DNA from: a virus
Virus record (IMG/VR): IMGVR_UViG_3300042468_000945
Coordinates: 54,099 to 118,098 of that record
Reading direction: 5' to 3' (one strand)
Length of the DNA: 64,000 nucleotides
Shown: one piece after another, positions 1 through 64,000 of the stretch
How the letters are laid out: every line of letters starts with the position of its first letter
How positions within the stretch are numbered: the stretch's first letter is position 1
The notes under the pieces: generated by a model
Seen by the model: only the letters and a program-made list of their open reading frames with translations
Told to the model about the DNA's origin: nothing
Database searches by the model: none
Program-made: the position numbers and the translations under genes

Positions 1-926
1 AATTCAGCACCAGTTATAACTGCCAAGTCTTCATACCAATCCTGAACCCTAGCACCATAGCCAGGAGCCTTAACACAAGCAAACATGTAACCTCTTTCTG
101 CCCTATTCTTTGCCAATGTCATAAAAGCATCTTGACTGGTAGGTACGTTTCCAATAATCAAAAGATTACCTTCATGTTTTCTTGGGTTTTCTTTTAAGTA
201 TACAGTAAGGAAGTCTGCCATTTCAGGTGCTGTCTTAATATCATCTTCAAAAAGCAAGATATCAACATCTTCCATAACGCACTCTAACTTGTCACGATCT
301 GTAATAAAGTAAGGACTGAGGAGACCACTATCAAAATTCATGCCCTTACTATGCTTTAAAACCGTTTCTAGACCTCCTGGATGGAAAGTAACAAAACCAT
401 TACCCCCTACCGAAGTAAACGCATCAGCGACTGTTTTACCAACATGTTCATCGTTACCAGAAATAGTAGCAAGATTCTCAATTACAGCATAATCCTCAGC
501 TGTAATTGGTTTAGCCATTGAGTCAATTACTTCAACAACATCCCTAGCAGCTTCTTCAATACCTTCTTTAATTCTAATACCGTTTCTATTTAGGCCAACT
601 TGCTTGTTACCTTCGTGAACCACTGCTTGGGCTAACACAATACTAGAGGTTGTCCCATCACCTACAGTATCATTAGTTCTAATTGCAGCTTGTTTTAGTA
701 ATTGTGCTCCAATAGATTCAGCTGGGTCTGCTACCTTAATTGATCTTGCAACAGTTACACCGTCTTTTGTGACAATTGGCGGAACCCAAACATTGTCAGA
801 TTCAATAACAACATTAGAACCACCAGGACCTAACGTAACTGATACTGCTTTAGCAACCTTATCTACGCCTCTAATAATAGCCTTTCTAGCGTCATCTGAG
901 TACATTGTCTCGTTCTTATTATTCAT
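1..926 (-). CDS. groEL: Chaperonin GroEL-like (5' part; runs off window edge)
   Basis: Manual translation from ATG at 926: MNNKNETMYSDDARKAIIRGVDKVAKAVSVTLGPGG...IVTKDGVTVARSI...NDTVGDGTTSS...VKAPGYG. These match the GroEL TLGP, TKDGVTVA, GDGTTT and KAPGFG signatures. Not in the ORF track because it has no stop in the window. Confidence 0.95.
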   Translation of the reverse strand, partial: MNNKNETMYSDDARKAIIRGVDKVAKAVSVTLGPGGSNVVIESDNVWVPPIVTKDGVTVARSIKVADPAESIGAQLLKQAAIRTNDTVGDGTTSSIVLAQAVVHEGNKQVGLNRNGIRIKEGIEEAARDVVEVIDSMAKPITAEDYAVIENLATISGNDEHVGKTVADAFTSVGGNGFVTFHPGGLETVLKHSKGMNFDSGLLSPYFITDRDKLECVMEDVDILLFEDDIKTAPEMADFLTVYLKENPRKHEGNLLIIGNVPTSQDAFMTLAKNRAERGYMFACVKAPGYGARVQDWYEDLAVITGAE

Positions 927-927
927 A

Positions 928-1434
928 TTAATTTTTCTTAATTTCCTTTTCTAGTGCAATAAAAACTGCAACTGAATCTGATATGTTATACAAGTCTTTA
1001 AGTTTAGTTTTTTGTAGTCTGTCTCCAAACCCGTCAAATCTTAATTTAACAGCTTCTAAAATCTCTGTTTTTTCTGCTGTTCTATTATTACAAACTCTTT
1101 TTTTAACTTCTGATGCTGTGATATATTTAAATTCTATTTTTCTTGATATACACATAGATATAATACTACCCTCAACTAAAGCTAAAGCTTTAGCTGCTAG
1201 GCTGCTTTTAGATCCTAAAGGTATTTCAAAAAGAATGAGGTTAATAGAATAATCATCAATTAGTTTATTTAAGGTTGTAATTATATTTGATATTCTTTCA
1301 ATATAATCGTCTTTTTGTTTTTTAGTTGAATCTTTTTTGGATGATATACACCCAAAGTCTTTGATTAAATCTCCAATAATAACTGACCATCCAAAGCCAG
1401 TTAGACTAGGATCTAAACATAAACAATTTCTCAT
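928..1434 (-). CDS. ruvC: RuvC-like Holliday junction resolvase
   Basis: N-terminal CLDPSLTGFGWS (RNase H-fold Asp), central LFEIP Glu, C-terminal SDSVAV Asp; 168 aa. Confidence 0.85.
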   Translation of the reverse strand: MRNCLCLDPSLTGFGWSVIIGDLIKDFGCISSKKDSTKKQKDDYIERISNIITTLNKLIDDYSINLILFEIPLGSKSSLAAKALALVEGSIISMCISRKIEFKYITASEVKKRVCNNRTAEKTEILEAVKLRFDGFGDRLQKTKLKDLYNISDSVAVFIALEKEIKKN

Positions 1435-1446
1435 TCAGTATTAGTG

Positions 1447-2874
1447 TCATTCAAATATGCTTAAACCTTTACTATATTTTATATAATTATCTGAAAAAGT
1501 CCATTTTGGTGCTTTTTCTTTTCTTATATTAGTAATGTGGTCTGTTAAATTGTTATTAATAATATTAATGTTTCTTGTTTTTAAAACTTCTATAGGTTTT
1601 TGAATAGTTTTTATGTGATTATTAAAAACTACTCCACTCCCATTAGATGTCCAGTTATTAAGTCTCCATTCTACAATAATATCATCGGAAGCTTTTGGAA
1701 TCACATTATTAAATGATAGGCTACCACTTGTATTTGTAACTTGACAACTTAAACCATTTATAATTGCAATACCATTATCTACATTTGTGTATCTACTAAC
1801 TACACCAGTTCCTACAAAAGTAAGATTAGTTTCTAGTATTGTTGAGTATTCAGGAACATCCCTTACAGAAAAATTAGAATACGTTGCATCGTATGTACCA
1901 GAACTAGTAGCTGATAATGCTTGGTACTCATAACTATCTAAACAAATACCTAATGATGCTTTAACATCTTTAGTATTTTGAGTTTTTGAAAACCAACTAG
2001 AAAATAAAATCTTATTTCCCAGGTCTAAGTTATCATCGTTGTTCTTTCTTTTAAGTAAGAAGTAAAGTCCTTTTTCATCAGCACTTGACCATATAGGAAC
2101 CCTAGTTGCTTGGTAGTTACTACCATTAAGAACAACATCAACTTTTTTTAATTGTTTAGCGGCAGTTCTATTTACAGACCTTACCTTTAAATCTTTACTA
2201 GACCTAAAACCTAAAAACCCATCTTCTCTTACTTTTGAAGGGGGAAGAGGAATCCATGACTTACTGTTTGGATGAAGCCAGAAAGATAAGGTAGAGTTAT
2301 TGAACTTAGAAAAATCAGAGATATAGTGCCAGTCATCACTATTCTTTATTGTATCTTGTTCTTGTAAAGAAAGATTACAAATTAAAATATCATCATTTAT
2401 CTTTTTGTATGTCCAAGTGTCTGAAAAGAATAGATTTAAATACGAATCAACTTGTTTGGGGGTTGTTGTAGTGTCGTCACTTAATCTAACACCAATAGTA
2501 TCTAACTTTTCATTGAAGTTAACATACCAAGCAAAGTCAGGTTCACTTACATCAAAACCCCATGACTTAGCTGAATAAACTGAGTTAATACTTGGTAACA
2601 AGTATTGGAACTCACAAAACAAAGAATTAACTATTCTTTGTATATTATAATCTGTAAAATCTGTTGTGGGGTAATTAGTAAGATTCCACGATAAAGGAAT
2701 TACTGTACCACTAGCTGAAATTAAATTGTTTGAAAGCCCTATTGTTAATACTGATGGTATTTCTTGTACTTCATTAATTTGAGGGTATGAATTAGCAGAC
2801 ATCCACCTCGGGAGATTTATTAGAGGTGGTGTCCAGGTATCTTGAATATTAGAGCTATAATAGTTCCAAACCAA
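1447..2874 (-). CDS. Hypothetical protein, probably baseplate-associated
   Basis: 475-aa ORF with TTG start, directly downstream of the baseplate J-like gene; beta-rich C-terminus. No recognised family motif. Confidence 0.45.
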   Translation of the reverse strand: MVWNYYSSNIQDTWTPPLINLPRWMSANSYPQINEVQEIPSVLTIGLSNNLISASGTVIPLSWNLTNYPTTDFTDYNIQRIVNSLFCEFQYLLPSINSVYSAKSWGFDVSEPDFAWYVNFNEKLDTIGVRLSDDTTTTPKQVDSYLNLFFSDTWTYKKINDDILICNLSLQEQDTIKNSDDWHYISDFSKFNNSTLSFWLHPNSKSWIPLPPSKVREDGFLGFRSSKDLKVRSVNRTAAKQLKKVDVVLNGSNYQATRVPIWSSADEKGLYFLLKRKNNDDNLDLGNKILFSSWFSKTQNTKDVKASLGICLDSYEYQALSATSSGTYDATYSNFSVRDVPEYSTILETNLTFVGTGVVSRYTNVDNGIAIINGLSCQVTNTSGSLSFNNVIPKASDDIIVEWRLNNWTSNGSGVVFNNHIKTIQKPIEVLKTRNINIINNNLTDHITNIRKEKAPKWTFSDNYIKYSKGLSIFE

Positions 2875-2885
2875 TAATTAATCCC

Positions 2886-3998
2886 TTATTGTACTAACAA
2901 TGTTCTTAGAATAATTTGTTCTCCAACACCCACATTAACTTCCCTATCAGGAGAAAGTTGAATACCATCAAGACTTGCTGTAATTGATGCATCAATTACA
3001 GCACTATCAGAAGAAGCTGCAATAGTTCTAAGTTGAGATATAAATAAGGAACTACTGCCTCCACCTGTTTCTATTGGTAGGGCATTAATTAATGAAGATA
3101 TTTGAGTTCTAACAGATGCTCTAATATTTTCTTGGTTAGTTGCAGTAGGTTTAAACCTTAAAGAAATTTTAACATCAAGGTTTCTTGCTGTTGGGACTCT
3201 AACTACTGCGTTAATTCCTACATTAACTGCATCATCTAGTACAGCCTGGCATTTTTCAACAATATCGTTTGCCTGGTTCTGGTGGTAAGGTGTTACAATA
3301 ATGTCAAAAGTACCACCACCACGATTTAGATTTAAAAGAACAGCATCCTTAACACCAACAACACCCCTTACAAGTGCAATAACATTATCAGTATTTAATA
3401 CGTTTCTTCTTCTAAACCCTTGTAGAATTCTTTCACGATAACTATCGTCAGACTCTTGTAAACTACCATTTGTAATTGGTAGAATATTACTTACTCGTAC
3501 ATTGGGGTTAGGCACATTATGGGAGTCAATTTCTCCTGCACCTACATTATATGCTGGACCTGTTTGTGCCGCTGATACGTGAACATCAACTGATTGACCA
3601 GCACCAACAGAAGCACCTTCAACAGTGAAGAAAGCATTATTTATATTACTAGAAACCCAAACCCGAGTACTAAAAGGTATTGAAACAGAAGAACCACTTA
3701 AGTTAGTAAATCTGATTGACTTTGTTTGACCTAGTGTAGTGGCTTTACTTTCTTCTTTCCTAGCCACCCCTACAATTAAACCTATTTGATCTAGGGATGG
3801 ACCTGTCGCAGTTGTTAAGTTAGATTGATTATTTAAATCTTCTAGGTATTCCCAAATACCATCTAACTCCTCAGCGACTAACCTTAAAAGAGTTCCAATT
3901 ACTGTGCCATTTAAGCTGGCAGTGATACTTGTTTCAGAGACAATTCTGCTGTATAAACTATTTAAAATTTCCTCTTTAGACGGTCTTGCTATGTTCAT
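2886..3998 (-). CDS. Baseplate J-like wedge protein
   Basis: GTVIGTLLRLVAEEL...TTATGPSLDQIGLIVGVAR, ESDDSYRERI and GTFDIIV patterns typical of baseplate J/gp47. Confidence 0.85.
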   Translation of the reverse strand: MNIARPSKEEILNSLYSRIVSETSITASLNGTVIGTLLRLVAEELDGIWEYLEDLNNQSNLTTATGPSLDQIGLIVGVARKEESKATTLGQTKSIRFTNLSGSSVSIPFSTRVWVSSNINNAFFTVEGASVGAGQSVDVHVSAAQTGPAYNVGAGEIDSHNVPNPNVRVSNILPITNGSLQESDDSYRERILQGFRRRNVLNTDNVIALVRGVVGVKDAVLLNLNRGGGTFDIIVTPYHQNQANDIVEKCQAVLDDAVNVGINAVVRVPTARNLDVKISLRFKPTATNQENIRASVRTQISSLINALPIETGGGSSSLFISQLRTIAASSDSAVIDASITASLDGIQLSPDREVNVGVGEQIILRTLLVQ

Positions 3999-4000
3999 AA

Positions 4001-4339
4001 TTAAGTTCCAAAAATAATGCTGTCTCTAAACTTAAATAGAGGATTAATTTTTAGGTTAATAATTGCTTTAGTTAATTCTTCGTTATAATCAATTTCATAA
4101 CTAATTAAACCAAAGTAAGCATACTTCTTGTCTTTAGATGTTTCAGATTCCAAAATTAAAGTTTCATTTAATTTTAAATGCGTTAAGTCTACTTTATCAA
4201 TGTCTAATGTTAAAATTAATGTGTTTTTCTTTGTTAGTTCCACATTATTAACACTAAAACAAAGTTTCCTATCAAGATAACCTTCCTCACCAGGGTTTCC
4301 TTTCTTTAACAAATATAAATAATACTTTAAATTATCCAT
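4001..4339 (-). CDS. Hypothetical protein
   Basis: 112-aa ORF, start overlaps the upstream stop (ATGGATAA). Confidence 0.6.
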   Translation of the reverse strand: MDNLKYYLYLLKKGNPGEEGYLDRKLCFSVNNVELTKKNTLILTLDIDKVDLTHLKLNETLILESETSKDKKYAYFGLISYEIDYNEELTKAIINLKINPLFKFRDSIIFGT

Positions 4340-5624
4340 GACTTTCTCTACAACACTTCTTATATTTTAATCCAGAACCACAAGGGCAAAGTGCATTTCT
4401 ATCTACTTGACCCCAAACTCTACCACTTATTTTTTTATTAGGTCCTAGTTTTCCTTTTTGTGCTCTATCAATAATATCTTTCCAAGCATAAGGCCACTTA
4501 TGAAAATTATTTTCTAGTGAGTATTCATTAATTGCAAGTTCTCGATTTTCCTTTTGCATCTTCTCTCTTCTTACAGTATTGGTTACAAGTTCTTCTAAAG
4601 CAGAAAACCATGTACTATAGTTACCCTCACCACTACCCACAATTAAAACACTTTCAGGGTGCTTTCTTTGGAGCTTAGAATATGGAGCAACATTACTTGC
4701 AATCATGGCTTGACCAGCTGCAAAACCTTCAAGAAGTTTTAAAGGGGATTTTGAAATATTAAATTCACAAGGGTGAACAGGAGCTAAACCAATATCTGCA
4801 CCAAACAATCCTGTTGGGTGATCCATAAAGTGTCTTGGTTCCACCAATTCATATCTACCTTCTGGAATGATATTATCTTTATTAAGGTGATTAAAGATGT
4901 CTGGCGCACCATAGTAAGCAAAAATAGTTTCTGGATATTTCTGTAAGATTCTAGAAATAGGAACCATTATCTGCTCTAAATCAGTAAGGTGCGAACTACC
5001 TCCACTCCATTGGATCACAACTTTATCTTTCCATCTATCTGGTTTTTTAATTTTTATAGGTTCAAAGAATGGTTCTCCGTCTTGCCAAGAAACATTAACC
5101 TTCCAATCTCTAAAACTAAAATCAATATAGTTAGGCAGGATTGCGTAGTTTGTGTTAAACTCAGAATAAGCACCAGCTAACTCCTCAGTGGTTACAGTCA
5201 AACCGTGACAGTTTTCCATAAACTTCTCTAGCCACTTTAAAGTATCTGAACCAGGATAATATGCAGTATAGGCTGGACTTGTTTTTAAAACTTTATGCAG
5301 GTCGTCATCAACCTCAAAAACAATTATCTTTCCATCCCATTGAAGTGTTCTAAACATTTCATAGGCTTCTGGGCTATTTTGTCTTGGTGCAATAATAACA
5401 TCTGCATGTATGAATTGATTCAAATTTTGAGATGTTCCATATACAACATCTGCTCCATGCATTTTTAACATGTGGAGCGGATTAATTACCCTATAATGCC
5501 CACAAGCACCATTATCAGCAACTAAACCAACAACTTTAAGTCCAGCATACTTGTCGCTTACTTTGTAGTCTGGAAGTTTCCTAGATGTTGTGGATACTTT
5601 CTCAATTAAACTGTTTGTTTCCAT
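4332..5624 (-). CDS. Glycosyltransferase (GT-B/GT4-like) with C-terminal SEC-C zinc motif
   Basis: GACGHYRV..P, IVFEVDDDL, ADIGLAPV...FNISKSPLKLLEGFAAG.AMIASNVAPY; ends RNALCPCGSGLKYKKCC (SEC-C). Confidence 0.85.
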   Translation of the reverse strand: METNSLIEKVSTTSRKLPDYKVSDKYAGLKVVGLVADNGACGHYRVINPLHMLKMHGADVVYGTSQNLNQFIHADVIIAPRQNSPEAYEMFRTLQWDGKIIVFEVDDDLHKVLKTSPAYTAYYPGSDTLKWLEKFMENCHGLTVTTEELAGAYSEFNTNYAILPNYIDFSFRDWKVNVSWQDGEPFFEPIKIKKPDRWKDKVVIQWSGGSSHLTDLEQIMVPISRILQKYPETIFAYYGAPDIFNHLNKDNIIPEGRYELVEPRHFMDHPTGLFGADIGLAPVHPCEFNISKSPLKLLEGFAAGQAMIASNVAPYSKLQRKHPESVLIVGSGEGNYSTWFSALEELVTNTVRREKMQKENRELAINEYSLENNFHKWPYAWKDIIDRAQKGKLGPNKKISGRVWGQVDRNALCPCGSGLKYKKCCRESHG

Positions 5625-5644
5625 AAACTACAGATAGTGTAACG

Positions 5645-6055
5645 TTATATAGTATAATTTACCCTATCAAAAACTAAACCTTTCTGTAAGTCTAATTGAC
5701 TGCTAACTTGAATTACTTTATCTGGATCATCTTTTGATGGTAATTCAATAAGTATAAATACCTCATCTTTATCTAAAGGGATACACGTAACTTCAACACT
5801 AGATAATGATAAGTCAAACAAGAGAGCACTTCTTACCCTGTTTTCAATTCTTAGCCTTGTTGCTGTAGAGTTCTCTTCACCTATAAAATCTTCTAAGCTT
5901 ACACCAATTTCAGGTTCAAGTAAGTTATCACCTGCTGTTGTTTTTAGTAAAAATACAATTTGTTGTGCTAACTGCTCATCACCTGAAACAACAGCTAAGT
6001 CTCCGTTTGCTCCAATAATAAGATCTCCGTTATCTGTTATTTTTAAATCTGTCAT
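5645..6055 (-). CDS. Baseplate wedge gp25-like protein
   Basis: DLKITDNGDL...QQIVFLLKT..GD..LEPEIGVSLEDFIG pattern; 136 aa; upstream of baseplate J. Confidence 0.75.
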   Translation of the reverse strand: MTDLKITDNGDLIIGANGDLAVVSGDEQLAQQIVFLLKTTAGDNLLEPEIGVSLEDFIGEENSTATRLRIENRVRSALLFDLSLSSVEVTCIPLDKDEVFILIELPSKDDPDKVIQVSSQLDLQKGLVFDRVNYTI

Positions 6056-6594
6056 TTTAAGTTCTCCATGTAATAAGTTAAGTGATCCATTTCTGGTGAG
6101 TCTACTAAATCATAATCAACAAATAAAGTATCATTATTGCAGTAATTAGATAGGGGCTTTTTATTTATAATTTCCCCTGTTTCTGGAATAACTCTTGTTG
6201 TATCATCCATAACATATATTTTACTAATATCAACATCTTTTTTAATTAGTAAAACATTATAGTCTTCATTTATTTTGGGATTAAAAACTTTATTACCTAC
6301 AGGTAATGAAAACCAATCAGTATTTGGAAATGAAATAAACTTAGAGGTTACAATAGTTGAATTAGAAAGAAGGTATAATCCACCACTCATGTCCCCAAGC
6401 ATTCTTACCTGTCCAGCATAGATATCAAACTGACCTTGATCTCTAAATATAGCACCTACAGGAAGATCAGGGTGTCTTAATCCAATATCACTATCTGAAT
6501 AAGTTAATTGATTTGATCGTATAGTATCATTCGTAACTTCTTCACTATACCTATCAATAGCTATCCTTGTTTGATCAAACATACTTAAACTCAT
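6052..6594 (-). CDS. Hypothetical protein (baseplate region)
   Basis: 180-aa ORF with 4-nt overlaps to both neighbours. Confidence 0.55.
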   Translation of the reverse strand: MSLSMFDQTRIAIDRYSEEVTNDTIRSNQLTYSDSDIGLRHPDLPVGAIFRDQGQFDIYAGQVRMLGDMSGGLYLLSNSTIVTSKFISFPNTDWFSLPVGNKVFNPKINEDYNVLLIKKDVDISKIYVMDDTTRVIPETGEIINKKPLSNYCNNDTLFVDYDLVDSPEMDHLTYYMENLK

Positions 6595-7292
6595 TTTATT
6601 GTTGTCCCTGGCCCAAACGGATTCATTGGCTTAACAATGTTTCCTGTATTTGGTTTATTTATTTTATCTAATACTGATGGTAAGAATAAAGAAGTACCAG
6701 TTGCATTATTAGTCCCCTGAGAGGTTTTTGTTAAACCAGGTGTTTGTGGTTTTTCTTTATTACTTTTCCAGTTTTCAGGTACTTGTTGTGCTCCAAGTTT
6801 ACTGCCTTCAGGTGTTGGTCCTATGTCCCCAACCATAGGTGCAGGTGTACCAACATCGTTTGTTAAAGTACCACCTCTAGGTTGCTTCTTGGTCCTACCA
6901 GCAATAATAGTAGGCATTTGTATTCTACCAGCTGCAAAGTTAATTTCTGCCTCAATAAAATTATCACGAAGAAGCTCAGAATTAAAGTCACCGGTTTTTC
7001 CAGTATTGCCAGCTAGACCAGCCCAAGAAACTTTAGGGTTGAATATGGTACGATAATCCACCCCTTCAGAACTTCTACAAACAACTGCAAAACCTATTTT
7101 AGATGCTTTAGCTTTCTGTGCCCAACTCTCCTCACTATAAAGATTAATACTAGTCGTAGACCTCATCCAAGGACTCTTGGCAAACTCTGCAACGACATCA
7201 CCAGCATTTACCAAAATACCGCTAGTATATGTTAAGTTCTCTCTAATATTCTTTATATTATTCTTATCTAATTGATCTTTATAGTCGCTCAT
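6591..7292 (-). CDS. Hypothetical protein (possible baseplate hub/spike component)
   Basis: ORF track start at 7370 overlaps the upstream gene by 73 nt; the ATG at 7292 (MSDYKDQ), just after the upstream stop, is preferred. Function inferred from position only. Confidence 0.5.
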   Translation of the reverse strand: MSDYKDQLDKNNIKNIRENLTYTSGILVNAGDVVAEFAKSPWMRSTTSINLYSEESWAQKAKASKIGFAVVCRSSEGVDYRTIFNPKVSWAGLAGNTGKTGDFNSELLRDNFIEAEINFAAGRIQMPTIIAGRTKKQPRGGTLTNDVGTPAPMVGDIGPTPEGSKLGAQQVPENWKSNKEKPQTPGLTKTSQGTNNATGTSLFLPSVLDKINKPNTGNIVKPMNPFGPGTTIK

Positions 7293-7297
7293 AATAA

Positions 7298-8002
7298 TTA
7301 ACCAACAAATTCCCAGTGCCAGCTCTCGTCTAGCGAACGCCCATCTCTCAAAAGAGGTGGGTTTTCCCAACCATACTGTCTACCAACTCTATCCATCCAC
7401 TTGTATGTAGGTGTTTGGCGCATTCTTGCTGAACCTGCTACTGATTGTGCTCTTGAACCACTAAAATATAGTTCAGCAATATCTACTGCCAATGCCCAAC
7501 CATGCGGTGACCTTCCTGGTTTAGCTGCTCTTCCACCACCTATTGATGCTTGGTGATTATAGGTTCTATATGCTGATGTAACAGTTAAACGAACACCATC
7601 TTTTCTTGCATGCTCCATTAGTTTTAACCATGCGTCAGCGGCATCAGGTCTTAACCAATGAAAACCTTTATATTCTGCTGTTCTCGTACTTCTTTTACCT
7701 ATGGCTTTTAGTGCAGATAATGGCAACCTACCATTACTATAACCACCCCAAGCAGAGGGTCTTTTACCTGTAGGGTAGTTTGTACTTGATTGAATTGTAT
7801 TTTCTTGTGGTACTTCAGCAAACTCTTCTGGGTCATCAAAAGACAATCCAAGCATATCAGATATGCCCTGGGAATCTCTCAATGATTGGTAGCTTAATTC
7901 CTTACCAAAACCCATATTTGATCGCTGCTCATACAAATACCTTGTAAAAGTAGCTTCTAATTCATCCATGTCTGGAGGGATATTTGATGAAAATTGTTCC
8001 AT
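7298..8002 (-). CDS. Peptidase M15B (VanY-like D,D-carboxypeptidase/endopeptidase), cell-wall hydrolase
   Basis: SAYRTYNHQ, SPHGWALAVD (SxHxxxxAxD) and ESWHW (ExWH) zinc motifs. Confidence 0.9.
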   Translation of the reverse strand: MEQFSSNIPPDMDELEATFTRYLYEQRSNMGFGKELSYQSLRDSQGISDMLGLSFDDPEEFAEVPQENTIQSSTNYPTGKRPSAWGGYSNGRLPLSALKAIGKRSTRTAEYKGFHWLRPDAADAWLKLMEHARKDGVRLTVTSAYRTYNHQASIGGGRAAKPGRSPHGWALAVDIAELYFSGSRAQSVAGSARMRQTPTYKWMDRVGRQYGWENPPLLRDGRSLDESWHWEFVG

Positions 8003-8003
8003 A

Positions 8004-8681
8004 TTAATATTGATACAGATTATTAGTTCTCATTAAATTAATTAATTTAGATGCGTATTCTGTATTTGTACCAGCATATCCAGCTGCCTGTAAAGCTCTA
8101 GCTACGTCATCTGCATTTTGTAATTTACCAATGCCTTGTTTCTTATACCTTGGTCCTGTAAGAAATCTTCCATGATCCATAATACTTTCTTCCCAGTTAT
8201 GGTAAACCCTAAAGTTTGCTGTAGTAACAAACTGATTACTACCCGATCCTTCTCTTGTTCTTAAAGCAATTGTACCAGCAGGTCCAGAACCTTTAATACC
8301 AAACAAGTTATTATATTTAGAAGCTAAATCACTTTTACCCCAACCGCTTTCTTCACACGCTTGTGCAAGTATAACAGCTACAGGAATATTGTATAGTTCA
8401 AAAGTTTTTTTAGCTCCTGGAAGTATTTTATCAATAAAGTCTTTCTTTGTTTTAGGTATGGGATTAGTATTTACAGGAGTGTTGTTATTTGTTGGCCCAT
8501 TTGCAGCATTGATTATTTGTTGAAAAGCATTACCTACAGCCTGGAAGTAATTATTTGTTGGACCATATGGGAGTTTACTTTCAAACCCCATATTTGCACG
8601 TTGTTCAAATAAATACCTTTCAAGGAGCTTTTCAAGGTGTGAAGGGTCTTCTGGAATTATACTACTAAAATTTTCATTCAT
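8004..8681 (-). CDS. GH73 glucosaminidase/muramidase (FlgJ-like)
   Basis: ILAQACEESGWG, NNLFGIKG, AGYA motifs. Confidence 0.9.
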   Translation of the reverse strand: MNENFSSIIPEDPSHLEKLLERYLFEQRANMGFESKLPYGPTNNYFQAVGNAFQQIINAANGPTNNNTPVNTNPIPKTKKDFIDKILPGAKKTFELYNIPVAVILAQACEESGWGKSDLASKYNNLFGIKGSGPAGTIALRTREGSGSNQFVTTANFRVYHNWEESIMDHGRFLTGPRYKKQGIGKLQNADDVARALQAAGYAGTNTEYASKLINLMRTNNLYQY

Positions 8682-11600
8682 TTTTAGCTCCTATATTTTT
8701 AATCCTCTTTAAGTATTCAGTGTCAGATTGTGTGTGGCCATAATCTGGAACTTCTATACCAACTAGAGCCGCTAAGATAGTTGTACCTTTAGCCGCTAGA
8801 CCATCATGTTGTCCACCTAACCAACCACCCAAGAAATTATCAAAAATAGATAGATCATCTCCTACAACACAACCTTGGTGTCCTCTAATACCAGCAACAT
8901 AAGGAAGGGATGTACCATTACTATCTCTTGTTCTCAGAGGAATAATTGTTACAGCTTGTCTAGCTCTTAGTGTAGAGTTAGCATAGTCTATAATAGAAGC
9001 ACCAACTGTAAACCTAATAACCTCAACAGCAGCCCTTAAAACAATAGCAGGAGATAGCCATGATACTGCTTTAATAGACGGAGCAATTACTTTCTTCATT
9101 CTACTTGCAGCTATGGCGACTTTTTCATTTTTGAAAACAACTCCCAACTCCTTAGCAGCTAGAAAATCATCAACTTTTTGTCCTGTTGCTTTAAGCGCAT
9201 TCTCAGCAATTTTAATTCTTTCAACTAATCTAACAGGATTAGAGGCTTCCCTTACAACAGCTTTCAGTTCATCATCGGCAGTTGCAATACCAGCTGCCTG
9301 AGCAGCAGTAAATTGTTGTGCTGTTAAACCTTTTCGATCAGTAAGTAACTCAACAGTATCTAGTTCCTTAATAAAGTCATTCAACCTACCCGCATCATTA
9401 GGTAAGTCTGTTTCAATCATATAGTTTAAACTTTCAACGTCTTTTAAAAGATCATTCAGTCTCTTTTCAAGAACTATTTTTCCTTCAACTGTAGTAGCTG
9501 CATTATAAGCAGTTTCAGCTTCTTTAATTTGTTCTGCCCTCTTAGCAATTAATTCATAGGCATTTTTTATCTCTTCTTTAATTTCTGGTTCTATTAATTT
9601 AAGCTGGTCCTTGAGTCTTTTTGCCACAATACTATCAGCAATCTCAATAACTTTATCTCTATCTAATGTGTCTTCAAACTTAGCTCCTAACTCTTTTAGA
9701 AGATCAACATAATAAAGTTGACTTTCTACAGCGATGTTTAAAACCTTTTTCTGTAGGCCAGATGCTAGTCTTAAAGCTGGTAACTCAAGGTCTAAGTCTC
9801 TTGATCGTCTTAAAATATCAAATAAGTTATTACTTGATTTGTCATTAAGAATTCTTTTTAGTTCGTTTAATTGTTTTCTTCTTTTTGCCCCATAAAATGG
9901 TCTGAGTAAAATAGGCTTCTTCAATTCCAAATCAATCTCAGAAAGAAGTTTTTCTCTGATTTCTGACAGAGAATTAGCATAGAACTTAGTATTTAATTCA
10001 CTAGAACCTAAAACTTCTAGGGCTTGGTTAAGTTCCGCAACCCTCATGTTGAAAGGCATATATAGTTTCTTAGTTAAGTATGCTGCTACAACTGTTGTTA
10101 CTGCCCTTCCAACCATGTATTGACCTACTTTATTTACAGGTCCAACTGATAAAGCAGTAACTAGTTTTGTTCCTTGTACGCTAGTAAATGGAAGTGCAAC
10201 ACAATCTGGAGTTATCATAGTGACAAACCCCCTTTCTGAGTTTAAAATGTGTGTAACGTTTCTTACAAACAAAGGACCTTCAAGACTATTAATAGTATCA
10301 TTCAATAAGACAATATCATTTGGTTTAATACATGCTTGTCCTTGAATAGAGAACACCCCAGAATACATAGTTTTAACTGTATCACACAAACCAGTTAGAA
10401 CAGAGTTTTCCACTGCTGGAGTATCTGGTACTCCTTGTAATGAGTCACCCACAACAGGTACAAACTTACCAACAGCATCTTTAAAAGATTCGTAATAACC
10501 TTTTTGAGCGGCTGTTACATATAATCCAGTATCAACAAGTAAAGTTTTTCTTTCTGCTGGTTGGATATCACTATCAACACTATAGGTTAATGTTCTAGAC
10601 ATGTGATCTGTTGAAGCCACACCATTAAAAGTATTAACACCTGTTGCGTCAGTAAAGACTGTTGAAGCATCACTAGATATTGAATTTGACAGCAAGTTTA
10701 AACCAGTAATTGCTGGCCATACTTGGGTGTAACATTTCCATTTAAGGTGTTTTGTGTAGTTATTAACATCTTTTAATAGTTCAGCTTGTTTATCAGAAGT
10801 GTTTTCAATGTTTTTAAAATCGGTTACATAAGATACTGTTACCAATCTCGGATTCTGATTTATTTGATCAGGACCAAACTTTGGTGATACGGAGAATCTG
10901 GCTCTCACAATATCTCCGTCTGCTCGTTTTAATGTAACATACTGTACAAGATCTCCAAGAACTGACCCCTGAACAAATCCTGGTTCAACTTCATTCCTCT
11001 CTAATACTTTCAGGACAATATCTTTTGAATTAGTAGCCTTTAAATATGCAGCAACCTGGGGCAAAAGTGGTTTAGTATTTGTAGTTTCTTCGTTTTCCAA
11101 CAAAGGGGGTCTTTGGTATTTTAGAATAGATGGGTCATAAGCATAATTAAATGGATACCACCAACCACCAAAGAAGAGGGTTGATCTTGTATGGAATGGT
11201 TCTACTGCTGTAACAAAATCCATTACTGCCATTCTACATACGTTAGCAGTCTTCCAAACAGAAGGTTCTTTAACACTAACAGAAATTAGAGTAGTACCAG
11301 CCCAATTATAAATTGCATTCTTGCTGGCAATTTCACTCAACCAATTAAATTGTTGGTACATCAATCCTTTTCCTGCACCATACATATTCATAAATAATTC
11401 AGGAGTGTGGTATGTAAGTCCAGAATAATACACGTCACCAAAGTGTGGCGTTACACACCTCTTACCATACCTACCACCAGTGACTACACCAGCTATATTA
11501 CCAGCTATGTCATTAGGAACCATAGTTTGGGCAATAATGTAAGCAGGTTCAGTTCCTGTTCCTGCAAAACCTGTAGGACTTTGATAACCTAAACCACCAT

Positions 11601-14600
11601 CGTGAGTTTTTTGTAATCCATCAACAATAGGTTGTTGGAGTTCCCAACCATCACCATCACACTCAACATTAACAAACCCATTACCTACAGGTACATTCAA
11701 AATCCTACCATTAAATACAACTGGTAATTCAGCTGCATTTGAGTTATAGCCCATCCTTATTTGAATTCTTGCCCCTGGATTTAGAGCAAGCATTTCAAGA
11801 TGGTTTTTCTGCCACAATCTAAGAAGATCTTTGTTAGGTGTCTTGGTAATGATATTATCCCAAACCCTTCCAGCAACCACACCTGCACCAACTATTGGGT
11901 TAATACTTCTCTGGTTTGCGTTAACACTATCAACAGCAATTTTCTGTCTCAAAGCCTCTACCTGAGAGTACCTTGTTAAAGCTGTAAACATATTAGAGAA
12001 AGTTACAAAAGCTTTATGAGACGGGTCTGTTTTAGTTTTAAAGACTTCAATTGAAGATATACCACCTCTTGTGTAGAACTGATCCCATAACTTTAAGTTA
12101 CCTTCTGCAAAGTAAAACCCTTCATTAATAATTAGAACTTTAAATGTAGGGTATGCTTGAGCTAATCTTCCCCACAACCCAAATCTACGAACATCAACCA
12201 TAGATGAGTATATAGCATTTTCACTGTGGGGGATTATACCAAAATCAACTTTAAGTCTAATAAGTGTAGCTTCTTCGGCAGTTAGATTTACCTGTTCAGC
12301 TAGTCTTGCACCAACAGTTAACCTAGTTACTACTTGTCTTTGATCAGAAATTCTGACTCTTTCTCCGCTTGGGGTTTGATTTGTAGCTATGTTTACTGTG
12401 TTATTAGCATTATCAACTAAGATGTATGCGTTAAACGGATTAAACATAAGGTCATATTGATCTGTAAATGATGGGTGGATTGCAGAACCAAGAACTCTTG
12501 AAACTTCAATATACCCAATCCAATAATCATCAATAATAGCTGAGTTGGGTTGTCCAACAGCTTGCATTAATTTCTTAATAGTATTTCTTGCTTGAGTACC
12601 ATATCTTTCTACTGAAAGATTAGCTGCTGCCCTATTAAGTTCAGCTTCAAACTCTTTATTGAATCCAGTACCTACCCAAAACTTAGATCTACCAATAGAG
12701 GTTAATCTTAGGTGAGTTGCTATTAATGCAATGGTTGCATTATTCTGGTACTTCTTTAAGTAACCAGAATATACAGAACATATAAGTTCAACCTGTGCAT
12801 TAAAATCTGGGTTTGCTTTGATTTCTTCTAAGGATAGATTAAAATACCCACCATCACCAACTGCGGCAATTCTATTTAAACCAAACCCTGATCTTCTTAG
12901 TACAAAACCTCTAATAACGTTTGGATCAATCTTATATTTACTTGCATAATAATCAAATACATATGCTGATTCTAACATTGCTATTGTTGGATCAACACCT
13001 GATGGACTATAAACATCTGGTTTTTTGTTTTGATTAGCTAAGTAGTAAGCATAATTAGAAGATTGAATTGCTGTTTTCTGATATGTTGATCTCCAATTAA
13101 ACTTGTCATCAAAAGTTGTTTTCTTTATCAGGTCAATTAATGGTTCCCATGTAGGTTCTTTACCTTCTCTTTCTCTTTTCCTAAAGTAACTTAATAAGAT
13201 TGGGAATTCTTCTGGAAGAGATTTAAGAGTATCAGAGTTAAGATCATTATAAACAGGTTCGCCAAACAAAATATTGCTTGCCATATCTCTTACTACTTCA
13301 CCTGCTTTTTTATACTCTTCACCAAATAGTCCACTTATTCCAGATAATACTGCATTAAAAGCATCAAACACACCATCTAAATAGTCAACACCAGCCGTGG
13401 CTCTAGGCGGAATTGGGACCAGGAAGTGAGACACAAGTGATTCACCTTTTAACTTATAAAGAGATCTTCTCTGTAGACCAAAATCTGCGGCTTCTTTTAA
13501 TTTTCTAATTCTCCATGCAAAACTAAAGTAGTCTTTAGCCAGCATTGTATTTTCTAATCTAGCACCAGTAAGCTCATCTTTATTTGTATTTTGGTTAATT
13601 ACATTCGTAATAAAAGCATTATTACCTGGACCATTTAGGTACTCTTCATTTTCTAATGTGTAGCCTTGTCTGTCATCAGTACCAACAGTTGTAACATTCC
13701 ACCAAGCACCCTCAGTAGAGTTGTACCCTTCATTAGTTTTTTTAAGTAATTGAGTAGCATATTGAACGTTTTCTTTTGGTTCAGAATTATCTATAGCCTT
13801 GTTAATCTGTTTTTCATAATCTTCAACACCACTAGATAAATAATCTTTACTATAGTTTGTATAGATATTAAAGATAGGGTCATACTCTCTATAAGCAATA
13901 CCTCTCTTAAAATCGTTGTCGGCAATCGCTTTTGGTCTTAAATCTTTATCAATACCACCAAACTGGGCATCTGCCGCCCTGTCTAATAATGCACCCCACA
14001 GAGAATCAGGGTTGTAACAAATATAAAAATCTGAGTCAGCCCACAGCCCATTATTATATTCACTATAAGAAATCTCTGCTTCTGTACTAGAAATAAATTT
14101 TGCTATTTGCTCTCTTCTTTGTCTAATAGAAAGGAAATCTTCACAGATATCAATAATAGATAGTTCGTACTCAGTAAGGTCTTGAGCAGGTCTACCACTA
14201 TTTCTTCTAATAGCTTCTTCTCTAAGAATATCAATCCATGAGTTTAGTTCTCCCTTTGTAGGAAGCCGCATATCTGGAAGTAATTCTTCTCTTGCCAATG
14301 AGTATTGTAGAGAGAAGTATTCGACTGCTTTCTCTACTAAAGGATCAGGTTCGTTTGGTCCAGGTCTTTGGAAGTTAAGTACTCTTCCTTGTTCCTGTAA
14401 AGTTGTTGGTAAGAATTTAATCTTTTCAGCTGCTTGAGCTTTTGGATCAAACTCAGTAAACAATATTTCAAATTCCCAAACATCTGGGAAGCCTTGCATA
14501 TTGTTGAAACTAAGGGTTACAGGCATAACAAAATCAACTCCCATTAGTTGGAAGATGTTGTTATTTACCTGTAGGAATGGGATGCTGTCATAGCTTTCTG

Positions 14601-16578
14601 TGACTCCACCACCATAAGGGGAGTTAGTAACATTAACGCATCTTTGGTCAAAATCTGATTTTATCTTTTCAAGTTGTTTCTTAGCAGAAATACCAATAAC
14701 TTTTCCTCTAACAACAAATTCTGAACTACCCGAACCTAGGACTTGGTGAACAGGTAAAGAAGAACCTTCCACATGCGTAGGAACACCACCAAAAGTTCTA
14801 CTACCAGCAATTGATTCAACAATGATATTCTCATCATCAGAGAATCCTGATCTTAGTACCGTCTTACTTGCTTTTTGTGCTTTTTCTATAACATCTAAGT
14901 ATTCAGTTCTTTCAATATTTATAACTTGTTTTCTTTTAACACTCTCAATCTTGAAAATATTATTAACAACAGCCAAAAAACTTGCGTCTACATTATTAAC
15001 TACTTCAATAGCAACAGCAAAGTATTCTTGTGGTGACCTTACGGCATTTCTTTTATCGGTAGCCGTAACAGGGTTATTTGTCTTTTTTGTCGTTTCAATA
15101 AGATTATCGTAATACTTACCAATAGCAACATCAGGTAGTCCAGCAGATTTAGCAATTGTTAAGAATGGGTATGTTTTTTGGTCTGGGAGTTTATCTGTGT
15201 AACCTAATACAGTATTAGCCCTGGATGCAATCTTTGAAGCATCTATATTTCCACTATCTGGAAGGTACTTACCTGTATCGTCAACAAAGTTATGTGTCTT
15301 ATATAAATTCCAATCAGCTAAACCAGCATAACTACTTAACTGTAAAAGTTTACTAAAGTAGTTTCTGTTACTGGTTTTAACCAAGAAGATAGTCTTATTA
15401 CCAAGTTCTTTTGATGATATTCGTTTAATATTTGGAGTTGTAATATCATCTCCAAGATTTCCTTCGCCAATACTATTAGATAAGATTCTTCGTAGTGCGT
15501 TAAATGTATTGTACTCACTTAAAAATTCTTCTGGTTTTGAGTTTTTAATATTGTTTTCTATTTGATTTATAGTTAAAGTATCAGGAGTACTAAGAATAAA
15601 CTTACCGTTTAAAGCTCTTGAAGACAGTGAATCATAGACTGATCTTCCTCTTGTTTTACCCCACAACTTAACTAATGGCCAACAAGCACCATCATCTAAA
15701 GTTATTTGAAACCCTGTTGATGTGTCTTTATTTTCTGAACTTGGACAGTACCAACTGAACATAAACGGAGACATGTTTATATCAACTGCAATAGAAGAAG
15801 GAAGTTCTGGTACAGTAGAAATTGTTATGTTATTGATAATATGTTCGTGATAAGGAATATCTCCATCACCTGGACGTTCTCCAAATGGACCACCTTGACA
15901 AGAAACAATAGGGTTTAACAGTACTTGTTCAAGAACTTCTTGAACAGAACTACGTATCTCCTCTGTGCCTGTGGAGATATACGAAATATTATATGTTTGG
16001 TGGGAGTAACCAGAACCTCTTTTAATGGTACCTGATTCTCTAAGTGTTTGCTGTTGTTCTAGGTATGTGGTTCTTTGTTCAGACGTATTCTGAATTGGAA
16101 CATCAAAAACAGCATAACCTATTCTTGTTGATGAAGACCCTTGTTTCCTTACACTACCTACAGGTTTAAATCTAACATCTAATGTTGTATCAGGCCAGTC
16201 ACCACCAGAAGATGCTTCAACCTTTTCCTCAACATCAATTGGTTTAGGTTCTTCATGTATAAAAATGTTTGTGTTGGGTTCTCCAACATCAATTTGGTGT
16301 AATTGTCTACCACTAGGTCTAACCCTTAAGATTACTTTTTGTTTATTAGTCTTAAGCTGTTTACCTATCTCATCAAAAGAAAGTTTAGCAATTCTAGGAT
16401 TATTAACATAAAGAATTCCTATTAAATATCGAAACTCATTATGTTTAAAAGATACGGTCTGATTTCCCTTCTTTGTTGCTAAAACAACTTGAATGTTCTC
16501 ATCACTAATCTTTTTAATTTCAAAGGGAATACCCTCTAAAGATTCCTTATTACTAAGCATTATAGTTTGTTGAAACAT
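8674..16578 (-). CDS. Giant virion structural protein (tail/baseplate hub-like) with degenerate lytic transglycosylase-like segment
   Basis: 2634-aa ORF between tail and baseplate genes. RIQIRMGY...VVFNGRI..V..G.GFVNVECDG resembles hub proteins; SLT-like segment at about 12710-12960. Confidence 0.55.
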   Translation of the reverse strand: MFQQTIMLSNKESLEGIPFEIKKISDENIQVVLATKKGNQTVSFKHNEFRYLIGILYVNNPRIAKLSFDEIGKQLKTNKQKVILRVRPSGRQLHQIDVGEPNTNIFIHEEPKPIDVEEKVEASSGGDWPDTTLDVRFKPVGSVRKQGSSSTRIGYAVFDVPIQNTSEQRTTYLEQQQTLRESGTIKRGSGYSHQTYNISYISTGTEEIRSSVQEVLEQVLLNPIVSCQGGPFGERPGDGDIPYHEHIINNITISTVPELPSSIAVDINMSPFMFSWYCPSSENKDTSTGFQITLDDGACWPLVKLWGKTRGRSVYDSLSSRALNGKFILSTPDTLTINQIENNIKNSKPEEFLSEYNTFNALRRILSNSIGEGNLGDDITTPNIKRISSKELGNKTIFLVKTSNRNYFSKLLQLSSYAGLADWNLYKTHNFVDDTGKYLPDSGNIDASKIASRANTVLGYTDKLPDQKTYPFLTIAKSAGLPDVAIGKYYDNLIETTKKTNNPVTATDKRNAVRSPQEYFAVAIEVVNNVDASFLAVVNNIFKIESVKRKQVINIERTEYLDVIEKAQKASKTVLRSGFSDDENIIVESIAGSRTFGGVPTHVEGSSLPVHQVLGSGSSEFVVRGKVIGISAKKQLEKIKSDFDQRCVNVTNSPYGGGVTESYDSIPFLQVNNNIFQLMGVDFVMPVTLSFNNMQGFPDVWEFEILFTEFDPKAQAAEKIKFLPTTLQEQGRVLNFQRPGPNEPDPLVEKAVEYFSLQYSLAREELLPDMRLPTKGELNSWIDILREEAIRRNSGRPAQDLTEYELSIIDICEDFLSIRQRREQIAKFISSTEAEISYSEYNNGLWADSDFYICYNPDSLWGALLDRAADAQFGGIDKDLRPKAIADNDFKRGIAYREYDPIFNIYTNYSKDYLSSGVEDYEKQINKAIDNSEPKENVQYATQLLKKTNEGYNSTEGAWWNVTTVGTDDRQGYTLENEEYLNGPGNNAFITNVINQNTNKDELTGARLENTMLAKDYFSFAWRIRKLKEAADFGLQRRSLYKLKGESLVSHFLVPIPPRATAGVDYLDGVFDAFNAVLSGISGLFGEEYKKAGEVVRDMASNILFGEPVYNDLNSDTLKSLPEEFPILLSYFRKREREGKEPTWEPLIDLIKKTTFDDKFNWRSTYQKTAIQSSNYAYYLANQNKKPDVYSPSGVDPTIAMLESAYVFDYYASKYKIDPNVIRGFVLRRSGFGLNRIAAVGDGGYFNLSLEEIKANPDFNAQVELICSVYSGYLKKYQNNATIALIATHLRLTSIGRSKFWVGTGFNKEFEAELNRAAANLSVERYGTQARNTIKKLMQAVGQPNSAIIDDYWIGYIEVSRVLGSAIHPSFTDQYDLMFNPFNAYILVDNANNTVNIATNQTPSGERVRISDQRQVVTRLTVGARLAEQVNLTAEEATLIRLKVDFGIIPHSENAIYSSMVDVRRFGLWGRLAQAYPTFKVLIINEGFYFAEGNLKLWDQFYTRGGISSIEVFKTKTDPSHKAFVTFSNMFTALTRYSQVEALRQKIAVDSVNANQRSINPIVGAGVVAGRVWDNIITKTPNKDLLRLWQKNHLEMLALNPGARIQIRMGYNSNAAELPVVFNGRILNVPVGNGFVNVECDGDGWELQQPIVDGLQKTHDGGLGYQSPTGFAGTGTEPAYIIAQTMVPNDIAGNIAGVVTGGRYGKRCVTPHFGDVYYSGLTYHTPELFMNMYGAGKGLMYQQFNWLSEIASKNAIYNWAGTTLISVSVKEPSVWKTANVCRMAVMDFVTAVEPFHTRSTLFFGGWWYPFNYAYDPSILKYQRPPLLENEETTNTKPLLPQVAAYLKATNSKDIVLKVLERNEVEPGFVQGSVLGDLVQYVTLKRADGDIVRARFSVSPKFGPDQINQNPRLVTVSYVTDFKNIENTSDKQAELLKDVNNYTKHLKWKCYTQVWPAITGLNLLSNSISSDASTVFTDATGVNTFNGVASTDHMSRTLTYSVDSDIQPAERKTLLVDTGLYVTAAQKGYYESFKDAVGKFVPVVGDSLQGVPDTPAVENSVLTGLCDTVKTMYSGVFSIQGQACIKPNDIVLLNDTINSLEGPLFVRNVTHILNSERGFVTMITPDCVALPFTSVQGTKLVTALSVGPVNKVGQYMVGRAVTTVVAAYLTKKLYMPFNMRVAELNQALEVLGSSELNTKFYANSLSEIREKLLSEIDLELKKPILLRPFYGAKRRKQLNELKRILNDKSSNNLFDILRRSRDLDLELPALRLASGLQKKVLNIAVESQLYYVDLLKELGAKFEDTLDRDKVIEIADSIVAKRLKDQLKLIEPEIKEEIKNAYELIAKRAEQIKEAETAYNAATTVEGKIVLEKRLNDLLKDVESLNYMIETDLPNDAGRLNDFIKELDTVELLTDRKGLTAQQFTAAQAAGIATADDELKAVVREASNPVRLVERIKIAENALKATGQKVDDFLAAKELGVVFKNEKVAIAASRMKKVIAPSIKAVSWLSPAIVLRAAVEVIRFTVGASIIDYANSTLRARQAVTIIPLRTRDSNGTSLPYVAGIRGHQGCVVGDDLSIFDNFLGGWLGGQHDGLAAKGTTILAALVGIEVPDYGHTQSDTEYLKRIKNIGAKNE

Positions 16579-16580
16579 GG

Positions 16581-17315
16581 CTATCTTTCTATTGTGTGCG
16601 TTCTAAGTCTTACACCAGTATGTACTTGTCTTGGATCGTTTTCTGGATATGATCCTGGGCTATCTTTTCTTTCCGTCTTCTCTCCAGCTGAGTTATCAAC
16701 AACATTTTGTATGAGTGTCCTAGTTGAAGCATCTGCTTTTCTTAAACCAACTGTTGCTCTAAGTGTTGCACTATGAGCAAAAGGGACTACACCTACTTCT
16801 AACAACCTAGGAATGGTTTCTTCAGAAAGGAAGTTTTTCAAGTATGGTGCTTTCTTGAGAACGGTTTCATAGGTAGAGTCAATTGAGTTTACAAATTCAC
16901 TTTTACCCTTACTAACTAATAGAGTACGAAGTTTGTTAAATAAATCTTTCTGAGTGCTTTTAGCATACTTATATGATGCAAATCCAGCTAAAACAGTTAA
17001 ACCTTGAATACCAACTGCTGTGATTGGATCATAACCTTTCTTCCTATCAGCAACAACACCAGCACTCATCTGGGCACCCATAAAAAACATGGACCTAAAC
17101 CCTTCTGAGTTTATTTTTCTGTTAGTAGCTGAAAAAGCATATGCCGCAACACCAGAGAATATTCCAATTTTCCTGGTTCGATCTACGTCTTCTTGGTCAG
17201 ACTCGGGCAACCCAAAACTTCTTGCTATAGACTTATCGTTAGATAACGATACGGCTGAAAGCAAAGCCATACCTACAATACCAGTAGCTGTAGATATTTT
17301 ATTGTTAATTGACAT
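16581..17315 (-). CDS. Hypothetical protein with hydrophobic small-residue helices
   Basis: 244 aa; ATGIVGMALLSAV, IGIFSGVAAYAF, AVGIQGLTVLAGFA. Confidence 0.55.
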   Translation of the reverse strand: MSINNKISTATGIVGMALLSAVSLSNDKSIARSFGLPESDQEDVDRTRKIGIFSGVAAYAFSATNRKINSEGFRSMFFMGAQMSAGVVADRKKGYDPITAVGIQGLTVLAGFASYKYAKSTQKDLFNKLRTLLVSKGKSEFVNSIDSTYETVLKKAPYLKNFLSEETIPRLLEVGVVPFAHSATLRATVGLRKADASTRTLIQNVVDNSAGEKTERKDSPGSYPENDPRQVHTGVRLRTHTIER

Positions 17316-20300
17316 TATCTTATGTCTGCCATCATTTGCTCATAAGCAGCTAGACGTACAGGTAGTCCTTGAGTCGTATTTTCATCTTTAGTCATGTTTC
17401 CATTAGAATACTTATTAACAATATGACTAACCTTTTCTTCTAATGCTCTTTGTTGGTATTTATTATTAACAAAAGTTTTCATATCAAGATTTAATTGGAA
17501 AGGTTGTGTCCCACCTGTAAATACTCTTGCTGGTGTAGGGTCACCTGGAATTTCTGATTGAGCACCAATAACTCCAGGAGAATTTTTAGACGCATTACCA
17601 CCAGAATACTTTTCTTCTGGATTCTTATTTGCCATAAGTAGTGTGGTCAATCCACCAACTAACAGTAACGCACCTACAATCTTTTTATTCTTACCAACAT
17701 CAAACATGTCAGTACCAAGAATACCTTCGTGTTGTGCCTTAATTGCCTCTCTAAAAACAGTATCTGAATGTTCATTTGCAGTTGCAGCTGTTGTTGCAAC
17801 TTTTTGTGCGGCTTCATTCATGGTTACAGTAGTTTTTTCAGCGGCAGATTGTCTAACTGTAAACCTTGCAGCAACTTCATTCAAGTTTCGCATAAGATTA
17901 CCAGGTTCGGAGCTTCTTATTGTTTCTGCCTGTTGCTTAATATACTCAGTAGCTATTCGTTGTTGGGTATGTTTGTTAGCCCCCTCTTTATGTAGTTGAT
18001 GCATTAGTTGCTCTGCTTCAGAAAATACATTATCTAATAAAGGGGTTCTTTCGCCTAATCCAGAAATAGTTTCACCAGCTTCCCTTTCCATATCAGCAAC
18101 AGCTTGTTGACTTATTTTAGGTATAAGATCTCCAAGACCTTCGTTGTACTTCCTTTGGAACATCCTTACAGTCATGTTCTTATCTACAGCATAAGCTCCT
18201 GTTATAAAATCTTTTAATGCTAGGTCAGCCCTCTCCGCCCCCATAAAAGATTTTTCTAGTGCTTCAGTAAGATTTTTTTGAATTTGTTTAACTGTATCTA
18301 ATTCATGCTCATCAGCTAACGTATGTAGTTCATTTATTCTCGTTGCAATAACCCCTTGTACACGTTTTTTGTAAGATGAGCTTTTTAGTTTATTAACTAC
18401 TGATGGGGTGGTAATTTCATCTATAGGAGTATCAAGAGCCATGTCACGAGCTTGTAGATTATTTCTTGCACCTACGTCGTTAAATAATTTAGTGATTTCA
18501 TTTTTATTTCCAGTTCTTCCTGAATCCATAAAAGTATCATGTACTGCTGATCTTCTTACATATGCTTCAAAATCTTCTGGAGTTGTGTTATCAGTAATTG
18601 ATAGTTTAGGTCCACTAAAACCTCCACTAGTGTCACGACTATGTATATTTAAATATGGTTGACTTAAAATTTCTCCTGGCCTTTCCAAAGACATGACATC
18701 CTTTACCATTAGCATTGCTTGTCTTAGCTTATCAGTATCCCCATCCATACCATCCCTTATTAGCCTACCTATTGTTTGTCCAAAGTCTGACTCCATAGCA
18801 GGTGTTAATTCTTGTGTGTACATTTCTCTGTAGGACTGGTCTGTGAGTGCTTCACGTAATCGTAATCTTAAAGAACTTGTAAATGAAGCAGCATTATCTG
18901 GGTTTCCAGGTATGTAAGCCCTATCAACAAGAGTATCAATAGCTTTTGTTAAACTTAAACCTTTTCCAATTCTTGCATCAAAATCGTCAAGAACTTCAGG
19001 AGTTAACAGTTTATTAACTTCTTGTGAGACCACAAATTCATGGAAACCAAACAACTGATCTGTCATTTGGGATGTTACATTACTTTTTTGGTATTTTGTT
19101 TTATTGAAGAAGTTTAAATCATTTATAATTCTATGTGCATCACTATGTGCTACAGTCTTTGTGGACACATTGATATCCTTAACAGCCTCAGCAGATAATC
19201 TATCATCTTCTACGGTGTAAGATTTAAACTTCCTAAACCTCAACCCTAAAGAGTTTGCACCAGTACCAGTTAGATTTGAATACTCTCCTGTTTCAACAAA
19301 TGTACCATCAGGTTGGATGATAAGGTTTTCCATAACAGCCACCATACCTTTACCACCAACTTCATCAGTTTCAAATGCTTTTAGTTTATAGGCTCCTCTT
19401 AATGATGTCCCACCATCACTAGGGTTATAATAAATGGTAGAATTATTTGTATCAGCCATACCTTTAAAGCTAATATTTTCTAACCCTAATTCATCTCTAA
19501 TTCTAAACTTCTGGTCAACTGCATCCATGCCACCTCTTATTTCTTTTTCATTTAAAAGTCTTCTGGATGCTTCCCTAACGCTTGCATTACCTATATCAAA
19601 TTTTCCACTTGCTTGAGTTAATACAAGTAGATCATAGTTCTTCTTTGCCCTGGTTGCTTCAAAAATTCTCTCAATTTTTTGTATTGCCAGATCACCACTT
19701 ATACTTTCGCCTTGAAACTCCACAATTTCTTTTGCTAGGTTAGGTCTTTTAGCTATAACTCTAATTCTGTCTAAAATCTCTTCAAAGTGGTAACTCCATT
19801 GCGTACCCACAAATTGAGCTTTTTCAAAACTTTCAGCAACTCTAAGAAGTGCATTAAGCTCATCGCCACCATTAAAATCAACTATGCTCTTTACTCCATC
19901 AATATCTTTATAACCAAGCCCCATTCTTTCAATAACTGTTCTAGTACCAGCTTTCCCATTTTTTGGATCATGAGCAACTTGTTTCATAGATACATCAAAT
20001 ATAAGACTACCTTCTCCAAGCATCTGACTAGCTTCTAATCCTCTTCGTAGGTGCTCTTGCACAGGTCCCAAAGAGTCTGTACCAAGTAACCTAATTGGTT
20101 TATTACCAGTTGATTCTTCTAACATAGCAAAACCAAGCCTACTCTGATTTCTAACTCTCATGTAGTCAGCATTTGTTTCTACTGGTTTAGCATCAATATA
20201 TTGAGGTGTTGCTTGCTTTGCTTGTAGTTGTAAAGGTTTAAACTTTATGGTTTCAATGTCAAAGTCACTAATAGATGCTCCTTCTGGTAATTCACCAAAA

Positions 20301-22033
20301 GTAAGCTTATTTAGCTTTCCTCTTTTTTGAAGTTCTTTTACCTCATCTAATTGTGTATAATCATAAAACTTTCTAGTTCTATTTTCTTCGTCATATCCCA
20401 TAATAACGCTTTTTTCTGTAAGATATGATTCGGGGCTCATTTCTGGGTGCATATTTAAAGAGAATTCTACTACTGGATTATCAACATATTGTCCAGCTTG
20501 AGTAAGAGTTTCTTTGTTGTTTTTTCTTAGTATGTTGTGTTTAAGTTTTAAAGTTGATACCTCATCTAAAGTTAATTTAGCTTCAATTTCTTTGTGTTCT
20601 TTAAGTAAATCCTCTAACTCAACTTCAGTTGAATCAGATAGTTTTCTTAGTGTTAATGCTGATATGTTTATAGAACTACTATTAGGTAGTTGAGAATTTA
20701 AAATTTTTCCTAAAGCCTTGTCTTGTAAAGTTATTGTACTTTTGTTATATTTTAAAGTCTTGCCTTCTAAGATATCTGTAAACAATGTCTTCTTATCAAT
20801 GGAGAACATTCTTTGCTCTCCATTAGGAAACACTTCAGCTGGGTTTGCAAGTACATAGTTTGCTTTAAGTTGATCTAAGGAATATCTTTTAGTGCTCTTA
20901 TTTCTGTGTCTTGCTTGTGCCGCAGTTCTTCTGTTACGAAGTTTTTTAAATCTTAGTTTATCAACGTTCTTAGCTCTGTAATCTAAATAAGCACTTTCAA
21001 ACAACTCATTTGCGCCTGATGATGTCATTCTACCCTTTTCTGCATCTTTAAGTGCATCATCAAAATTATATTTACCTGTTGAGCTTGCTCTGTCTAACAT
21101 TGAACCTAATAATGGTTTGTACCCATTCTTAGAATTATTAAATAACCCAGCTGTTACTTTTTGACCAGGAATCCCACCCCACGCTATTGTAGCTAAATAT
21201 TGAGCCCTTTTTGATATAGCAGTACCCTTGCCAGGTTCCTGTCCAATCTTTTTTAAAAATTCTGGAATATATTTGTCGTTATCACCTAACCATTTGAACC
21301 TTATTTCATTTAGAAAATCATTATCTCTTGACATTGCAAATTTAGGTGTTTCTAGTCCCTTCTTTCTACCAAAAGAGGATGGACCCCTATTTTTTACCCT
21401 GCTTTTAAATTCATCTTGACTAAGTATACCTTCAAATTTTGGAGGAATAAACTTCTTTGGCCTAAGATAATTCATTTTAGAAGATGATTTCATCTTCTCA
21501 GTTAAATCTCTTGCAACATCTTCCAAGTACTCCTCAGAATAAAATTCTTGATTTTCGCCTAAAGAACTGCGAATAATTTCAAGAACTTCTTGTTCTGACA
21601 TATTGTGCTTAGAACTCTCTACAAGATTAGTAGCTATGCCTAAGAGCTTTTCTTGTAGGGTCTTATCATCAGTATCGTTGATGATAGAAAGCATAGCCCG
21701 AAAGACTGCTCCTTCTTCTGTTTCAATTTTAGATAAAATCTCTTGGTTGCCTTTTAAGACTCTTGAATGTAGATCAGCCCTATCTTTTAACACCTCCTCT
21801 GGTGTAAGCTCCTCTATGTTCTTTCTAACGGCTTGCATACCAATATCTTCAAGGTCTTTGCCTTTGTATTGGTCTAGGTAACCATCACTAGCTCTTAAAA
21901 GGTAATATAACAATCCTCCACCAGCTGATAAGGTAACAATATTTTGTACCACATAATCAGTTTTTGTCTTTTTATCCCTAACCGTATCACCTGGACTAGT
22001 TGGGGAATTCTGGAGTTTGTCTGTTCTACTCAC
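17315..22033 (-). CDS. Large hypothetical protein, probably virion-associated
   Basis: 1572-aa ORF with GTG start; hydrophobic segments near both ends; possible DEDD-like remnant (FDIET). Confidence 0.5.
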   Translation of the reverse strand: MSRTDKLQNSPTSPGDTVRDKKTKTDYVVQNIVTLSAGGGLLYYLLRASDGYLDQYKGKDLEDIGMQAVRKNIEELTPEEVLKDRADLHSRVLKGNQEILSKIETEEGAVFRAMLSIINDTDDKTLQEKLLGIATNLVESSKHNMSEQEVLEIIRSSLGENQEFYSEEYLEDVARDLTEKMKSSSKMNYLRPKKFIPPKFEGILSQDEFKSRVKNRGPSSFGRKKGLETPKFAMSRDNDFLNEIRFKWLGDNDKYIPEFLKKIGQEPGKGTAISKRAQYLATIAWGGIPGQKVTAGLFNNSKNGYKPLLGSMLDRASSTGKYNFDDALKDAEKGRMTSSGANELFESAYLDYRAKNVDKLRFKKLRNRRTAAQARHRNKSTKRYSLDQLKANYVLANPAEVFPNGEQRMFSIDKKTLFTDILEGKTLKYNKSTITLQDKALGKILNSQLPNSSSINISALTLRKLSDSTEVELEDLLKEHKEIEAKLTLDEVSTLKLKHNILRKNNKETLTQAGQYVDNPVVEFSLNMHPEMSPESYLTEKSVIMGYDEENRTRKFYDYTQLDEVKELQKRGKLNKLTFGELPEGASISDFDIETIKFKPLQLQAKQATPQYIDAKPVETNADYMRVRNQSRLGFAMLEESTGNKPIRLLGTDSLGPVQEHLRRGLEASQMLGEGSLIFDVSMKQVAHDPKNGKAGTRTVIERMGLGYKDIDGVKSIVDFNGGDELNALLRVAESFEKAQFVGTQWSYHFEEILDRIRVIAKRPNLAKEIVEFQGESISGDLAIQKIERIFEATRAKKNYDLLVLTQASGKFDIGNASVREASRRLLNEKEIRGGMDAVDQKFRIRDELGLENISFKGMADTNNSTIYYNPSDGGTSLRGAYKLKAFETDEVGGKGMVAVMENLIIQPDGTFVETGEYSNLTGTGANSLGLRFRKFKSYTVEDDRLSAEAVKDINVSTKTVAHSDAHRIINDLNFFNKTKYQKSNVTSQMTDQLFGFHEFVVSQEVNKLLTPEVLDDFDARIGKGLSLTKAIDTLVDRAYIPGNPDNAASFTSSLRLRLREALTDQSYREMYTQELTPAMESDFGQTIGRLIRDGMDGDTDKLRQAMLMVKDVMSLERPGEILSQPYLNIHSRDTSGGFSGPKLSITDNTTPEDFEAYVRRSAVHDTFMDSGRTGNKNEITKLFNDVGARNNLQARDMALDTPIDEITTPSVVNKLKSSSYKKRVQGVIATRINELHTLADEHELDTVKQIQKNLTEALEKSFMGAERADLALKDFITGAYAVDKNMTVRMFQRKYNEGLGDLIPKISQQAVADMEREAGETISGLGERTPLLDNVFSEAEQLMHQLHKEGANKHTQQRIATEYIKQQAETIRSSEPGNLMRNLNEVAARFTVRQSAAEKTTVTMNEAAQKVATTAATANEHSDTVFREAIKAQHEGILGTDMFDVGKNKKIVGALLLVGGLTTLLMANKNPEEKYSGGNASKNSPGVIGAQSEIPGDPTPARVFTGGTQPFQLNLDMKTFVNNKYQQRALEEKVSHIVNKYSNGNMTKDENTTQGLPVRLAAYEQMMADIR

Positions 22034-22042
22034 TAGTAAACA

Positions 22043-22072
22043 AAATAGAGCACCATTGCTGGCACTCTATTT
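22043..22072. terminator. Intergenic stem-loop with T-rich tail (possible intrinsic terminator)
   Basis: aaatagag-cacc-attgct-ggca-ctctattt; inverted repeat with A/T tracts on both sides. Confidence 0.55.
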
Positions 22073-22093
22073 TTAGATTTGACTACAATAATT

Positions 22094-22339
22094 TTAGTTA
22101 AGTATTTTGAATGATTTTAGAATTGCATCGCTATTTCTTGCATAGCTCTTGATCTTTTTCGCTGTTGACTCTACCATCTTGTTTGTGTAAATAATGTACA
22201 TCATCTTAGAGAACTTAAGTTCATCTAATTGTGCTTTAAATTGTTTGTCATCTAAGTTTCCTTTTTCTTTGTTTTGAAGCAATGCTTCATACTCAGTATC
22301 AAACTTAGGCATCTTGTAATAAGCTTTTCCGTATTTCAT
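22094..22339 (-). CDS. Hypothetical protein
   Basis: 81-aa ORF preceded by TAGGAT ATG. Confidence 0.6.
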   Translation of the reverse strand: MKYGKAYYKMPKFDTEYEALLQNKEKGNLDDKQFKAQLDELKFSKMMYIIYTNKMVESTAKKIKSYARNSDAILKSFKILN

Positions 22340-22345
22340 ATCCTA

Positions 22346-23500
22346 TCAATTACCAGTGTAAATCAATTGTGTCTTTTCAAAGTCATATCCTGTCTTTTCT
22401 TTATTAAGAAATAGCTTAACATAACCTAGAACTGGAGGCGAATATTTTCCGTGACCATCAATTTGATAAGCTTGAGGCATACACATACAACCAGTAGTAA
22501 ACAAATATCTTCCTGTAGGGAGAATTTCCATATTTAATCTGTGAGTGTGTGCTTGGAAAACTGCTTTTGGTTGTTTGATTTTTAAAACGTGTATCCATTG
22601 GCTAATCCAGACATCTAATCTCTTAACAGCTTCACTACCACAGAAACCTTCAAAGTGTCCATAAAGACAATCTGCATCAAGACCCATATAGTTAATATCA
22701 ACATCCTCAGAGAAGTTAAGAGTAGACTTTGTATTTGGAACCTTAAAGTTCATTAACTTAACATTATTCAAACCTACAGACAACCACACGAGAGGGTGAA
22801 TAACTAAAGGCATAAGACCTGATACCTGTTCTTGGAATCTCTTAGTTGGACGATTATCATGGTTACCAGCCAAGATTTGAACTTCTTCATACTTAGATGC
22901 AAGCTTTTCTAAGATTGACCTAGTAATGGCAAGCTCTTCTTGAAGAGTTACAGCGTCACCTCTCTTTCTGTGAGAAGTTGCTGAGAGACAATCCATCAAG
23001 TCACCTACAATAATAAGCTTCTTAGATTTTGAAGTCATCAACTTCTTAAGACTGTTTTCATCGTGGAAAGGGATGTGTAGGTCACTAACAACATCTACCG
23101 TGTCTTCCAACCCTGTTCTACTTAGAGGAGCCTCTATGTCCTTCACAGGCCCAATAAGCTTCTCTAATCCTTCCCTAGCATCGTCTAGGAATGAACTTGT
23201 TTTAACAAACTGTCTTCTTGTGTTAGTAATGTGTGCTGGTTCAGTTGCAACAACAGCTTTCTTATTTTGTAATGTTGTGTTGTTATAAGTAAAGCTCTTC
23301 CAATTATTCCACAATCGCATCAACGCCCTAGAAGCGGTGAGCTTGTTATTATCAAAATCAGCTTGAAGAATTAACGACAAGTCATAAAAAGATTGACCCT
23401 CAATTCTTCTAAAATAATAGTCAGTAGCTATCTCAGCTCGGATGCCTTCTAATTGTGCCAACTCTAAGAACTTGGTTGGGATGTTATTTCTATTCTGCAT
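22346..23500 (-). CDS. Calcineurin-like metallophosphoesterase
   Basis: VVSDLHIPFH, VGDLMD, AGNHD, YGH and HTHR metal-binding motifs. Confidence 0.88.
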   Translation of the reverse strand: MQNRNNIPTKFLELAQLEGIRAEIATDYYFRRIEGQSFYDLSLILQADFDNNKLTASRALMRLWNNWKSFTYNNTTLQNKKAVVATEPAHITNTRRQFVKTSSFLDDAREGLEKLIGPVKDIEAPLSRTGLEDTVDVVSDLHIPFHDENSLKKLMTSKSKKLIIVGDLMDCLSATSHRKRGDAVTLQEELAITRSILEKLASKYEEVQILAGNHDNRPTKRFQEQVSGLMPLVIHPLVWLSVGLNNVKLMNFKVPNTKSTLNFSEDVDINYMGLDADCLYGHFEGFCGSEAVKRLDVWISQWIHVLKIKQPKAVFQAHTHRLNMEILPTGRYLFTTGCMCMPQAYQIDGHGKYSPPVLGYVKLFLNKEKTGYDFEKTQLIYTGN

Positions 23501-23509
23501 GTTTAACCT

Positions 23510-26500
23510 TTATTGTTGTAGTCGAGACCTAGTACGCTCTTTTTCTGCTTCTATCTCTGAAGATATATCAGAAAAAACGTTTAGGTTAATATTTATTACG
23601 TTTTTTTCGGTGGGAAATTGACTATAATTTACAATTATTTTACCAAATTCGCCAGATGAGGCTAATTTTCCGATTTCTCTCTCTATATTATTCCTTGATC
23701 TTCGGTTCATTCTTGGTACTTCTATATCTCTAGTGTACGCCTTTGCCTTTTCAAGCTTCTTTCTGCTCGGCCTTGCAATCTTAATTCCTTCCAATTCGCT
23801 TGCCCTTGTCTTAATATCCTCAAGGTCAACGTCTCTCTTCCAGCCTTGCCAATCTGCCCCAGGCAAAGCATGGTCTCTAAAGTATTCTTTTAGTGTTGGC
23901 TTATCAGGAACATCATCAACATCTTTACCTAAGAACTTACCTAGAACCCTTTTTTGCGCTCTTGGAAGCAACCTATAAAATTCTTCTTTCTCCCTATCAG
24001 TTCCAGTAGTGACAATTGATTCAGCTATCTGTCTCTGTCTTTTAGGAATGGCATCTAAAGCTTCTTGTAAGGTACCTGACACAACATCAAACCCATACAT
24101 AGTTCTCCGAGCTTTAAACTCAGCATCAGTAGCCAAAGAATTAAACTGAGACTCTTGCATGGTAGCAGATAGTTCGTCTACACCCTCTTTCTTCCTTGCC
24201 GCATTAGATATGGATGCTTCTTTTATAAAGGTCAGAGTATCATAATACTCATCAAACTCAGCACGATCTTTATATCGTTTAGGTGTCCAAGTATCTCCAC
24301 TTACAGCCTCACCTATGTTCCTAATAATGGAAAGACTAGCCCCAACAACAGCAGCAACCTTTGCTACTTTCAACCTAGATTGTCTTGTTCGTGCAAAAAT
24401 AGACGCAGCAAGTGCTGACTGAATACCTGCTGTAATAGGGTCTTTACTTATGATTGAGTTAATTGTTGGTGTGACATAGTTATCTTTAATGTCTCTCAAA
24501 GAGTAGTCATCAGTACCATAAACTTCTCCTCTCTTAAACTGTTCAAGTCCTGTCCTCACGCGCAGATATTTATTTGACACCATATTATCGCTGTGTGTTA
24601 TGTATTCTGTAATGGATGACATAAAACCAGTTCTACCTATGACCCGATTTGCTAGTGGGTTTCTAGATTTGTAATCACTATCAGCATAATCGGACTTAAT
24701 TAATTCTCTATTAACATCCTCAATGATTGCGTCTAATACAGTATGCTTCATTAATTCAGGATTGAATTGACCTTGAATTAATGTGAGGTTTGCCTTTTTA
24801 CCAACACTCAGACCATACTTCTTATAAACATCTTCAGGATTTTGGTAAGTAAACGCTTGAGGGTCAAAATCAACTCCAGCCAGTTTGACAATACCTCGGT
24901 CTGTAATAATATTACCAGTATCTGTAAACCCTTCAATAGTTACTGCTTGAGTCTCTAATCTAACATTTCTCTTAGGGTACAAGTTATACATTTCTGATTT
25001 TCTTCTTGCAATTTCTTTTGCAATTTCAAATCTTCTTGCTTCCATACCACCAAACGCACCAGAATCTTCTGCTCTTTGTAAATATCTTCGATACTCACTT
25101 GATTCTGGAGCCACTTTTGCTAAGACTTCAATTCTTTCAAGCAACCCATAAGTTTCATAGGGACTTACAACACCCTCTTCAATAAGATTTTTAACTCTGT
25201 TTCTTGCTCTTTCAACCTTCTCAAAAATCTCTTGCATACGATGTGGGTCGTATTCATAGCTTTTAATTCTGACTTCAGATGGGTTATCCCTATTAACGTG
25301 AGCAATATGTCCTACCTTTGTTTTTGTAAGGTACATGTAGTACATAAGTTGGTCTTCATATTTTGAGACATCCTCATTAATATTTTCAGTACCCCTAGTC
25401 TTAATTTCAACTACTTCTAACCCACTTTTACCTCTAACCAATGTTTCAATTGTTGCACTACCATTCACAGACTCATCATATGCGGCAATTTCTGCACCAA
25501 CAAGAATACCTTGTTGATTCATTTGTTGCATGATAATTTTATGGGCGGCACTTCCGAACTCCATAATATTCTGGAGTTGTTCTGCTTGTTCTACACCAAC
25601 AGGGTCAAGGAAAGACTTAACCATCTCATCCTCAGACAAACCAATAGAAGAACCTCTTATTTTTAATGGTCGTACAAATGGGTTTGCTCTTTCATAAGCA
25701 TCACCAGGCATTACAAGTTCTCCGTCTGAGACTCTGGCATATGGGTCCCCAGTCCGGAACTTGGAAGGCATCCATCCTGGCATTGAGTTAGGTAAGGGGT
25801 TAAATGCGTCTGGGTCTTGTCTTGGCTCGTCAATAAATCGTCTAAAGAATTCACCAAACATCCCAGTCCCTTTTTCACCAAACTTAGCTGAGTAAAGAAG
25901 TCTATTAGTAGAAAAAGCTTTATCAGGGTCTTGAATCTGGAAGGCATGCTCTTCTGGATAGAAAGGAAGTTGTCTTGCCACCCCACTATAAATACCCATA
26001 GGTGTAATAGTGTGGTGAACCATCTTTTCATACACTTCACTTAAAGCATTGTGGTGGTAATTTTCCTCTTCATAGTGTTTATTGTAACCATACTTGTAGA
26101 CCCTATTATCACCATAAGACCCACCTTCTCCACCGCCGCCCCCGCCTGAACCGTGTCCACCACCTGAACCACCTCCGCCAGAGCCTTTACCTATTCCGAA
26201 ACCTCTAAAAATTCCACCTTCATCAGTAGAACCACCCACTCCTGCATTATCTAAAAAGTCTTCCACAGGTTCCTGACCTTTATAACTAGATAAAACTGCT
26301 TGTAGATAGTTACCCGAATTTTTTGATGCGTAACCTTCTTGACTCTTTTCTAAGTAGTCAAACATTTCTTCTTTGGAAGCGTATGGTCTGTCTTTAGCTG
26401 TTAAGTCTTGTTGCCAGTCTCTGTTAAACAACCTGAAAAGAGGTGCAAAAGGATTAGTAAGAGTTGGTAGGTAACTATAGTTCGGATTTGATAGTTGAAC

Positions 26501-29500
26501 GTTATCTGCTTCAGTCCAGTGAGATTTCCATCTTCGATAAGCATTTGGTCTTGCAGATTCAACAGCACCACCGTATAATGGGTTTCTGTTACCAACACTA
26601 AATAACCTACCTGTTCTTACAAACTCGTTACCATAAAGAATATCTTCTCTTGTCTCTTCTTCAGATAATGGATTTAGATAATTATCTAATCCAGGAACAC
26701 CATATACTAAATTTTTAAGTGGATCTGTTAGACCAAAATTATCTCTAAGTCTTGCACTATTTATTCTTGTATTCGCATATATGTTTGCACTGTAATCATC
26801 AATACCTTCAAGATCTTTTTCGTGCATATCTGCATTAAAGTTTCTATAAAGCTCACCTGCAACTATAACAGGTAAAATCCTTTTTGCGTATAAAGCAGCG
26901 TGTGTTTTTGCAAAGGTAGTCGTGTCTCTTGAGGCAAGTCCTAAACCAGCATCTTCTAAAACCTTAACCGCACCATGAGATAAAGCAGTAAAAGCTGTAC
27001 CAAAATAGCCCTGAGCTTCACTATTATATACCAAGCCTTTTCCAGCACTCAACATACCAAAACCTCTTTTAGCTTGTTCTGCCATCATCTGAAGCATGCT
27101 TTCTTTACTTCCAGTTAACATGGAACCAAGAGAAGGAAAATTAGATGGTAATACAGTATACCTGGAGAATACCTCTTCAGGGACTGTTGGTGGTTCTACT
27201 CCACGTTGAAAAATATTTTTATCGTAATAATCAAAAACCCCTAGGTTATTTGCTAGTTGTTGAGTTGCATTAACAGCCCTATCCTCAGTTTGGGTATAAG
27301 CTGAGAGTAGTAGTGAATCACTCCTATGTTTTTCTAAGCTAATTAACCTAGCTATGGGGTCTTCAATTAAACTATCTATACCTTGTTTTGATGCTAAACC
27401 ACTTGCAATTGACCTTCCAACAGATGGAATATATTCCTCTGCCGCAGTATTAGAAAAAGCTGTGTCAGCAAGATTAGCAAGATTTTGTACTCCAGCACCC
27501 AAATAACTTTCAAAAAACTTAACAGACTCTGGATTTGCTGAGAGGGGGTCTCTAATGTCTCTTAAAAGTCCTTCTAATGTAGTAAAACCAGTCTTGGAAC
27601 CTGCAAGTGCATCTTCAATTTCTTTTACACCTATGTTAACGCTTGCTTCTTCAACTAGTCCTCTTTGTATGTTCTTTTGTAGATATGATAAACTATTTTC
27701 ACCTAATAAAGTATCCTCAACCTTTTCTTTGAAACCACCTTTTGTGGCTTTTGAAACGTCTCCAAGTCTCTCACTATCAGAAACATAGTCTGCCAGAGCT
27801 TTAGATAGTGTGGCACCATACTGGGAGTTAGTCCTTGATTCTAAATCTGACCCCCTTAAAAAAGCACCAAGCTTATCAGTATCACCTGCAACTTCAGCTA
27901 ATTGAACTAAGAAGTCGTCACCATCAAATACTTTTGCTTTGCTTATTGCAGCAATTGCAGTATTAAGATCATTGTAAGAATCTGGCGTAACAGTAGCACC
28001 TAATCTTCTTTGCAAGTCTTGAGCAATAGCCGTAGGGATTTTACCCTCATTTTCTTTTAAGAAACCTGCAACAAGTTTTGGGTGAAGTTGATCAGAAGTG
28101 ACATTACTAGGATCACCACCAAAAAACCTAGTTATTATGTCTGACCCTACACCACCTAAGTTTCTAGGTTTGGCTTTTAGTTTTCCATCTTCTACAAGTA
28201 AAGTAAAGAGTTCAGGTTGAGCATTATAAGCTGCTCTCTCTACTTTAGTCATATTCTTAGACTCTCTTTGGAAGAAGAAATTAGCTGCACCTTTTATGTT
28301 GCCTTTTTCATCCATGTCTGAAAGAAGGTCTTTAAATAAATTATCATCAACAATGTCTGATCTTGCCCTAGACATGTTTTGCAGAATCTCGCTTCTTTCA
28401 TTGTCTAAGTAAGTGAATCTTCTTGCATCGCCTAGATTAAGTTTTTCTAAAACAAATGAATCAGTTTCTTTTAAGTGGTTAACTTTAATAATATCGCTAC
28501 CAATGCCAATACCAAAATCATTTTCACCAAAAGAACCACCCATTCTTTTTAGTTCACCAAGTTTGTTTAAGAATCCAAGATTCTTAATAGGTGTATTATC
28601 TGGCTCTAAAAACTTACCAATGGTTGTAGGAATATTAAAAGTAAAAGGCAGTAATGGAATTTGTCCACCTTTTCTAACAGAACTTGCAACCTTTCTTCTC
28701 ATATTTCTTGCATGAGATAGTGAGACTACTTGACCATCTCCACTCATTGCAAGACCAGTAAAAGTATTATCTACTAATGTGTTTACATCATTTATAATAT
28801 TAGCTGGGACGTTAGGTATTAACGTATCATCTTTACCTTTAGAGTATAAAAGCTCCTCTAAACCTTTTCTTGCTCTGGCTGATACAATATCAACGGTATC
28901 GTCGCTACCTACATTTTTAAGGTACGTTTCAACTGCTGCTTTGTGAGTACCTTCTACATCTTTTAAGGTTAGAAGTTTGTGTGATTTCGTTAAACCTAAA
29001 AGGTCTAGGGTTTTAGTCTCAACAGATTGAGTTTCGTTTAGGTGTCGTTTAATTGAATCAAATAACACATCAGCATTTTTTGCTCCATTAACTCCCTGAA
29101 ATATTGTACTGGTTCTAATGTCTGGAGTCTCTTTGATAGCCTTCTTCATAGACTCTTGAACCATTTTTCTTTGTTTTTCTAGTATTTCTTCCTGTCCAGT
29201 AACGCCCCTAACTGTCTTAAATTGAATTCCAGGAGTGGCTTCTTGGAATCTTTTCATGTGGGTATCTTGTAAAAGACCGTCAGCAATCTTAGAATAATTA
29301 CCATCCATAAAGGAATCAAAAACTTCAGCTACTGCATGTTTCTGAGTATCAAAAGCTTCACGACTTGAATCCTCTACGTTTTCCCTCATAGCATTAAGGA
29401 AGGTAGTTCTCCTCTCAGCTTTTAAAGCACTACTTAAAAAAGACCTTCTAATTCTTGGTACACTATCAGCCATGAAGTTAAAAGAGTCTGAGAAGAGTAT

Positions 29501-29698
29501 TTTACTGTCTTGAACACCAGCTATTGCCCCAATATATTTTCTTAGAGTGGTTCCTTGACCAGCTAATTGAGACGCAACACTTTTACTAATATAAGGAACA
29601 GAACCAAGAGCGACAGCAGCCACACCTGCAAACTTTGCAAATGCTGAAACTTTATCAATAAAAGTTTCTTTCTCTTTGTGAAAATCTGATCCTATCAT
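23510..29698 (-). CDS. Giant virion protein (tape-measure position) with PD-(D/E)XK nuclease-like domain
   Basis: 2062-aa ORF immediately downstream of chaperone-like genes; Gly-rich linker at about 26120-26190; GSAAH..E..EIKT..YEDQLMYY motif set. Confidence 0.6.
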   Translation of the reverse strand: MIGSDFHKEKETFIDKVSAFAKFAGVAAVALGSVPYISKSVASQLAGQGTTLRKYIGAIAGVQDSKILFSDSFNFMADSVPRIRRSFLSSALKAERRTTFLNAMRENVEDSSREAFDTQKHAVAEVFDSFMDGNYSKIADGLLQDTHMKRFQEATPGIQFKTVRGVTGQEEILEKQRKMVQESMKKAIKETPDIRTSTIFQGVNGAKNADVLFDSIKRHLNETQSVETKTLDLLGLTKSHKLLTLKDVEGTHKAAVETYLKNVGSDDTVDIVSARARKGLEELLYSKGKDDTLIPNVPANIINDVNTLVDNTFTGLAMSGDGQVVSLSHARNMRRKVASSVRKGGQIPLLPFTFNIPTTIGKFLEPDNTPIKNLGFLNKLGELKRMGGSFGENDFGIGIGSDIIKVNHLKETDSFVLEKLNLGDARRFTYLDNERSEILQNMSRARSDIVDDNLFKDLLSDMDEKGNIKGAANFFFQRESKNMTKVERAAYNAQPELFTLLVEDGKLKAKPRNLGGVGSDIITRFFGGDPSNVTSDQLHPKLVAGFLKENEGKIPTAIAQDLQRRLGATVTPDSYNDLNTAIAAISKAKVFDGDDFLVQLAEVAGDTDKLGAFLRGSDLESRTNSQYGATLSKALADYVSDSERLGDVSKATKGGFKEKVEDTLLGENSLSYLQKNIQRGLVEEASVNIGVKEIEDALAGSKTGFTTLEGLLRDIRDPLSANPESVKFFESYLGAGVQNLANLADTAFSNTAAEEYIPSVGRSIASGLASKQGIDSLIEDPIARLISLEKHRSDSLLLSAYTQTEDRAVNATQQLANNLGVFDYYDKNIFQRGVEPPTVPEEVFSRYTVLPSNFPSLGSMLTGSKESMLQMMAEQAKRGFGMLSAGKGLVYNSEAQGYFGTAFTALSHGAVKVLEDAGLGLASRDTTTFAKTHAALYAKRILPVIVAGELYRNFNADMHEKDLEGIDDYSANIYANTRINSARLRDNFGLTDPLKNLVYGVPGLDNYLNPLSEEETREDILYGNEFVRTGRLFSVGNRNPLYGGAVESARPNAYRRWKSHWTEADNVQLSNPNYSYLPTLTNPFAPLFRLFNRDWQQDLTAKDRPYASKEEMFDYLEKSQEGYASKNSGNYLQAVLSSYKGQEPVEDFLDNAGVGGSTDEGGIFRGFGIGKGSGGGGSGGGHGSGGGGGGEGGSYGDNRVYKYGYNKHYEEENYHHNALSEVYEKMVHHTITPMGIYSGVARQLPFYPEEHAFQIQDPDKAFSTNRLLYSAKFGEKGTGMFGEFFRRFIDEPRQDPDAFNPLPNSMPGWMPSKFRTGDPYARVSDGELVMPGDAYERANPFVRPLKIRGSSIGLSEDEMVKSFLDPVGVEQAEQLQNIMEFGSAAHKIIMQQMNQQGILVGAEIAAYDESVNGSATIETLVRGKSGLEVVEIKTRGTENINEDVSKYEDQLMYYMYLTKTKVGHIAHVNRDNPSEVRIKSYEYDPHRMQEIFEKVERARNRVKNLIEEGVVSPYETYGLLERIEVLAKVAPESSEYRRYLQRAEDSGAFGGMEARRFEIAKEIARRKSEMYNLYPKRNVRLETQAVTIEGFTDTGNIITDRGIVKLAGVDFDPQAFTYQNPEDVYKKYGLSVGKKANLTLIQGQFNPELMKHTVLDAIIEDVNRELIKSDYADSDYKSRNPLANRVIGRTGFMSSITEYITHSDNMVSNKYLRVRTGLEQFKRGEVYGTDDYSLRDIKDNYVTPTINSIISKDPITAGIQSALAASIFARTRQSRLKVAKVAAVVGASLSIIRNIGEAVSGDTWTPKRYKDRAEFDEYYDTLTFIKEASISNAARKKEGVDELSATMQESQFNSLATDAEFKARRTMYGFDVVSGTLQEALDAIPKRQRQIAESIVTTGTDREKEEFYRLLPRAQKRVLGKFLGKDVDDVPDKPTLKEYFRDHALPGADWQGWKRDVDLEDIKTRASELEGIKIARPSRKKLEKAKAYTRDIEVPRMNRRSRNNIEREIGKLASSGEFGKIIVNYSQFPTEKNVININLNVFSDISSEIEAEKERTRSRLQQ

Positions 29699-30210
29699 TA
29701 TTTCTTATACTGGAAACTCCCACCATGCTTCATAAATGCTTCTGGGTGGGCTTCATTTTTTATTTTATTTTCTGTGTTTTGAACAGCCGCACTTAATTCA
29801 GTATTCTCTTCTACCCTAATAAAACTTTCTTCCACAGTCTTACCAGTCATGTTTTCAAACACAATCTTACCTAATAGAAGGCACTTCATTCTATCAGTTG
29901 GGTCACAATTTCTTAAATATGTTGGTGTTATACCTGACAAAACTGAAATTGCAGCTGCTTCGTATAATCCGTCTTCATGTGTTAACCAGTTAGATGTCTC
30001 TGTTATTATGTATCTTTCTGGGTCGCTACCTGATCTTAAATGAATTAATTCTAGTAATCTAAGACACGTACCTTGTAATTCATTTGAACTGTAATCTGCA
30101 ACACAACTTGAAAGAATATATTCTTCTGCTTCGTATTGTGTTGCTTTACTGGCTACAGCTAATTGCTCCCCCTGTGTTAATCCCCTAAAAACGTATTTTT
30201 TAGGTTGCAT
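29698..30210 (-). CDS. Tail assembly chaperone-like protein
   Basis: ORF track start (30384) lies inside a terminator hairpin; the ATG at 30210 has AAGGA 6 nt upstream. YVFRGLT..E pattern resembles both halves of the upstream gene. Function inferred from position. Confidence 0.5.
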   Translation of the reverse strand: MQPKKYVFRGLTQGEQLAVASKATQYEAEEYILSSCVADYSSNELQGTCLRLLELIHLRSGSDPERYIITETSNWLTHEDGLYEAAAISVLSGITPTYLRNCDPTDRMKCLLLGKIVFENMTGKTVEESFIRVEENTELSAAVQNTENKIKNEAHPEAFMKHGGSFQYKK

Positions 30211-30360
30211 GTCTGGTCCTTTCAAGGTAACATCAAACCACCTAAAATTCCTATCTAGTTCGGATGTTTGCTTATTTAAACATAATTGTAGTAATGTCTT
30301 AATACTTTCTAACAGTTTCAATAGTGCTTTCAATTTAATATCCAAATATGGTTTTATAAT

Positions 30361-30387
30361 AAAAAGGGTTGCAGTAATTTGCAACCC
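30361..30387 (-). terminator. Rho-independent terminator
   Basis: Minus strand GGGTTGCA-AATTAC-TGCAACCC-TTTTT. Confidence 0.8.
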
Positions 30388-30413
30388 ACATTACTTACTG
30401 TAAGTTGTAAGAA

Positions 30414-31100
30414 TTAAAGTTCTGTGCAGATACCTTCAGCATCCCAACCTGAAATATCAGATACACAAGAGTGGAGAGTTTGAATCCATCCAGCAGGAAG
30501 GTCAGCCCAAGGTACTTCATCAGGCCACATAGTCACCGCTTTTGTAATTGCCAATTGGTCGTCAATAGCTTGTGCAGATACTTGAACGTCTGTTCTTGTC
30601 ATTGGTCTAACAACAAATACACATGTTTCTACAATAATCTTGAAGAGTGGGAATGACGTTGTTTTTCTTAACTCAGTTATCTGTTCATCAGTGATATCAC
30701 CCCAATAATGGTATGGTTGAATCATTTGGGTTCTGGTTGATGGAGCTAGGATTCTATCATTAATATCAACGTCAAGGAAACCTGATTTTTCTTGAATGAC
30801 TTTAGTACAAGAAGGAATAACCCCAATAGGTAAACCAAACTTTTCTTCAATGGTTAATTTTGGCCACAATACACACCTATCAAAGAGTGCTTGGTTAATC
30901 TCATCTACAAATGTAGTAATACGATTCTTCTTACAATTCTCCAACAATTCAAGAATAAAGTGATAGGTTTCCCTGTCAACAACCTTGAAAATCATCTCGT
31001 CACCAGTACCTGCCCACGCCCATTTAAGTAGTGGAACACCAGGATTTGAAAGTTTCAATTCTTTTATTGTTTGTTCGTCTGCTTTACCTTTACCTAACAT
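30414..31100 (-). CDS. Tail assembly chaperone-like protein (internally duplicated)
   Basis: Two similar halves: MIFKVVDR...CVLWP...LPIGVIPS...EKSGF and FVVRPMTR...VTMWP...LPAGWIQT...DISGW. Lies between tube genes and the giant tail gene. Confidence 0.55.
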   Translation of the reverse strand: MLGKGKADEQTIKELKLSNPGVPLLKWAWAGTGDEMIFKVVDRETYHFILELLENCKKNRITTFVDEINQALFDRCVLWPKLTIEEKFGLPIGVIPSCTKVIQEKSGFLDVDINDRILAPSTRTQMIQPYHYWGDITDEQITELRKTTSFPLFKIIVETCVFVVRPMTRTDVQVSAQAIDDQLAITKAVTMWPDEVPWADLPAGWIQTLHSCVSDISGWDAEGICTEL

Positions 31101-31103
31101 ATT

Positions 31104-31937
31104 TTATCCTATAAATAAATCTTCTAATTTAATAATCTGAATGTTTTTAGCTTGGAAAGTATAAGTTTCCATCAATGCTCTACCATCATCTGAAATTACT
31201 TTACTAATTCCACCAAGACTAACACCTACAAGTTTTAATCCGCTTGCAATTTTAGTGTCTGCTTTTGGGTCGTTAGTTGTAGTTGCATCACTTACTAGTG
31301 TATCACTACCTGTAAATCTTAATACTTGTTCACTTTTTATTTGTGAACCATAAATAATATTTAAATCAAAACCACCTAAAGTTGTCTCTAACATACCTGA
31401 ATTGTTGGATATGTTTGCTTGACTGTTAGGGGTAGATGTTTGTAATTCCCTATCATTAACTGTTTTAATAATGTCTGAGAGGAGTTTGCCTTTATATTTA
31501 CCTGCTTTAATGTCTGCTTTAATTGTATCATCATAATTAAAAGCACCATATTCAGTCAATACAGCAGGAATGGGGGAATTAACCTCACTATCTCTTGATG
31601 CAGGTAACCAATTATCCTCTTTCTTTAAGGCATCAAGTAAAGAAAAAAGATAACCATCTCTCTTAAAGTTAAGGGTTAACTCACCAGCAACTATTCTTTG
31701 TCCGTGAATAATTCTATTTGCTACATGACTTGCATAATTATACAGTGGTCTTATTGGTTCTAGAATTTGATATGAGACTTGTACAGCTTCTTCTAGCCTA
31801 ATATTATTAGCATAAACGTTTACATCTAAACCAGACCAGTAAGTAGAATTATAACTATCAACGACTCTCCACCTTTCTTCACTGTTGTAAGATAATCCAC
31901 CCCTCACATTCAATGAGTCTCTATTGGTTTCTTCCAT
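31104..31937 (-). CDS. Tail tube-like protein (paralog 3)
   Basis: WSGLDVNVY...HGQRIVAGELTL...GFDLNI; aligns by eye with 33653..34456. Confidence 0.65.
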   Translation of the reverse strand: MEETNRDSLNVRGGLSYNSEERWRVVDSYNSTYWSGLDVNVYANNIRLEEAVQVSYQILEPIRPLYNYASHVANRIIHGQRIVAGELTLNFKRDGYLFSLLDALKKEDNWLPASRDSEVNSPIPAVLTEYGAFNYDDTIKADIKAGKYKGKLLSDIIKTVNDRELQTSTPNSQANISNNSGMLETTLGGFDLNIIYGSQIKSEQVLRFTGSDTLVSDATTTNDPKADTKIASGLKLVGVSLGGISKVISDDGRALMETYTFQAKNIQIIKLEDLFIG

Positions 31938-31939
31938 GT

Positions 31940-33598
31940 TTACGCCTCTCCTGTATTAGTATTTGATATGGTACTTATAATATCCTCATTGTACAAGAAA
32001 ATGCTCTCAGCATCTTGAGCTAAGAAATCAAACCCAGCAGAACTTGTGTTTACGGAGTTTTTATTCTGTTTCTTTATATAAGTACCAGACCTTGCACCAT
32101 TGTCTTCATATTTAAGTCCGCTATTGCTTATTAAAAGGTAAGGATTAGGAATAAATTCAGTTGAACCGTCAAGGTCACCTCTTGTTGACTGGGTAGTGCC
32201 AGATCCTCCGCTACTCCTTGCACCTAGTCTGTCGTCTGGTACTACTATAATACCCCCACCGCCGCCACCGCCTCCTCCACCTCCACCACCGCTTGGTGGT
32301 GGTGTGTTTGGTTGTGGTGTTACTGGTGCGTTAGGTACAAGAGCATCACAATCAGTCACAACTCCATCTATAATAGCAAACTTATTGTGGTTCCATATAT
32401 CACCACTAAGATAAGCATGGCTTGGACCTTTTAATGTTATATTTACAACACTACCATACCCATCATCAACAATATCAAGAATTTGAATTGGATTAAAGTC
32501 TTTATCCAACAGAAAGTCCCCAATATGTAGTTCACTTAATAGCTTGTATTTGTCACAATCATCTTTACTAACACAAAATCTGTGGGTTTTGGTGCATTTA
32601 ATTATGCCATTGTTTGTGTAAACTCTGTATACTTTTTGGTTTGCAGCATGTTTAATGTGGGTGATTTCTTCTTCACCAAACCATGAATCAACAAACTCAC
32701 CAACAACTAAATCTTCTACTTTCTTACGTCCATTTTTTGTAGGTACTTCAGATCCATATCTTAAACAATTAATACAAGTTAGACCTAAATCTCCTGAGTC
32801 TGGAACCTCTTCTGGAGGTATGATAGGTGGGGTGTTTGGACTAGTTCCACCTCCACTTAAACCAGAATCAACCCCAGTTAAGTCACCACTAACAGCACCA
32901 ACTAAAGCCGCAATAATGGTGTTGGTTAAAATAATAGAAGGAAGTGTACCCACCACTTTATCAGCAGTAGCTTGTACTTTGCTTGTCGTTGTTTTACTAT
33001 AAACATCAAACCCAGACAAGTCTTGTATTTCAGATATGGCTTCTGCCATAAAGCTAAAAGTTTCATTAAGCACAATATTATCTGTACTTACACTCTTAGC
33101 AGAGTCCAGGATGTGTATCCCTCTAATATGGAAATAAGCGTTATCTCCTTTTATTTGGCTACTTTCAAATAAAACCAATAGATCAAAAGGAGGCAATTCA
33201 TCAGGCAGAATTGTGTAGGATTGGAAAGCATTCCCCATCCATGCAGCGTATTCTCTTATGAGTGGTGCAAATGGGTTTTCATTAATAAACGAAAATGCAA
33301 TGGAACCAGCAACCATTCTATGCCCTTTAGTTGTGGCTCTAATACCTCTTCTACCAAGACTAACTACAGGGTATTTATCTCTGTGAGTAGATATAGAAAG
33401 AAGAGATACGTTATGTAAATCTATTTGGGCTAATTTTGAATTTTGTGCTTGCTTTGAATAAGGAATCAAAGCAGTAATCTTCATATTGGCAAAAGAGTAA
33501 TTCTTTGCTCGTTGCCAGGATACGGGTGGGTTAGAACCTTTAGTCCATACAAATCCACCACCGGTGTTGTCACCAACATTTAGAAGATTACCTGTCAT
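31940..33598 (-). CDS. Tail tube-like protein (paralog 2) fused to a Hint domain
   Basis: N-terminal LGRRGIRATTKGHRMVAGSIAF...LPPFDL tube-like domain; Hint domain at residues 278-405 between Pro/Gly linkers. Confidence 0.7.
   Translation of the reverse strand: MTGNLLNVGDNTGGGFVWTKGSNPPVSWQRAKNYSFANMKITALIPYSKQAQNSKLAQIDLHNVSLLSISTHRDKYPVVSLGRRGIRATTKGHRMVAGSIAFSFINENPFAPLIREYAAWMGNAFQSYTILPDELPPFDLLVLFESSQIKGDNAYFHIRGIHILDSAKSVSTDNIVLNETFSFMAEAISEIQDLSGFDVYSKTTTSKVQATADKVVGTLPSIILTNTIIAALVGAVSGDLTGVDSGLSGGGTSPNTPPIIPPEEVPDSGDLGLTCINCLRYGSEVPTKNGRKKVEDLVVGEFVDSWFGEEEITHIKHAANQKVYRVYTNNGIIKCTKTHRFCVSKDDCDKYKLLSELHIGDFLLDKDFNPIQILDIVDDGYGSVVNITLKGPSHAYLSGDIWNHNKFAIIDGVVTDCDALVPNAPVTPQPNTPPPSGGGGGGGGGGGGGIIVVPDDRLGARSSGGSGTTQSTRGDLDGSTEFIPNPYLLISNSGLKYEDNGARSGTYIKKQNKNSVNTSSAGFDFLAQDAESIFLYNEDIISTISNTNTGEA
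32384..32767 (-). other. Hint (intein-like/BIL-type) autoprocessing domain
   Basis: C1 CLRYGSEV, block B CTKTHRF, block F VVNITL, terminal WNHN followed by Lys; 128 aa; no endonuclease. Confidence 0.85.
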
Positions 33599-33614
33599 AC
33601 AAATTCAAATAGTA

Positions 33615-33638
33615 CCTGGGTGGAGATTTCCACCCAGG
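33615..33638. terminator. Intergenic stem-loop after the tail tube gene
   Basis: cctgggtgga-gatt-tccacccagg, perfect 10-bp stem; followed on the minus strand by TACTATTTG rather than a pure U tract. Confidence 0.6.
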
Positions 33639-33652
33639 ATTTTGTTTAACTA

Positions 33653-34456
33653 TTATCTATTAATAGTTTCAATAGCTGTCCAAGGAGTGACAGCAAGAGC
33701 TACAAAAGCCATACCGACAGAGTTACCCATGTCGTTTTGGCTGTAACCGCCAGTTTCTTGAGTAATTTGAATACCGTGAAGCAGACAACGAGCAGCAGCA
33801 CCAGACTTGTTCACACCAACTAACGCAATGTCAAATGGAGGAATTTGGTCAGAATACATAACCTTCGTATCTCGTACAAACCTAGCAGCATCAATAATTT
33901 GATCTCTAAGTTGGTCTTGTTGATCTTGAGCACTTAGACCTCTGAAGTTAGACAAGTTACCAAGGTTGTTTGCATCAGTATTGCTGAAGCTTGATGTAAC
34001 ACCCAAAGGATTTGATCCCCTTGTATTTGCTGTGTTTACATTTCCATTAGCAAGATTGACTCCATTAGTAGGTGCTCCCGATGAGAGGTTCCACAAGTCG
34101 CCAATTGTACCGATGTCTAAACCATTCACTTTATTGTGAAGTTTAAATACTTGTTGAAGCAATGCGTGTCTTGCAAATTGTTGCAAAACCATAGAACCAA
34201 CTACAACACGCTTACCTTGAGTAAAGGCAACTGGGTCTCTTCGACCCATGACGTGGTTACTAACTGTTTCTGTTTGAATTGTCCAAGATACTGCTTCAAC
34301 GTTACCAACCTTGATTTCGTTGAAGTATACTTGTAGGTCATGACCTGAGAAAGTTGAATCAGCAAAATCCGCAACGCTGAATGCATCTCTAACAGGCTTA
34401 TAGTTCGCACTCTGCGGACTGTATGCGGTTCTTTGAAAAGGGTTTGTTCTAGCCAT
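33653..34456 (-). CDS. Tail tube protein (paralog 1)
   Basis: Directly downstream of the sheath gene; FSGHDLQVYF...MGRRDPVAFTQGKRVVVGSMVL...IPPFDI. Confidence 0.72.
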   Translation of the reverse strand: MARTNPFQRTAYSPQSANYKPVRDAFSVADFADSTFSGHDLQVYFNEIKVGNVEAVSWTIQTETVSNHVMGRRDPVAFTQGKRVVVGSMVLQQFARHALLQQVFKLHNKVNGLDIGTIGDLWNLSSGAPTNGVNLANGNVNTANTRGSNPLGVTSSFSNTDANNLGNLSNFRGLSAQDQQDQLRDQIIDAARFVRDTKVMYSDQIPPFDIALVGVNKSGAAARCLLHGIQITQETGGYSQNDMGNSVGMAFVALAVTPWTAIETINR

Positions 34457-34478
34457 TTTTATATTTTCCTATTATAGA

Positions 34479-36233
34479 TTAGTCAACTTGTCTCACTGAA
34501 ACATTCAACTTAATTTGTCTAATCGCACTAGAAAGAGCAAGTTCTAACAACACAGTTACGATACCTAATGCTGCTTCGGTTCCAGCCATTTCAATGCTGA
34601 AGTCGTATCCTTCTCCTCTACTACCTCTAAGACCACCAGACAATGCGTATCCAGCCAAGACGTTTTCCACCTTAGCTTCCATAGCTGCCTGAGTTCCATA
34701 ACCCAAAGTCTGTCCAATGAACGGTCTAAGAGCAACTTGAATGTCCTTTTGAATAGATGCACACATATTCATTTGCTGATAATTTCTGAAGAAATCATCT
34801 CTAGCAGATGCAGTAACATCATCATTGATAACCAAAGGTCCAAGAGGACTGATTTGGTCTCTGACGAGTACAACGTATGCTCCACCACCGCTGACATTGT
34901 TATTAAGGTCAGCACCTACTCCATTACCTAACAACACAGCAGTGCTTTGTGGGAATGGTCTAGTATAACCTTTAATACCTGGCAGGGTTCTTTGAGTTGT
35001 TGATTGCTCAGGTGGAATAGTAGTCAAGAATGCAGCGTAAGATACGTGTGGTTGGTAGTTGTAATCTCCGCCCATGTCTGGGTGATTGTAGATTACGTCT
35101 GGACCAGCAACAACAGATACGTTACTGAAGACATCTTTAAGAGTGCCATTAGTACCAGATCGAGTTCTTCCAGTAGCAAGAATAGGACCAGCTTTAATCC
35201 ACTTAGATGCTTGTCGGTAATATCCGTATGATGTTGCTAACAACGAATCATTAGCGTAAGTAATGATATCAGCATTATCTCTAAGAGGATTGCTTCTAGT
35301 AGCCATAACTCCATGACATTGTGTTTGCTCTGAGCTTACAGCATCAATGAAGTCAGCAAAGTCATTAAGCAGGGATGTTGAAGTTGCGTTTCCACCAGCA
35401 GTTACCTGGTCATCAACGTGAACACCTGTCAATACAGCTACATCAAATGGGTATCTACTATCTCTAATTGATTGGAATGTTCCAGTCGTTGCGTTAACAA
35501 GTCCGAGAGCATAATCAAACAGACCACTTCCAGATGTTGTAAAGTGTTCAGGACCATAAGTTTCGCCTCTTGCAAAGCAACCATTAGTACCACCTGTAAA
35601 GTTAGCTGTACCAGAAGTTGCAGCATAGATTGAGGACAATGTAGAAGCAAGATATGGATTTACAGTAGCAGAAGTATCATTAAAATCAATACTCTTATTT
35701 GCAAAGTTTGTATTGACTCGAATAATAAATTCGCCTAATGTAGTACCACTTGCGCTACCTGTAAGGACTAGGTTACCACCCTTTGTTAAAGGTTGGGTCA
35801 AGGTAAAGGTATAAAGGTCACCTACAATACCTAGAGATACAGATTGGGTATTGTAGATTCGTCCTGGGTTTCTAGCAACACCTGTTAAGTATCCACCACC
35901 ACCCAAAGTTACAGTTGCTTTGGTTCCTGATGCTCTAACAGCAACAATGTCCCGCGCACCAGCAGCAATTGCTTGTGCAATAGCTAATGGCAGAGTACTT
36001 CCAGCATACTTGTTAGATTCAGTGCCTGTAGTCGGGTCTAGGTAGCCCTTACTATAATTTGCAGGTCCGAATACTCGTTCTGCTTGTGTTCCGTCAGTGA
36101 TACGAACAGGACTATTTAAAGGACCATCCTGTGCTGTACCGATAATAAGTAAAGTGTTTGTTGAAGGACCTTCAACAATTTGCTTTATCTTCCCTCCAAA
36201 AAGTGAAGAGGTAAATCCAGTTCTTATTGCCAT
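34479..36233 (-). CDS. Tail sheath protein
   Basis: LLIIGTAQDGPLNSPVRI..AERVFG N-terminus; sheath-like C-terminus (VALRPFIG...VLLELALSSAIRQIKLNVSV); AGGAG RBS. Confidence 0.85.
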   Translation of the reverse strand: MAIRTGFTSSLFGGKIKQIVEGPSTNTLLIIGTAQDGPLNSPVRITDGTQAERVFGPANYSKGYLDPTTGTESNKYAGSTLPLAIAQAIAAGARDIVAVRASGTKATVTLGGGGYLTGVARNPGRIYNTQSVSLGIVGDLYTFTLTQPLTKGGNLVLTGSASGTTLGEFIIRVNTNFANKSIDFNDTSATVNPYLASTLSSIYAATSGTANFTGGTNGCFARGETYGPEHFTTSGSGLFDYALGLVNATTGTFQSIRDSRYPFDVAVLTGVHVDDQVTAGGNATSTSLLNDFADFIDAVSSEQTQCHGVMATRSNPLRDNADIITYANDSLLATSYGYYRQASKWIKAGPILATGRTRSGTNGTLKDVFSNVSVVAGPDVIYNHPDMGGDYNYQPHVSYAAFLTTIPPEQSTTQRTLPGIKGYTRPFPQSTAVLLGNGVGADLNNNVSGGGAYVVLVRDQISPLGPLVINDDVTASARDDFFRNYQQMNMCASIQKDIQVALRPFIGQTLGYGTQAAMEAKVENVLAGYALSGGLRGSRGEGYDFSIEMAGTEAALGIVTVLLELALSSAIRQIKLNVSVRQVD

Positions 36234-36272
36234 TTGTTATCTCCTAATTATTAATAGAGTGCTTTTTATTCC

Positions 36273-37190
36273 TTAAGTTTCTTCTTTTTTTATGGTTGTA
36301 GGATAATTTAAGTAACCATCCCTAATTGTTTGTGTTGTAGTTCCTGAGTAATAAGCATACTCAACAATGAAGCTTTCGTTTTCTTTGGGTGGTGCCCCAT
36401 ATTCTCTAAGCCATTTAAGACTTTTGATTGTGTTATCAGTTTCTAATACTTTTTGATAGTCTGCACCTTCGTATAGCTCAATAAGTACGGTAGAATTGGG
36501 TTTTCTCTTCCTTACGGAAAGTACTTCTGAGATTCTTTGGTTTGAGTTTCTTGTTGGTATTGTAAATAATGTGCTATTGCTATCTGGTTGAACTATAATG
36601 TCAGTAATGTCTTTCATTAATCCTAACCTTTTTTCTACTCTAATTTCTCGTAGTTCTGGAAGGATTACTTTGCGTCTAACAGGGAAGAGTAACTGAAATC
36701 TGCAAGTTCTAACTAGTAAATCATCAACTCTCTGCCAAGCATAGTGTGTGTCTTCGTATTGTTGTTCAAATGATAGTGATAAACCTTCAACTAGTCTTTG
36801 TAACTCACCTTCACAATCAATTACTGCATTTTCAAGGTCCCAGGCAATGTCATCAGCTTCATCACTAGAACTAGAGAAAACAGAAAACTCTAAGTGTATG
36901 GTGTGTTGTTGTTTGTGTTGTTCTACAACTTGTCCAAACTCATCAGAATGTAATTGTCTCTCAAAATTAGCTCCTCTTGCTTGGGCGGTCTTATTCTTAC
37001 CACCACCAGGAACTCTTTTAATTGTCTTATAAACTATGGTTGATTTATTTACGCTTTCTTTGGGATACGCATTAGAAAACCCAACATCGTATGTGTTTTT
37101 AAAATAATCCCCTATAAGCTCATAAATGTAACTACCAACTTTATAAGGATTAAAGTCGCTCCTATTGTCTGAATTACTATTTAAAAGCAT
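36273..37190 (-). CDS. Hypothetical virion protein (tail completion/terminator-like)
   Basis: 305 aa; IHLEFSVFSSSSDEADDIAWDLE pattern; lies between the sheath paralogs. Confidence 0.45.
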   Translation of the reverse strand: MLLNSNSDNRSDFNPYKVGSYIYELIGDYFKNTYDVGFSNAYPKESVNKSTIVYKTIKRVPGGGKNKTAQARGANFERQLHSDEFGQVVEQHKQQHTIHLEFSVFSSSSDEADDIAWDLENAVIDCEGELQRLVEGLSLSFEQQYEDTHYAWQRVDDLLVRTCRFQLLFPVRRKVILPELREIRVEKRLGLMKDITDIIVQPDSNSTLFTIPTRNSNQRISEVLSVRKRKPNSTVLIELYEGADYQKVLETDNTIKSLKWLREYGAPPKENESFIVEYAYYSGTTTQTIRDGYLNYPTTIKKEET

Positions 37191-37216
37191 ATTTAAACAT
37201 CTTTAACAAATAGAGA

Positions 37217-39145
37217 CTAAGAAACCATAACATTAAATGATATTTTTAGTATCTGAGAAAAAATAAGTCCCTGAATAAATACAGTTAACACACCGTCATT
37301 CAAATAAATAGTGACATCTTCAATAGTTATATTCTTAATTTGGTCTAAGATTCCTTTTAAGGTGTTTGATAAGTTTGATTGGTAGCCTTGTTGTAAATTG
37401 TTTCCAAGGAATTTTCTAAGATATTGTACTGCGTGTTTTTGTATTTCACAAACTTTTGAATTATAATTATAACTGAAAGTAGAATCAGAGCAGACTGAAC
37501 TATCCACAGCCACACTATTATTACCTATCCATCGTCTGAATACATTTATACCATTAAGGTATGCAAATTCAATTTCTGGTTCAGCATAGTTAGGTGTTGT
37601 TCTTAATATTTTACTAGGTTTATTAGTTAACAGACCATCATTTTCTAGTAAAATTAAACTCACAGCATTTACTGAATTCTGTACCCATGTCTGTCCGTTA
37701 ATACTTAAATCACAAGTTCCAGCAAATAATGTTACAAATGGGTGTCGTATTTGTAGTTGTCTTAGGTAAGACATGATATCGTCAACATTGTTTTCATTAC
37801 CAGCAGAAGCCACCACACCCACCGTTACATCGTCAATTGTAGTATTTAAGTGGTCGTCGGTATCTATTAACAATAATTCTATTCGTGTTGCGGGTTTATT
37901 AAATTGACAACCAAAAAAGTATTTTGCTTCGGCTACGACACCAGTTAGTGATGTTGTTTCGTAAATAATATTGTTCTGATCAAAAGCTGTCAATCTGTAG
38001 CTTTCTGATCCTTTACAACTCCAAAAACCAAAAGAACTTATTTTTTTGTTTGCTGGAGGAGTGAATGTCAATGCTCCTGAACTTACTGGGAAAAGCCTAA
38101 GTGACTTTGTTCCAGAGTACGCAACATACCCTGAAGTAGTAGGGTTTAAATTGTCAACTACAATAGCTCCTGTTGGCGAGATTGAACAACCTTCTATTGT
38201 GCTCAAAACAGTTCCACTTAATGTAGCCTCAAAAGTGTTTATTGGTGCAAACGGGTTTTGCAAGCCAAAAGTAGTTGATGCAACCAATCCCCCACTATAG
38301 TTAACACCACCAACAAGTCTTGGAACTTGGAAGCAAAATTGTCTTAATTGATTAAAATTATCGTTGTAGAAGTCTGATATTCTTCCCATTATATTGTTAT
38401 CAATGTGTCCAAGAACAACAACATGAGTAACATTATATGGAATCTCATTAATATCTAAAAACTCATTAATACTATTAAAATCAACAGCACCATCTGAACC
38501 ATTAGATAATGTATAAGTGTCGTCAGGTGGGAAAGCTTCTATATTATATTTACTAATATAAAAAGGCAATAACCCACTATCACAGTCTCTGTTTATCTTA
38601 CTAACAACAGTGTCAACATCACCAAAATAAGTTTTTTCAGGGTAGTTTTCAAATGCTTCAAAGATAATTCCTGATGTGCTTATATCTAAGCTAATATTAT
38701 TGTATTTTATTCCACGATATTTGGATGTAAAAACCCAATCATCTAGATCACAATTTGCAGATACTCCACCTAACCTACCACAATAGAAATTAGTTTGACC
38801 GTTTTCAAGTAAGTAAGTGGCATTACTAATAATGTCAGATGATTCTGTATAGGGACAATAATGTAAATTAAGTAACTTACCTGTACCTCCAATTGACCCA
38901 AAATAAAGTGTTTTATCTTGTACTGTTGGAGAATATAGAATACCAGTCAACAAGGTATCTGAATTCTTTACAGTTGTTTGTGGTGTATAATCCAGTATTG
39001 CTGATGTAGCTGTCGCTGTAAGGGATACGTTTTGTATGTACTCTCCACCAAATGTCTGTTTAAGTGTTGTTAAGTTATTAACTTGAACACAAGTATTTGA
39101 TGGTCCATCAGTAGCTGTACCTAATATTAAAACGTTTGTCGCCAT
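37217..39145 (-). CDS. Second tail sheath-like protein with inserted domain
   Basis: MATNVLILGTATDGP...LKQTFGG parallels the sheath N-terminus; LRKFLG in the C-terminal region; about 150-aa beta-rich insert. Confidence 0.65.
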   Translation of the reverse strand: MATNVLILGTATDGPSNTCVQVNNLTTLKQTFGGEYIQNVSLTATATSAILDYTPQTTVKNSDTLLTGILYSPTVQDKTLYFGSIGGTGKLLNLHYCPYTESSDIISNATYLLENGQTNFYCGRLGGVSANCDLDDWVFTSKYRGIKYNNISLDISTSGIIFEAFENYPEKTYFGDVDTVVSKINRDCDSGLLPFYISKYNIEAFPPDDTYTLSNGSDGAVDFNSINEFLDINEIPYNVTHVVVLGHIDNNIMGRISDFYNDNFNQLRQFCFQVPRLVGGVNYSGGLVASTTFGLQNPFAPINTFEATLSGTVLSTIEGCSISPTGAIVVDNLNPTTSGYVAYSGTKSLRLFPVSSGALTFTPPANKKISSFGFWSCKGSESYRLTAFDQNNIIYETTSLTGVVAEAKYFFGCQFNKPATRIELLLIDTDDHLNTTIDDVTVGVVASAGNENNVDDIMSYLRQLQIRHPFVTLFAGTCDLSINGQTWVQNSVNAVSLILLENDGLLTNKPSKILRTTPNYAEPEIEFAYLNGINVFRRWIGNNSVAVDSSVCSDSTFSYNYNSKVCEIQKHAVQYLRKFLGNNLQQGYQSNLSNTLKGILDQIKNITIEDVTIYLNDGVLTVFIQGLIFSQILKISFNVMVS

Positions 39146-39150
39146 ATAAA

Positions 39151-39762
39151 TTACCAGTAAGTTGTTCTAGACCACTCTTCTTCTTTGAAAATCGGAGTGT
39201 CTATTGTTAGTGGAATATTTTTATCAAGCAGATTTTTATCAATATTTGTATTTTTTAGGTTTATGCCAATGTATGCAACTTCTCTTTCAAACCTATCAAC
39301 AACTGATTTAATAGTTAGTGCATCAGTAAAACGAAGAACTTTTCTTTTAGGGTTAACAGGAACTTGTTCAATAGGAATGTTCCACTCACAAATTAAAATA
39401 ATATCTTCAAGTTCTGGTTTAATAACTCTTGGAATATATCCAGTATAACTCCAAACTTCAAGATAACCAGCTTCGCTTCTTACTTCACCTTGTGTGCTTG
39501 CTAGTCCTTGTGCAAGCCTTATAGGGATGATCTTAGGGGTAACCAGTCTCCCAGTACCCCAACACTTACTGCAAGCCTCTTCGGTCACCCTAGCTATGGT
39601 AGTGGACGCATCTGAATCGCTCCAATGCTTTGCACACTTATCCTCATCGCGCAACCTTAAATAAATTGCGTAATCTGGGTTTTCAAAGATGAACTTTTCC
39701 GCACTGTTGCCAATAGGATAAGCTTTCTTCCAGTTAGATCTAGATTGACCCCACTCTGACAT
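39151..39762 (-). CDS. Hypothetical neck/head-closure-like protein with CxxCxGxG motif
   Basis: CSKCWGTG; lies between capsid and sheath genes. Confidence 0.45.
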   Translation of the reverse strand: MSEWGQSRSNWKKAYPIGNSAEKFIFENPDYAIYLRLRDEDKCAKHWSDSDASTTIARVTEEACSKCWGTGRLVTPKIIPIRLAQGLASTQGEVRSEAGYLEVWSYTGYIPRVIKPELEDIILICEWNIPIEQVPVNPKRKVLRFTDALTIKSVVDRFEREVAYIGINLKNTNIDKNLLDKNIPLTIDTPIFKEEEWSRTTYW

Positions 39763-41384
39763 TAGAATATATCTCCCCTATCATATTCTGGTCTATCTAA
39801 TGATAAGTCCATATAGTGGTCATAAGGTAGATATGTGTCTGTCATTCTTCCACCAACACCTATATCCATAGCTGGAATCAAGAAGGACTCCCAATGATCA
39901 AGAGCAGCTTTAACATCTTTCTTTGCAGCATCAATTGCATCTATGAAATGATCTGATAGTGATTCTTCGTAATCAGCTAATCTTCTTCTTCTACCAACAT
40001 TTCTAATTTCATCTACAAGAATAGAAGAATAGATGTTATAAAGAGTGTAATTTTCAACCCACTTTAATACACCAAAACCAGTTAAGTTATTACTTGGACT
40101 CCTAACATAACTTTCTCTTAAAGGGTCAGAGAAGCTAGATATGCTTGGTAAGTTTAGTAACCATGCCTGATACTTAGCATTTGCCTCTAGTGATGCCATA
40201 TAAATATAGAAATTAATTAAATCGTCTGGCATTGTTGCAGCCTCTGATCTTAACCTTGATTTAATTAATCTAATATCAACGTAGTATGGGTTGTATCTAC
40301 TTGAAAACCAGAAAACTTCTTCTTGAGTTGTGGTTCTTAAACCATTCAAACTTGGTAAACCTTTTTTAACTGTTATAGTATATTTAAGGTTACTAAGTAT
40401 AGTCTCTGAAGGTGTAAAGGTTGCTGTTAGTCCAGACACTACCCACGACCCACTAACTGGAAGATCTAAATAACTAGCTTCAATATCGTTTCTTGGTAGT
40501 TGATCTTTTCTAGTAAATGATATATAATCATTAATAGCTCCAGTAGCTACGGGTTGGGAAAATGTAACGCTTATAGTTCCAAAACTGTTTACCATTGAGG
40601 TCATATGTTTTGGACTTACTTCTTCTACGTATAAGGGCTTAGTTACAGTATAGTCTGCATAATCATAAGTCCTATTTGATGTAGGGTCAGTAGCTTCTAG
40701 TTGTGTTCTCTGAAATAAAACAGTTCGTCTTTCAGAAGGTACGGTGTAGAAAGGTGTTCCTGTAACACCCACATGAGTTCTAGGTGTTACGTCCCAATTT
40801 AATGACCTCCCAACAACAGAACCAATGACAGACTCAAAACTACCTGTACTTAAAGATAGGGAGGTGCTTGCTGTTGTGAAGGTGCCAATATTAATACCAT
40901 TTTCATAGAAATTAACATCATAACCAAGATTAACAACACCCGTAGTTGCAGTACTAGCTGTCCAGCTAAATACATAAGGTAAATCAATTAGTACTGAACT
41001 GTCTGGAGGGGTTACTAGCGTTGTAGTAGATATGCCAATACTATTTGTGGTAAAGTAAATAGTATAGTCTTGTCTAGTCTTTCTTCCAACAGAATCCGCA
41101 AACCCACTTCTAACAACCAACCTATAAGATGTTGATGCTGTTAAAGTTGTACTAGGTCTTAGGGTAACTCTCTTATTACTTGCGTTATAGCTAATATATG
41201 TAAGAGGAGTAGTTGTGTTAGTTGACTCATTTATTAAGATGAATCTTTTTGATAATTCACCTGAGTCTGTTAACTGAGAGAGGTCAATATCTTTAGACCA
41301 ATCCAAGTAGATGTCAGAATCCACTAAAAAGTCTTTTTGACCGTTTTCTGGATAATTATTAACTAATTCTGGGAATCCAACCAT
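39762..41384 (-). CDS. Ig-like (Big_5-type) domain virion protein, possible head-tail adaptor
   Basis: Two Ig-like units (VNNYPENG...VTLRPSTTLTASTSYRLVV; EEVSP...SVTFSQPV...FTPSETILSNLKYTITVK) plus a helical C-terminus. Confidence 0.6.
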   Translation of the reverse strand: MVGFPELVNNYPENGQKDFLVDSDIYLDWSKDIDLSQLTDSGELSKRFILINESTNTTTPLTYISYNASNKRVTLRPSTTLTASTSYRLVVRSGFADSVGRKTRQDYTIYFTTNSIGISTTTLVTPPDSSVLIDLPYVFSWTASTATTGVVNLGYDVNFYENGINIGTFTTASTSLSLSTGSFESVIGSVVGRSLNWDVTPRTHVGVTGTPFYTVPSERRTVLFQRTQLEATDPTSNRTYDYADYTVTKPLYVEEVSPKHMTSMVNSFGTISVTFSQPVATGAINDYISFTRKDQLPRNDIEASYLDLPVSGSWVVSGLTATFTPSETILSNLKYTITVKKGLPSLNGLRTTTQEEVFWFSSRYNPYYVDIRLIKSRLRSEAATMPDDLINFYIYMASLEANAKYQAWLLNLPSISSFSDPLRESYVRSPSNNLTGFGVLKWVENYTLYNIYSSILVDEIRNVGRRRRLADYEESLSDHFIDAIDAAKKDVKAALDHWESFLIPAMDIGVGGRMTDTYLPYDHYMDLSLDRPEYDRGDIF

Positions 41385-41398
41385 CTTATTATAAATAG

Positions 41399-41424
41399 AG
41401 GCTTATCTATCACTAGATAAGCCT
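41399..41424. terminator. Intergenic stem-loop downstream of the capsid gene
   Basis: aggcttatcta-tcac-tagataagcct, perfect 11-bp stem. Confidence 0.6.
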
Positions 41425-41440
41425 TAAAAGGAGAAAATGA

Positions 41441-41460
41441 GTGGGGGTTTTCACCCCCAC
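41441..41460 (-). terminator. Stem-loop directly after the major capsid stop
   Basis: Minus strand GTGGGGG-TGAAAA-CCCCCAC followed by TCATTTT. Confidence 0.6.
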
Positions 41461-41463
41461 AAC

Positions 41464-42693
41464 TTAGACCGTATTTCTTACCGTCATAATCGGGGTAAAG
41501 TTTTCAACCACTCGAACGTTTCGAGCAACTGTCATACCCTTACCACCATCCATACCAGCAACAGCCATGTACTTACGTGCCTTAAGAGTTGTAGCATCCT
41601 TGAACCAGTCATCCATGCTGTCAATTTCAATATCGCCTCTGCTCAACATTGTCATTGAGTTTGCACTGTCAATAACATAGATGTCGGTCAAGAGGGCAGA
41701 TGCGAAACCTGAACCTGGGTGACTTGCCATAACTCCAGACTCCTGATAAGGAAGAGCGTAGTAAGGAACATAACTCAAACCAAATGGCATATTTGCACCT
41801 TGGTCAAACTTAGGCAGTTGTCGGTGAATACCGCTACCAATTTGTCCTTGGTGGAAGAATGTTGATCGGATAAGTGGATCTTGGAAGATAACGTGGTATG
41901 CCAGAGGGTGAATCAACATGTGGCTTGGTTCGTATCTGTTACCAACAACAACACCAGCCATTGTCAAGATATCCTTCAAAGCAACTGAACCGTTCCAGAC
42001 TTGTCCAACATCAACACCTGAAGTTCTTTCAGCAGATACACCAGTATCGTTGTTGAAAACTTCTTGTGCCTTCTGAGTCAAAGCCTTGTAGCAAAGTTCT
42101 TCACCGTATCGGTTAATACCATTTGCCATCAATTCAAGGTTAAGGTTGATGAGAGGATAGATTGAGTGCTCAACAACTTCTTCTGTAAGAGAAGCCATAA
42201 CACCAACCTTACCAAGTCGCAGACTAGCAATGTGTTCTTGCATAGTCATAACTTGTTGTCTGTACTCTTGTCCTTCACCAACTGGGAACGCTTGGTAAGC
42301 ACCCACAACTGGGAATGTAACTGTCAAAGGTGCTTTAGCATCTAAAGTAACCTGTTTAGCTACGTTATTTGACAGGAAGAGGGCTGGTTCCTTTGGCTTA
42401 ACCAGAATCTCACTGATAACACGCTTGAACACACCAGAAGAGTCAGAAGAGGTCAACATTTCAGCAAGGTCAACGTTTGGAACTTCCATACGGTTACCTT
42501 CTGAGTCAGTTCTAGTAAAGAGAGCGTGGACATATTCCTTAACTGAGTCCATAGCACCCAAAGCTTCTGCTTTAGAGACGTTTCCTTCCTCAGTGCCGAT
42601 AGTCATTCCAGATGCTTCAACAAATTTGTTAAATTCATATTCTGCGTTGCTGGTTGCTTCCTTGATTAAATTTAAGATACTCTTATTTTTCAT
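41464..42693 (-). CDS. Major capsid protein (HK97-like fold)
   Basis: 409 aa; VGEGQEY...LRLGKVGVMASLTEEVVEHS...YEPSHMLIHPLAY; follows protease/scaffold genes; strong terminators downstream. Confidence 0.85.
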   Translation of the reverse strand: MKNKSILNLIKEATSNAEYEFNKFVEASGMTIGTEEGNVSKAEALGAMDSVKEYVHALFTRTDSEGNRMEVPNVDLAEMLTSSDSSGVFKRVISEILVKPKEPALFLSNNVAKQVTLDAKAPLTVTFPVVGAYQAFPVGEGQEYRQQVMTMQEHIASLRLGKVGVMASLTEEVVEHSIYPLINLNLELMANGINRYGEELCYKALTQKAQEVFNNDTGVSAERTSGVDVGQVWNGSVALKDILTMAGVVVGNRYEPSHMLIHPLAYHVIFQDPLIRSTFFHQGQIGSGIHRQLPKFDQGANMPFGLSYVPYYALPYQESGVMASHPGSGFASALLTDIYVIDSANSMTMLSRGDIEIDSMDDWFKDATTLKARKYMAVAGMDGGKGMTVARNVRVVENFTPIMTVRNTV

Positions 42694-42720
42694 TTTTTTA
42701 ATTTCCTAATTATTTTTTTA

Positions 42721-42740
42721 TGGGTGGGTTGCCCCACCCA
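42721..42740. other. GC-rich stem-loop in the capsid 5' leader
   Basis: tgggtggg-ttgc-cccaccca; followed by an A tract on the sense strand, so not a sense terminator. Confidence 0.6.
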
Positions 42741-42749
42741 AAGTACATC

Positions 42750-44216
42750 TTAGTTCTTAACCAGGAACCTCATTTCACCGACAACATCGGCAAAGTTAAG
42801 GTGAGCCGGAATACCAGTTCTACTTGATGGTACCAACTGTCCAGCGGAACCTGCTCCAGCTGTAAGGTATCGTCCATCAGTAAGACCTTCAATACCAGCA
42901 CCCCACAATACTGCACCTGTTCTATCATTTGCAATTGAAGAGTAGGTTACTCGTACTGCTGTAATTGTTGCAACGTTTGCAGCAAATTCAATAGTACCTG
43001 TTCTCCAGTTAATGTTGTGGTATGGTCCGTTAAGAGCAACCACCAGACTAAGTTGAGGACCTGAAGGGAGTGTAAACCAGTTGTCTGAAGAGTATGTTGC
43101 AAGAATTCCAGTGCTTGGATCAAGAACAGTTCCTTGCATTTCTACAACTACAGCGTGGTTGATGGAAAGAGGAGCATTAAGGATTCGATAAACTCTGTTA
43201 GCAGTAACAACCGAAGCAGCTTCCTGATTTCGAGTAACAACAGCAACCTTTTGACTCATTGGAGGATAGTTGAGGTAGTCGCCTCTAGCAACTTCAACAA
43301 ACTTGAACAGTTCTTCTCTTGACTTAACATCAGCGAGAGATTGAATTCTTACAACTTCTCCACCATGTTGTTCTTCAGCTTGACCGTACTCATAGAAGAT
43401 TTCAGTTGAAGTAGCTGGCAATGTTGCAACCCAGTTTGTACCGTTGAAGGCAAAAGTGGTTGAGCCAGTTACAACAGTTGTTGTATTTCTAAGAGCAATG
43501 GCGCGTGGTTCAATACCAGGATAGATTGCTTCTGTCAAAGTAACAGTAGTACCAGCAGAGAACAATTGGAATCTAACTGTCTTTTCTTGTCGCTTAACTG
43601 GCTTACCTCTGTGAATCCAACCAATAGCTGAAGTGCTAGTTGTTGATCCCCAGAAACCTGTCAAACTGTCACCAGAAACCAAAGCACCTTGTGCGTTGTT
43701 AACTGACAATACGAATGGGGCAGCAGCCAAGAATCCGCGTCTGAACTTTACATCAGATGCACTTTGTGCTGAGTCTGTACCAAACGTATTTCCTGTTTGC
43801 CAGAATTCACCACCAGCAGTTGGGTTGCCAGTAGAATACTGTGCAGTGCTCTTGAAGATGTTATTAGTTGACAATCCAACAGGAGTCAAGTTTCTTCCAT
43901 CGTGAAGAGTAAGCATAGTCAAACCTCTAGCAGCTTGTCCCATTCTAGATGTGTTAACCGAAGCAACACCACCAGTGCTAGTATAGGAAGCATCAGCAGA
44001 AGCAGCTGATTGGCCAATAGACACAAAACGACCTGCTGGGATTACAATAGTTCCGGCTGGATCGTAAGGGTCAGCAAATTGACCAGGAAGGAATGGGTCA
44101 ACACGCAGAGCTTCTGGCGGTGTTTGACCAACTTGTGGTCCTGAGACTTCTGTAAAGCCTCCGGTCCATCTTTTTGTAGGCTGCATTGACGAGCCATAGA
44201 AATCTGAAATACTCAT
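42750..44216 (-). CDS. Virion structural protein (capsid decoration-like)
   Basis: 488 aa, Gly/Ala/Thr-rich and beta-rich; IVIPAGRFV pattern; immediately upstream of the major capsid gene. Confidence 0.55.
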   Translation of the reverse strand: MSISDFYGSSMQPTKRWTGGFTEVSGPQVGQTPPEALRVDPFLPGQFADPYDPAGTIVIPAGRFVSIGQSAASADASYTSTGGVASVNTSRMGQAARGLTMLTLHDGRNLTPVGLSTNNIFKSTAQYSTGNPTAGGEFWQTGNTFGTDSAQSASDVKFRRGFLAAAPFVLSVNNAQGALVSGDSLTGFWGSTTSTSAIGWIHRGKPVKRQEKTVRFQLFSAGTTVTLTEAIYPGIEPRAIALRNTTTVVTGSTTFAFNGTNWVATLPATSTEIFYEYGQAEEQHGGEVVRIQSLADVKSREELFKFVEVARGDYLNYPPMSQKVAVVTRNQEAASVVTANRVYRILNAPLSINHAVVVEMQGTVLDPSTGILATYSSDNWFTLPSGPQLSLVVALNGPYHNINWRTGTIEFAANVATITAVRVTYSSIANDRTGAVLWGAGIEGLTDGRYLTAGAGSAGQLVPSSRTGIPAHLNFADVVGEMRFLVKN

Positions 44217-45439
44217 TACTTAGTTTCTCCTAATTTTTTCTTTTTACTGTTTTTGAATGATGAAAAGTGCGTTTTCTCAAATACTTCTAGTATTGTTTCT
44301 GGTTTATTTGTTTCTTTTGCTTTACTAGATTCTTCTGAATTGGGTTGTGCAACTACGTCTACTTTAGGTGTTTCCTCTGCCTTACCTTCAACTGGTTTTA
44401 ACATCAGCTTCTTTAAGACCGAAGTACCGAAAACAGAATACGGCTTTGCGTTTTCTTCTAAACTTTCATTACTAATCCCAAGTTTTCTTACTGCCCCGAC
44501 AAGTTTCATCAAACTTTCTTTTTCAGTGTTTTGGGCTTCGTGCTTTGTGAAGTATGACAACAGAAATTCGTTTGTTAAAACAACTGGGCTGTCAAATTCA
44601 CTTTCTTTAACTAATAGAGGGGAATACTCTTTATTTTCAATAATCTTTTCTTTAATATTATTTGAAAAACTAAGTATTTTTTCTTTTATGTCATTACTAA
44701 TAGAGTAAGTTTCTGCTAGTAAATCAATATTATCTGAAAACTCCTTAAATTCTGCTTCTGTATTTAAAACAAAAGGAACGTATTTTGTAACTTTACTGTC
44801 AGAGCCGACTGATTCAATTTGGATTGGAGTAAAGCCAACACCATTTTCTGTCTTAACAATACCATACTTAGCAGAAGCTTCAAATACCTTATTTGTTGTA
44901 TCTTCTTTTTCTTCTAAGCTTTCTAATGTTTTAACTGCTAGTAATGCGGACTCCAAGTTGTAAACTGGAAATGTTTTGTTTTCTCCAGCAAATACAGTTT
45001 CAGGAAGACTCTCAAATTCTTTTTGAGTATACTCAGAATCACCCATACTTTCTGTAAGACCGTAAAACGACTCCAAAGGAACCATCTTTACAGACTCTTC
45101 TTCAGACAGAGTAAATTCGCCGCCTTGAAGTACGTATGACATAACTGCAACCTGTACAGCTTCTTCTGTCCAATCACCGTAAATTTCTAGTGACTCTTCT
45201 TGGCACTTTGTAAGTAATGCCTCATCACCAACTCCTTCATTTGGTGCTTCTGCTGCTGCTAAAGCCTTTACTACCAAACCTGCAACCTTATTCTGAGCGT
45301 AGAAGCTCTCAATAAGAGACAAGCAAATGGAATTAAAGTCGTTTAAAGACTTTTCATCTTCCTTCAACTCCTCTTTTGCTTTTTTAAGTTCAGTTAAGGA
45401 CTTTAGGCACATATTTACTTTTTCTTTTAATTCTTTCAT
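44216..45439 (-). CDS. Scaffold-like acidic protein
   Basis: 407 aa, very Glu/Lys-rich; LPETVFAGENKTFPV motif; follows the protease gene. Confidence 0.5.
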   Translation of the reverse strand: MKELKEKVNMCLKSLTELKKAKEELKEDEKSLNDFNSICLSLIESFYAQNKVAGLVVKALAAAEAPNEGVGDEALLTKCQEESLEIYGDWTEEAVQVAVMSYVLQGGEFTLSEEESVKMVPLESFYGLTESMGDSEYTQKEFESLPETVFAGENKTFPVYNLESALLAVKTLESLEEKEDTTNKVFEASAKYGIVKTENGVGFTPIQIESVGSDSKVTKYVPFVLNTEAEFKEFSDNIDLLAETYSISNDIKEKILSFSNNIKEKIIENKEYSPLLVKESEFDSPVVLTNEFLLSYFTKHEAQNTEKESLMKLVGAVRKLGISNESLEENAKPYSVFGTSVLKKLMLKPVEGKAEETPKVDVVAQPNSEESSKAKETNKPETILEVFEKTHFSSFKNSKKKKLGETK

Positions 45440-46863
45440 TATTTTTGTACCTTATCAATAGTTGCATTAATTTTTTCTAAAGACTCTTTGCTTATTCCTA
45501 AACCAATGCCCCATAATTGAAGAGTGTTAGAATCTAAACAATTTTCCATTACTTGTTTAAAACTCCAAGCCCAGTTCAAATCAACATTATCCCAAGACTC
45601 TTTGTTGTGTAAAGCTAATAGAGGAATAGAAAAAGGTGAATTCTTTAATATTTCGCTGTTAGGATCTGATTTTTTCTTAAAATATTCCTTTAATTCTGTT
45701 TTTTCTTTTTCTGTAAGGTTATCAGTTATGCTTAATTGAATTGCCTCACCAGTTTTAGTAATATTTTTTTGTTCAAGCTTCTTAATATTAAGAGACTCTT
45801 TATTTCCTATTAACTGTCTACCAAGAATGTATTCAGAGTTTAATACCTTAACAACCTTAAAACTATTATTATCTTTGTCTACAACAATAGTATTTTCTGT
45901 GATAGGTTCTTTAGTAGATTCCGTTACATCTGCTTTTTCAGCTTCCTTCTCACCAGAGAAAGCAATATTCCATTGCTTTGGTCTCTTTTGTGATTCAATA
46001 AACTCAGCATCTGGAGCAATAGCATAATACTCACTTGAAGACATTTCAAGAACATTTTCAAGAGTTAAAGCATCACAGAACTCAAATGTATTTTCACCAA
46101 TCTTCTTTTGCCCTAAAAGCATTCTTACATTATCAATACCAATGTCAGAATCTTGTGTATACGCATCAGTATCGCTAGGAGAGTTTACATAACTAACTTC
46201 TGCGCCTCTGATCCCTTTATAAGTCCAGTAAGATAGTTGTTCTTTATTGCCAACATTATATCTCTGTCCCCTAGAATATGGCGGCAACTCTTTTCCTTGT
46301 CGTCTAAGTTGAATTAAATCTTGCCCAGAAATAGACTCAATAAGTCCCTCAGCATTTGCACCAATAGAAACAGTGTGGAAAGCTCCACCTAATACTTTAG
46401 GTACAGCAGTTTGGTCACTAATGCAACATACAAATTGCATAGCACCATCACCTTTTTCATATCCTGGCATACCACCTTTTGCAGGAATAATTTTGCTTGC
46501 TTCATGTGGTTTGTAGGAAGACATTAATACTCTTCCTAAAGGTGAAGAAGCAGGATTCCAACCATCACTTAATCTGTGTTCTTCAATAACAGGTTTAGCA
46601 TATGGTAAAACCCAACTAGAATATCCAGTTGGATTAGACTTATTCTTCTTACCAATTAATTCTTGTCTAGGATAATAAGTACTATTCCTAGTAATCTTCT
46701 CAGAATTCAAAGCATTAATTAAGGGGTAAACTGCCTGAACATCCTTAACCTTAAAATCAGCAATAGCTGCTTCTTGAATAGGTCCACCTAATCCATCATA
46801 GATAGGATTCTCTACCCTTAAAACTGCTGATTCATTTATAATATGTAAATTATTTATATCCAT
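45439..46863 (-). CDS. Prohead protease-like protein
   Basis: TRNSTYY, PVIEEH, PLGRV, TVSIG and EVSYVNSPSD patterns of HK97-type maturation proteases. Confidence 0.7.
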   Translation of the reverse strand: MDINNLHIINESAVLRVENPIYDGLGGPIQEAAIADFKVKDVQAVYPLINALNSEKITRNSTYYPRQELIGKKNKSNPTGYSSWVLPYAKPVIEEHRLSDGWNPASSPLGRVLMSSYKPHEASKIIPAKGGMPGYEKGDGAMQFVCCISDQTAVPKVLGGAFHTVSIGANAEGLIESISGQDLIQLRRQGKELPPYSRGQRYNVGNKEQLSYWTYKGIRGAEVSYVNSPSDTDAYTQDSDIGIDNVRMLLGQKKIGENTFEFCDALTLENVLEMSSSEYYAIAPDAEFIESQKRPKQWNIAFSGEKEAEKADVTESTKEPITENTIVVDKDNNSFKVVKVLNSEYILGRQLIGNKESLNIKKLEQKNITKTGEAIQLSITDNLTEKEKTELKEYFKKKSDPNSEILKNSPFSIPLLALHNKESWDNVDLNWAWSFKQVMENCLDSNTLQLWGIGLGISKESLEKINATIDKVQK

Positions 46864-46872
46864 TATACACCC

Positions 46873-47649
46873 TTAACTAAAGAATTTAGCAATTGCTCCA
46901 CCCCATTTGGTTCCCTTAATATTTGAGAAACCAGCAGAACCCTTCTTTCCTACAAATTTGGCGGCGGTATCAAAGTGATTGCTCATAGCTTGTTTATTCA
47001 TTGCAGAGTAATAAGCACCATAACCATATGCTGCACCCATACCTGCTGACAAAGCTGCTCCACCATATTCACCATGCCTAAGTCGGTCATAAGTTTTACC
47101 AACAGCACCAAGTGCCATTAAACCACCAATCCCAGCACCAATATTTCCAGCATGTTTGGCAAACTTTCCAACAGAATTGTAGGGTACAATATCTCTAGTC
47201 ATAGAAGATGCACTAGTTTTACCACCAAAACCACCCATTCTTGGTCCTCTTCGCTTGTAAGAAGCTCTACCACCTGCTCCACTTGCTCCAGTTGCACCAC
47301 CATCAAATGGTACAATTGCTCTGCTTCCACCATATGGACTATAAGCATCACCAACAGGGACACCAGCATAATTTGGTCCAGCTGGTGGTGTGTAAGGTGC
47401 AATTGCTGTGCTTCCATTATAAGCTGGAACAACCGACCTACTTCCAGTATAGGACGGTACAATCGCCCTACTTCCACTGTAAGGTACGGGCACACCCGCG
47501 TAATTACCAGCAGAAGAAGGCACTATTCCCGCACCACCATGTGGTACAATTGATCTATTTACTATTGGGGGAGCACCAGGAGAAATTAAAGGTCCTCTCC
47601 TGTTAGCTGCACCCATTCCATAAGGGTTGCCCCTATATCCACCTAACAT
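46873..47649 (-). CDS. Gly/Pro/Tyr-rich low-complexity protein with repeats and Gly-zipper C-terminus
   Basis: Repeats GSRAIVPSY, GSRSVVPAY, GSTAIAPY, GSRAIVPF; GGAGG RBS. Confidence 0.65.
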   Translation of the reverse strand: MLGGYRGNPYGMGAANRRGPLISPGAPPIVNRSIVPHGGAGIVPSSAGNYAGVPVPYSGSRAIVPSYTGSRSVVPAYNGSTAIAPYTPPAGPNYAGVPVGDAYSPYGGSRAIVPFDGGATGASGAGGRASYKRRGPRMGGFGGKTSASSMTRDIVPYNSVGKFAKHAGNIGAGIGGLMALGAVGKTYDRLRHGEYGGAALSAGMGAAYGYGAYYSAMNKQAMSNHFDTAAKFVGKKGSAGFSNIKGTKWGGAIAKFFS

Positions 47650-47652
47650 AAT

Positions 47653-47862
47653 TTATACTTCCTCCGAATTATCGTCTACTTTTTGTTTTGGTGGTTGTAG
47701 TAACCACAAAAATGCCCCATCAAAAGCAATCCATAGGACATTAGATACTGTTTTAATTAATTCTCCTGCTGGTATTGGCAAAGGTTCGTTTACAGATAAC
47801 CCTTTTGCTATTAAACCAAAAAAGAGTAGTACGGCTTTAGGCCAACCCCAATCTATTTTCAT
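47653..47862 (-). CDS. Small membrane protein
   Basis: 69 aa with two hydrophobic segments; 4-nt overlap with the upstream gene. Confidence 0.55.
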   Translation of the reverse strand: MKIDWGWPKAVLLFFGLIAKGLSVNEPLPIPAGELIKTVSNVLWIAFDGAFLWLLQPPKQKVDDNSEEV

Positions 47863-48137
47863 TTATTTTGATCCCTCAACAATCCTTCTAACCTCTCCAT
47901 TCTTTCAGCCATTGCGTCATGTTTTTCAGTAACCTTTTCTAGGCTTTCTAACCTATCCCCAAGTTTTTCAACTGAATATGATAATCCATCAATAGCAGAT
48001 TTAAATTGAAACATTAAATTAACAAGCATCTCTCTGTCTTTAGCAGCCATTCTAAGAACCCAGCCAATAGAGATCAGGGCTAATACAGCCCATGCTCCTT
48101 CTTTCTCAAATGCTTTATATACTTCTGGAGGGATCAT
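47859..48137 (-). CDS. Holin-like protein (one TM helix plus coiled coil)
   Basis: EGAWAVLALISIGWVLR TM helix followed by a heptad-like charged tail, the architecture of BhlA-type holins. Confidence 0.45.
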   Translation of the reverse strand: MIPPEVYKAFEKEGAWAVLALISIGWVLRMAAKDREMLVNLMFQFKSAIDGLSYSVEKLGDRLESLEKVTEKHDAMAERMERLEGLLRDQNK

Positions 48138-48146
48138 TTATTTTGC

Positions 48147-49781
48147 CTATTCTTCTACAAGTTGTTTCAGATATTCTAGTAATGCGGGTGGATCATCCGC
48201 TAAATTAGTGATAGTCTCTTCAAGCCCTTCAAAGTAAATTTCAAATTCAAGAACAAACCCTTCAATAAAGGAATTTATTTGATTTCTATTGAAATTTTCA
48301 TCAAAAAATGATTCAACTTTTTTCTTTTTAACTAGAGGTTTTGTTTTTGGTGTTGTAGGAGCAACTGGTTCTGGTGCATAATCTGCCTTAGCTTTCGCCT
48401 CAGCTTTTGCGATAGGTATAGTTACCCTATTCATATAGAGGTCACTTAACTTAACTTTTTCAGGTATTTGTGATAATTTTCTGAATTCGTCTAGCCCAAT
48501 ACCATTCTTAGTGAAGACATCAACAAAGTGTGATCGAAGCTTAATCATTCTTGCTTCATCAACTTCCTTGAAGATAAGAGTTACTTGATCTTGTTCGTTA
48601 GTATACGGATCAAAACCACCTTCCCAAAGCATTTCATTAAATAAGAACATTTGTATATTCAAAGAAATTTCTGATTGACAGAACCTAATACGATTCATTA
48701 AAAGTTCAACAGCAGCTTCACCAGTACCGATAGTACCAGTTTCAAATCCCATTAAGAAGGAAGAAACACCTAAACCAGAAAAAGCACGAGTTGCAAAGTA
48801 CTTTAAATAACCTTCAGTTCTAAGTGATTGAGATTCAGAACCTAATACTTTAAGTTCGTGTGTTCCAGGAGTTACAATTAAACCATCCTGAGTCATCCTT
48901 CTGTGACTTGCTAGAACTTTACTAACTTCTTCTTGTGGGTTTTCGTATGGGTTATTTGATCTAAGAATTCTGTGCCATAAAATAGGAATAGTATTCTTTT
49001 TAAGTCCAATAGCTGTTGTTTGTTCAATATTTCTAAGTAAAGAAATATCATCAAGGGCTGGGAAAGTAATTCCTATACCATAATGAGAGTTTGATGGTTT
49101 CTTATATGGTGTGTGAAGAATGTCTACACCATTTTTAAGTACAAGCTTATCCTTATTCTTACTAGGTGACTGAGTTCTATTAATTAAACCTAAATTAGAG
49201 TTTAATGGATCTGATGCTGGAAGGACTAATTTTGTATTGTCTTTTTGATTACCTGTAACAGTCCAACCAAAGAATTGTCCTTCTTCTAAGTATGGTTCGT
49301 ACTTAGTTGGACTTACAATGAATAAACCGTTAATAGCATAAGGCTTTTCAACGTATAGTGGTCTCTTAACTAGTTTATTTTCTTGTGTTCCACCCCTTAT
49401 TTTTAAGAGCATAGGGTTACCATGTTTAAAATATTCATGGCAATATCTAGCAATAAGAGTCTTCCAATGCTCCCCTGTTGATAAACTAATAAGGGTTAAT
49501 CTTTTTTCAAGATACTTTACAGCTTCAGTGTTTTGTGATTGAAGCTCAAAGTCTTTAAACATTTCAGCATGTCTATCAACCGCAACTCTAACAAATCCAT
49601 CAACTGTGTATGCTTTACAAGCTTTGTCAATGACTTTCTTTATATCTTTATCATCAACATTGTGTTTACTAAAACTATAATCTACTGAAGTACTAGGAGC
49701 ACTTACAGAGGTGATACCTTCACTAACTACAACATTATTTTTTTGAACAAAACCAAGATCGTTTGTAAAATTACGCTTCAT
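48147..49781 (-). CDS. Portal protein
   Basis: 544 aa between terminase and head genes; AYTVDGFVRVAVDR, HGNPML, HYGIG..FPALDDISLLRNIE, FSGLGVS. Confidence 0.78.
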   Translation of the reverse strand: MKRNFTNDLGFVQKNNVVVSEGITSVSAPSTSVDYSFSKHNVDDKDIKKVIDKACKAYTVDGFVRVAVDRHAEMFKDFELQSQNTEAVKYLEKRLTLISLSTGEHWKTLIARYCHEYFKHGNPMLLKIRGGTQENKLVKRPLYVEKPYAINGLFIVSPTKYEPYLEEGQFFGWTVTGNQKDNTKLVLPASDPLNSNLGLINRTQSPSKNKDKLVLKNGVDILHTPYKKPSNSHYGIGITFPALDDISLLRNIEQTTAIGLKKNTIPILWHRILRSNNPYENPQEEVSKVLASHRRMTQDGLIVTPGTHELKVLGSESQSLRTEGYLKYFATRAFSGLGVSSFLMGFETGTIGTGEAAVELLMNRIRFCQSEISLNIQMFLFNEMLWEGGFDPYTNEQDQVTLIFKEVDEARMIKLRSHFVDVFTKNGIGLDEFRKLSQIPEKVKLSDLYMNRVTIPIAKAEAKAKADYAPEPVAPTTPKTKPLVKKKKVESFFDENFNRNQINSFIEGFVLEFEIYFEGLEETITNLADDPPALLEYLKQLVEE

Positions 49782-50304
49782 TTAATGCCTCTTCTAATTT
49801 ACTAACTACACTTGCTTTATTTACTGGGTCATCCCAATTAAAAATAACTAGTTTAGGTTTTGTTGCAATGCCAAGTGTTCCACAAAGGGGCAGGCATTTC
49901 TTAATTGTTTCTATATCCAAACTTGCCCTTTCCCAGTGTTCATTACTAATACCCAGATTCAAAGCAGTTTGTTTAGAAGCTGTTTCTGGGCCACCTACTA
50001 CCACATAGAGTGGAATTTCGGGGCAAACAAAGTCAAATTTAGGTATATTATTATTACTTATCTCAAAATAATTAAATTTTCCACCCTCAATTACATTTAA
50101 ATTCTCAACAGTGTTTTCAATTTGATTGAATACTGCAACCTTATTTTGTTTAGTATTTAAAACAAGTAATGGTAAGTCATTGTAAATACAATCACCTACA
50201 ACATCTATTCTTCTTTGTTTTTCTGTGAGGACATTTTTACTTTCACAGAAATAAACTAACTTTATTAAAAATTGTTTTAATTTAATTACAAGACTACTTA
50301 TCAT
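49771..50304 (-). CDS. Hypothetical protein
   Basis: 177-aa ORF overlapping both neighbours. Confidence 0.55.
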   Translation of the reverse strand: MISSLVIKLKQFLIKLVYFCESKNVLTEKQRRIDVVGDCIYNDLPLLVLNTKQNKVAVFNQIENTVENLNVIEGGKFNYFEISNNNIPKFDFVCPEIPLYVVVGGPETASKQTALNLGISNEHWERASLDIETIKKCLPLCGTLGIATKPKLVIFNWDDPVNKASVVSKLEEALNEA

Positions 50305-51542
50305 ACTTTACCTTTTAGCCATTTTTTCATAATACTAGCTGCTTGTTGTGCTTTACCAGTAGCATTAATGGGTGGAGTTTGTGGGTAATTTTTAGCTTTG
50401 GTTGTTTCCTCTAAAAATTCTTTAGCAGATATACCCTCTTTTTTAATTTGTTTTTCGTAGTTTTTTATTGATTTGTTTAGTCCAAGGAATATTTTATTTA
50501 GTGTTGAATCAACTAAATTTCCGTATAGCTTTTGTCTTACCTCATAAGCTTGGAAAAATTGTTGGTCTTGAACTAGAAATTCACTTTCAACATTCTTTAA
50601 AGCATCAAACAAAGATTTTTCTATTGTTTGTCTGTACTTTAAAAGTATAGGGTCTGCTGTAAACGTAGAATTATCTCTCTCCACATCCTCAGTCAAGTTT
50701 AATAGAATATCTTTAGTTCTGTATAGGTAATCAAACCCCCAACTACGAGATAACTTACCATAATTATTACCTGAAACTGTCCCTAGAGAGGTGTCTAAAG
50801 CAGTATCTAGCATTTTAAATTCATCATACAATCTGTCAACTTCTGTAACAAAAGAGAAGTTAGAGAACGATAAATACTTATTAATCTCGTTAGGGTATGT
50901 ACTTGCTAGGTTAAGAATTCCTTTAACAGCATCTTCACTAATAATATCTTCAACTAAACCTTTAATTTTAGATATGTTTTCTCTTATGTTATTAGCTAGT
51001 TGTTGATCCTTTAAGATTACACCAATTAACAATCTTTTTACTGTATCAGAGTTTAAATTATCTCTTTCTAAAAGGGGCATATAAACATTTTCGTAAGCAT
51101 TTTGAATTACAGCTAACTGTCCCCTGCTTCTATAATAGTCTTTAACTAATATAATTTCTGGGTTAGTTTGTCTTCTATAAATGTCCCTTTCAATTATTGT
51201 TTGAATGTTTTCTGGGGGAACTTGTGTTGTTTTATAGTTAGAATCATAAGGGGTGGCAAATTGTACTTTTGCAGCAGCAAAAAATGCGCTAAATACTTCG
51301 TCGTCAGAGTATTTAGCTTCTATTCTATTAATTTCTTCCTGTACTAGACTTGTAGTTGTCTTTACAATATCATATGTATCTTTAAGATAAGAATATGGAG
51401 AAGTTAACTCTACTTTAGTCTGGTTATTGTTCTCAGAGTTGGTTATTTTAATGGAAGTGGTGTCTTCTAGGGTTGTTAAAAGTTGGTCAACCTTCTTTTC
51501 TATTTCTCTTTTATCAATAAAACCAGAAAAACTATTGTTCAT
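50301..51542 (-). CDS. Hypothetical protein
   Basis: 413-aa helical-looking ORF coupled to the terminase stop (TAATG). Confidence 0.6.
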   Translation of the reverse strand: MNNSFSGFIDKREIEKKVDQLLTTLEDTTSIKITNSENNNQTKVELTSPYSYLKDTYDIVKTTTSLVQEEINRIEAKYSDDEVFSAFFAAAKVQFATPYDSNYKTTQVPPENIQTIIERDIYRRQTNPEIILVKDYYRSRGQLAVIQNAYENVYMPLLERDNLNSDTVKRLLIGVILKDQQLANNIRENISKIKGLVEDIISEDAVKGILNLASTYPNEINKYLSFSNFSFVTEVDRLYDEFKMLDTALDTSLGTVSGNNYGKLSRSWGFDYLYRTKDILLNLTEDVERDNSTFTADPILLKYRQTIEKSLFDALKNVESEFLVQDQQFFQAYEVRQKLYGNLVDSTLNKIFLGLNKSIKNYEKQIKKEGISAKEFLEETTKAKNYPQTPPINATGKAQQAASIMKKWLKGKV

Positions 51543-54500
51543 TAAAAATTATCCCTCTCATAACCATAAATTGAATCATCCAAAGATGATCTACTATAGA
51601 GAAAATCTACTGCTTCAAACTCATCTAAATCCATATTTAACATATTATTTTTAATTTGTCTTACAGCATCTTCTTCTGATGGTACAGCTATAACCCCAAA
51701 ATTATCTAAACTTTCGTTAGTCATAGTGTAAGGGTTCTCAAATAATGTAAATATCCCAAACATAGCAAACAAGAAACAGTCAATAATGTGCTCGTTCTTG
51801 CTTGTAAACTTAACAGTATTAGCTGTGGTTTTAATTACTTTATAATCTAAGAATTGTTTTTGAATGTCTTCTCTATTCTTGGGAATCATAAGAAGACTTT
51901 GTTGTGTTTTAGCTCGGAGGAGTTCTACAAGATATGGTTTTACTTTTATCTTCCTATCTTCTCCAGTAAGTTGATCAGGAACTACGACATTGGATTGGAA
52001 AGCTAACCTTGTAAGTTTTTGAGCTAAACCAAGCTCTGGTCGCAGTAAAGCAATACTATTTAAGTCTTCCCATTGCTTCTCAGAGGCCCCTTGGTCAATA
52101 ATCACAAGTGTAGGATTGAACACCTCAAAAAGTTCAACTATTCTGTTAACTGCTAAGGTATAAGTCCACTCACCCTTTGATATCTCTTCGTGCCATATAA
52201 ATTTAAGATTTTTTAGGTAGGGATCATATTGAGAAATAAGGATATTGGTTCCGCACTGTACTTTATCCCAGTCAACCGTTAAGAATATTGGATTATGTGG
52301 GTGAACCTGTTCCATTGACGGTTCCCAATCATATTTGAAAACATTATCAATATCTTCTTTTTTAAAGACTGCACTATCTTCTTCTGCAACTTCTAATAGG
52401 TACTCAGTTGTCCAGGTTGCTTCGCTATTGACAGCAATCCTTTCTTCTTCAATCATATCAAAATCCCATTCTTCATTTTCAGTAATGGGAATTTTAATTA
52501 TTGTTTCATTTTTTGATTTTTTTAAGTTCTTTTCAATTTTCTCGTAGTATTCACCTTCTGCTTTATTAAGAGTACCAGCAACATACGTCCTAATAGATTT
52601 ACGTCTTGTTAAGTCACCACGCATGATTGGCTTAATAACCCTCCAGTCTTCATCGGAGAGTCCTTGACCTTCATCAACAAACACCACGTCAGCAGTAATA
52701 CCACGAAGTTTGTCAGGAGCAGTACCGTTTACACCAAGAATATGTCCATGAATAGTAGAACCAGTAATAAATGTTCTCTTCATTGGGGCACTTGAGTTAC
52801 CTACTGGGTGTACAAACTCTTTTAGTAATGGATTAGCACCAATCCAATCATCAATTGCTTTAAAGAATTCAAGAATTTGAGTGCTTGATGGTGCAAACAC
52901 ATGAATAGCTTTACCCTCTCTTGTTACAGCATGCCATAAAGCAAGTACTGAAAAACAGAAACTATTATGAACAACTACATTGTTTGCTGAGAAGGAGAAG
53001 TTACAATTATCTTTGAGAATGATGTCATATACTTCCCGAATCCCTGCATTTGTTATATTAACAACAAGTTCCCACCTTCTAGGATTTTTAGCTTCGTGTA
53101 TAGCAACGTCTAGGTCTAAAATATCTCTTAAAAACAGATCAGCATCTAAACTATCATCTATTCTTATAAGACCATCCTTTGTCACCCTACAGAAAATATT
53201 AAATCTAAGTAATAGGTGTTGTAAATCAAAAGCAAATGGCTTATTAAATATGGATAAGGTAATATTTTTTTGTTTGTGGTCTAAACGACCATAATTAACA
53301 AATAAAATTTTAAAATAATTCTTTAATGTTAGATAATCAAAATTAAATACAACATCAGGAATGTGGTTCTTGGATATTGTAAAGTTAGCAATATCTTCAA
53401 GTTCTTCGTCAGTTACAGTATTAACTCCATGTTCATATGAACTAAAAGCAAGTATTTGATCACCTATTTTAATTTCACTTGCAGGAATCCAACCACTTTT
53501 CTTTTCATAAACAAGGTGGTCTAAAGAGGGGGTAAGTGACACGCCTGACTCTAATCTAAATTTTACGCAATTTTTATAAATGGGTATTGATAAACTTGCA
53601 CCTGAGTTTTCTGGTTTATTTGAATTTAAGTTGTAGGTAACAGTATTAAAATTATCTTTTACATCTTTAAGTCTTATTGGTCTTAATGTATCTGCATCAA
53701 CAATGAATGAATTCTTATCTAGGCAATTGTGCGTAGGAGTATAGTTATCAGTTATGTATAAATGATCTTCGTCACCAACTGTTATACATTGCATCTCCAC
53801 TCTGGAATCTAATTTTTCAACCTTAACTATAGTTCGTCTTAGATACCTTTCAGGAAGCCCAACACAATTTTTTCTTTCTAAATTGAAGATATTTAGTTCT
53901 GCTGGTACTGTAATGTGTGCTCTGTATCTAGTACCTGTAACCTTTCTTACACCATCCAAAGTGTAACACGCATCAGACTCCTTCACAGACACCTTACAAC
54001 CCAAAGATCGTGCAAGATCAGCAACATCATGGGTGAGTTGTTTAGATACAGTACAAAACTCTGCTGAACCATTCTTATTTCTTTCAGCATGACCATCTGT
54101 GTCCATTAAACCACGTAACAACCAAAGACGTTGTTCAACACTACTATACTTGTAAATATCAGGTATAAACTTAGTATGAGATTTTTTATTTGTCAGCCCT
54201 AAAGATTCTAGGTCTGGGAGGTATTCTTTTCCAAAATCTAAGAAATATCTTTTTGCCTTACTCTTAGTCTCAGAGACTCTTTTTAATTCAAAGCCAGTTC
54301 TTTTTTGAATGGTAGTAATGATTTCTTCATCAGCACTTGTAATCTCACCTGTTGATAGTGAACCATCACCCAATAATACACCCATTAAGTATGGGTCAAT
54401 AGGAAGTGTATTGGCACTATGCTCAACAGGTTTAACAGGGTTTAATTTATATCTGAACTCAGCTTTGTCACTGTACTTATAAATGTATGTGTTGAGAATC

Positions 54501-54988
54501 TCTTCTGTAGTTTTAACTACATTGCCACGTTGAAGTTTTCTTGTTAATCTAGATCCTTTACTTCCAAGTGCAGTATAAATCTCCCATTCGTGGTCTTTAC
54601 CCGAATCCACATAAGTACCATCTGATAAGTGGATTCTGTAAACATCTTGTATTCCATGAGGTATAATATTAGTTACAGGTGCTGTTTTACCATTCGGGGT
54701 AGACACTGTTGTACCTATTTTGACATCCCCCATTCTTATAGGACCTTTTGGAGTATACACTAAGGAGTCCAAAGGTTGCATTTTCCCGGCACGTCGATGG
54801 ACACATACCCAAGTATCTCGGGCAGTAGAGCTCATTATGATTCTTTGGGGGTACTGAGCCTTGAATGGCTTGTATGGGGGTCCTGGGTTTGGACTGAATA
54901 GAAACGTCTCAGCAAACGTTAAAGGACTGCTTTTTGCTTTCTGAAAAGCCTCCACCATTTCTGGTGTTAATTCATTCTGATCGAACAT
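51542..54988 (-). CDS. terL: Terminase large subunit with two tandem inteins
   Basis: AQYPQ adenine-binding Q, Walker A HRRAGK|S split by inteins, Walker B VVFVDEGQ, nuclease FLTVDWD and HIIDC; 542 aa after removing both inteins. Confidence 0.93.
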   Translation of the reverse strand: MFDQNELTPEMVEAFQKAKSSPLTFAETFLFSPNPGPPYKPFKAQYPQRIIMSSTARDTWVCVHRRAGKMQPLDSLVYTPKGPIRMGDVKIGTTVSTPNGKTAPVTNIIPHGIQDVYRIHLSDGTYVDSGKDHEWEIYTALGSKGSRLTRKLQRGNVVKTTEEILNTYIYKYSDKAEFRYKLNPVKPVEHSANTLPIDPYLMGVLLGDGSLSTGEITSADEEIITTIQKRTGFELKRVSETKSKAKRYFLDFGKEYLPDLESLGLTNKKSHTKFIPDIYKYSSVEQRLWLLRGLMDTDGHAERNKNGSAEFCTVSKQLTHDVADLARSLGCKVSVKESDACYTLDGVRKVTGTRYRAHITVPAELNIFNLERKNCVGLPERYLRRTIVKVEKLDSRVEMQCITVGDEDHLYITDNYTPTHNCLDKNSFIVDADTLRPIRLKDVKDNFNTVTYNLNSNKPENSGASLSIPIYKNCVKFRLESGVSLTPSLDHLVYEKKSGWIPASEIKIGDQILAFSSYEHGVNTVTDEELEDIANFTISKNHIPDVVFNFDYLTLKNYFKILFVNYGRLDHKQKNITLSIFNKPFAFDLQHLLLRFNIFCRVTKDGLIRIDDSLDADLFLRDILDLDVAIHEAKNPRRWELVVNITNAGIREVYDIILKDNCNFSFSANNVVVHNSFCFSVLALWHAVTREGKAIHVFAPSSTQILEFFKAIDDWIGANPLLKEFVHPVGNSSAPMKRTFITGSTIHGHILGVNGTAPDKLRGITADVVFVDEGQGLSDEDWRVIKPIMRGDLTRRKSIRTYVAGTLNKAEGEYYEKIEKNLKKSKNETIIKIPITENEEWDFDMIEEERIAVNSEATWTTEYLLEVAEEDSAVFKKEDIDNVFKYDWEPSMEQVHPHNPIFLTVDWDKVQCGTNILISQYDPYLKNLKFIWHEEISKGEWTYTLAVNRIVELFEVFNPTLVIIDQGASEKQWEDLNSIALLRPELGLAQKLTRLAFQSNVVVPDQLTGEDRKIKVKPYLVELLRAKTQQSLLMIPKNREDIQKQFLDYKVIKTTANTVKFTSKNEHIIDCFLFAMFGIFTLFENPYTMTNESLDNFGVIAVPSEEDAVRQIKNNMLNMDLDEFEAVDFLYSRSSLDDSIYGYERDNF
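52964..53725 (-). mobile_element. Class-1 intein with degenerate endonuclease remnant (residues 422-675)
   Basis: Starts CLDKNS; block B PSLDHL, block F VYDII, ends VVHN followed by Ser; remnant IPDVVF...DLQHLLLRFNI lacks acidic LAGLIDADG motifs. Confidence 0.9.
53726..54781 (-). mobile_element. Class-3 intein with LAGLIDADG homing endonuclease (residues 70-421)
   Basis: Starts MQPLDS; block B DHEW (Trp), block F MQCITV (Cys), block G PTHN (Thr); endonuclease motifs LMGVLLGDGS and LRGLMDTDG. Confidence 0.9.
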
Positions 54989-54998
54989 TGTCTATCTT

Positions 54999-55472
54999 TT
55001 ACCTTGATAAGTATCTTGATGCCATAATAGTTGCTTCGCTTCCTACTAGACCGTAATTTTTATTCATTTCTTGTTGGGTATTTTGAAAACTAGCATATGC
55101 TAAGTCCATACCCTGTGGAGAAGCAGAAAAGGGAACAGAAGCCATCATTCTAGCCTGTCCAGACCCTCTAATAAGCCCTCCAACATGTTTTGTGTATTCT
55201 CCAGCACCTAAAGCCATTGAGAAGGCTGTACCGCCAATAAATTGACCCCACCAACCAAAACCAGAAAACAGGTAACCACCAGCAATAGCTGTAGCAGTAT
55301 CTCGTACCTTGGATTCTTGTGGTGCGGTTATGAAAGTTAAACCACCTACAAGAGCAGTATTAGTAAGAAGGTTATGGTATGGGTTACCAGCAAGTTTACT
55401 GTTTCTCTTTAGTGCTCCAAAAGTTTTCCCAGCAAATTTTGCTCCGATAGGTGAAAATAATCTACCCAGCAT
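54999..55472 (-). CDS. Hypothetical Gly/Ala-rich hydrophobic protein
   Basis: 157 aa; TALVGGLTFI, AIAGGYLFSGFGWWGQFIGGTAFSMALG. Confidence 0.6.
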   Translation of the reverse strand: MLGRLFSPIGAKFAGKTFGALKRNSKLAGNPYHNLLTNTALVGGLTFITAPQESKVRDTATAIAGGYLFSGFGWWGQFIGGTAFSMALGAGEYTKHVGGLIRGSGQARMMASVPFSASPQGMDLAYASFQNTQQEMNKNYGLVGSEATIMASRYLSR

Positions 55473-56152
55473 TATAACCTACTATTCCTCCCCATTATCG
55501 CTCGTCCGTAAGACGCATTGGCACCCATGTCGTTAATATTTCTAATATTTGTACCATCATAGTACACGGTAGGGTCGGGTGTTTGATAAGGTAAACCTTG
55601 AATTAAACCAACAGCTGCGGAACCAACACCAAGAGCAGCAACACCCTTTTTAACCATGCTTTTATTAGGTGAAAATCTTCTTTCATCTGCTACTGTTCTT
55701 GTAAATGCGTGGCTACCACCTTGTACTTGTTGAACTTTAATACCTTTAAGACTTGCAGCAGCTTTAGCATCAACAGCATTGTCTATCAGATCTTGTTGTG
55801 TTATTGCTGTATCAGTATAGTCCACAGTCTGCCCAAACAATTTACCAACTTTACCACCTCTAGGGTTATGAGATTTCATACCCATTTTTTTGTAAAAATC
55901 AGGTGTAACTAGTTTTTCAATCTCACCCCCACTTACAAGCCTATCAGCGGTGTCGTTTGCGTAGGGGAATAGTTTTTTAACTGCTTGAGAAGCATTCTTT
56001 GCTTTAGCTCGAAAAATTCCAAAAAAGTTTGTATCTAAGGCATTTGTAGCACCTACAAATGCACCTTCTGCACCTTTAATAATATTAGATACTATTCTAG
56101 GGGCTTTTGCAAGGTTTCCAGCTAATGCACTAAATAAACTCATTATTATCAC
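55472..56152 (-). CDS. Hypothetical protein with C-terminal hydrophobic helix
   Basis: 226 aa; KGVAALGVGSAAVGLI. Confidence 0.55.
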   Translation of the reverse strand: MIIMSLFSALAGNLAKAPRIVSNIIKGAEGAFVGATNALDTNFFGIFRAKAKNASQAVKKLFPYANDTADRLVSGGEIEKLVTPDFYKKMGMKSHNPRGGKVGKLFGQTVDYTDTAITQQDLIDNAVDAKAAASLKGIKVQQVQGGSHAFTRTVADERRFSPNKSMVKKGVAALGVGSAAVGLIQGLPYQTPDPTVYYDGTNIRNINDMGANASYGRAIMGRNSRL

Positions 56153-56888
56153 CTTCTTTTGGTGGTTCTAGGGATTGTGGTTCTTCTCCAAACAACTGTG
56201 AAGTAAATAGTTTTTTGAGTTGTTCTTTATCCCCACCAAACTGTGCCGCCATAGTTAACCTATCCTTTCTAGAAGCAATTAAACTTTTCTTAGTAGAATC
56301 AATCTGCTTATCAATAGCATTAGCTACTTTTAATAGGGGGTGCTCTTTCATTTCACCAAAAGCTTTTTTAGTTTTATGGTCAATAGCGTTAACAGCTTCA
56401 ATAGTCATACCCTCTACAGCAATGTCCCAATCAATCCTTCTCCTATATATATAGAGTCTGACAAGGTTAGCAACGTCTAGAATATCAACAGCTTGACCAG
56501 GTTCAATATTAAGGTCTTTAACTAATGTTGTAAAGTGTTGGATTCCAAGATACTTTTCTTCTCTGCATCTTGTCCCTTCTAAGATATGGTAATTTGAAGG
56601 GTCCATTGCTTTTAAGGTAGGACACACAGAAGCATAGTGACACTTCTTTGTATTACAAATCATAGGCATGTCACTAATAACAGGAAGTTTTTTAGGGATT
56701 TTTACCTTATTTGATGGGTCCCATTTAGTATTGAACAACATAAAAGTTGCAAGATTCCACAAAGAATCATCAAATTCATCTTCAGTTATTGGAGCTACAA
56801 TACTAAACTTAGTAGCCTCACTCTTTATGCTGTCTTTTGAAGGTAAGTGAAACTCGCCTTCATGTTGTACTATATTATTATCTTCCAT
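56130..56888 (-). CDS. Hypothetical Cys-cluster protein (possible small terminase)
   Basis: ICNTKKCHYASVCP...TRC cluster then helical region; the ATG at 56888 (MEDNN) reduces the overlap with the upstream gene. Function inferred from position. Confidence 0.4.
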   Translation of the reverse strand: MEDNNIVQHEGEFHLPSKDSIKSEATKFSIVAPITEDEFDDSLWNLATFMLFNTKWDPSNKVKIPKKLPVISDMPMICNTKKCHYASVCPTLKAMDPSNYHILEGTRCREEKYLGIQHFTTLVKDLNIEPGQAVDILDVANLVRLYIYRRRIDWDIAVEGMTIEAVNAIDHKTKKAFGEMKEHPLLKVANAIDKQIDSTKKSLIASRKDRLTMAAQFGGDKEQLKKLFTSQLFGEEPQSLEPPKEGDNNEFI

Positions 56889-57312
56889 ATTTTTTAGGAT
56901 TTTTATACCCATGATTTAAATCGTTTAAATCATAGCTAATCTTTTTTAGACAAATTACTTTAACAATTTCATCATCCAAAATTCTTTTCTTATTTTTTAA
57001 GTGGTGTAAGTTCTTATATTGACTTACATTCTTGGCACCATAATTAGTATCCCACTCTTTTTTAGTAATATTTCTTAATCTTGTATCTCTTAAATATATT
57101 ACATCATAATACTCAGACGTTAATATATTCTTTTCCTCAGTACAATCATTAAGGAAATCATCATCACTAAAAACATTAAGTTTAAAGCTAGATGTTAGAT
57201 TTGTTGATTTAGCAAATCCTGCTTCTGGGTTAAGTACCAAGCAAAAGACAGGTAAAACATCAATATAATCATACTCGGTTTTTGGTACTGTAAAATCTGT
57301 GTGCATTTTCAT
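56878..57312 (-). CDS. Hypothetical protein
   Basis: 144 aa; GAGG RBS. Confidence 0.6.
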   Translation of the reverse strand: MKMHTDFTVPKTEYDYIDVLPVFCLVLNPEAGFAKSTNLTSSFKLNVFSDDDFLNDCTEEKNILTSEYYDVIYLRDTRLRNITKKEWDTNYGAKNVSQYKNLHHLKNKKRILDDEIVKVICLKKISYDLNDLNHGYKNPKKYGR

Positions 57313-57379
57313 AACTTCCTCAATAACAGTAATTAGTGTAATATTACAATTATTTTATTAATTTATTACTTTTGTACTT

Positions 57380-57397
57380 AAATAGAGACTTCTATTT
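57380..57397. promoter_or_regulatory. Inverted repeat giving a CTATTT motif on both strands of the divergent intergenic region
   Basis: aaataga-gact-tctattt; the same motif recurs upstream of several minus-strand genes. Confidence 0.4.
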
Positions 57398-57412
57398 GGT
57401 TAGTAGTAATAA

Positions 57413-60400
57413 ATGAGTATATTTGACGAAGGTTTAAAGAATAAACAGGAAGATAATGGTTATGAGTTAGGTGATTATAACTATAACAAAGGTGGGTTAC
57501 GATCTCTTGAACTGCCAGCAATGGGTGGTCTAACTCAACCAACTACTATTATTTTCAGAAACGGAAATGACGGCAAACCTCCAGAAGCTATAGCTGAACT
57601 TAAAAGATTACTTGACCTTCAAAATTCAAGGAAAAGTGCAAGTGATGAGGAAAGAAAGTTTTTAGCTAAACAAATAGCAAACCACTTAACCTCTCCTAGA
57701 ACACAGAGTTACTTTGAAAAGACTGCTTTCTTAAACATGGAAGCAGCCGCAAATATTGATATTGGAAGAGGTTTATCTTCCTTTGTTGAAAAAACGTATG
57801 CAAAACAAGGGTATGAAATAGAGATTATTAAAGCAAAACTTGTTGGAAGCACTACTGGTATTCCCCTACACGAATCAACCCTTGAAGCACATAAAAAGTA
57901 TCTTGCTGGACAAGGTAAAAACCCATTTGGAAAGTTTGGAGAGTATAATGTTGATACTAGCCAAACAGCGTATTACCACCTAGAAACAACAAAATCTGGA
58001 CATAACTTACTGCATATGAATGATATTCTTGCAGGATCAATGGTTATGGACTTTGACGGAGACATGGTTACATCTATGGTAGCCAGAAAACGAGACCCTG
58101 TAACTGGTAAAATAACTTCGGAATTTATGATTCCGTATAAAGAACCTCTTACCCAAAAAACCCCCAGATTTAGAAATATTGATTATGAAAGTGATATAAA
58201 GTTTAATAAAGGCAAACCTTTTGGAACGTTTGCTGGATTAAACTACTCTGATTTAGGTGTTCAAACAAACAAAGGAGAAATAAAAGCAGCGTTTTCTGGA
58301 GAAATGAGAAACAGAAAATATTCTGTTTTAGGTGATTTTTTACGTGCCTATGAAAAACCAGAAGCTAGAGAAGGGTTTTCACGAATCAGAGACATTGATT
58401 CTCTACGAGAAACATTAGCAGAAAAATCCTTTAAAGCCAATACTGTTGGGCTTGATACAAACCTGTACCAGGCACAAGCAAATATTGAAAACATTAGGGC
58501 TTTACATTACGTAAGAAGAGCAAATCCAAGTTTATACAAGCAAATGCTTCTTGAACAACAAGAACAGATTGCTGAATATCTTAGAACTTCAAGAACAGGA
58601 GATCAAACTATTCTAGGAACAAAAATAATTGGTAAAAAACAAAAATCAGAATTATATGGAGATAATTTTGAAGGTTTCCTAAACCGCTTAACAACTATTA
58701 ACTTAGATGACGCTGATAATTTAACCCCAGAAACAAACCAATTACTGCATGATCAATTAGTTAGTAGTACTCTTACTAGAGGTGTTTCAGATAGGTTCTT
58801 GGGTGAGTACCACCAAACACTAAGAACTAATGATCCAGCAAATCCTTTTATGAGTAATGGTCAACTAGATAATATTGACTGGATAGGTAAAGGACCATTA
58901 GCTAATCCTAACTATATATTTGAGATTGAAGGTGGTATGAAGACTACCAGAACTACAAATAAAGTTCAAGAAGTACAGGATGGAGTTAAGGATACTTATA
59001 GAAGATATGTAGATGGTAATCCATTTATCAATAAACTAAAAAACCTCCATAAATTAAAACCACAAGAACATGATGATCTCATATCCGAATTACTTGGACA
59101 AGAAGATGGTGAGTTTGTTGATAAATTTGTAGACGCTATGTTTTTAAATGATGTCCCTTATTCTGAAAGGGAGAAAACTATTGCCCAACTCATGGCAAAT
59201 AAGAAGGCAAAACCAGTTGGTGCGTTCTTTAAATATGAAGACGGACAGTATAAAAAAACTACATTAGCTAGATTACAAAAGGAGCATATTGTTGAAACTC
59301 AGGAGCTTTTTGGGTTTGCTGGTATTAGAAAAAACAGGGGTGTTGACTATACAGCTTCACCGCTTGCAATTCTAATCAGGGATATTAATGGTAACTTAGT
59401 AGGACCTTCAAAGGATGATATTATTGGTGTATCAGTTATGGGCAATGTTGCAGCTATGCAAGGCAGCAAAATGACAATGCTTAACAGAGAACAATACCTT
59501 GCATTAGAACTAGAAAGAAGGCTTCAAGATAGTAGATTTGCTGGTTCTAGAGGGTTTCTAGAAGCTCCAGAGCAAGGTAGTTTTAGTGCTAGTGATATAA
59601 AAAACAAATTAATGTATGATAATGATGGCTTCAGAAAAAAGATTTTTGAAGCGTATCAGGGAGTTCATCAAGCACCAACTCAAGATGATACACCAATTAT
59701 CCAAGACCTTATTAATAGATTAAGTAGCACTAATAAGGAAGAAGTATCAAGAACCCATAAAGAAATTATTAGAAGATATGACCTTACACATAGAAGAGAC
59801 CTAATGACGGCAGTACAAGGACACCTAAGAGACATTGTTGCTGCTGTTGGTGGTCGTAATAATATTGATGCTAGGATTGAAAACTATGGGTGGGGTGAGA
59901 ATGGGATTCAATTAAAAGGTGTAGCAGATGATGGTATTGATTCTCTTACAATAAGTGCTATGTCAAGTACGTTGGGTATTGATACTGAACATCTTGGCAT
60001 GAAATCCGAGCATAAGGCAAACATAATGATGGAAGCCTTTAAAAAGTTTGGTGGTTTTAATAGAAAAAATACTGGTTCAGAAAGCGATAGGTATTTATTA
60101 ATGACTATGGGGGAGAGGGCAGGTGAAATTACCCCAGTAGGTACAAATAAGAACTACTTTATGCCAAGAGACTTAGCTAAAAGAATGTCTGATATTCAAA
60201 GACAAACAATTGGTGGAACCGCATTAGGTAAGGTCAGGGTTGCATTAGCTGAAACTGAAATATCAGAAGAATATTTTAATATGATTAATCCTAGTGCGTC
60301 TTTAGGTCTAAAAAGGGCAGATGAAGGTTTAATCTTAATTTCAAAACAATTTAGTAATAGGGCGGCGGCAAAGATTAAGGCTCAGTTACGAGTTGGTCCA

Positions 60401-61342
60401 ACTATTGGTGCAGATGATTTTGAATCGGCATTAGCTTCATTTGTAGAGTTTGGAGTTGGAGAAGCTAGAGTAAATAGTACGGATAGACGACTAACACCAA
60501 CAGAGCTTAAGGAAATGAGGAGAAAGCTCACAGAAGAATTTAAAAATCTTTATAGATACGATGATAGCAACGGTAAAAGACAGTATGTTACTACTGATGA
60601 AGGTCTTGACAGGGTAATCTCTAAAAACTTTAAACTAGTTTCACTATTGGGTGATAAGGGAGTTGTGAGTGTTGTTGATAGTATTCAAGATGAAGATGGA
60701 AAAGAGATTGACATCTTAATGCACATAAACCAAGCAAGATCAAGGTCAAATGAAATTGCAAGATACCAAGAAGTTATTCAAACTGCTGTTAATGAGGGTA
60801 GGTTATCTGTGGAAGACCTTGGACCAGAATTCCAAGCATCAGCTAAAAATGGATTTATTAATTTTGATGAGATATACGCAAAACATGGTGGTAACCAAGA
60901 AGAATTCCTGGCAAAAATTAAAACAGGTTTTATAGATCCGTTAGAGAGAGCACAACAAGCAGTTGCTTTTAGACATGAGGGTGTAAGCCAACATTTTAAA
61001 ACTAGCATATTTGAAACTGATAACTTTGTTGCTGCTGGTAACTGGGGAGACATATATAGAGACCAGAAAGCGGCAGAACTTATCATTGAATCACAAAGCA
61101 AGAACAAACTTATTGGTAGGATAGCTAATGCCCTTGATAATGAGACAGGTTCAGGGCTTGTAGGATTGGGTGTTCAGCTTGGTATGCATATGGCAGTTTC
61201 GTATGCAAGCCAGAAAATAGCTGTTAATGCCCTAGAAACAGGGGTTGTACAACATATGACAGCAGAAGAGTTACTTATCAATTCAAAGAAGATGCTTGGT
61301 ATAGGAAAAGCTTTACAAGATTCACTGGAAGATTATTTATAA
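57413..61342 (+). CDS. Single-chain two-barrel (DPBB) RNA polymerase candidate, beta'-barrel then beta-barrel
   Basis: LLHMNDILAGSMVMDFDGD (D213/D215/D217); DEGLILISKQF; FKLVSLLGDKGVVS (K1074/K1082, same 8-residue spacing as E. coli beta K1065/K1073); DGKEIDILMH...SRSN. Confidence 0.8.
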   Translation: MSIFDEGLKNKQEDNGYELGDYNYNKGGLRSLELPAMGGLTQPTTIIFRNGNDGKPPEAIAELKRLLDLQNSRKSASDEERKFLAKQIANHLTSPRTQSYFEKTAFLNMEAAANIDIGRGLSSFVEKTYAKQGYEIEIIKAKLVGSTTGIPLHESTLEAHKKYLAGQGKNPFGKFGEYNVDTSQTAYYHLETTKSGHNLLHMNDILAGSMVMDFDGDMVTSMVARKRDPVTGKITSEFMIPYKEPLTQKTPRFRNIDYESDIKFNKGKPFGTFAGLNYSDLGVQTNKGEIKAAFSGEMRNRKYSVLGDFLRAYEKPEAREGFSRIRDIDSLRETLAEKSFKANTVGLDTNLYQAQANIENIRALHYVRRANPSLYKQMLLEQQEQIAEYLRTSRTGDQTILGTKIIGKKQKSELYGDNFEGFLNRLTTINLDDADNLTPETNQLLHDQLVSSTLTRGVSDRFLGEYHQTLRTNDPANPFMSNGQLDNIDWIGKGPLANPNYIFEIEGGMKTTRTTNKVQEVQDGVKDTYRRYVDGNPFINKLKNLHKLKPQEHDDLISELLGQEDGEFVDKFVDAMFLNDVPYSEREKTIAQLMANKKAKPVGAFFKYEDGQYKKTTLARLQKEHIVETQELFGFAGIRKNRGVDYTASPLAILIRDINGNLVGPSKDDIIGVSVMGNVAAMQGSKMTMLNREQYLALELERRLQDSRFAGSRGFLEAPEQGSFSASDIKNKLMYDNDGFRKKIFEAYQGVHQAPTQDDTPIIQDLINRLSSTNKEEVSRTHKEIIRRYDLTHRRDLMTAVQGHLRDIVAAVGGRNNIDARIENYGWGENGIQLKGVADDGIDSLTISAMSSTLGIDTEHLGMKSEHKANIMMEAFKKFGGFNRKNTGSESDRYLLMTMGERAGEITPVGTNKNYFMPRDLAKRMSDIQRQTIGGTALGKVRVALAETEISEEYFNMINPSASLGLKRADEGLILISKQFSNRAAAKIKAQLRVGPTIGADDFESALASFVEFGVGEARVNSTDRRLTPTELKEMRRKLTEEFKNLYRYDDSNGKRQYVTTDEGLDRVISKNFKLVSLLGDKGVVSVVDSIQDEDGKEIDILMHINQARSRSNEIARYQEVIQTAVNEGRLSVEDLGPEFQASAKNGFINFDEIYAKHGGNQEEFLAKIKTGFIDPLERAQQAVAFRHEGVSQHFKTSIFETDNFVAAGNWGDIYRDQKAAELIIESQSKNKLIGRIANALDNETGSGLVGLGVQLGMHMAVSYASQKIAVNALETGVVQHMTAEELLINSKKMLGIGKALQDSLEDYL

Positions 61343-61343
61343 A

Positions 61344-61370
61344 AATAGGTTACCCATTGGGTAACCTATT
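61344..61370. terminator. Bidirectional terminator between convergent genes
   Basis: aataggttaccc-att-gggtaacctatt, 12-bp stem flanked by A/T tracts. Confidence 0.8.
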
Positions 61371-61390
61371 CTAGTTTATTTTATTGAAAA

Positions 61391-62050
61391 TTATGGTGTA
61401 TCGTGAACTCGTCCTGTGTTATCCATGTCGCCAGGACCAATTTCTCCATCCCCATCAACATCAAATTGTGATGGTTTGTACCCTTTAAATGCTCCAGTTG
61501 TTATAACAGTATTCCAATCACCATCACCACTGGTTTTTCCATTGAATTCAAGATTTCCAGCTAGCTCAAATTCACCTACAATACCGTCGCCATTTACATC
61601 ACCTGTAAATAATAACCCAGTCACACCTGTTGCGGAAGTTGCACTAATACTAACATTAGACACAGCTTTGTTTAAGAATGGAGCACCTGATTTTAGGATT
61701 AGTTTGTAAGACCCATGAGGCACAGTTGTAGAGGTAGAAAATACTCCAGCACTACCTAAAGTAACGTTAATCTTCCCAAAATAATTAAGACCCCTCCAGA
61801 ACTCAATAGTAAGAGGTAGACCTTCACTATTAGCAACACCTTCGTGAGTTACTGTTCCGCTAATATACTTGGTAACATTAAGAGCACCAGTTGAACTAGC
61901 TACAAACCCAGTAACAGGTAGGTTAGCACCTGGAAAAGCTTCGTGTATCTTACTATCACCTAGAAATTTTAGGTTTAAAACATCATAAGCAATACCATCA
62001 GCACTTGTTGTTCTTTTATTCTTTATTGGTTGGTTTCCATCTAAATTCAT
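61391..62050 (-). CDS. Beta-sandwich plus dockerin-like (double EF-hand loop) protein
   Basis: GSYKLILK...GDVNGDGIVG...GDGDWN...DVDGDGEIGPGD. Confidence 0.65.
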   Translation of the reverse strand: MNLDGNQPIKNKRTTSADGIAYDVLNLKFLGDSKIHEAFPGANLPVTGFVASSTGALNVTKYISGTVTHEGVANSEGLPLTIEFWRGLNYFGKINVTLGSAGVFSTSTTVPHGSYKLILKSGAPFLNKAVSNVSISATSATGVTGLLFTGDVNGDGIVGEFELAGNLEFNGKTSGDGDWNTVITTGAFKGYKPSQFDVDGDGEIGPGDMDNTGRVHDTP

Positions 62051-62054
62051 TTAT

Positions 62055-62264
62055 TTAATACCCCGCCGCAGGGTCTGTTTGATACCCCAATCTAATAAAA
62101 CCAGAAGCACTTGCTGTTACAGCTAAGAAACTGGTAACTCCTAAAGAGGGGAAAGAAAATGACTGTTCCCCAAATACGCTATCCATAGGTAACTTATGTA
62201 TACCTAAATCATATCTAACACCATTGTTGGCATTCAGTATTGTTTTCTTCCCATCAAAAATCAT
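62055..62264 (-). CDS. Hypothetical small protein
   Basis: ORF track start (62312) lies inside the terminator palindrome; the ATG at 62264 has AGGGG upstream; 69 aa. Confidence 0.5.
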   Translation of the reverse strand: MIFDGKKTILNANNGVRYDLGIHKLPMDSVFGEQSFSFPSLGVTSFLAVTASASGFIRLGYQTDPAAGY

Positions 62265-62290
62265 ATTAACCCCTACATCTAATAGAGAAC

Positions 62291-62320
62291 AAAAAACCCC
62301 ATAGTTGTACAACTATGGGG
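62291..62320 (-). terminator. Terminator after the tRNA cluster
   Basis: Perfect 24-bp palindrome ccccatagttgtacaactatgggg followed by T6 on the minus strand. Confidence 0.85.
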
Positions 62321-62327
62321 CATAAAT

Positions 62328-62403
62328 TGGTACGCGATCTGAGAATTGAACTCAGCTAAACTAGCTTGTAAAGATAGCGTGTTCACCAGAACACTAATCG
62401 CGC
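62328..62403 (-). tRNA. trnV: tRNA-Val(TAC)
   Basis: GCGCGAT acceptor, anticodon loop TT-TAC-AA, T arm TTCAATT, encoded CCA. Confidence 0.88.
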
Positions 62404-62409
62404 ATAAAT

Positions 62410-62483
62410 TGGAGCGAAATAAGAGATTCGAACTCTTACGAACAGTTTGGAAAACTGGGATGCTACCATTACATCAATTTCGC
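62410..62483 (-). tRNA. trnG: tRNA-Gly(TCC)
   Basis: GCGAAAT/ATTTCGC acceptor, loop TT-TCC-AA, TTCGAAT, U73, CCA. Confidence 0.9.
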
Positions 62484-62486
62484 ATT

Positions 62487-62564
62487 TGGAGGGTGGTAAA
62501 AGAATCGAACTTTTCTAATATAGATTAACAGTCTATTGCAATAACCCAGATATGCTAACCACCC
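62487..62564 (-). tRNA. trnN: tRNA-Asn(GTT)
   Basis: GGGTGGT/ACCACCC acceptor, ATAGA-CT-GTT-AA-TCTAT, TTCGATT, CCA. Confidence 0.9.
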
Positions 62565-62571
62565 TTAAATA

Positions 62572-62659
62572 TGGAGGAAAAGAAGGGATTCGAACCCTTG
62601 AGACCTTTCAGCCCTCTTGCTTTCAAGGCAAGCCTAATTAACCGCTCTAGCACTTTTCC
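62572..62659 (-). tRNA. trnS: tRNA-Ser(TGA)
   Basis: GGAAAAG/CTTTTCC acceptor, CTTGC-CT-TGA-AA-GCAAG, long variable arm, CCA. Confidence 0.92.
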
Positions 62660-62665
62660 TTAAAA

Positions 62666-62753
62666 TGGAGGAGAGTACAGGATTTGAACCTGTGGGGGCT
62701 TTCACCCCGATTCCTTAGCAGGGAACCGCTATAAACCACTCTGCCAACTCTCC
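62666..62753 (-). tRNA. trnS: tRNA-Ser(GCT)
   Basis: GGAGAGT/ACTCTCC acceptor, loop CT-GCT-AA, long variable arm, CCA. Confidence 0.92.
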
Positions 62754-62756
62754 AAA

Positions 62757-63206
62757 TTACTCTGTTGTCTCTTCTTTATAAAAATCATTATCTAAATGAT
62801 CCTCATACCTATCATAGAGCTCTTTTTCTGTTAAATTTAAATCACTTAAAAAGTCTTTAAAAGTTATCAAACCATCTTTTAAATTTACTTGAAAATTCTC
62901 ATATTCTTTTAGTGTTTCTTCTAGAAATGTTTCTTCGTTTTCTGAAAGGAAGTCTTTTATGTTTCCTTTAAATCCTGCTTTTTGTTTTTTGAAGTATGTG
63001 GATAAAAGTTTTTCATATTCTAAGAATGATAGAGTATTCTCTTTAACAATAAAATTAGCATGTGTAACAGGAATATTCCTTTCAGTTATCGCTTTCTTAT
63101 CTAAACAATAAAGTATCTTTGCTGTTGTTTCAGGGTATAAATCAGGTATCTTCTTAGAAATATAGTCAAATATAGCAATGGTTTTGTTTGTTTTTATTCT
63201 TGTCAT
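62757..63206 (-). CDS. Hypothetical protein within the tRNA cluster
   Basis: 149-aa ORF exactly filling the gap between tRNA-Tyr and tRNA-Ser. Confidence 0.6.
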   Translation of the reverse strand: MTRIKTNKTIAIFDYISKKIPDLYPETTAKILYCLDKKAITERNIPVTHANFIVKENTLSFLEYEKLLSTYFKKQKAGFKGNIKDFLSENEETFLEETLKEYENFQVNLKDGLITFKDFLSDLNLTEKELYDRYEDHLDNDFYKEETTE

Positions 63207-63213
63207 ATAAAAA

Positions 63214-63299
63214 TGGTGCCACTATGAGGATTCGAACCCCTTATCCGTAAGGCAAGCGGGCTACAACCGCTCCGACATCCCACTGTCGTCAGTAGTGAC
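63214..63299 (-). tRNA. trnY: tRNA-Tyr(GTA), somewhat non-canonical
   Basis: GTCACTA/TAGTGGC acceptor, AGCGG-TT-GTA-GC-CCGCT, long variable arm, TTCGAAT, CCA; C8, G37 and a T-stem mismatch. Confidence 0.75.
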
Positions 63300-63315
63300 A
63301 AATTGTTTCTTAAAA

Positions 63316-63392
63316 TGGAGCTCGGGGTGGGATTCAAACCCACGATGTCTTACTTACAAGGTAAGTGCATTAGATCGCTATGCTACCCAAGC
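63316..63392 (-). tRNA. trnT: tRNA-Thr(TGT)
   Basis: GCTTGGG/CCCGAGC acceptor, CTTAC-CT-TGT-AA-GTAAG, T loop TTTGAAT, CCA. Confidence 0.9.
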
Positions 63393-63400
63393 TCAAATTG

Positions 63401-64000
63401 TTAAATATCCTCTCTGAAAGCTAACCCAATTGGAAATCTAGGTAGTCCATCATCAGTCCTGTCAAAGAATTTTACAGTGTATTTCTTACCAATATAAGAA
63501 TCACCATTTTCAAACATCTTTGCTCTGTTTTCCATAGTTGTTTTAGGTAGTACATCAAATGTTTGGTCAGGGTTAGTATTATTCTTACAAGTAAAGATAA
63601 TTGCACCCTTCATCCTACCAATGCCTTCTTTATACCCAATAACTTCAAACTCTTCGTCAACAAATTGCTTTACTTTTAGCAGGTCTTTAGACCTATGTTT
63701 CCAAACATATGCTGATTCTGGGTTTCTAAGTATGCTTCCCTCATATCCTGCCTCTAAATTCTCTCCAAAACAAGTTTCCTGTTCCTGACCTGTTTTTGTT
63801 ATTTTTGAAAGTACTCCAATAACCTTTGGATTGGTTTTATAAGTCTCTGTGTGGACAACAATAAGTGCAACATAGGTTAAATAACGTTCTTTAAACGGTA
63901 AATTCTCGGCACCCATAACTAATGGTGCATCATATACATGGTATTCTAAGTTAATTGATTCTGGCTTGTATTTCTTAACTAGAGAAATAGTGGATTCTAA
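63401..64000 (-). CDS. ATP-dependent DNA ligase (3' part; starts beyond the window)
   Basis: Frame open to 64000: LEYHVYDAP (IIIa), EGSILR (IV), LLKVK (V), OB-fold tail GKKYTVKFF...GLPRFP. Confidence 0.9.
   Translation of the reverse strand, partial: LESTISLVKKYKPESINLEYHVYDAPLVMGAENLPFKERYLTYVALIVVHTETYKTNPKVIGVLSKITKTGQEQETCFGENLEAGYEGSILRNPESAYVWKHRSKDLLKVKQFVDEEFEVIGYKEGIGRMKGAIIFTCKNNTNPDQTFDVLPKTTMENRAKMFENGDSYIGKKYTVKFFDRTDDGLPRFPIGLAFREDI

Follow-up and report, generated by a model that had tools for sequence, protein, structure and literature searches.

Here we describe a Hint domain, catalytically intact by its residues and apparently long retained, within a tail-tube paralog of an uncultured jumbo myophage. 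Hints that lack a nucleophile at the +1 position are familiar in bacterial secreted proteins and in polymorphic toxins. The phage domain is probably a self-excising Hint of the type A bacterial intein-like (BIL) or pre-toxin Hint (PT-HINT) kind, seated in the variable extension of a gp141-type paralog, and its removal would most likely follow the known 'bacterial intein-like' route, not classical splicing. Self-processing is the best reading of sequence and model because of the predicted Hint fold, the intact residues, the conserved lysine at +1, the purifying selection and the BIL and PT-HINT analogues; the fold, residues, conservation, selection and gene context are results, from which we infer all of the chemistry.

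The window, the whole stretch of 64,000 nucleotides analysed (positions 54,099 to 118,098 of IMG/VR record IMGVR_UViG_3300042468_000945), carries the gene, with all of its parts given below, on the minus strand. The gene spans 31940..33598 and encodes 552 amino acids plus a stop, as defined by the list of open reading frames, the translation, and synteny and homology with Bacillus phage 0305phi8-36. A tube-like domain (residues 1-205; 32984..33598) is followed in the translation by a Pro/Gly/Ser-rich linker ending SGDLG-LTCIN (residues 206-277; 32768..32983), the 128-residue Hint domain (residues 278-405; 32384..32767), which contains no endonuclease insert, and a post-Hint segment running from KFAIIDGVV to TPPPS (residues 406-436; 32291..32383). 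Then come a run of 13 glycines (residues 437-449; 32252..32290) and a C-terminal tail (residues 450-552; 31943..32251). The translation and the matches bear out the order of tube-like domain, Pro/Gly linker, 128-residue Hint, Lys and PPPS-G13 that an earlier note had read from the letters, while the tail that it called short comprises 147 amino acids beyond Asn405 and 103 beyond the glycine run. That run is encoded after PPPS by mixed GGT, GGA, GGC and GGG codons and is thus not a homopolymer artefact. A sequencing or frameshift artefact was ruled out for the gene as a whole, the tube-Hint architecture and the HN|K junction recurring in independent contigs. The GC content at third codon positions (GC3) of the Hint is 0.22, similar to the remainder of the gene.

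Residues from about 9 to 202 match PHROG 9206 (E 2.9e-14), as do the two adjoining genes (33653-34456 and 31104-31937). HMMER returned 1291 representative proteins at E<=1e-3, and the best 150 of the 1291 all align via the tube part. By tblastn the tube-like domain matches gp141 of 0305phi8-36 (EF583821.1 ORF141; 3e-10), which is annotated as a 'tail tube paralog' and is a virion protein by mass spectrometry. The two proteins share a homologous tube-like N-domain with a long C-terminal extension (gp141 totals 502 aa), and their genes are placed alike, with the major tube gene on one side and ORF142, the chaperonins and the giant gene in the tape-measure position on the other; they differ in that the identity, about 28%, concerns the tube domain only. 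The gene order common to both phages runs through sheath, tube, the gene that bears the Hint here, a third paralog, two genes in the chaperonin position and a giant gene in the tape-measure position. Judged by sequence and synteny, the Hint-bearing gene is the counterpart of gp141 in both position and sequence, a second, gp141-type tail-tube paralog, and the phage is an uncultured 0305phi8-36-like jumbo myophage. The earlier proposal of a 'tail-tube initiator' was a guess that goes beyond this evidence, which reaches just to a tube paralog of the gp141 type.

Searches of other collections with the tail proteins gave less. A profile of the tube domain built from 40 homologs matched no PDB sequence, PF09393 matched nothing across the genome, and the sheath protein had no tblastn match among cultured phages; the leads for the tube domain in the Atlas were clusters with a minority of members assigned to DUF2001 (19%) or Phi812_tail_tube (11%). 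The extension of gp141 gave neither a Pfam match (E<=0.1) nor a detectable Hint, and other members of the gp141 family carry C-terminal extensions of unrelated folded or disordered kinds.

The assignment of residues 278-405 rests on predicted structure, since every curated sequence-family threshold was missed. PF14890 scored 19.2-21.8 bits on the Hint (cut-off 35.8) and TIGR01445 scored 20.8 (cut-off 24.5), while PF07591, the PT-HINT family, did not match this phage's Hint and gave 13.4 bits in a sister protein (cut-off 27.7). From a 24-row alignment AF2 modelled residues 268-420 with a pLDDT of 86.7 and a pTM of 0.80, and Foldseek matched this model to the gp41-1 intein 6qaz (E 1.1e-10, TM 0.89, rmsd 1.7 Å), followed by BIL2 (6y75, E 1e-9), the C. 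thermocellum BIL (2lwy, E 1.4e-9), DnaB inteins and Hedgehog (1at0). There were 65 PDB matches at E<=1e-3, and among the matches listed all are inteins, BILs or Hedgehog; a phmmer search of the PDB with the Hint sequence again found 6qaz (E 0.002). By this model residues 278-405 are a true Hint fold; the earlier note would have been refuted by a structure prediction that gave no such fold. The tube Hint is not a copy of the terminase inteins of the same phage, to which it shows no similarity (BLASTP E 0.21). A word-indexed search with the Hint alone at 'longer' lengths found nothing, and a scan of metagenome contigs with the Hint alignment produced 248 pattern matches, none of them confirmed.

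The residues expected of an active Hint are in place. Cys278 (32765..32767), the predicted nucleophile for an N-S acyl shift at N277|C278, is invariant in all 24 aligned Hints, as is the penultimate His, and the terminal Asn is present in 23 of 24. Block B reads T336-K-T-H339 (32582..32593), so that both the N-terminal nucleophile and the TxxH motif of the Hint superfamily are found; in the alignment column the first position is T in 17/24 and S in 7/24, and the last is H in 19/24 and Q in 5/24. The domain closes with H404-N405|K406 (32381..32389), in which N405 directly precedes a lysine encoded by AAG, the combination of His-Asn without a +1 nucleophile that is seen in type A BILs. The translation, the alignment and the model thus agree with the earlier reading that Cys1, TxxH and HN are intact and that a +1 nucleophile is absent. 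That reading had also singled out the CxxC of the motif LTCINC (C275-x-x-C278): the motif is present, with C278 as Cys1, but is not conserved, the sister protein having SSEC at this position, and a CxxC redox trap (cf. PDB 3nzm) was given low weight since C275 is missing there.

The lysine at +1 is conserved, occurring in the sister phage as well as in the wider Hint clade: it is found in 14/24 of the aligned Hints (alignment A7) and in most of the top matches of a profile built to end at HN. Loci L011-L015 were retrieved by a pattern containing HNK and do not count as independent evidence for the lysine, which comes from locus L008, where 2658-3554 encodes a protein ending HNK-stop, and from the protein matches of the Hint profile. 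In clade members of the L008 type Gln replaces the block B His, so activity is not guaranteed clade-wide.

One sister protein (P0001; 5965-7179 of L002, a 235 kb contig that is 95% complete) carries the same fusion in the same gene order, its Hint likewise following SGxLG at the corresponding site. The two share 40% identity in the Hint and 50% in the tube domain, and the sister keeps C1, a TSH motif and HN|K, with just 21 residues beyond the Asn. In a tree of tube domains the two proteins that bear the Hint pair as sisters (support 93/89) and the next relatives, P0002, P0005 and P0004, are without a Hint, which suggests, from these sequences, a single gain of the Hint and then long retention. 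This outcome answers a homolog check that had been proposed beforehand: the nearest relatives have no Hint and end in disordered tails that vary, while the sister keeps it with a shorter tail. The SGxLG motif is common to this protein, the sister and the Hint-less P0002, and P0002 has in its tail a homologous counterpart of the N-terminal flank, PPE(E/V)V..SGDLG. On the other side the IDGVV that follows the Hint bears a weak resemblance to the C-terminal IDWVV of P0002, four of five positions matching in low-complexity sequence. For a class 1 intein one would expect a conserved insertion site across which Hint-less homologs run on unbroken. Here such homologs share the N-flank motif SGDLG, but the site lies in a tail that is disordered and hypervariable, and on the C-flank the resemblance is weak.

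Between L002 and the near-identical contig L003, 8 of the codon changes in the Hint are synonymous and the other 3 non-synonymous (pN/pS about 0.11, binomial P 6e-4), so that the Hint is under purifying selection as judged from 11 substitutions; with just two or three tube paralogs known to bear a Hint, the test is limited to that number. In a collection of 50,697 records of cultured phages the tube-Hint fusion occurred 0 times.

Beyond the Hint, searches of Pfam and the Atlas and with phmmer returned nothing for residues 406-552, and the sister genome (G001, 95% complete) contains no counterpart of residues 451-552. In an AF2 model of residues 268-552 from a 4-row alignment (overall pLDDT 33), the tail falls below a pLDDT of 50. 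The release or attachment of a C-terminal peptide, which the earlier note had offered as the use of the reaction, is therefore not a conserved purpose: the sister has a tail of 21 residues and several Hint relatives end HNK-stop. Nor does anything tie a reaction to assembly or injection, the occasions that it had named.

Among known systems, the closest functional analogues are the BIL and PT-HINT domains, as had been anticipated. Type A BILs (Amitai 2003; Dassa 2004; C. thermocellum 2lwy) are likewise mini-Hints with Cys1, TxxH and His-Asn and without Cys, Ser or Thr at +1, seated in variable regions of proteins that are not enzymes, and their mechanism (PMC4031507) fits the residues seen here; unlike the phage protein, their hosts are bacterial secreted proteins, and here the +1 residue is a clade-conserved Lys. 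The PT-HINT arrangement of polymorphic toxins (PF07591) offers the same series of structural or delivery part, linker, Hint and C-terminal piece, but the C-terminal piece here holds no recognisable toxin domain, is lineage-specific and not conserved, and PF07591 is unmatched. In structure the nearest counterpart is the gp41-1 mini-intein, a cyanophage-like split intein (6qaz/6riz) of similar size that also has no endonuclease (TM 0.89-0.91, rmsd 1.6-1.7 Å). It belongs to the canonical class 1 inteins and has Ser at +1, its solved chain stopping at the Asn; the Hint studied here differs in having Lys at +1 and in lying in a disordered tail and not at a conserved enzyme site. Hedgehog (1at0), whose acceptor is cholesterol, and the BUBL BIL2 (6y75/6tmm) are alike in that a Hint Cys1 thioester passes the N-terminal fragment to a non-canonical nucleophile, but both are eukaryotic, have other flanking domains and share 15-16% identity with this Hint. 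In BIL2 the acceptor is a Lys epsilon-amine (PMC8616854).

For self-excision the following course can be proposed. The gp141-type paralog normally bears a variable, mostly disordered C-terminal extension, and a 128-residue mini-Hint would have lodged in it in the common ancestor with one sister lineage. After folding, Cys278 would attack the carbonyl of N277, the N-S acyl shift giving a thioester, and cyclisation of Asn405 would break the N405-K406 bond. Water could then resolve the thioester, leaving a 277-residue tube protein, a free Hint and a 147-residue tail; alternatively, the freed amine of Lys406 could rejoin the flanks into a tube paralog of 424 residues whose tail would resemble those of its Hint-less relatives. 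Type A BILs, with HN and without a +1 nucleophile, are reported mainly to cleave and, at a low level, to splice or ligate, the thioester being attacked by the amino group set free (PMC4031507). The earlier statement that canonical splicing is not possible is right in that Cys, Ser and Thr are absent at +1 (K406, and Lys in the sister as well) but too strong in view of this low-level splicing. If the domain is active, mainly cleavage is somewhat the likelier outcome and substantial ligation somewhat the less likely. Simple cleavage does not account for the role of the conserved Lys.

An unlikely reading that still deserves weight is that the Hint is a genuine splicing element whose mechanism is of an undescribed kind and which is in effect selfish or neutral, of no structural use; the amine of Lys406 (the alpha-amine after Asn cyclisation, or the epsilon-amine directly) would replace Cys, Ser or Thr and restore the ancestral tail. 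The conservation of the +1 Lys across the clade regardless of downstream sequence fits it, as do the flanks, whose resemblance to the tail of P0002 is the expected look of an insertion into a pre-existing tail. Further points in its favour are that gp41-1, the nearest match in sequence and structure, is a true mini-intein, that inteins are tolerated in the terminase of this phage, and that type A BIL splicing and the Lys-isopeptide formation of BIL2 offer chemical precedent; the permuted open reading frame of locus L013, taken up below, points the same way. Against this, the reported type A BILs chiefly cleave, proteins ending HNK-stop would gain one Lys only from ligation, a homing endonuclease is absent and the insertion lies outside a conserved essential site, and the C-flank similarity amounts to those four of five positions. 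A selfish or neutral Hint would do little harm because it sits in a disordered, hypervariable tail, and the earlier preference for a structural use over a selfish intein is weakened to the extent that such an origin is viable.

A related and somewhat more doubtful proposal is that the HN|K Hints form an undescribed class of protein-ligating element with the +1 Lys amine as nucleophile, put to use in virions for traceless self-removal, for tail restoration as in this tube paralog, or for the cyclisation or polymerisation of proteins such as that of locus L013. In this other phage a permuted open reading frame (3398-4174 of L013) of the form IntC-K-126 aa-IntN is most easily explained by Hints that ligate, and under the ligating-class proposal it would cyclise the backbone of a structural module or polymerise the module head to tail.

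Improbable by comparison with a self-excising domain is a catalytically silent Hint, kept as a folded bead or decoration on the paralog's tail, with purifying selection acting on the fold alone. The diverse extensions of the gp141 family suggest that the tail might accept any compact domain, the block B His is missing from L008-type relatives and the sequence-family scores are weak; Cys1, TxxH, HN and the +1 Lys have nevertheless all been kept at 40% identity, none of which a structural bead needs, and a bulky 128-residue domain plus tail would presumably be hard to fit on a tube-like subunit of a contractile tail unless removed. Very improbable is resolution of the Cys278 thioester in trans by a nucleophile of another virion or host molecule, which would anchor the paralog covalently during tail assembly in the manner of Hedgehog or BUBL: the structural matches include both Hedgehog and Tetrahymena BIL2, BIL2 is reported to link to other proteins by Lys-epsilon isopeptide bonds with no need of ATP (PMC8616854), and for Hint relatives at the extreme C-terminus of tail-fibre and FN3 proteins only an N-side reaction can matter, but there is no candidate acceptor, the conserved Asn405 and Lys406 are left unexplained, and the case is argued wholly by analogy.

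The Hint domain described here has a wider setting. Relatives of the Hint are found behind low-complexity linkers in phage tape-measure, tail-fibre and virion proteins, and HN|K recurs in this clade, with tandem Hint arrays reading HN|K-G(GG)-C and the +1 Lys kept whether a stop, a short or a long tail, or another Hint comes next. The Hint-profile matches include proteins annotated PF07591, and the phage relatives L012, L014 and L015 pass the cut-off of that family (51.6, 31.4 and 32.0 bits). The literature searched in full text on Hints in phages covers solely classical inteins (terminase, RNR and similar enzymes), by which measure Hints without a +1 nucleophile are essentially undescribed in phage tail proteins; our findings indicate that uncultured phages have a wider clade of +1-Lys Hints in virion proteins of the tape-measure, tail-fibre and FN3 kinds. 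If self-processing is true, the predicted and mature masses of virion proteins would differ, which matters for phage proteomics and for cryo-EM model building, and if Lys is the acyl acceptor, the intein field would gain a natural ligation chemistry independent of Cys, Ser and Thr that is wanted by protein engineers. As a test of an intein-like insertion elsewhere in the clade, the tail of the L012 tape-measure protein had no phage match; the relatives that the L012 Hint has among cultured phages are ordinary inteins of the helicase or the portal.

The 552-aa ORF (31940-33598, minus strand) belongs to a contractile-tail module. The window that holds it spans the final 64 kb of an IMG/VR virus record, 118 kb long and with an estimated completeness of 66%. 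Beyond a tail sheath gene (34479-36233, minus strand; PHROG tail sheath, E 3e-26), three tube-family paralogs follow on the same strand, encoding proteins of 267 aa (33653-34456), 552 aa and 277 aa (31104-31937), after which come two 228-aa ORFs and a 2062-aa protein, also on the minus strand. All three paralogs match PHROG 9206 (E 1e-31, 3e-14 and 6e-5, respectively), whose label 'major head protein' is a mislabel. The founding member of this PHROG, ORF141 of Bacillus phage 0305phi8-36, matches the 552-aa ORF (tblastn 3e-10). In the GenBank annotation of that phage, the tail sheath is ORF139 and the tail tube ORF140; ORF141 is called 'tail tube paralog' and a virion protein by mass spectrometry, and downstream come ORF142, a pair of tail chaperonins and the giant ORF145. 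Because the gene order is the same in both phages, the 552-aa gene is the counterpart of gp141, a 502-aa protein whose long C-terminal extension, unlike that of the protein studied here, yielded no Hint. The layout at 31104-39145 (minus strand) mirrors ORF137-ORF145, with a 642-aa ORF (37217-39145, minus strand) in the position of the sheath paralog ORF137.

A PDB profile search with the tube domain returned nothing, PF09393 gave no match, and the ESM Atlas offered leads only, to DUF2001 and Phi812 tail-tube clusters. The earlier note had called the protein a tube initiator; this label is a plausible conjecture, since a subunit bearing a 350-residue appendage would probably not serve as the major tube protein within a sheath.

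Family profiles score residues 278-405 below threshold (PF14890, 19-22 bits versus 35.8; TIGR01445, 20.8 versus 24.5), and the match to the gp41-1 intein 6qaz has an E value of 0.002. An AF2 model of residues 268-420, built from a 24-row alignment of relatives, nevertheless recovered the Hint fold on which the earlier note had staked its reading (pLDDT 86.7, pTM 0.80). Its best Foldseek match in the PDB is the gp41-1 intein (E 1.1e-10, TM 0.89-0.91, rmsd 1.6-1.7 A), with further matches to Tetrahymena BUBL BIL2, a Clostridium thermocellum BIL (bacterial intein-like domain), DnaB mini-inteins and Hedgehog; in BFVD the matches include many phage proteins named just 'Hint', plus terminase, RNR and polymerase inteins. 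Cys278, T336xxH339 and H404-N405 hold the canonical positions; all 24 aligned Hint domains have Cys1 and the penultimate His, and 23 have the Asn. As modelled, the domain at 278-405 is a real Hint. The CxxC whose second Cys is Cys1, pointed out in the earlier note, is lineage-specific.

An exhaustive HMMER scan for homologs gave 1291 representative proteins at E<=1e-3, of which the best 150 were listed. The closest among these 150 (P0002, P0004-P0008) lack the Hint and combine the tube domain with a hypervariable Ser/Thr/Pro/Gly-rich tail of 60-150 residues; homologs without the Hint, or with another tail, had been suggested as a check. The same architecture as in the window is found in P0001, a 404-aa protein encoded on viral contig L002 (235 kb, 95% complete), and on L003 as well, in the same gene order. 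Its tube domain is 50% and its Hint 40% identical to ours; the Hint is inserted behind the same SGxLG motif, and Cys1, TSH and HN followed by Lys are kept, with only 21 residues beyond Asn. Since the two Hint-bearing proteins are sisters in the tube-domain tree (support 93/89), with Hint-less P0002, P0005 and P0004 as next relatives, the tree suggests a single acquisition and long retention.

The +1 lysine recurs well outside this pair. L008 (2658-4396 of IMGVR_UViG_3300044611_000205), found by a motif without lysine and hence independent for this residue, carries two tandem paralogous genes, each with FN3, a PPFF-repeat linker and a Hint ending HNK-stop; both Hints have Gln in place of the block B His. 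A profile made from eight Hints cut off after HN, and so blind to the +1 residue, retrieved as top matches P0153-P0156, in which K-G(GG)-C comes after each of three or four tandem Hints; P0157, P0158, P0159 and P0161, ending HNK-stop; and P0163, P0165 and P0167, with HN, Lys and tails. P0153-P0156 comprise about 27 N-terminal residues, Hints in direct tandem and about 440-530 non-Hint residues after the last Hint, and P0156 bears the name Micrarchaeia TIM44-like protein in its source. In more distant PT-HINT (pre-toxin Hint) toxin proteins the +1 residue is A, N, C, T or V, and in true inteins of DnaE, RNR and helicases it is S, C or T. Judged from these sequences, +1 lysine is a feature of a Hint clade.

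Four further loci, found by a pattern containing HNK and therefore not independent for Lys, place the Hint behind a low-complexity linker at or near the C-terminus: a 1122-aa protein without family match (L011), a tape-measure-like protein (PHROG 24; L012, 2-2287 of IMGVR_UViG_3300050505_000042), a tail-fibre protein encoded by a 434-kb phage (L014) and a virion structural protein (L015). The last three pass the Pfam PT-HINT cut-off. The L012 protein contains twelve consecutive Gly (G12) as well as long poly-Pro linkers, and its Hint (51.6 bits) ends in HN followed by Lys and a 113-aa tail with a AEAGVPEAAIPL motif.

Type A BILs are defined by HN without a +1 nucleophile (Mills et al. 2014, PMC4031507), and by that definition the window Hint is, on its sequence, a type A BIL-like domain. 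Such domains cannot form the branched ester intermediate; reportedly an N-terminal thioester forms, C-terminal cleavage occurs via Asn cyclisation, and the products are mainly those of cleavage, with some ligation through attack on the thioester by the released amine (PMC4031507). From this reported behaviour, residues 278-405 would be expected to excise themselves. Cleavage or simple self-removal is favoured as the conserved outcome, because the sister has just 21 residues past Asn and relatives end HNK-stop. Ligation of the flanks after Hint removal stays in play on three grounds: cleavage alone gives no explanation for the conserved Lys; the N-flank shows homology to a Hint-less relative's tail, and the C-flank may match as well (IDGVV versus IDWVV); and tandem and permuted Hint arrangements occur. 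In Tetrahymena BIL2, a lysine epsilon-amine is able to resolve the Hint thioester (PMC8616854). Lysine-dependent ligation is a minority scenario that would be of high interest if true. Nothing supports the link to injection that had been proposed.

L002 and L003 are 99.3% identical, and their Hint codons differ by 8 synonymous and 3 non-synonymous changes (pN/pS ~0.11; P 6e-4 for this scarcity of non-synonymous changes). GC3 of the Hint is 0.22, like the remainder of the gene. By these measures the Hint is an old domain of ameliorated composition on which purifying selection acts, and it keeps all catalytic positions, which argues against a decaying remnant. Changed codons at L002/L003 5965-7179 cluster in the Hint (11/129 versus 2/205 in the tube domain; Fisher P 9e-4), which hints at recombination or a locally raised rate. 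Kinship of the window's Hint with the terminase inteins of its own phage can be dismissed, as there is no similarity; in that 1148-aa large terminase (51542-54988, minus strand), Intein_splicing, LAGLIDADG and Hom_end domains precede Terminase_6N.

While the BIL/PT-HINT class of chemistry has been described before, the setting is new, with a tail-tube paralog as Hint host, an apparently broad association with phage virion proteins and +1 Lys conserved across a clade. The literature searched is silent on a Hint in a tail-tube paralog, on the virion-protein association and on clade-wide +1 Lys, and the tube-Hint fusion is absent from all cultured phages in the collection searched.

Two side loci differ in arrangement. 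A 258-aa ORF at L013 (3398-4174 of IMGVR_UViG_3300046804_004993) encodes a circularly permuted Hint, in which 24 residues of blocks F/G ending in HN and Lys precede a 126-residue unknown domain and a 107-residue Hint N-part with Cys1 and SESH. Within a single frame, profile positions 106-135 match ahead of positions 1-104, the joined IntN and IntC align end to end with the window Hint, and the upstream gene ends in TAATAA. Such a permuted layout is the one employed in artificial constructs for intein-mediated cyclisation. Prevotella phage Lak-B4 (L004, 2970-3450 of MK250023.1) carries a gp41-1-like mini-intein running from Cys1 to HN followed by Ser, in an ORF that under table 11 adds merely 8 residues before and 5 after it; its host gene is probably read with the reassigned stop codon of that phage group.

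Follow-up and report, generated by a model that had tools for sequence, protein, structure and literature searches.

The Walker A motif of the terminase gene terL in the window, that is, the whole 64,000-nucleotide stretch of viral DNA analyzed here, is split RRAGK/S at one codon boundary by two inteins lying end to end, without any spacer. This zero-spacer layout is not unique to the window phage, an uncultured virus from lake water, because 20 TerL clusters, the window and 19 diverged others, carry the tandem pair. Taken jointly, we consider it likely that the downstream intein (Intein 2) is the resident of the site, that the upstream one (Intein 1) invaded it at the Lys/Cys boundary and that both must be excised, the splicing itself being inferred. 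In a search confined to open-access PMC papers and bioRxiv, no description of a natural zero-spacer intein pair was found, and the pair is of high interest to intein biology.

The terL precursor (P0001) is a frame open for 1148 aa plus a stop codon and is the single terL on the window contig. Annotated TerL proteins of Bacillus and Moorella jumbo phages shared 25-27% identity with the window protein in tblastn, and the cultured phage records contained only such distant TerL matches and no DNA match. The residues bordering the inteins were read from the DNA as Lys69 (AAA, 54784-54782) and Met70 (ATG, 54781-54779), Asn421 (AAT, 53728-53726) and Cys422 (TGC, 53725-53723), and Asn675 (AAT, 52966-52964) and Ser676 (AGT, 52963-52961), so that both inserts together span 1818 nt. 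Their removal leaves 69 + 473 = 542 aa and rebuilds the Walker A sequence RRAGKS; the spliced protein (VHRRAGKSF) aligns across the P-loop without a gap or an extra residue to 31 intein-free homologs of 540-542 aa, and in intein-free TerL homologs the P-loop Lys lies at about residue 65-75. Once the inserts are removed, the protein has an intact Walker A GK(S/T) motif and ATPase domain, in keeping with a T4-type large terminase (Terminase_6N). The sequence-only reading had proposed insert boundaries at 52964-54781 (352 + 254 aa), the absence of extein residues between the inteins and a 542-aa terminase with a restored P-loop; the boundaries are supported by the codons, the motifs and AlphaFold/PDB matches, and the other two claims by the gap-free alignment.

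Table 1. Features of the terL locus, in positions of the window
Feature	Position	Strand	Remark
terL precursor	51542..54988	(-)	PF03237 Terminase_6N on aa 676-880, E = 1e-8
N-extein, aa 1-69, ending in Walker A HRRAGK	54782..54988	(-)	aligns with intein-free TerL N-termini
Intein 1, aa 70-421, 352 aa	53726..54781	(-)	putative class 3 intein with LAGLIDADG homing endonuclease
Intein 1 block B His133-Glu134-Trp135 (W of WCT)	54584..54592	(-)	aligned to HqW, Msm DnaBi1
Intein 1 LAGLIDADG motif 1, LMGVLLGDG, aa 201-209, Asp208	54362..54388	(-)	
Intein 1 LAGLIDADG motif 2, LLRGLMDTDG, aa 290-299, Asp298	54092..54121	(-)	
Intein 1 block F Cys401 (in MQCITV), putative class 3 initiating nucleophile	53786..53788	(-)	
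Intein 1 block G Thr419-His420-Asn421	53726..53734	(-)	invariant in tandem alleles
Cys422, putative +1 nucleophile of Intein 1 and at the same time first residue of Intein 2	53723..53725	(-)	
Intein 2, aa 422-675, 254 aa	52964..53725	(-)	class 1 intein, degenerate endonuclease remnant
Intein 2 block B His491 (in SLDH)	53516..53518	(-)	invariant in tandem alleles
Intein 2 insert, aa about 537-601, single LAGLIDADG-like module	53186..53380	(-)	
Intein 2 block G His674-Asn675	52964..52969	(-)	invariant in tandem alleles
C-extein, aa 676-1148, beginning with Walker A Ser676	51545..52963	(-)	

Judging from its motifs and its modeled structure, Intein 1 is a class 3 intein, for which a branched thioester intermediate at block F is inferred. 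Its first residue is Met70 and not Cys, Ser or Thr; in the family this position is Ala, Met or Glu, with Ala as the consensus. The WCT residues, numbered W67, C118 and T137 in Msm DnaBi1 (PMC6195587), are W135, C401 and T419 in Intein 1. Neither these three nor H133 vary among the nine aligned tandem alleles. In the alignment with the Msm DnaBi1 chain (139 residues), W135 falls on HqW, Cys401 on the block F Cys and T419 within PTHN. Sequence matches in the PDB included gp41-1 and the class 3 Msm DnaBi1, whereas structural comparison of AlphaFold residues 31-382 (aa 70-421) matched the HINT fold of the class 3 inteins 6bs8 and 6rix (Z 17.7-17.9) and the whole of PI-SceI (Z 27, 330 residues aligned), the latter match being in accord with the double alpha-beta-beta-alpha-beta-beta-alpha fold of LAGLIDADG endonucleases. 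Pfam matches to Hom_end (E = 1.7e-9) and LAGLIDADG_3 (E = 7.6e-8) were obtained, and both LAGLIDADG motifs retain the catalytic acidic residue (D208 in LLGDG, D298 in MDTDG), with G207, D208 and G209 of the first and G293-G299 of the second invariant in the nine tandem alleles. The endonuclease looks intact and, in appearance, active; DNA cleavage and its target are inferred. Base composition gives no sign that Intein 1 is foreign, its GC content (0.365) being close to that of the window (0.360).

Intein 2 displays the motifs of a class 1 intein (C422, block B S-L-D-H491, H674-N675 and Ser676 at +1) and matched PF14890 Intein_splicing with 35.5 bits alone and 39.4 bits within the whole protein (cutoff 35.8). 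AlphaFold residues 383-636 (aa 422-675) match the mini-inteins Ssp DnaB, Mtu RecA and Npu DnaB, and comparison with 1mi8, 3ifj and 4o1r indicated a HINT fold (Z 18.8-19.3, rmsd 1.9-2.0 A, 134-136 residues aligned). The suggestion that the pair combines two mechanistic classes is therefore borne out by motifs and structure matches, class 3 preceding class 1, and the TGC codon of Cys422 confirms that residue 1 of Intein 2 is also the +1 residue of Intein 1. In the model, the insert of Intein 2 follows an alpha-beta-beta-alpha-beta-alpha pattern, and its motifs (IPDVVF, FKILFVNYG and DLQHLLLRF) lack the acidic residue before Gly. LAGLIDADG_3 matched below the cutoff (E = 0.0015), as it did, likewise sub-threshold, in 6 of 10 intein-2-only relatives. 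From these sequence and model features, the endonuclease of Intein 2 is interpreted as having decayed to a degenerate half-LAGLIDADG module. Thus, the earlier claim that only the upstream intein keeps endonuclease motifs stands for intact motifs, but has to be qualified for Intein 2, which retains this LAGLIDADG-like remnant. The block F Asp (Asp655) is kept, whereas a MAFFT alignment showed that both histidines of the family consensus DHPDHNF, kept by about 80% of the family, are missing from the window copy; P0023 and P0122, its sister alleles, still have the first histidine but not the second. The C-terminal step of the window's Intein 2 may accordingly be slow or impaired. Intein 2 is AT-richer than the window (GC 0.301).

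The tandem clusters share 28-47% identity. In the 19 others, the Intein 1 profile stops exactly one residue ahead of the Intein 2 profile. All 20 have the THN/C junction, with Cys at the position of Cys422, and the junction persists in clusters whose Intein 1 is reduced to 143-308 aa; across nine aligned alleles, H420, N421, C422, H674, N675 and S676 are invariant. Intein-1-only, intein-2-only and empty TerL alleles coexist with the tandem ones, each intein being found singly at the same site in alleles that look functional. Intein 2 stands alone in 18 clusters that are interleaved with tandem ones on the tree, and its family occupies at least three insertion sites within TerL, whereas the TerL clade holding the intein-1-only alleles includes no tandem alleles. 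The Intein 1 family sits after GK in many unrelated P-loop proteins, and in the about 75 members from other contexts in which the +1 residue could be read, it was always Ser or Thr. A scan of IMG/VR with a single-protein query for DNA of the relatives gave no match, and a scan with a tighter alignment recovered 80 loci of the Intein 1 family, which lie in other P-loop proteins and include no tandem pair. Searches with the degenerate junction pattern DNYTPTHNC produced no match and those with YTPTHNC chance matches only. The metagenome scan yielded one intein-2-only allele (L087), which is uninformative on the homing site because it is too diverged (25/45 identical bases on each flank). P0012 and P0135 had been considered as independent acquisitions of Intein 1 and were dropped, as in pairwise alignment they differ only in the endonuclease module.

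The two inteins have different histories with respect to the terminase. The window's Intein 2 is nearest to the copies of its extein sisters P0023 (45%) and P0122 (43%), to which the extein is 61% and 59% identical, respectively. Pairwise identities of Intein 2 and extein are correlated (r = 0.70), and the Intein 2 tree recovers the extein clades. By contrast, Intein 1 presence varies within five strongly supported sister groups of the extein tree (window/P0023, P0133/P0136, P0144/P0143, P0134/P0129 and P0007+P0013/P0132). The window's Intein 1 is 49-58% identical to every full-length copy, at extein identities of 31-45% and without correlation, and the correlation between Intein 1 and Intein 2 identities is poor (r = 0.25). 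P0004 and P0005 are sisters by extein (100*) and by Intein 2 (93), but their pairing was rejected by the Intein 1 data (AU p = 5e-5), with the caveat that this pair was picked after the tree had been seen; Intein 1 of P0004 is 64-69% identical to those of P0008 and P0003 versus 53% to that of P0005. The extein-like grouping was not rejected on the Intein 1 alignment for P0007+P0013 (AU p = 0.32) or for the four intein-1-only rows (p = 0.27). The Intein 1 tree is nearly a star, with the 7 copies followed by an extein Ser/Thr and the 11 followed by Intein 2 on opposite sides, a split that is weakly supported (59/0 with all seven rows, 87/84 with six). These comparisons of sequences support the inference that Intein 2 is an old resident inherited with the terminase and that Intein 1 is a mobile element moving horizontally among alleles already holding Intein 2. 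The earlier proposal that a mobile intein invaded a resident one at its boundary with the N-extein is thus supported, since Intein 2 tracks the extein and Intein 1 conflicts with it. In some sister pairs, however, precise loss of Intein 1 from tandem alleles could have occurred instead of repeated gain, and strong constraint may in part account for the flat 50-60% identity of Intein 1.

An assembly chimera, or a dead gene yielding no terminase, could be suspected for a metagenome-derived contig with only one terL and an Intein 2 devoid of block F histidines. Yet other lake-water samples have Logan contigs that cross each of the three junctions with 100% identity (53725/53726 in X6 record 3 and X7 record 7, 54781/54782 in X8 record 15 and 52963/52964 in X6 record 2), which also settles the concern raised earlier about the assembly between the inteins, and the same sequence recurs in runs dated 2016-2025. 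Furthermore, the 3.4-kb frame is open, the catalytic residues of both inteins are all kept and nineteen diverged relatives have the same layout. This explanation is largely refuted, and we give it almost no credence. It is also very improbable that the two inteins work as one hybrid unit, in which Intein 1 supplies the N-terminal and Intein 2 the C-terminal chemistry and a single 606-aa piece is removed with its inner junction unprocessed. The three scissile bonds must be close, N421-C422 is common to both active sites, and block F of the window's Intein 2 is atypical, all of which would suit such a hybrid. However, His420, Asn421 and Cys422 do not vary across the nine aligned alleles, and THN/C persists in every tandem cluster, even where Intein 1 has become a 143-aa mini-intein; the block B His of Intein 2 is kept as well, and each intein occurs alone in functional-looking alleles. 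The AlphaFold model of the precursor lends the hybrid no support either, as no fixed inter-domain geometry can be derived from a pTM of 0.56 and low-confidence junction residues.

The pair might alternatively have arisen once and spread as a composite, the Intein 1 endonuclease cutting the empty Lys/Ser site and both inteins being copied. Such co-homing has been discussed for mini-inteins beside endonuclease-bearing inteins (PMC10643990); it would account for the persistence of an Intein 2 without a working endonuclease through hitch-hiking, and on the Intein 1 tree a single context change suffices for the tandem-type copies. We nevertheless regard it as unlikely: Intein 2 co-diverges with the extein and stands alone among tandem clusters, the extein and Intein 2 trees are congruent, the Intein 1 tree conflicts with both, and the identities of the two inteins correlate poorly. 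Moreover, homing of the Haloferax double intein into empty alleles is very inefficient (PMC10643990). Still harder to accept is the reverse order of arrival, with Intein 1 resident and Intein 2 inserted behind it at Asn/Ser, although an incoming Intein 2 would find the same 3' flank (Ser-Tyr/Phe-Ser...), and the presence of its family at several TerL sites implies that it was once mobile. None of the Intein 2 members seen still has its endonuclease, and Intein 2 follows the extein, whereas in Intein 1 the endonuclease is intact and it is Intein 1 whose presence differs between sister alleles; the intein-1-only clade, lacking tandem alleles, also speaks against this order.

If Intein 2 is the resident and Intein 1 the invader, Intein 1 would land exactly at the Lys/Cys boundary of Intein-2-occupied alleles, from which we infer that its endonuclease target comprises the P-loop coding DNA and the 5' end of Intein 2. 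The splicing steps are an inference, without measured activity, from the known reaction schemes of class 1 and class 3 inteins. Excision of both inteins would be required for RRAGKS and an active 542-aa TerL. Most likely, Intein 1 splices first, although the order of excision is pure inference. Cys401 would take the N-extein from Lys69 and hand it to the thiol of Cys422, after which Asn421 would cyclize. The resulting N-extein thioester on Cys422, with a free amine, would be the first intermediate of Intein 2, which would transfer the N-extein to Ser676 and exit by cyclization of Asn675. The reverse order would give an identical final product. The earlier ideas about an order of splicing and a gating of packaging are plausible chemically, but purely inferential.

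In the standard view of the homing cycle, insertion of an intein abolishes the endonuclease target and thereby shields the site. A second intein in an already filled site, in many phage lineages, runs against this picture, and its invasion implies that the endonuclease target includes the 5' end of Intein 2 or that homing relies almost entirely on the P-loop half-site. In line with the P-loop being the flank that stays constant, a class 3 P-loop intein is reported to have switched exteins with 10 identical bases on the 5' side and only 2 bases on the 3' side (Gosselin et al. 2025). A more far-reaching reading, which we put forward only tentatively and hold to be possible rather than probable, is that the filled site is open to invasion, that a class 3 sub-lineage homes on the P-loop/intein edge and that relay splicing gates packaging, with the N-extein thioester on the Cys common to both inteins being the last covalent intermediate of Intein 1 and the first of Intein 2. 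If so, one intein parasitizes the edge of another, and terminase activation and DNA packaging hinge on two consecutive cysteine-thiol steps. As terL is essential for packaging, the pair could tie the production of virions to two splicing events. With the Asn421-Cys422 bond and one thiol common to two active sites of different mechanistic classes, the pair offers a natural system for studying how intein steps are coordinated, intermediates handed over and premature Asn cyclization avoided, and might find use in protein engineering for orthogonal two-step or traceless tandem splicing.

Class 3 P-loop inteins have been characterized in mycobacteriophage TerL (TerL1-a; Kelley et al. 2016, PMC5050341), in MP-Be DnaB (Tori et al. 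2010, PMC2807308) and as Msm DnaBi1 (PDB 6BS8; PMC6195587). Like these, Intein 1 lies between the invariant Lys and Ser/Thr of Walker A, lacks an N-terminal nucleophile, and has the Trp/Cys/Thr triplet, the His-Asn end and the HINT fold; such inteins are frequent in phage terminases and other P-loop ATPases, as here. Unlike in the known examples, the +1 nucleophile of Intein 1 is Cys1 of a second intein and not an extein residue, and its first residue is Met instead of the consensus Ala. Intein 2 resembles LAGLIDADG-bearing class 1 inteins and the mini-inteins derived from them (PI-SceI, Ssp DnaB, Mtu RecA and the P-loop intein of Pho RadA) in its Cys1, block B His, block F Asp, His-Asn and Ser at +1; the rmsd of its HINT core to Ssp DnaB and Mtu RecA is about 2 A, and its endonuclease remnant is located at the canonical insertion point. 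It differs from known class 1 inteins in being preceded, at -1, by the terminal Asn of another intein and, in the window copy, in the loss of both block F histidines. Two inteins in one essential ATPase gene are also present in Haloferax MCM (MCM-a and MCM-d; PMC10643990) and Msm DnaB (i1 and i2). In multi-intein genes, terL of the window included, one partner is often without an endonuclease, and the same questions of interference, co-homing and splicing order arise. However, extein residues separate the inteins in Haloferax MCM and Msm DnaB, and sites a and b of mycobacteriophage TerL1, one residue apart, are filled in different phages, whereas the spacer in the window is zero. In the window pair, unlike in those genes, one peptide bond and one Cys would belong to both active sites, and the second intein appears to have entered a site that was already occupied.

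The terL ORF is interrupted by two contiguous inteins, whose boundary codons are listed in the table together with the other features. Reading these codons from the DNA confirmed that the coordinates (52964-54781) and lengths (352 and 254 aa) proposed by the sequence-only reading are exact. The IMG/VR virus contig holding the window is 118 kb long, with a completeness estimate of 66%, and the C-extein is 25-27% identical to large terminases annotated in Bacillus and Moorella jumbo phages. We built a profile from 28 intein-free homologs and aligned to it the window protein and its relatives with the inserts cut out. The excised products read C-V-H-R-R-A-G-K-S-F/Y, with zero gaps and zero surplus residues, and the spliced product of the window has 542 aa, compared with 540-542 aa in the intein-free relatives P0123, P0124 and P0167. 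Thus, the gap-free alignment bears out the earlier claim that no extein residue lies between the inteins and that their removal restores RRAGKS in a 542-aa terminase.

Features of the terL precursor and of other ORFs in the window
Feature	Position	Strand	Basis or product
terL ORF	51542-54988	-	open over 1148 codons
Lys69 (AAA)	54784-54782	-	read from DNA
Met70 (ATG)	54781-54779	-	read from DNA
Asn421 (AAT)	53728-53726	-	read from DNA
Cys422 (TGC)	53725-53723	-	read from DNA
Asn675 (AAT)	52966-52964	-	read from DNA
Ser676 (AGT)	52963-52961	-	read from DNA
Intein 1 block B	His133-x-Trp135	-	aligned to Msm DnaBi1 chain (PDB search); invariant in nine tandem alleles
Intein 1 block F	Cys401 (MQCITV)	-	aligned to Msm DnaBi1 chain (PDB search); invariant in nine tandem alleles
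Intein 1 block G	Thr419-His420-Asn421	-	aligned to Msm DnaBi1 chain (PDB search); invariant in nine tandem alleles
Hom_end and LAGLIDADG_3	on intein 1	-	Pfam
Intein_splicing	on intein 2	-	Pfam
Terminase_6N	aa 676-880 of terL precursor	-	Pfam
Very long ORF	8674-16578	-	2634 aa
Very long ORF	17315-22033	-	1572 aa
Very long ORF	23510-29698	-	2062 aa
Very long ORF	57413-61342	+	1309 aa

We compared solved structures with an AlphaFold2 model of aa 40-720 (35-sequence alignment, mean pLDDT 83.5). In this model, residues 31-382 (aa 70-421) match the whole of PI-SceI (Z 27, 330 residues) and the full length of the class 3 inteins 6bs8 and 6rix (Z 17.7-17.9), and residues 383-636 (aa 422-675) span the complete mini-inteins of Ssp DnaB, Mtu RecA and Npu DnaB (Z ~19, rmsd ~2 A). 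Because these matches end and start at 421/422, the predicted structure places the intein boundary there independently of the motif reading. The sequence-only reading had called for the assembly to be checked across the junction between the inteins (53700-53750), and Logan contigs bridge all three junctions at 100% identity: N-extein/intein 1 (X8 record 15), intein 1/intein 2 (X6 record 3 and X7 record 7) and intein 2/C-extein (X6 record 2). These contigs come from lake-water metagenomes of samples and years other than the window's; misassembly is thus excluded, every junction being crossed in other samples. The database version of the window protein, P0002 (1079 aa), begins at the Met70 ATG (54779-54781), the first codon of intein 1; therefore, gene callers omitted the 69-aa N-extein. 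Truncated gene calls of this kind would conceal P-loop inteins in surveys.

Elsewhere in the window, a 260-aa ORF upstream of terL (56130-56912, minus strand), with two small ORFs in between, shows a sub-threshold match to the small-subunit family Terminase_4 (E = 6e-4, 20.6 bits vs a cutoff of 24.7). No Pfam match was obtained for the ORF directly downstream of terL (50301-51542), for several large neighbours or, at E <= 0.001, for the 1309-aa ORF.

The pair combines two mechanistic classes, as had been suggested. Intein 1 begins with Met and carries the residues that define class 3 in PMC6195587, and both of its LAGLIDADG motifs, LLGDG (Asp208) and MDTDG (Asp298), keep their acidic residues and are invariant in nine tandem alleles, that is, alleles with both inteins and no spacer. 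Intein 2 has the class 1 residues Cys422, block B S-L-D-His491, block F Asp655 and His674-Asn675, followed by Ser676. In the AlphaFold2 model, its HINT halves are separated by a module of ~100 aa with an alpha-beta-beta-alpha-beta-alpha pattern, whose blocks IPDVVF, FKILFVNYG and DLQHLLLRF resemble the second half of a LAGLIDADG enzyme; Tyr precedes Gly where Asp or Glu would be expected. LAGLIDADG_3 falls below the Pfam cutoff on intein 2 of the window (E = 0.0015), as on 6 of 10 intein-2-only relatives. Thus, the earlier restriction of endonuclease motifs to the upstream intein holds in substance, but intein 2 does retain a remnant, in the form of this sub-threshold match and a module without the acidic residue. 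Block F of the window intein 2 (52994-53026) reads K-D-N-C-N-F-S-F, compared with D-H-P-D-H-N-F in ~80% of the family; both histidines are lost, whereas in its sisters, P0023 and P0122, just the second is missing. The missing histidines may slow Asn675 cyclisation.

To survey the TerL family, we ran aa 1-700 through a word-indexed search and the C-extein through an exhaustive HMMER search, and scanned the resulting panel with one profile per intein. The pair is present in 20 clusters of TerL relatives, window included, and in all 20 the intein-1 match ends on the residue just before the first one of the intein-2 match, at the junction T-H-N↓C (the arrow marks intein boundaries). The tandem alleles from the word-indexed search are 30-47% identical overall to the window over aa 1-700. 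Across tandem alleles, intein 1 ranges from 347-356 aa with an intact endonuclease through 308, 285, 260, 252 and 244 aa down to 143 aa; since intein 1 shortens while the junction persists, the endonuclease decays in place. The family also includes 18 intein-2-only alleles (K↓C...HN↓S), intein-1-only alleles (K↓[A/M]...THN↓S/T), 31 intein-free alleles, and alleles whose intein-2-type element lies 8 residues upstream (x↓C...HN↓C-x-H-R-R-x-G-K), some of which also have intein 1 at K↓S/T.

Several relatives illustrate further arrangements. Intein-2-family elements at the upstream site, before the Cys of C-x-H-R-R-x-G-K, occur in P0014, P0015, P0128, P0130, P0145, P0161 and P0184; P0014 and P0015 carry intein 2 first, followed by 8 extein residues and then intein 1. 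The extein tree (98*) and the intein-2 tree (99*) both pair P0154, with its element at K↓T, and P0161, with its element at the upstream site, as sisters, so one intein lineage seems to have shifted between sites 8 residues apart. In the more distant TerL P0186, only three residues of the P-loop, T-G-K, lie between two inteins (GRR↓C...CHN↓TGK↓C...SHN↓T), another instance of extreme intein crowding in Walker A. The closest extein relative of the window, the intein-2-only P0122, has the Walker A sequence N-R-R-A-G-N↓C, with Asn for the invariant Lys; this might reflect a dead copy, an unusual P-loop or a sequencing variant. P0012 and P0135 are identical over 100% of aligned extein columns, 98.8% identical in intein 2 and essentially identical in the HINT parts of intein 1; however, the endonuclease module is intact in P0012 (347 aa), whereas that of P0135 is 87 aa shorter, diverged and without acidic residues. 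The endonuclease domain seems to have been swapped or replaced as a module, leaving the rest of the intein unchanged.

The sequence-only reading had proposed that a mobile intein invaded the junction of a resident one. On the extein tree (81 rows, 507 columns), the tandem state is scattered, with at least 9 changes forced by the starred branches alone, and five strongly supported sister groups differ solely in the presence of intein 1: the window vs P0023, P0133 vs P0136, P0144 vs P0143, P0134 vs P0129, and P0007 and P0013 vs P0132. Intein 2 follows the extein. The copies nearest to the window intein 2 are those of the extein sisters P0023 (45%; extein 61%) and P0122 (43%; extein 59%), pairwise identities of intein 2 and extein correlate (r = 0.70), and the intein-2 tree recovers the extein clades window + P0023 + P0122 (97*), P0004 + P0005 (93), P0007 + P0013 + P0132 (99*) and P0143 + P0144 (97*). 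Intein 1, judged in the same way, does not. Its full-length copies are 49-58% identical to that of the window whatever the extein identity (31-45%), with r = -0.21 and 0.22 for the HINT and endonuclease parts taken separately, and P0007 and P0013, with 68% identical exteins and 65% identical intein 2, share just 49% in intein 1. Extein and intein 2 both place P0004 and P0005 as sisters, but the P0004 intein 1 is 64-69% identical to the P0008 and P0003 copies vs 53% to that of P0005, and the intein-1 alignment rejects their pairing (AU p = 5e-5). That pair was picked after the tree was seen, two other AU tests on this alignment were not significant, and the intein-1 tree is nearly a star. Subject to these caveats, comparison of the sequences is consistent with intein 2 being the resident and intein 1 moving horizontally, which supports the proposed invasion, and it argues against co-homing of the pair as one unit.

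Where the endonuclease would cut can only be inferred. Inteins of the intein-1 family occupy GK↓ across many P-loop proteins that are unrelated to each other, among them PhoH, SNF2-type, RecD-like and FtsH-like proteins, and the following residue is Ser or Thr at all 70 readable IMG/VR loci (within L002-L081). One of the loci, L028, holds two such inteins in a single ORF. Because GK↓ is common to unrelated proteins, the constant element would be the P-loop coding sequence 5' of the site. Gosselin et al. (2025) report an extein switch by a class 3 P-loop intein whose flanks shared 10 identical bases 5' of the insertion and 2 bases 3' of it. In the intein-1 tree, a branch separates the seven copies followed by extein Ser/Thr from the eleven followed by intein 2, and the split holds even though the exteins of 3 of the seven (P0010, P0014 and P0015) belong to the tandem-rich clade. 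The split is weakly supported (59/0 with all seven rows; 87/84 with six of them), and there are only hints of two intein-1 sub-lineages with different targets, one of which might be the Lys↓Cys junction with intein 2.

Both inteins must excise, we infer, because the phage persists over samples and years and the catalytic residues are all kept in 20 lineages. Our proposal for the order is inferred from what is established about class 1 and class 3 splicing (PMC2807308, PMC6195587). If intein 1 acted first, Cys401 would attack the Lys69-Met70 bond, the N-extein would be handed to the Cys422 thiol, and Asn421 cyclisation would leave the N-extein as a thioester on Cys422 with a free alpha-amine. 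This would be the same linear thioester that a class 1 intein forms in its own first step, so that intein 2 could go on to Ser676; alternatively, the product could relax to the normal Lys-Cys amide, as in the intein-2-only alleles. If intein 2 acted first, it would leave Asn421-Ser676, the context of the intein-1-only alleles, and RRAGKS would again be the end result. However, the second route would pass through an Asn421-Cys422 thioester, at which premature cyclisation of Asn421 could cut the chain without ligation. Because of this risk we lean, by inference and without much confidence, towards excision of intein 1 first. Excision in either order remains possible but is the weaker candidate, an obligate intein-2-first route appears improbable, and hybrid excision of the pair we regard as very improbable. 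The block B His of intein 2 is kept in all tandem alleles, and intein 2 has thus not come to depend on the proposed hand-over from intein 1.

The P-loop position Lys↓Ser/Thr is the classic intein site, and class 3 inteins are known in phage terminases (PMC5050341). In open-access PMC papers and bioRxiv, we found no description of two natural inteins without an intervening extein residue, nor of an intein entering an already occupied site. The pair thus brings together two intein classes that are already known, in a zero-spacer stack that recurs in evolution and had not been described in that literature, with one Cys and one scissile bond common to both inteins. The double inteins of Haloferax MCM, in which homing interference has been studied (PMC10643990), occupy separate sites, whereas in the window pair no extein residue lies between the two.

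Follow-up and report, generated by a model that had tools for sequence, protein, structure and literature searches.

The P0001 gene lies at positions 57413..61342 on the + strand of the window, the 64,000-nucleotide stretch of viral DNA analysed here. From its ORF call and its family it encodes a candidate single-chain two-barrel polymerase of 1309 aa, with a mass of ~150 kDa. The motifs GIPLHES (residue 149), LLHMN (199), DFDGD (213-217), DEGLILISKQF (970), KLVSLLGDKGVVS (1074) and SRSN (1110) were all recovered when the translation was re-read, and the residue positions given in the initial annotation are exact. P0001 had also been described as the only long plus-strand gene. This holds in the window, where it is the sole + strand ORF of at least 100 aa outside longer - strand ORFs, but not on the whole 118-kb contig, which carries a + strand replication block at 301-16393, outside the window.

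The gene is divergent from an operon of small genes, terminase and portal, as first annotated, and this position is kept in a relative whose protein is 26% identical (portal 45% identical). The divergent gap contains an inverted repeat, AAATAGA-GACT-TCTATTT (57381..57397, no strand), which presents CTCTATT on the - strand and TTCTATTT on the + strand, 15 nt before the ATG. An equivalent inverted-repeat arrangement is found upstream of the relative's gene in L099. A CTCTATT-type motif precedes several structural genes; the motif is not enriched in the window (19 matches vs 14.1 expected), and only its placement before start codons stands out. Directly after the P0001 stop, between convergent genes, lies a hairpin with a 12-bp stem and a T-rich tail (61344..61370, + strand). 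Because P0001 keeps its place beside the virion genes and shares the CTCTATTT-type element, it may be connected with late transcription of those genes, or be expressed late so as to be packaged.

Family and conservation of P0001

The P0001 family is very rare: among 1.84 billion representatives it comprises eight further full-length clusters of 1181-1318 aa, on contigs of up to 245 kb. It belongs to a rare group of uncultured giant phages. The sequence of P0001 matched no Pfam family at E up to 1 and no PHROG, a Pfam search of all nine family members was equally empty, and neither the sequence nor the family profile matched the PDB. No match was obtained by tblastn against 50,697 phage records. 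The family alignment contains nine members including P0001, with 23-42% identity to it, and only 42 of its 1309 columns (3%) are invariant. All candidate catalytic residues are among them; the invariant set includes P151, D213, D215, D217, E971, K1074 and K1082, and the alignment holds no other conserved DxDxD. The presence of the candidate catalytic motifs within so small an invariant set indicates that they are more than chance. All nine members share the same 1181-1318 aa architecture, and an exhaustive search found no split forms.

The β-like C-terminal half

The β/Rpb2-like half of P0001 spans residues 606-1222 (59228..61078, + strand). Its resemblance to the RNAP β subunit was found by two independent fold searches. 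The best nine rows of the unbiased search correspond to one protein family from very different organisms and stand clearly above the next rows, and β pieces of the phiKZ and AR9 non-virion RNAPs are among the best fold matches. Fold search and AlphaFold secondary structure place a predicted β-type double-psi barrel at residues 937-1210 (60221..61042, + strand), with a helical insert of ~100 residues between E971 and K1074. Residues 838-1111 of the model, which are cited for residues 937-1210, match RNAP β barrels as well as generic and designed DPBB proteins. This fold-level match to β is clear although the PF00562 (RNA_pol_Rpb2_6) profile is unmatched: at E up to 10 it had no hit in this genome, and the control search was positive in 14 of 14 genomes.

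The two-barrel superfamily is defined by eight invariant residues (Ruprich-Robert & Thuriaux 2010, PMC2919709). In the β-type barrel these include the basic pair Rpb2 K979/K987 and the acidic Rpb2 D837 (PMC2919709). The basic pair has its counterpart in the invariant K1074 and K1082 of P0001, which hhalign with the family profile aligns to K1065 and K1073 of E. coli β. Residues 1065-1122 of E. coli β are the single best match of this profile to β (P 0.014), covering the basic motif and the conserved block after it, K1074-x7-K1082-GVVS...DG.EIDI...SRSN (60632..60751, + strand). The counterpart of the β E813/D814 ('ED') element would be K967-R-A-D-E971-G-L-I-L-I-S977 (60311..60343, + strand). 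E971 is invariant, but it is a Glu and not an Asp, and the resemblance of its K-R-x-D-E-G-L-I-L context to F-E-D-S-I-L-V of β is by eye only. A β-type C-terminal half as modelled here is well supported by the two fold searches and by the profile alignment on K1074/K1082. It is highly improbable that the RNAP resemblance is spurious, that is, made of chance motifs and a fold match of middling quality such as a large chain with many domains can give. The nine best fold rows form one family clear of the next rows, the sequence-level alignment falls independently on the β lysine motif, and the family-invariant residues coincide with that motif.

The DxDGD region and the RxPxLH loop

A candidate β′-type catalytic barrel was delimited at residues 134-255 (57812..58177, + strand) by predicted secondary structure and hhalign. 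The predicted order is strand, IPLH loop, helix, strand, strand, helix, DFDGD loop, strand, strand, and it recurs in two AlphaFold runs with a pLDDT of about 66-80, including the strand, helix, loop and strand around DFDGD. The candidate Mg-binding triad, D213-F-D215-G-D217 (58049..58063, + strand), corresponds to the metal triad of the superfamily, Rpb1 D479/D481/D483 (PMC2919709), and all three Asp are invariant in the nine sequences. The best hhalign match to E. coli β′ places residues 200-223 of P0001 on 447-470 (NADFDGD; P 0.12), a weak match in which D213/D215/D217 align to D460/462/464. Against a β′ barrel profile of 81 proteobacterial sequences the match is hardly better (P 0.035). In a language-model comparison of residues 125-265, every neighbour with a family name is an RdRP of PF05183 (score 0.84), which we treat as a lead only. 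The PF05183 profile itself matched none of the nine members, while the positive control, a 0305phi8-36 protein, was matched at 1.3e-18.

The initial annotation had proposed AlphaFold modelling and fold searches as a check. These bore out the β-like C-terminal half but not the N-terminal part, where the model is poor (pLDDT 51.7) and Foldseek PDB, BFVD, VIA wide and VIA re-look gave helical-hairpin or coiled-coil matches only, confined to residues 28-115 and therefore without bearing on residues 134-255. An N-terminal double-psi barrel may nevertheless be present, as the motif, the predicted secondary structure and the weak profile and language-model matches hint. Downstream, residues 328-395 (58394..58597, + strand) form two long predicted helices, judged by eye to be a candidate bridge helix. 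They contain a conserved V-G-L-x-T-N-L stretch in which G346 and N350 are invariant. Hhalign did not detect this bridge-helix-like stretch, and its alternative alignments yielded no further collinear β′/β segments.

P0001 could instead be the β-like subunit of a multisubunit phage RNAP comparable to those of phiKZ and AR9, with a β′ partner whose gene lies in the third of the genome that the contig does not cover, and a DxDGD region that is unrelated or accessory. Structural confirmation is indeed limited to the β-like half, the β pieces of those two enzymes are among its best matches, and the contig is 66% complete and that of the relative 84%. We nonetheless consider this unlikely. The three Asp are invariant though only 3% of the columns are, the best hhalign match to β′ falls exactly on NADFDGD, and all nine members keep the unsplit architecture. 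Moreover, no β′-type domain was found in the two partial genomes (118 kb + 194 kb), nor was a YonO/RdRP-type domain or a sigma-70 region 2. The PF00940 profile for T7-type RNAP had no hit either, an uninformative result since its control also matched nowhere.

The counterpart of the RxPxLH loop is G149-I-P-L-H153 (57857..57871, + strand), a correspondence that rests on the motif, the predicted topology and the family alignment. The Arg and Pro of this loop are Rpb1 R446 and P448 (PMC2919709), and in multisubunit RNAPs the Arg contacts the ribose and helps rNTP selection (PMC7708050, PMC2919709). Family-wide the loop reads G-I-P-(L/V/I)-x, with Pro and Ile invariant. The Pro is kept but the Arg, already noted as not evident in P0001, gives way to Gly or to a gap in nine of nine members, and there is no conserved basic residue nearby. 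In the hhalign alignment the residue corresponding to β′ N458 is Val or Met.

These features could fit a two-barrel polymerase whose preference for sugar or template has changed, such as a DNA polymerase, a primase-like enzyme or one with relaxed rNTP/dNTP choice, in place of a standard transcriptase. The ribose-contacting Arg is absent family-wide, the N458 position is changed, and PolD likewise has a divergent loop, GLAPHT (PMC7708050), to be compared with G-I-P-(L/V/I)-x. We regard such an activity as very unlikely: PolD has a steric-gate His directly after the Pro, where this family has Leu, Val or Ile; the Asp triad is a complete DxDGD as in RNAPs, unlike the NxDGD of PolD; and the phage has a DNA polymerase of family A in any case. 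The β-like half, besides, resembles RNAP subunits, and PolD is absent among the fold matches listed. A catalytically dead or non-polymerase RNAP descendant, with a structural, DNA-binding or host-RNAP-mimicking role, is decidedly unlikely. In its favour, of the canonical invariant residues one is absent and a second is altered, no RNAP HMM is matched and the gene adjoins virion genes, but the metal triad, both lysines and E971 are strictly kept over deep divergence, as expected of an active site under selection.

Barrel order and comparison with known polymerases

DxDGD at 213-217 precedes the lysines K1074/K1082 by about 860 residues. As it is the only invariant Asp triad, the order in P0001 is β′ then β, if P0001 is a polymerase. 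The reversed-order two-barrel RNAP proposed in the initial annotation is upheld in its β-type C-terminal half and in its motif order, while its N-terminal barrel stays a candidate. The statement that known enzymes place the lysine barrel first was confirmed from the literature for QDE-1, in which D709, R738 and K743 are followed by R962, P964 and D1007-1011 (PMC2919709). The lysine barrel is N-terminal to the DxDGD barrel in QDE-1, crAss gp66, P23-45 gp64 and PolD DP2 (PMC2919709, PMC10770324, PMC7708050); for the YonO family this order is known by report, not from the YonO sequence. P0001 departs from this arrangement of the described single-chain polymerases: it is probably an RNA polymerase reduced to one very compact chain, with an order opposite to that of QDE-1, crAss gp66, P23-45 gp64 and PolD.

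On balance, P0001 is fairly likely to be a two-barrel polymerase that belongs to the multisubunit lineage and is contained in one compact chain, with its β′ part first; its position beside the virion operon is conserved. It would start with a reduced β′-type catalytic module that carries D213xD215GD217 (residues ~134-255) and has long helices after it, and continue with a slimmed, nearly complete β-type module (residues ~606-1222, with E971 and K1074-x7-K1082). In the proposed mechanism, the Asp triad would coordinate the catalytic Mg ions. The C-terminal barrel would contribute E971 and the two Lys to bind the 3′ end as well as the second metal, and the β-like lobe and protrusion would form the nucleic-acid cleft. 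On this reading P0001 would give the phage a DNA-dependent RNA polymerase of its own. What the analysis shows are the motifs and their invariance, the β-like fold and the synteny; the fold of the N-terminal barrel, the meeting of the two barrels, an RNA product and the timing are inferences. The chances are about even that it represents an undescribed minimal lineage of cell-type RNAP, with β′ and β cores in reverse order in one ~150-kDa chain and without the ribose-sensing Arg, a residue described as invariant in two-barrel RNAPs.

Two-barrel polymerases are the oldest transcription enzymes, and the lysine-first order of QDE-1, crAss gp66, P23-45 gp64 and PolD shapes models of how the ancestral enzyme arose. 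If P0001 is indeed a reversed polymerase, the two-barrel active site can be built with either connectivity, which would then be unconstrained. P0001 would also provide a minimal one-gene model of the β/β′ core and a test of the real need for the RxPxLH arginine; its discrimination for rNTPs, or the lack of it, may work in a novel manner, and it possibly accepts dNTPs.

The multisubunit RNAPs compared, including the phiKZ (PDB 7ogp) and AR9 (PDB 7s00) non-virion enzymes and ASFV/vaccinia RPB2, spread about 2,750 aa over two or more chains, whereas P0001 is one chain of 1309 aa with the β′ part first and no Rpb1 or Rpb2 HMM match. Its insert consists of ~100 helical residues and is not an SBHM flap, it lacks the Arg of RxPxLH and has Glu for the β Asp, and clamp, zinc and jaw elements are undetectable. 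In the RpoBC proteins of Helicobacter and Wolbachia, which are β-β′ fusions, both large subunits also lie in one polypeptide, but β comes first and the fusions are full-size or nearly so; P0001 has the reversed order and less than half the size. Killer-plasmid RNAPs are fusions of this kind as well, with both large subunits in one polypeptide (PMC7281927). The crAss-like phi14:2 gp66 and Thermus phage P23-45 gp64/gp96, which are virion-packaged or tape-measure-fused, belong to the other major two-barrel RNAP clade.

YonO (SPbeta), the YonO-like protein of Bacillus phage 0305phi8-36 and QDE-1-type RdRPs are likewise single-chain two-barrel enzymes, of similar size and phage-encoded. Phage 0305phi8-36 is a distant cousin of the P0001 phage (portal 29% identical) and carries a YonO-like RNAP instead. 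P0001 suggests that, among 0305phi8-36-like giant phages, one RNA polymerase has been exchanged for a non-orthologous one. This YonO-like protein (1246 aa, PF05183) has DTDGD mid-chain at residue 601, the only landmark located in it, and shows no profile similarity to P0001 (hhalign probability 0.2). A circular permutation of a YonO-like protein was considered and rejected, as the family profile is unmatched in 0305phi8-36 and does not align to its YonO-like protein. QDE-1 has its lysine/arginine barrel first, with R-x4-K spacing (PMC2919709), unlike P0001. The origin of P0001 most likely lies in the multisubunit (β/β′) lineage and not in that of YonO/QDE-1, and its C-terminal half is like β and unlike QDE-1.

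The P0001 gene and its surroundings

P0001, the candidate single-chain two-barrel RNA polymerase, is encoded by an uninterrupted ORF of 1309 aa (window 57413–61342, plus strand). As the initial annotation had it, this is the only long plus-strand gene within the window: every other plus-strand ORF of at least 100 aa is nested within a longer minus-strand ORF. A hairpin with a 12-bp stem and a T-rich tail (61344–61370) lies directly 3′ of the stop codon.

The window is the final 64 kb of a 118,098-bp IMG/VR virus record, 66% complete according to CheckV (window position = genome position minus 54098). A plus-strand replication block (genome 301–16393) encodes a family A DNA polymerase, a UvsX-like recombinase, ribonucleotide reductase and RIIA/RIIB. 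The virion genes, including those for the portal, the terminase and giant tail proteins, form a long minus-strand block, and P0001 is indeed transcribed divergently from its start. The portal shares 29% identity with its counterpart in the Bacillus jumbo phage 0305phi8-36. The 1148-aa terminase-like ORF (window 51542–54988, minus) is about twice the usual size. None of the searches run revealed RNAP motifs in three giant minus-strand ORFs of the virion module (2634, 1572 and 2062 aa; window 8674–16578, 17315–22033 and 23510–29698), of which the first has a match to a giant 'endolysin' PHROG and the third contains a RecE/Cas4-like nuclease stretch. Between the terminase and P0001 genes lie four small minus-strand ORFs (157, 226, 260 and 144 aa; window 54999–57312) with no PHROG match. 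Past P0001 are small minus-strand genes, seven minus-strand tRNA genes (Val, Gly, Asn, Ser ×2, Tyr and Thr) in two clusters (window 62328–62753 and 63214–63392) and a ligase-like gene.

The relative P0006, 26% identical to P0001 in the nine-sequence alignment, occupies the same genome place on a 194-kb IMG/VR contig (locus L099). Its gene is divergent from small ORFs similar in size and place to the four in the window, the terminase slot holds a 1028-aa ORF (L099 4176–7262) matching the 1148-aa one, and the portal is 45% identical to that of this phage. The two phages have a common element just upstream of the P0001 and P0006 genes, which reads AAATAGAG-AC-TTCTATTTGGTTAG in the former and AAATAGAG-GC-ACTATTTGTTAG in the latter (L099 9930–10000). 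In the divergent gap that precedes the P0001 gene (window 57313–57412), CTCTATT(T) is arranged as an inverted repeat, and this relative keeps the arrangement. Several virion genes of this genome also have CTCTATT(T) 8–25 nt ahead of their start codons (gaps at genome 53312–53338, 76132–76191, 90332–90370, 91289–91314 and 95483–95561). Overall, the heptamer shows no enrichment (19 occurrences versus 14.1 expected). CTCTATT(T) is a candidate phage promoter or operator, and its distribution suggests a control element common to the polymerase gene and the virion genes. This would fit either a polymerase that reads the element, its own gene included, or late synthesis for packaging, and favours neither.

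Protein family and the two putative barrels

P0001 had no match in Pfam, PHROG, the PDB (by sequence) or the phage database. An exhaustive phmmer search over 1.84 billion cluster representatives returned only 12 proteins, eight of which are full-length relatives (1181–1318 aa, 27–45% identity over the matched stretches) on contigs of up to 194–245 kb. All eight are without a functional name, and the search, which set no limit on length, brought up neither split nor longer fused versions of the protein among the representatives. The motifs described by the initial annotation were recovered at exactly the residues it gave (GIPLHES at 149, LLHMN at 199, DFDGD at 213–217, DEGLILISKQF at 970, K1074-x7-K1082-GVVS and SRSN at 1110). 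In the alignment of P0001 with its eight relatives (23–42% identity to P0001) invariance is confined to 42 of the 1309 columns, among them I150, P151, D213, D215, D217, K967, R968, E971, G972, S977, K1074, G1080 and K1082, and there is no second conserved DxDxD. Constraint is therefore strongest at exactly the candidate catalytic residues.

Residues 100–1299 were modelled with AlphaFold2 from the nine-sequence alignment (mean pLDDT 58, reaching 70–85 across model residues 510–1110). The best 50 PDB chains found by Foldseek were all RNA polymerase beta/Rpb2-type subunits (E from 7e-4, probability ≤0.99), and the clearest beta-like result came from a Foldseek-independent fold search against 48,161 representatives. 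In an independent hhalign comparison, the family profile gave one best alignment to E. coli beta (1074–1127 on 1065–1122, P 0.014), which pairs K1074 with K1065 and K1082 with K1073. In its K-x7-K spacing and the DG..(I/V)DI...SRxN block that comes next, P0001 agrees with multisubunit enzymes, whereas the basic pair of QDE-1 is R738-x4-K743 (PMC2919709). The model places a helical insert of about 100 residues between E971 and K1074, in the position of the flap of cellular beta, an element that YonO and RdRPs lack (PMC7824862). The predicted beta-like character of the C-terminal half is solid.

The N-terminal part has the same secondary structure in two independent models (pLDDT ~66–80). The predicted order is strand 134–146, the G-I-P-L-H loop, a helix, strands 185–192 and 198–203, helix 204–210, the DFDGD loop, and strands 218–227 and 234–241, which we take to be the order of beta-prime from NRAPTLH to QMAVHVP. 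The single best hhalign match to E. coli beta-prime (200–223 on 447–470) is centred on NADFDGD and is weak (P 0.12, and still weak at P 0.035 with a barrel profile). All language-model neighbours of residues 125–265 bearing a family name are RdRPs of PF05183 (scores 0.84), a lead only. A conserved V-G-L-x-T-N-L lies within a long predicted helix (328–395), its likeness to the start of the bridge helix being judged by eye only. When a separate N-terminal model (pLDDT 51.7) was used in fold searches, only helical hairpins matched, which has no bearing on the barrel region. The two-barrel reading is partly supported: its beta-like half is borne out by the fold searches, and for the N-terminal part motif, conservation and predicted topology make a beta-prime-like barrel plausible.

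Departures from canonical active-site residues

Six of the eight residues invariant in two-barrel RNAPs according to Ruprich-Robert and Thuriaux (PMC2919709) are present in P0001. The apparent counterpart of the beta Asp is a Glu (E971). The RxP Arg, which sits next to the incoming NTP's ribose and aids rNTP selection (PMC7708050), is absent, as had been suspected, and this holds for all nine members, where the loop reads G-I-P-(L/V/I)-x. The two-barrel DNA polymerase PolD has the loop GLAPHT with a steric-gate His (PMC7708050). The P0001 family lacks this His as well as the Arg, which puts its sugar selectivity in question. Its triad, unlike the NxDGD of PolD, is the full DxDGD of RNAPs. Since, in addition, the phage already encodes a family A DNA polymerase, RNA synthesis would be the most likely activity.

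Barrel order and comparison with known polymerases

We consider P0001 rather likely to be a single-chain two-barrel polymerase that belongs to the multisubunit lineage and has its barrels in reversed order. Its compactness, its barrel connectivity and the lack of the arginine make it noteworthy; we infer its polymerase activity, substrate and timing. The Asp triad lies about 860 residues N-terminal to the lysines, so that the order is reversed if P0001 is a polymerase. The claim that known single-chain enzymes place the lysine barrel first stands for QDE-1, where the basic-residue barrel (D709, R738 and K743) is ahead of R962, P964 and D1007–1011 (PMC2919709), and for PolD, where K392/K398 are ahead of N962xDGD (PMC7708050). 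The YonO-like RNAP of 0305phi8-36 (1246 aa, PF05183 at E 1.3e-18; NC_009760 208026–211766, L098:3029–6766, minus) offered only a DTDGD at residue 601, mid-chain. A full-text literature search found no description of the reversed order, which is not proof of absence.

YonO/RdRP-type domains, beta-prime-type domains and sigma-70 region 2 were not found in the partial genomes of this phage and the P0006 phage; the search for a T7-type RNAP gave no match and was uninformative, as its control matched nowhere. In contrast to these two partial genomes of the P0001 clade, 0305phi8-36 carries its YonO-like gene beside the right terminal repeat and in opposite orientation to the virion operon, at a position roughly analogous to that of P0001. 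It is reasonable to suppose that the phage RNAP underwent non-orthologous replacement within this group.
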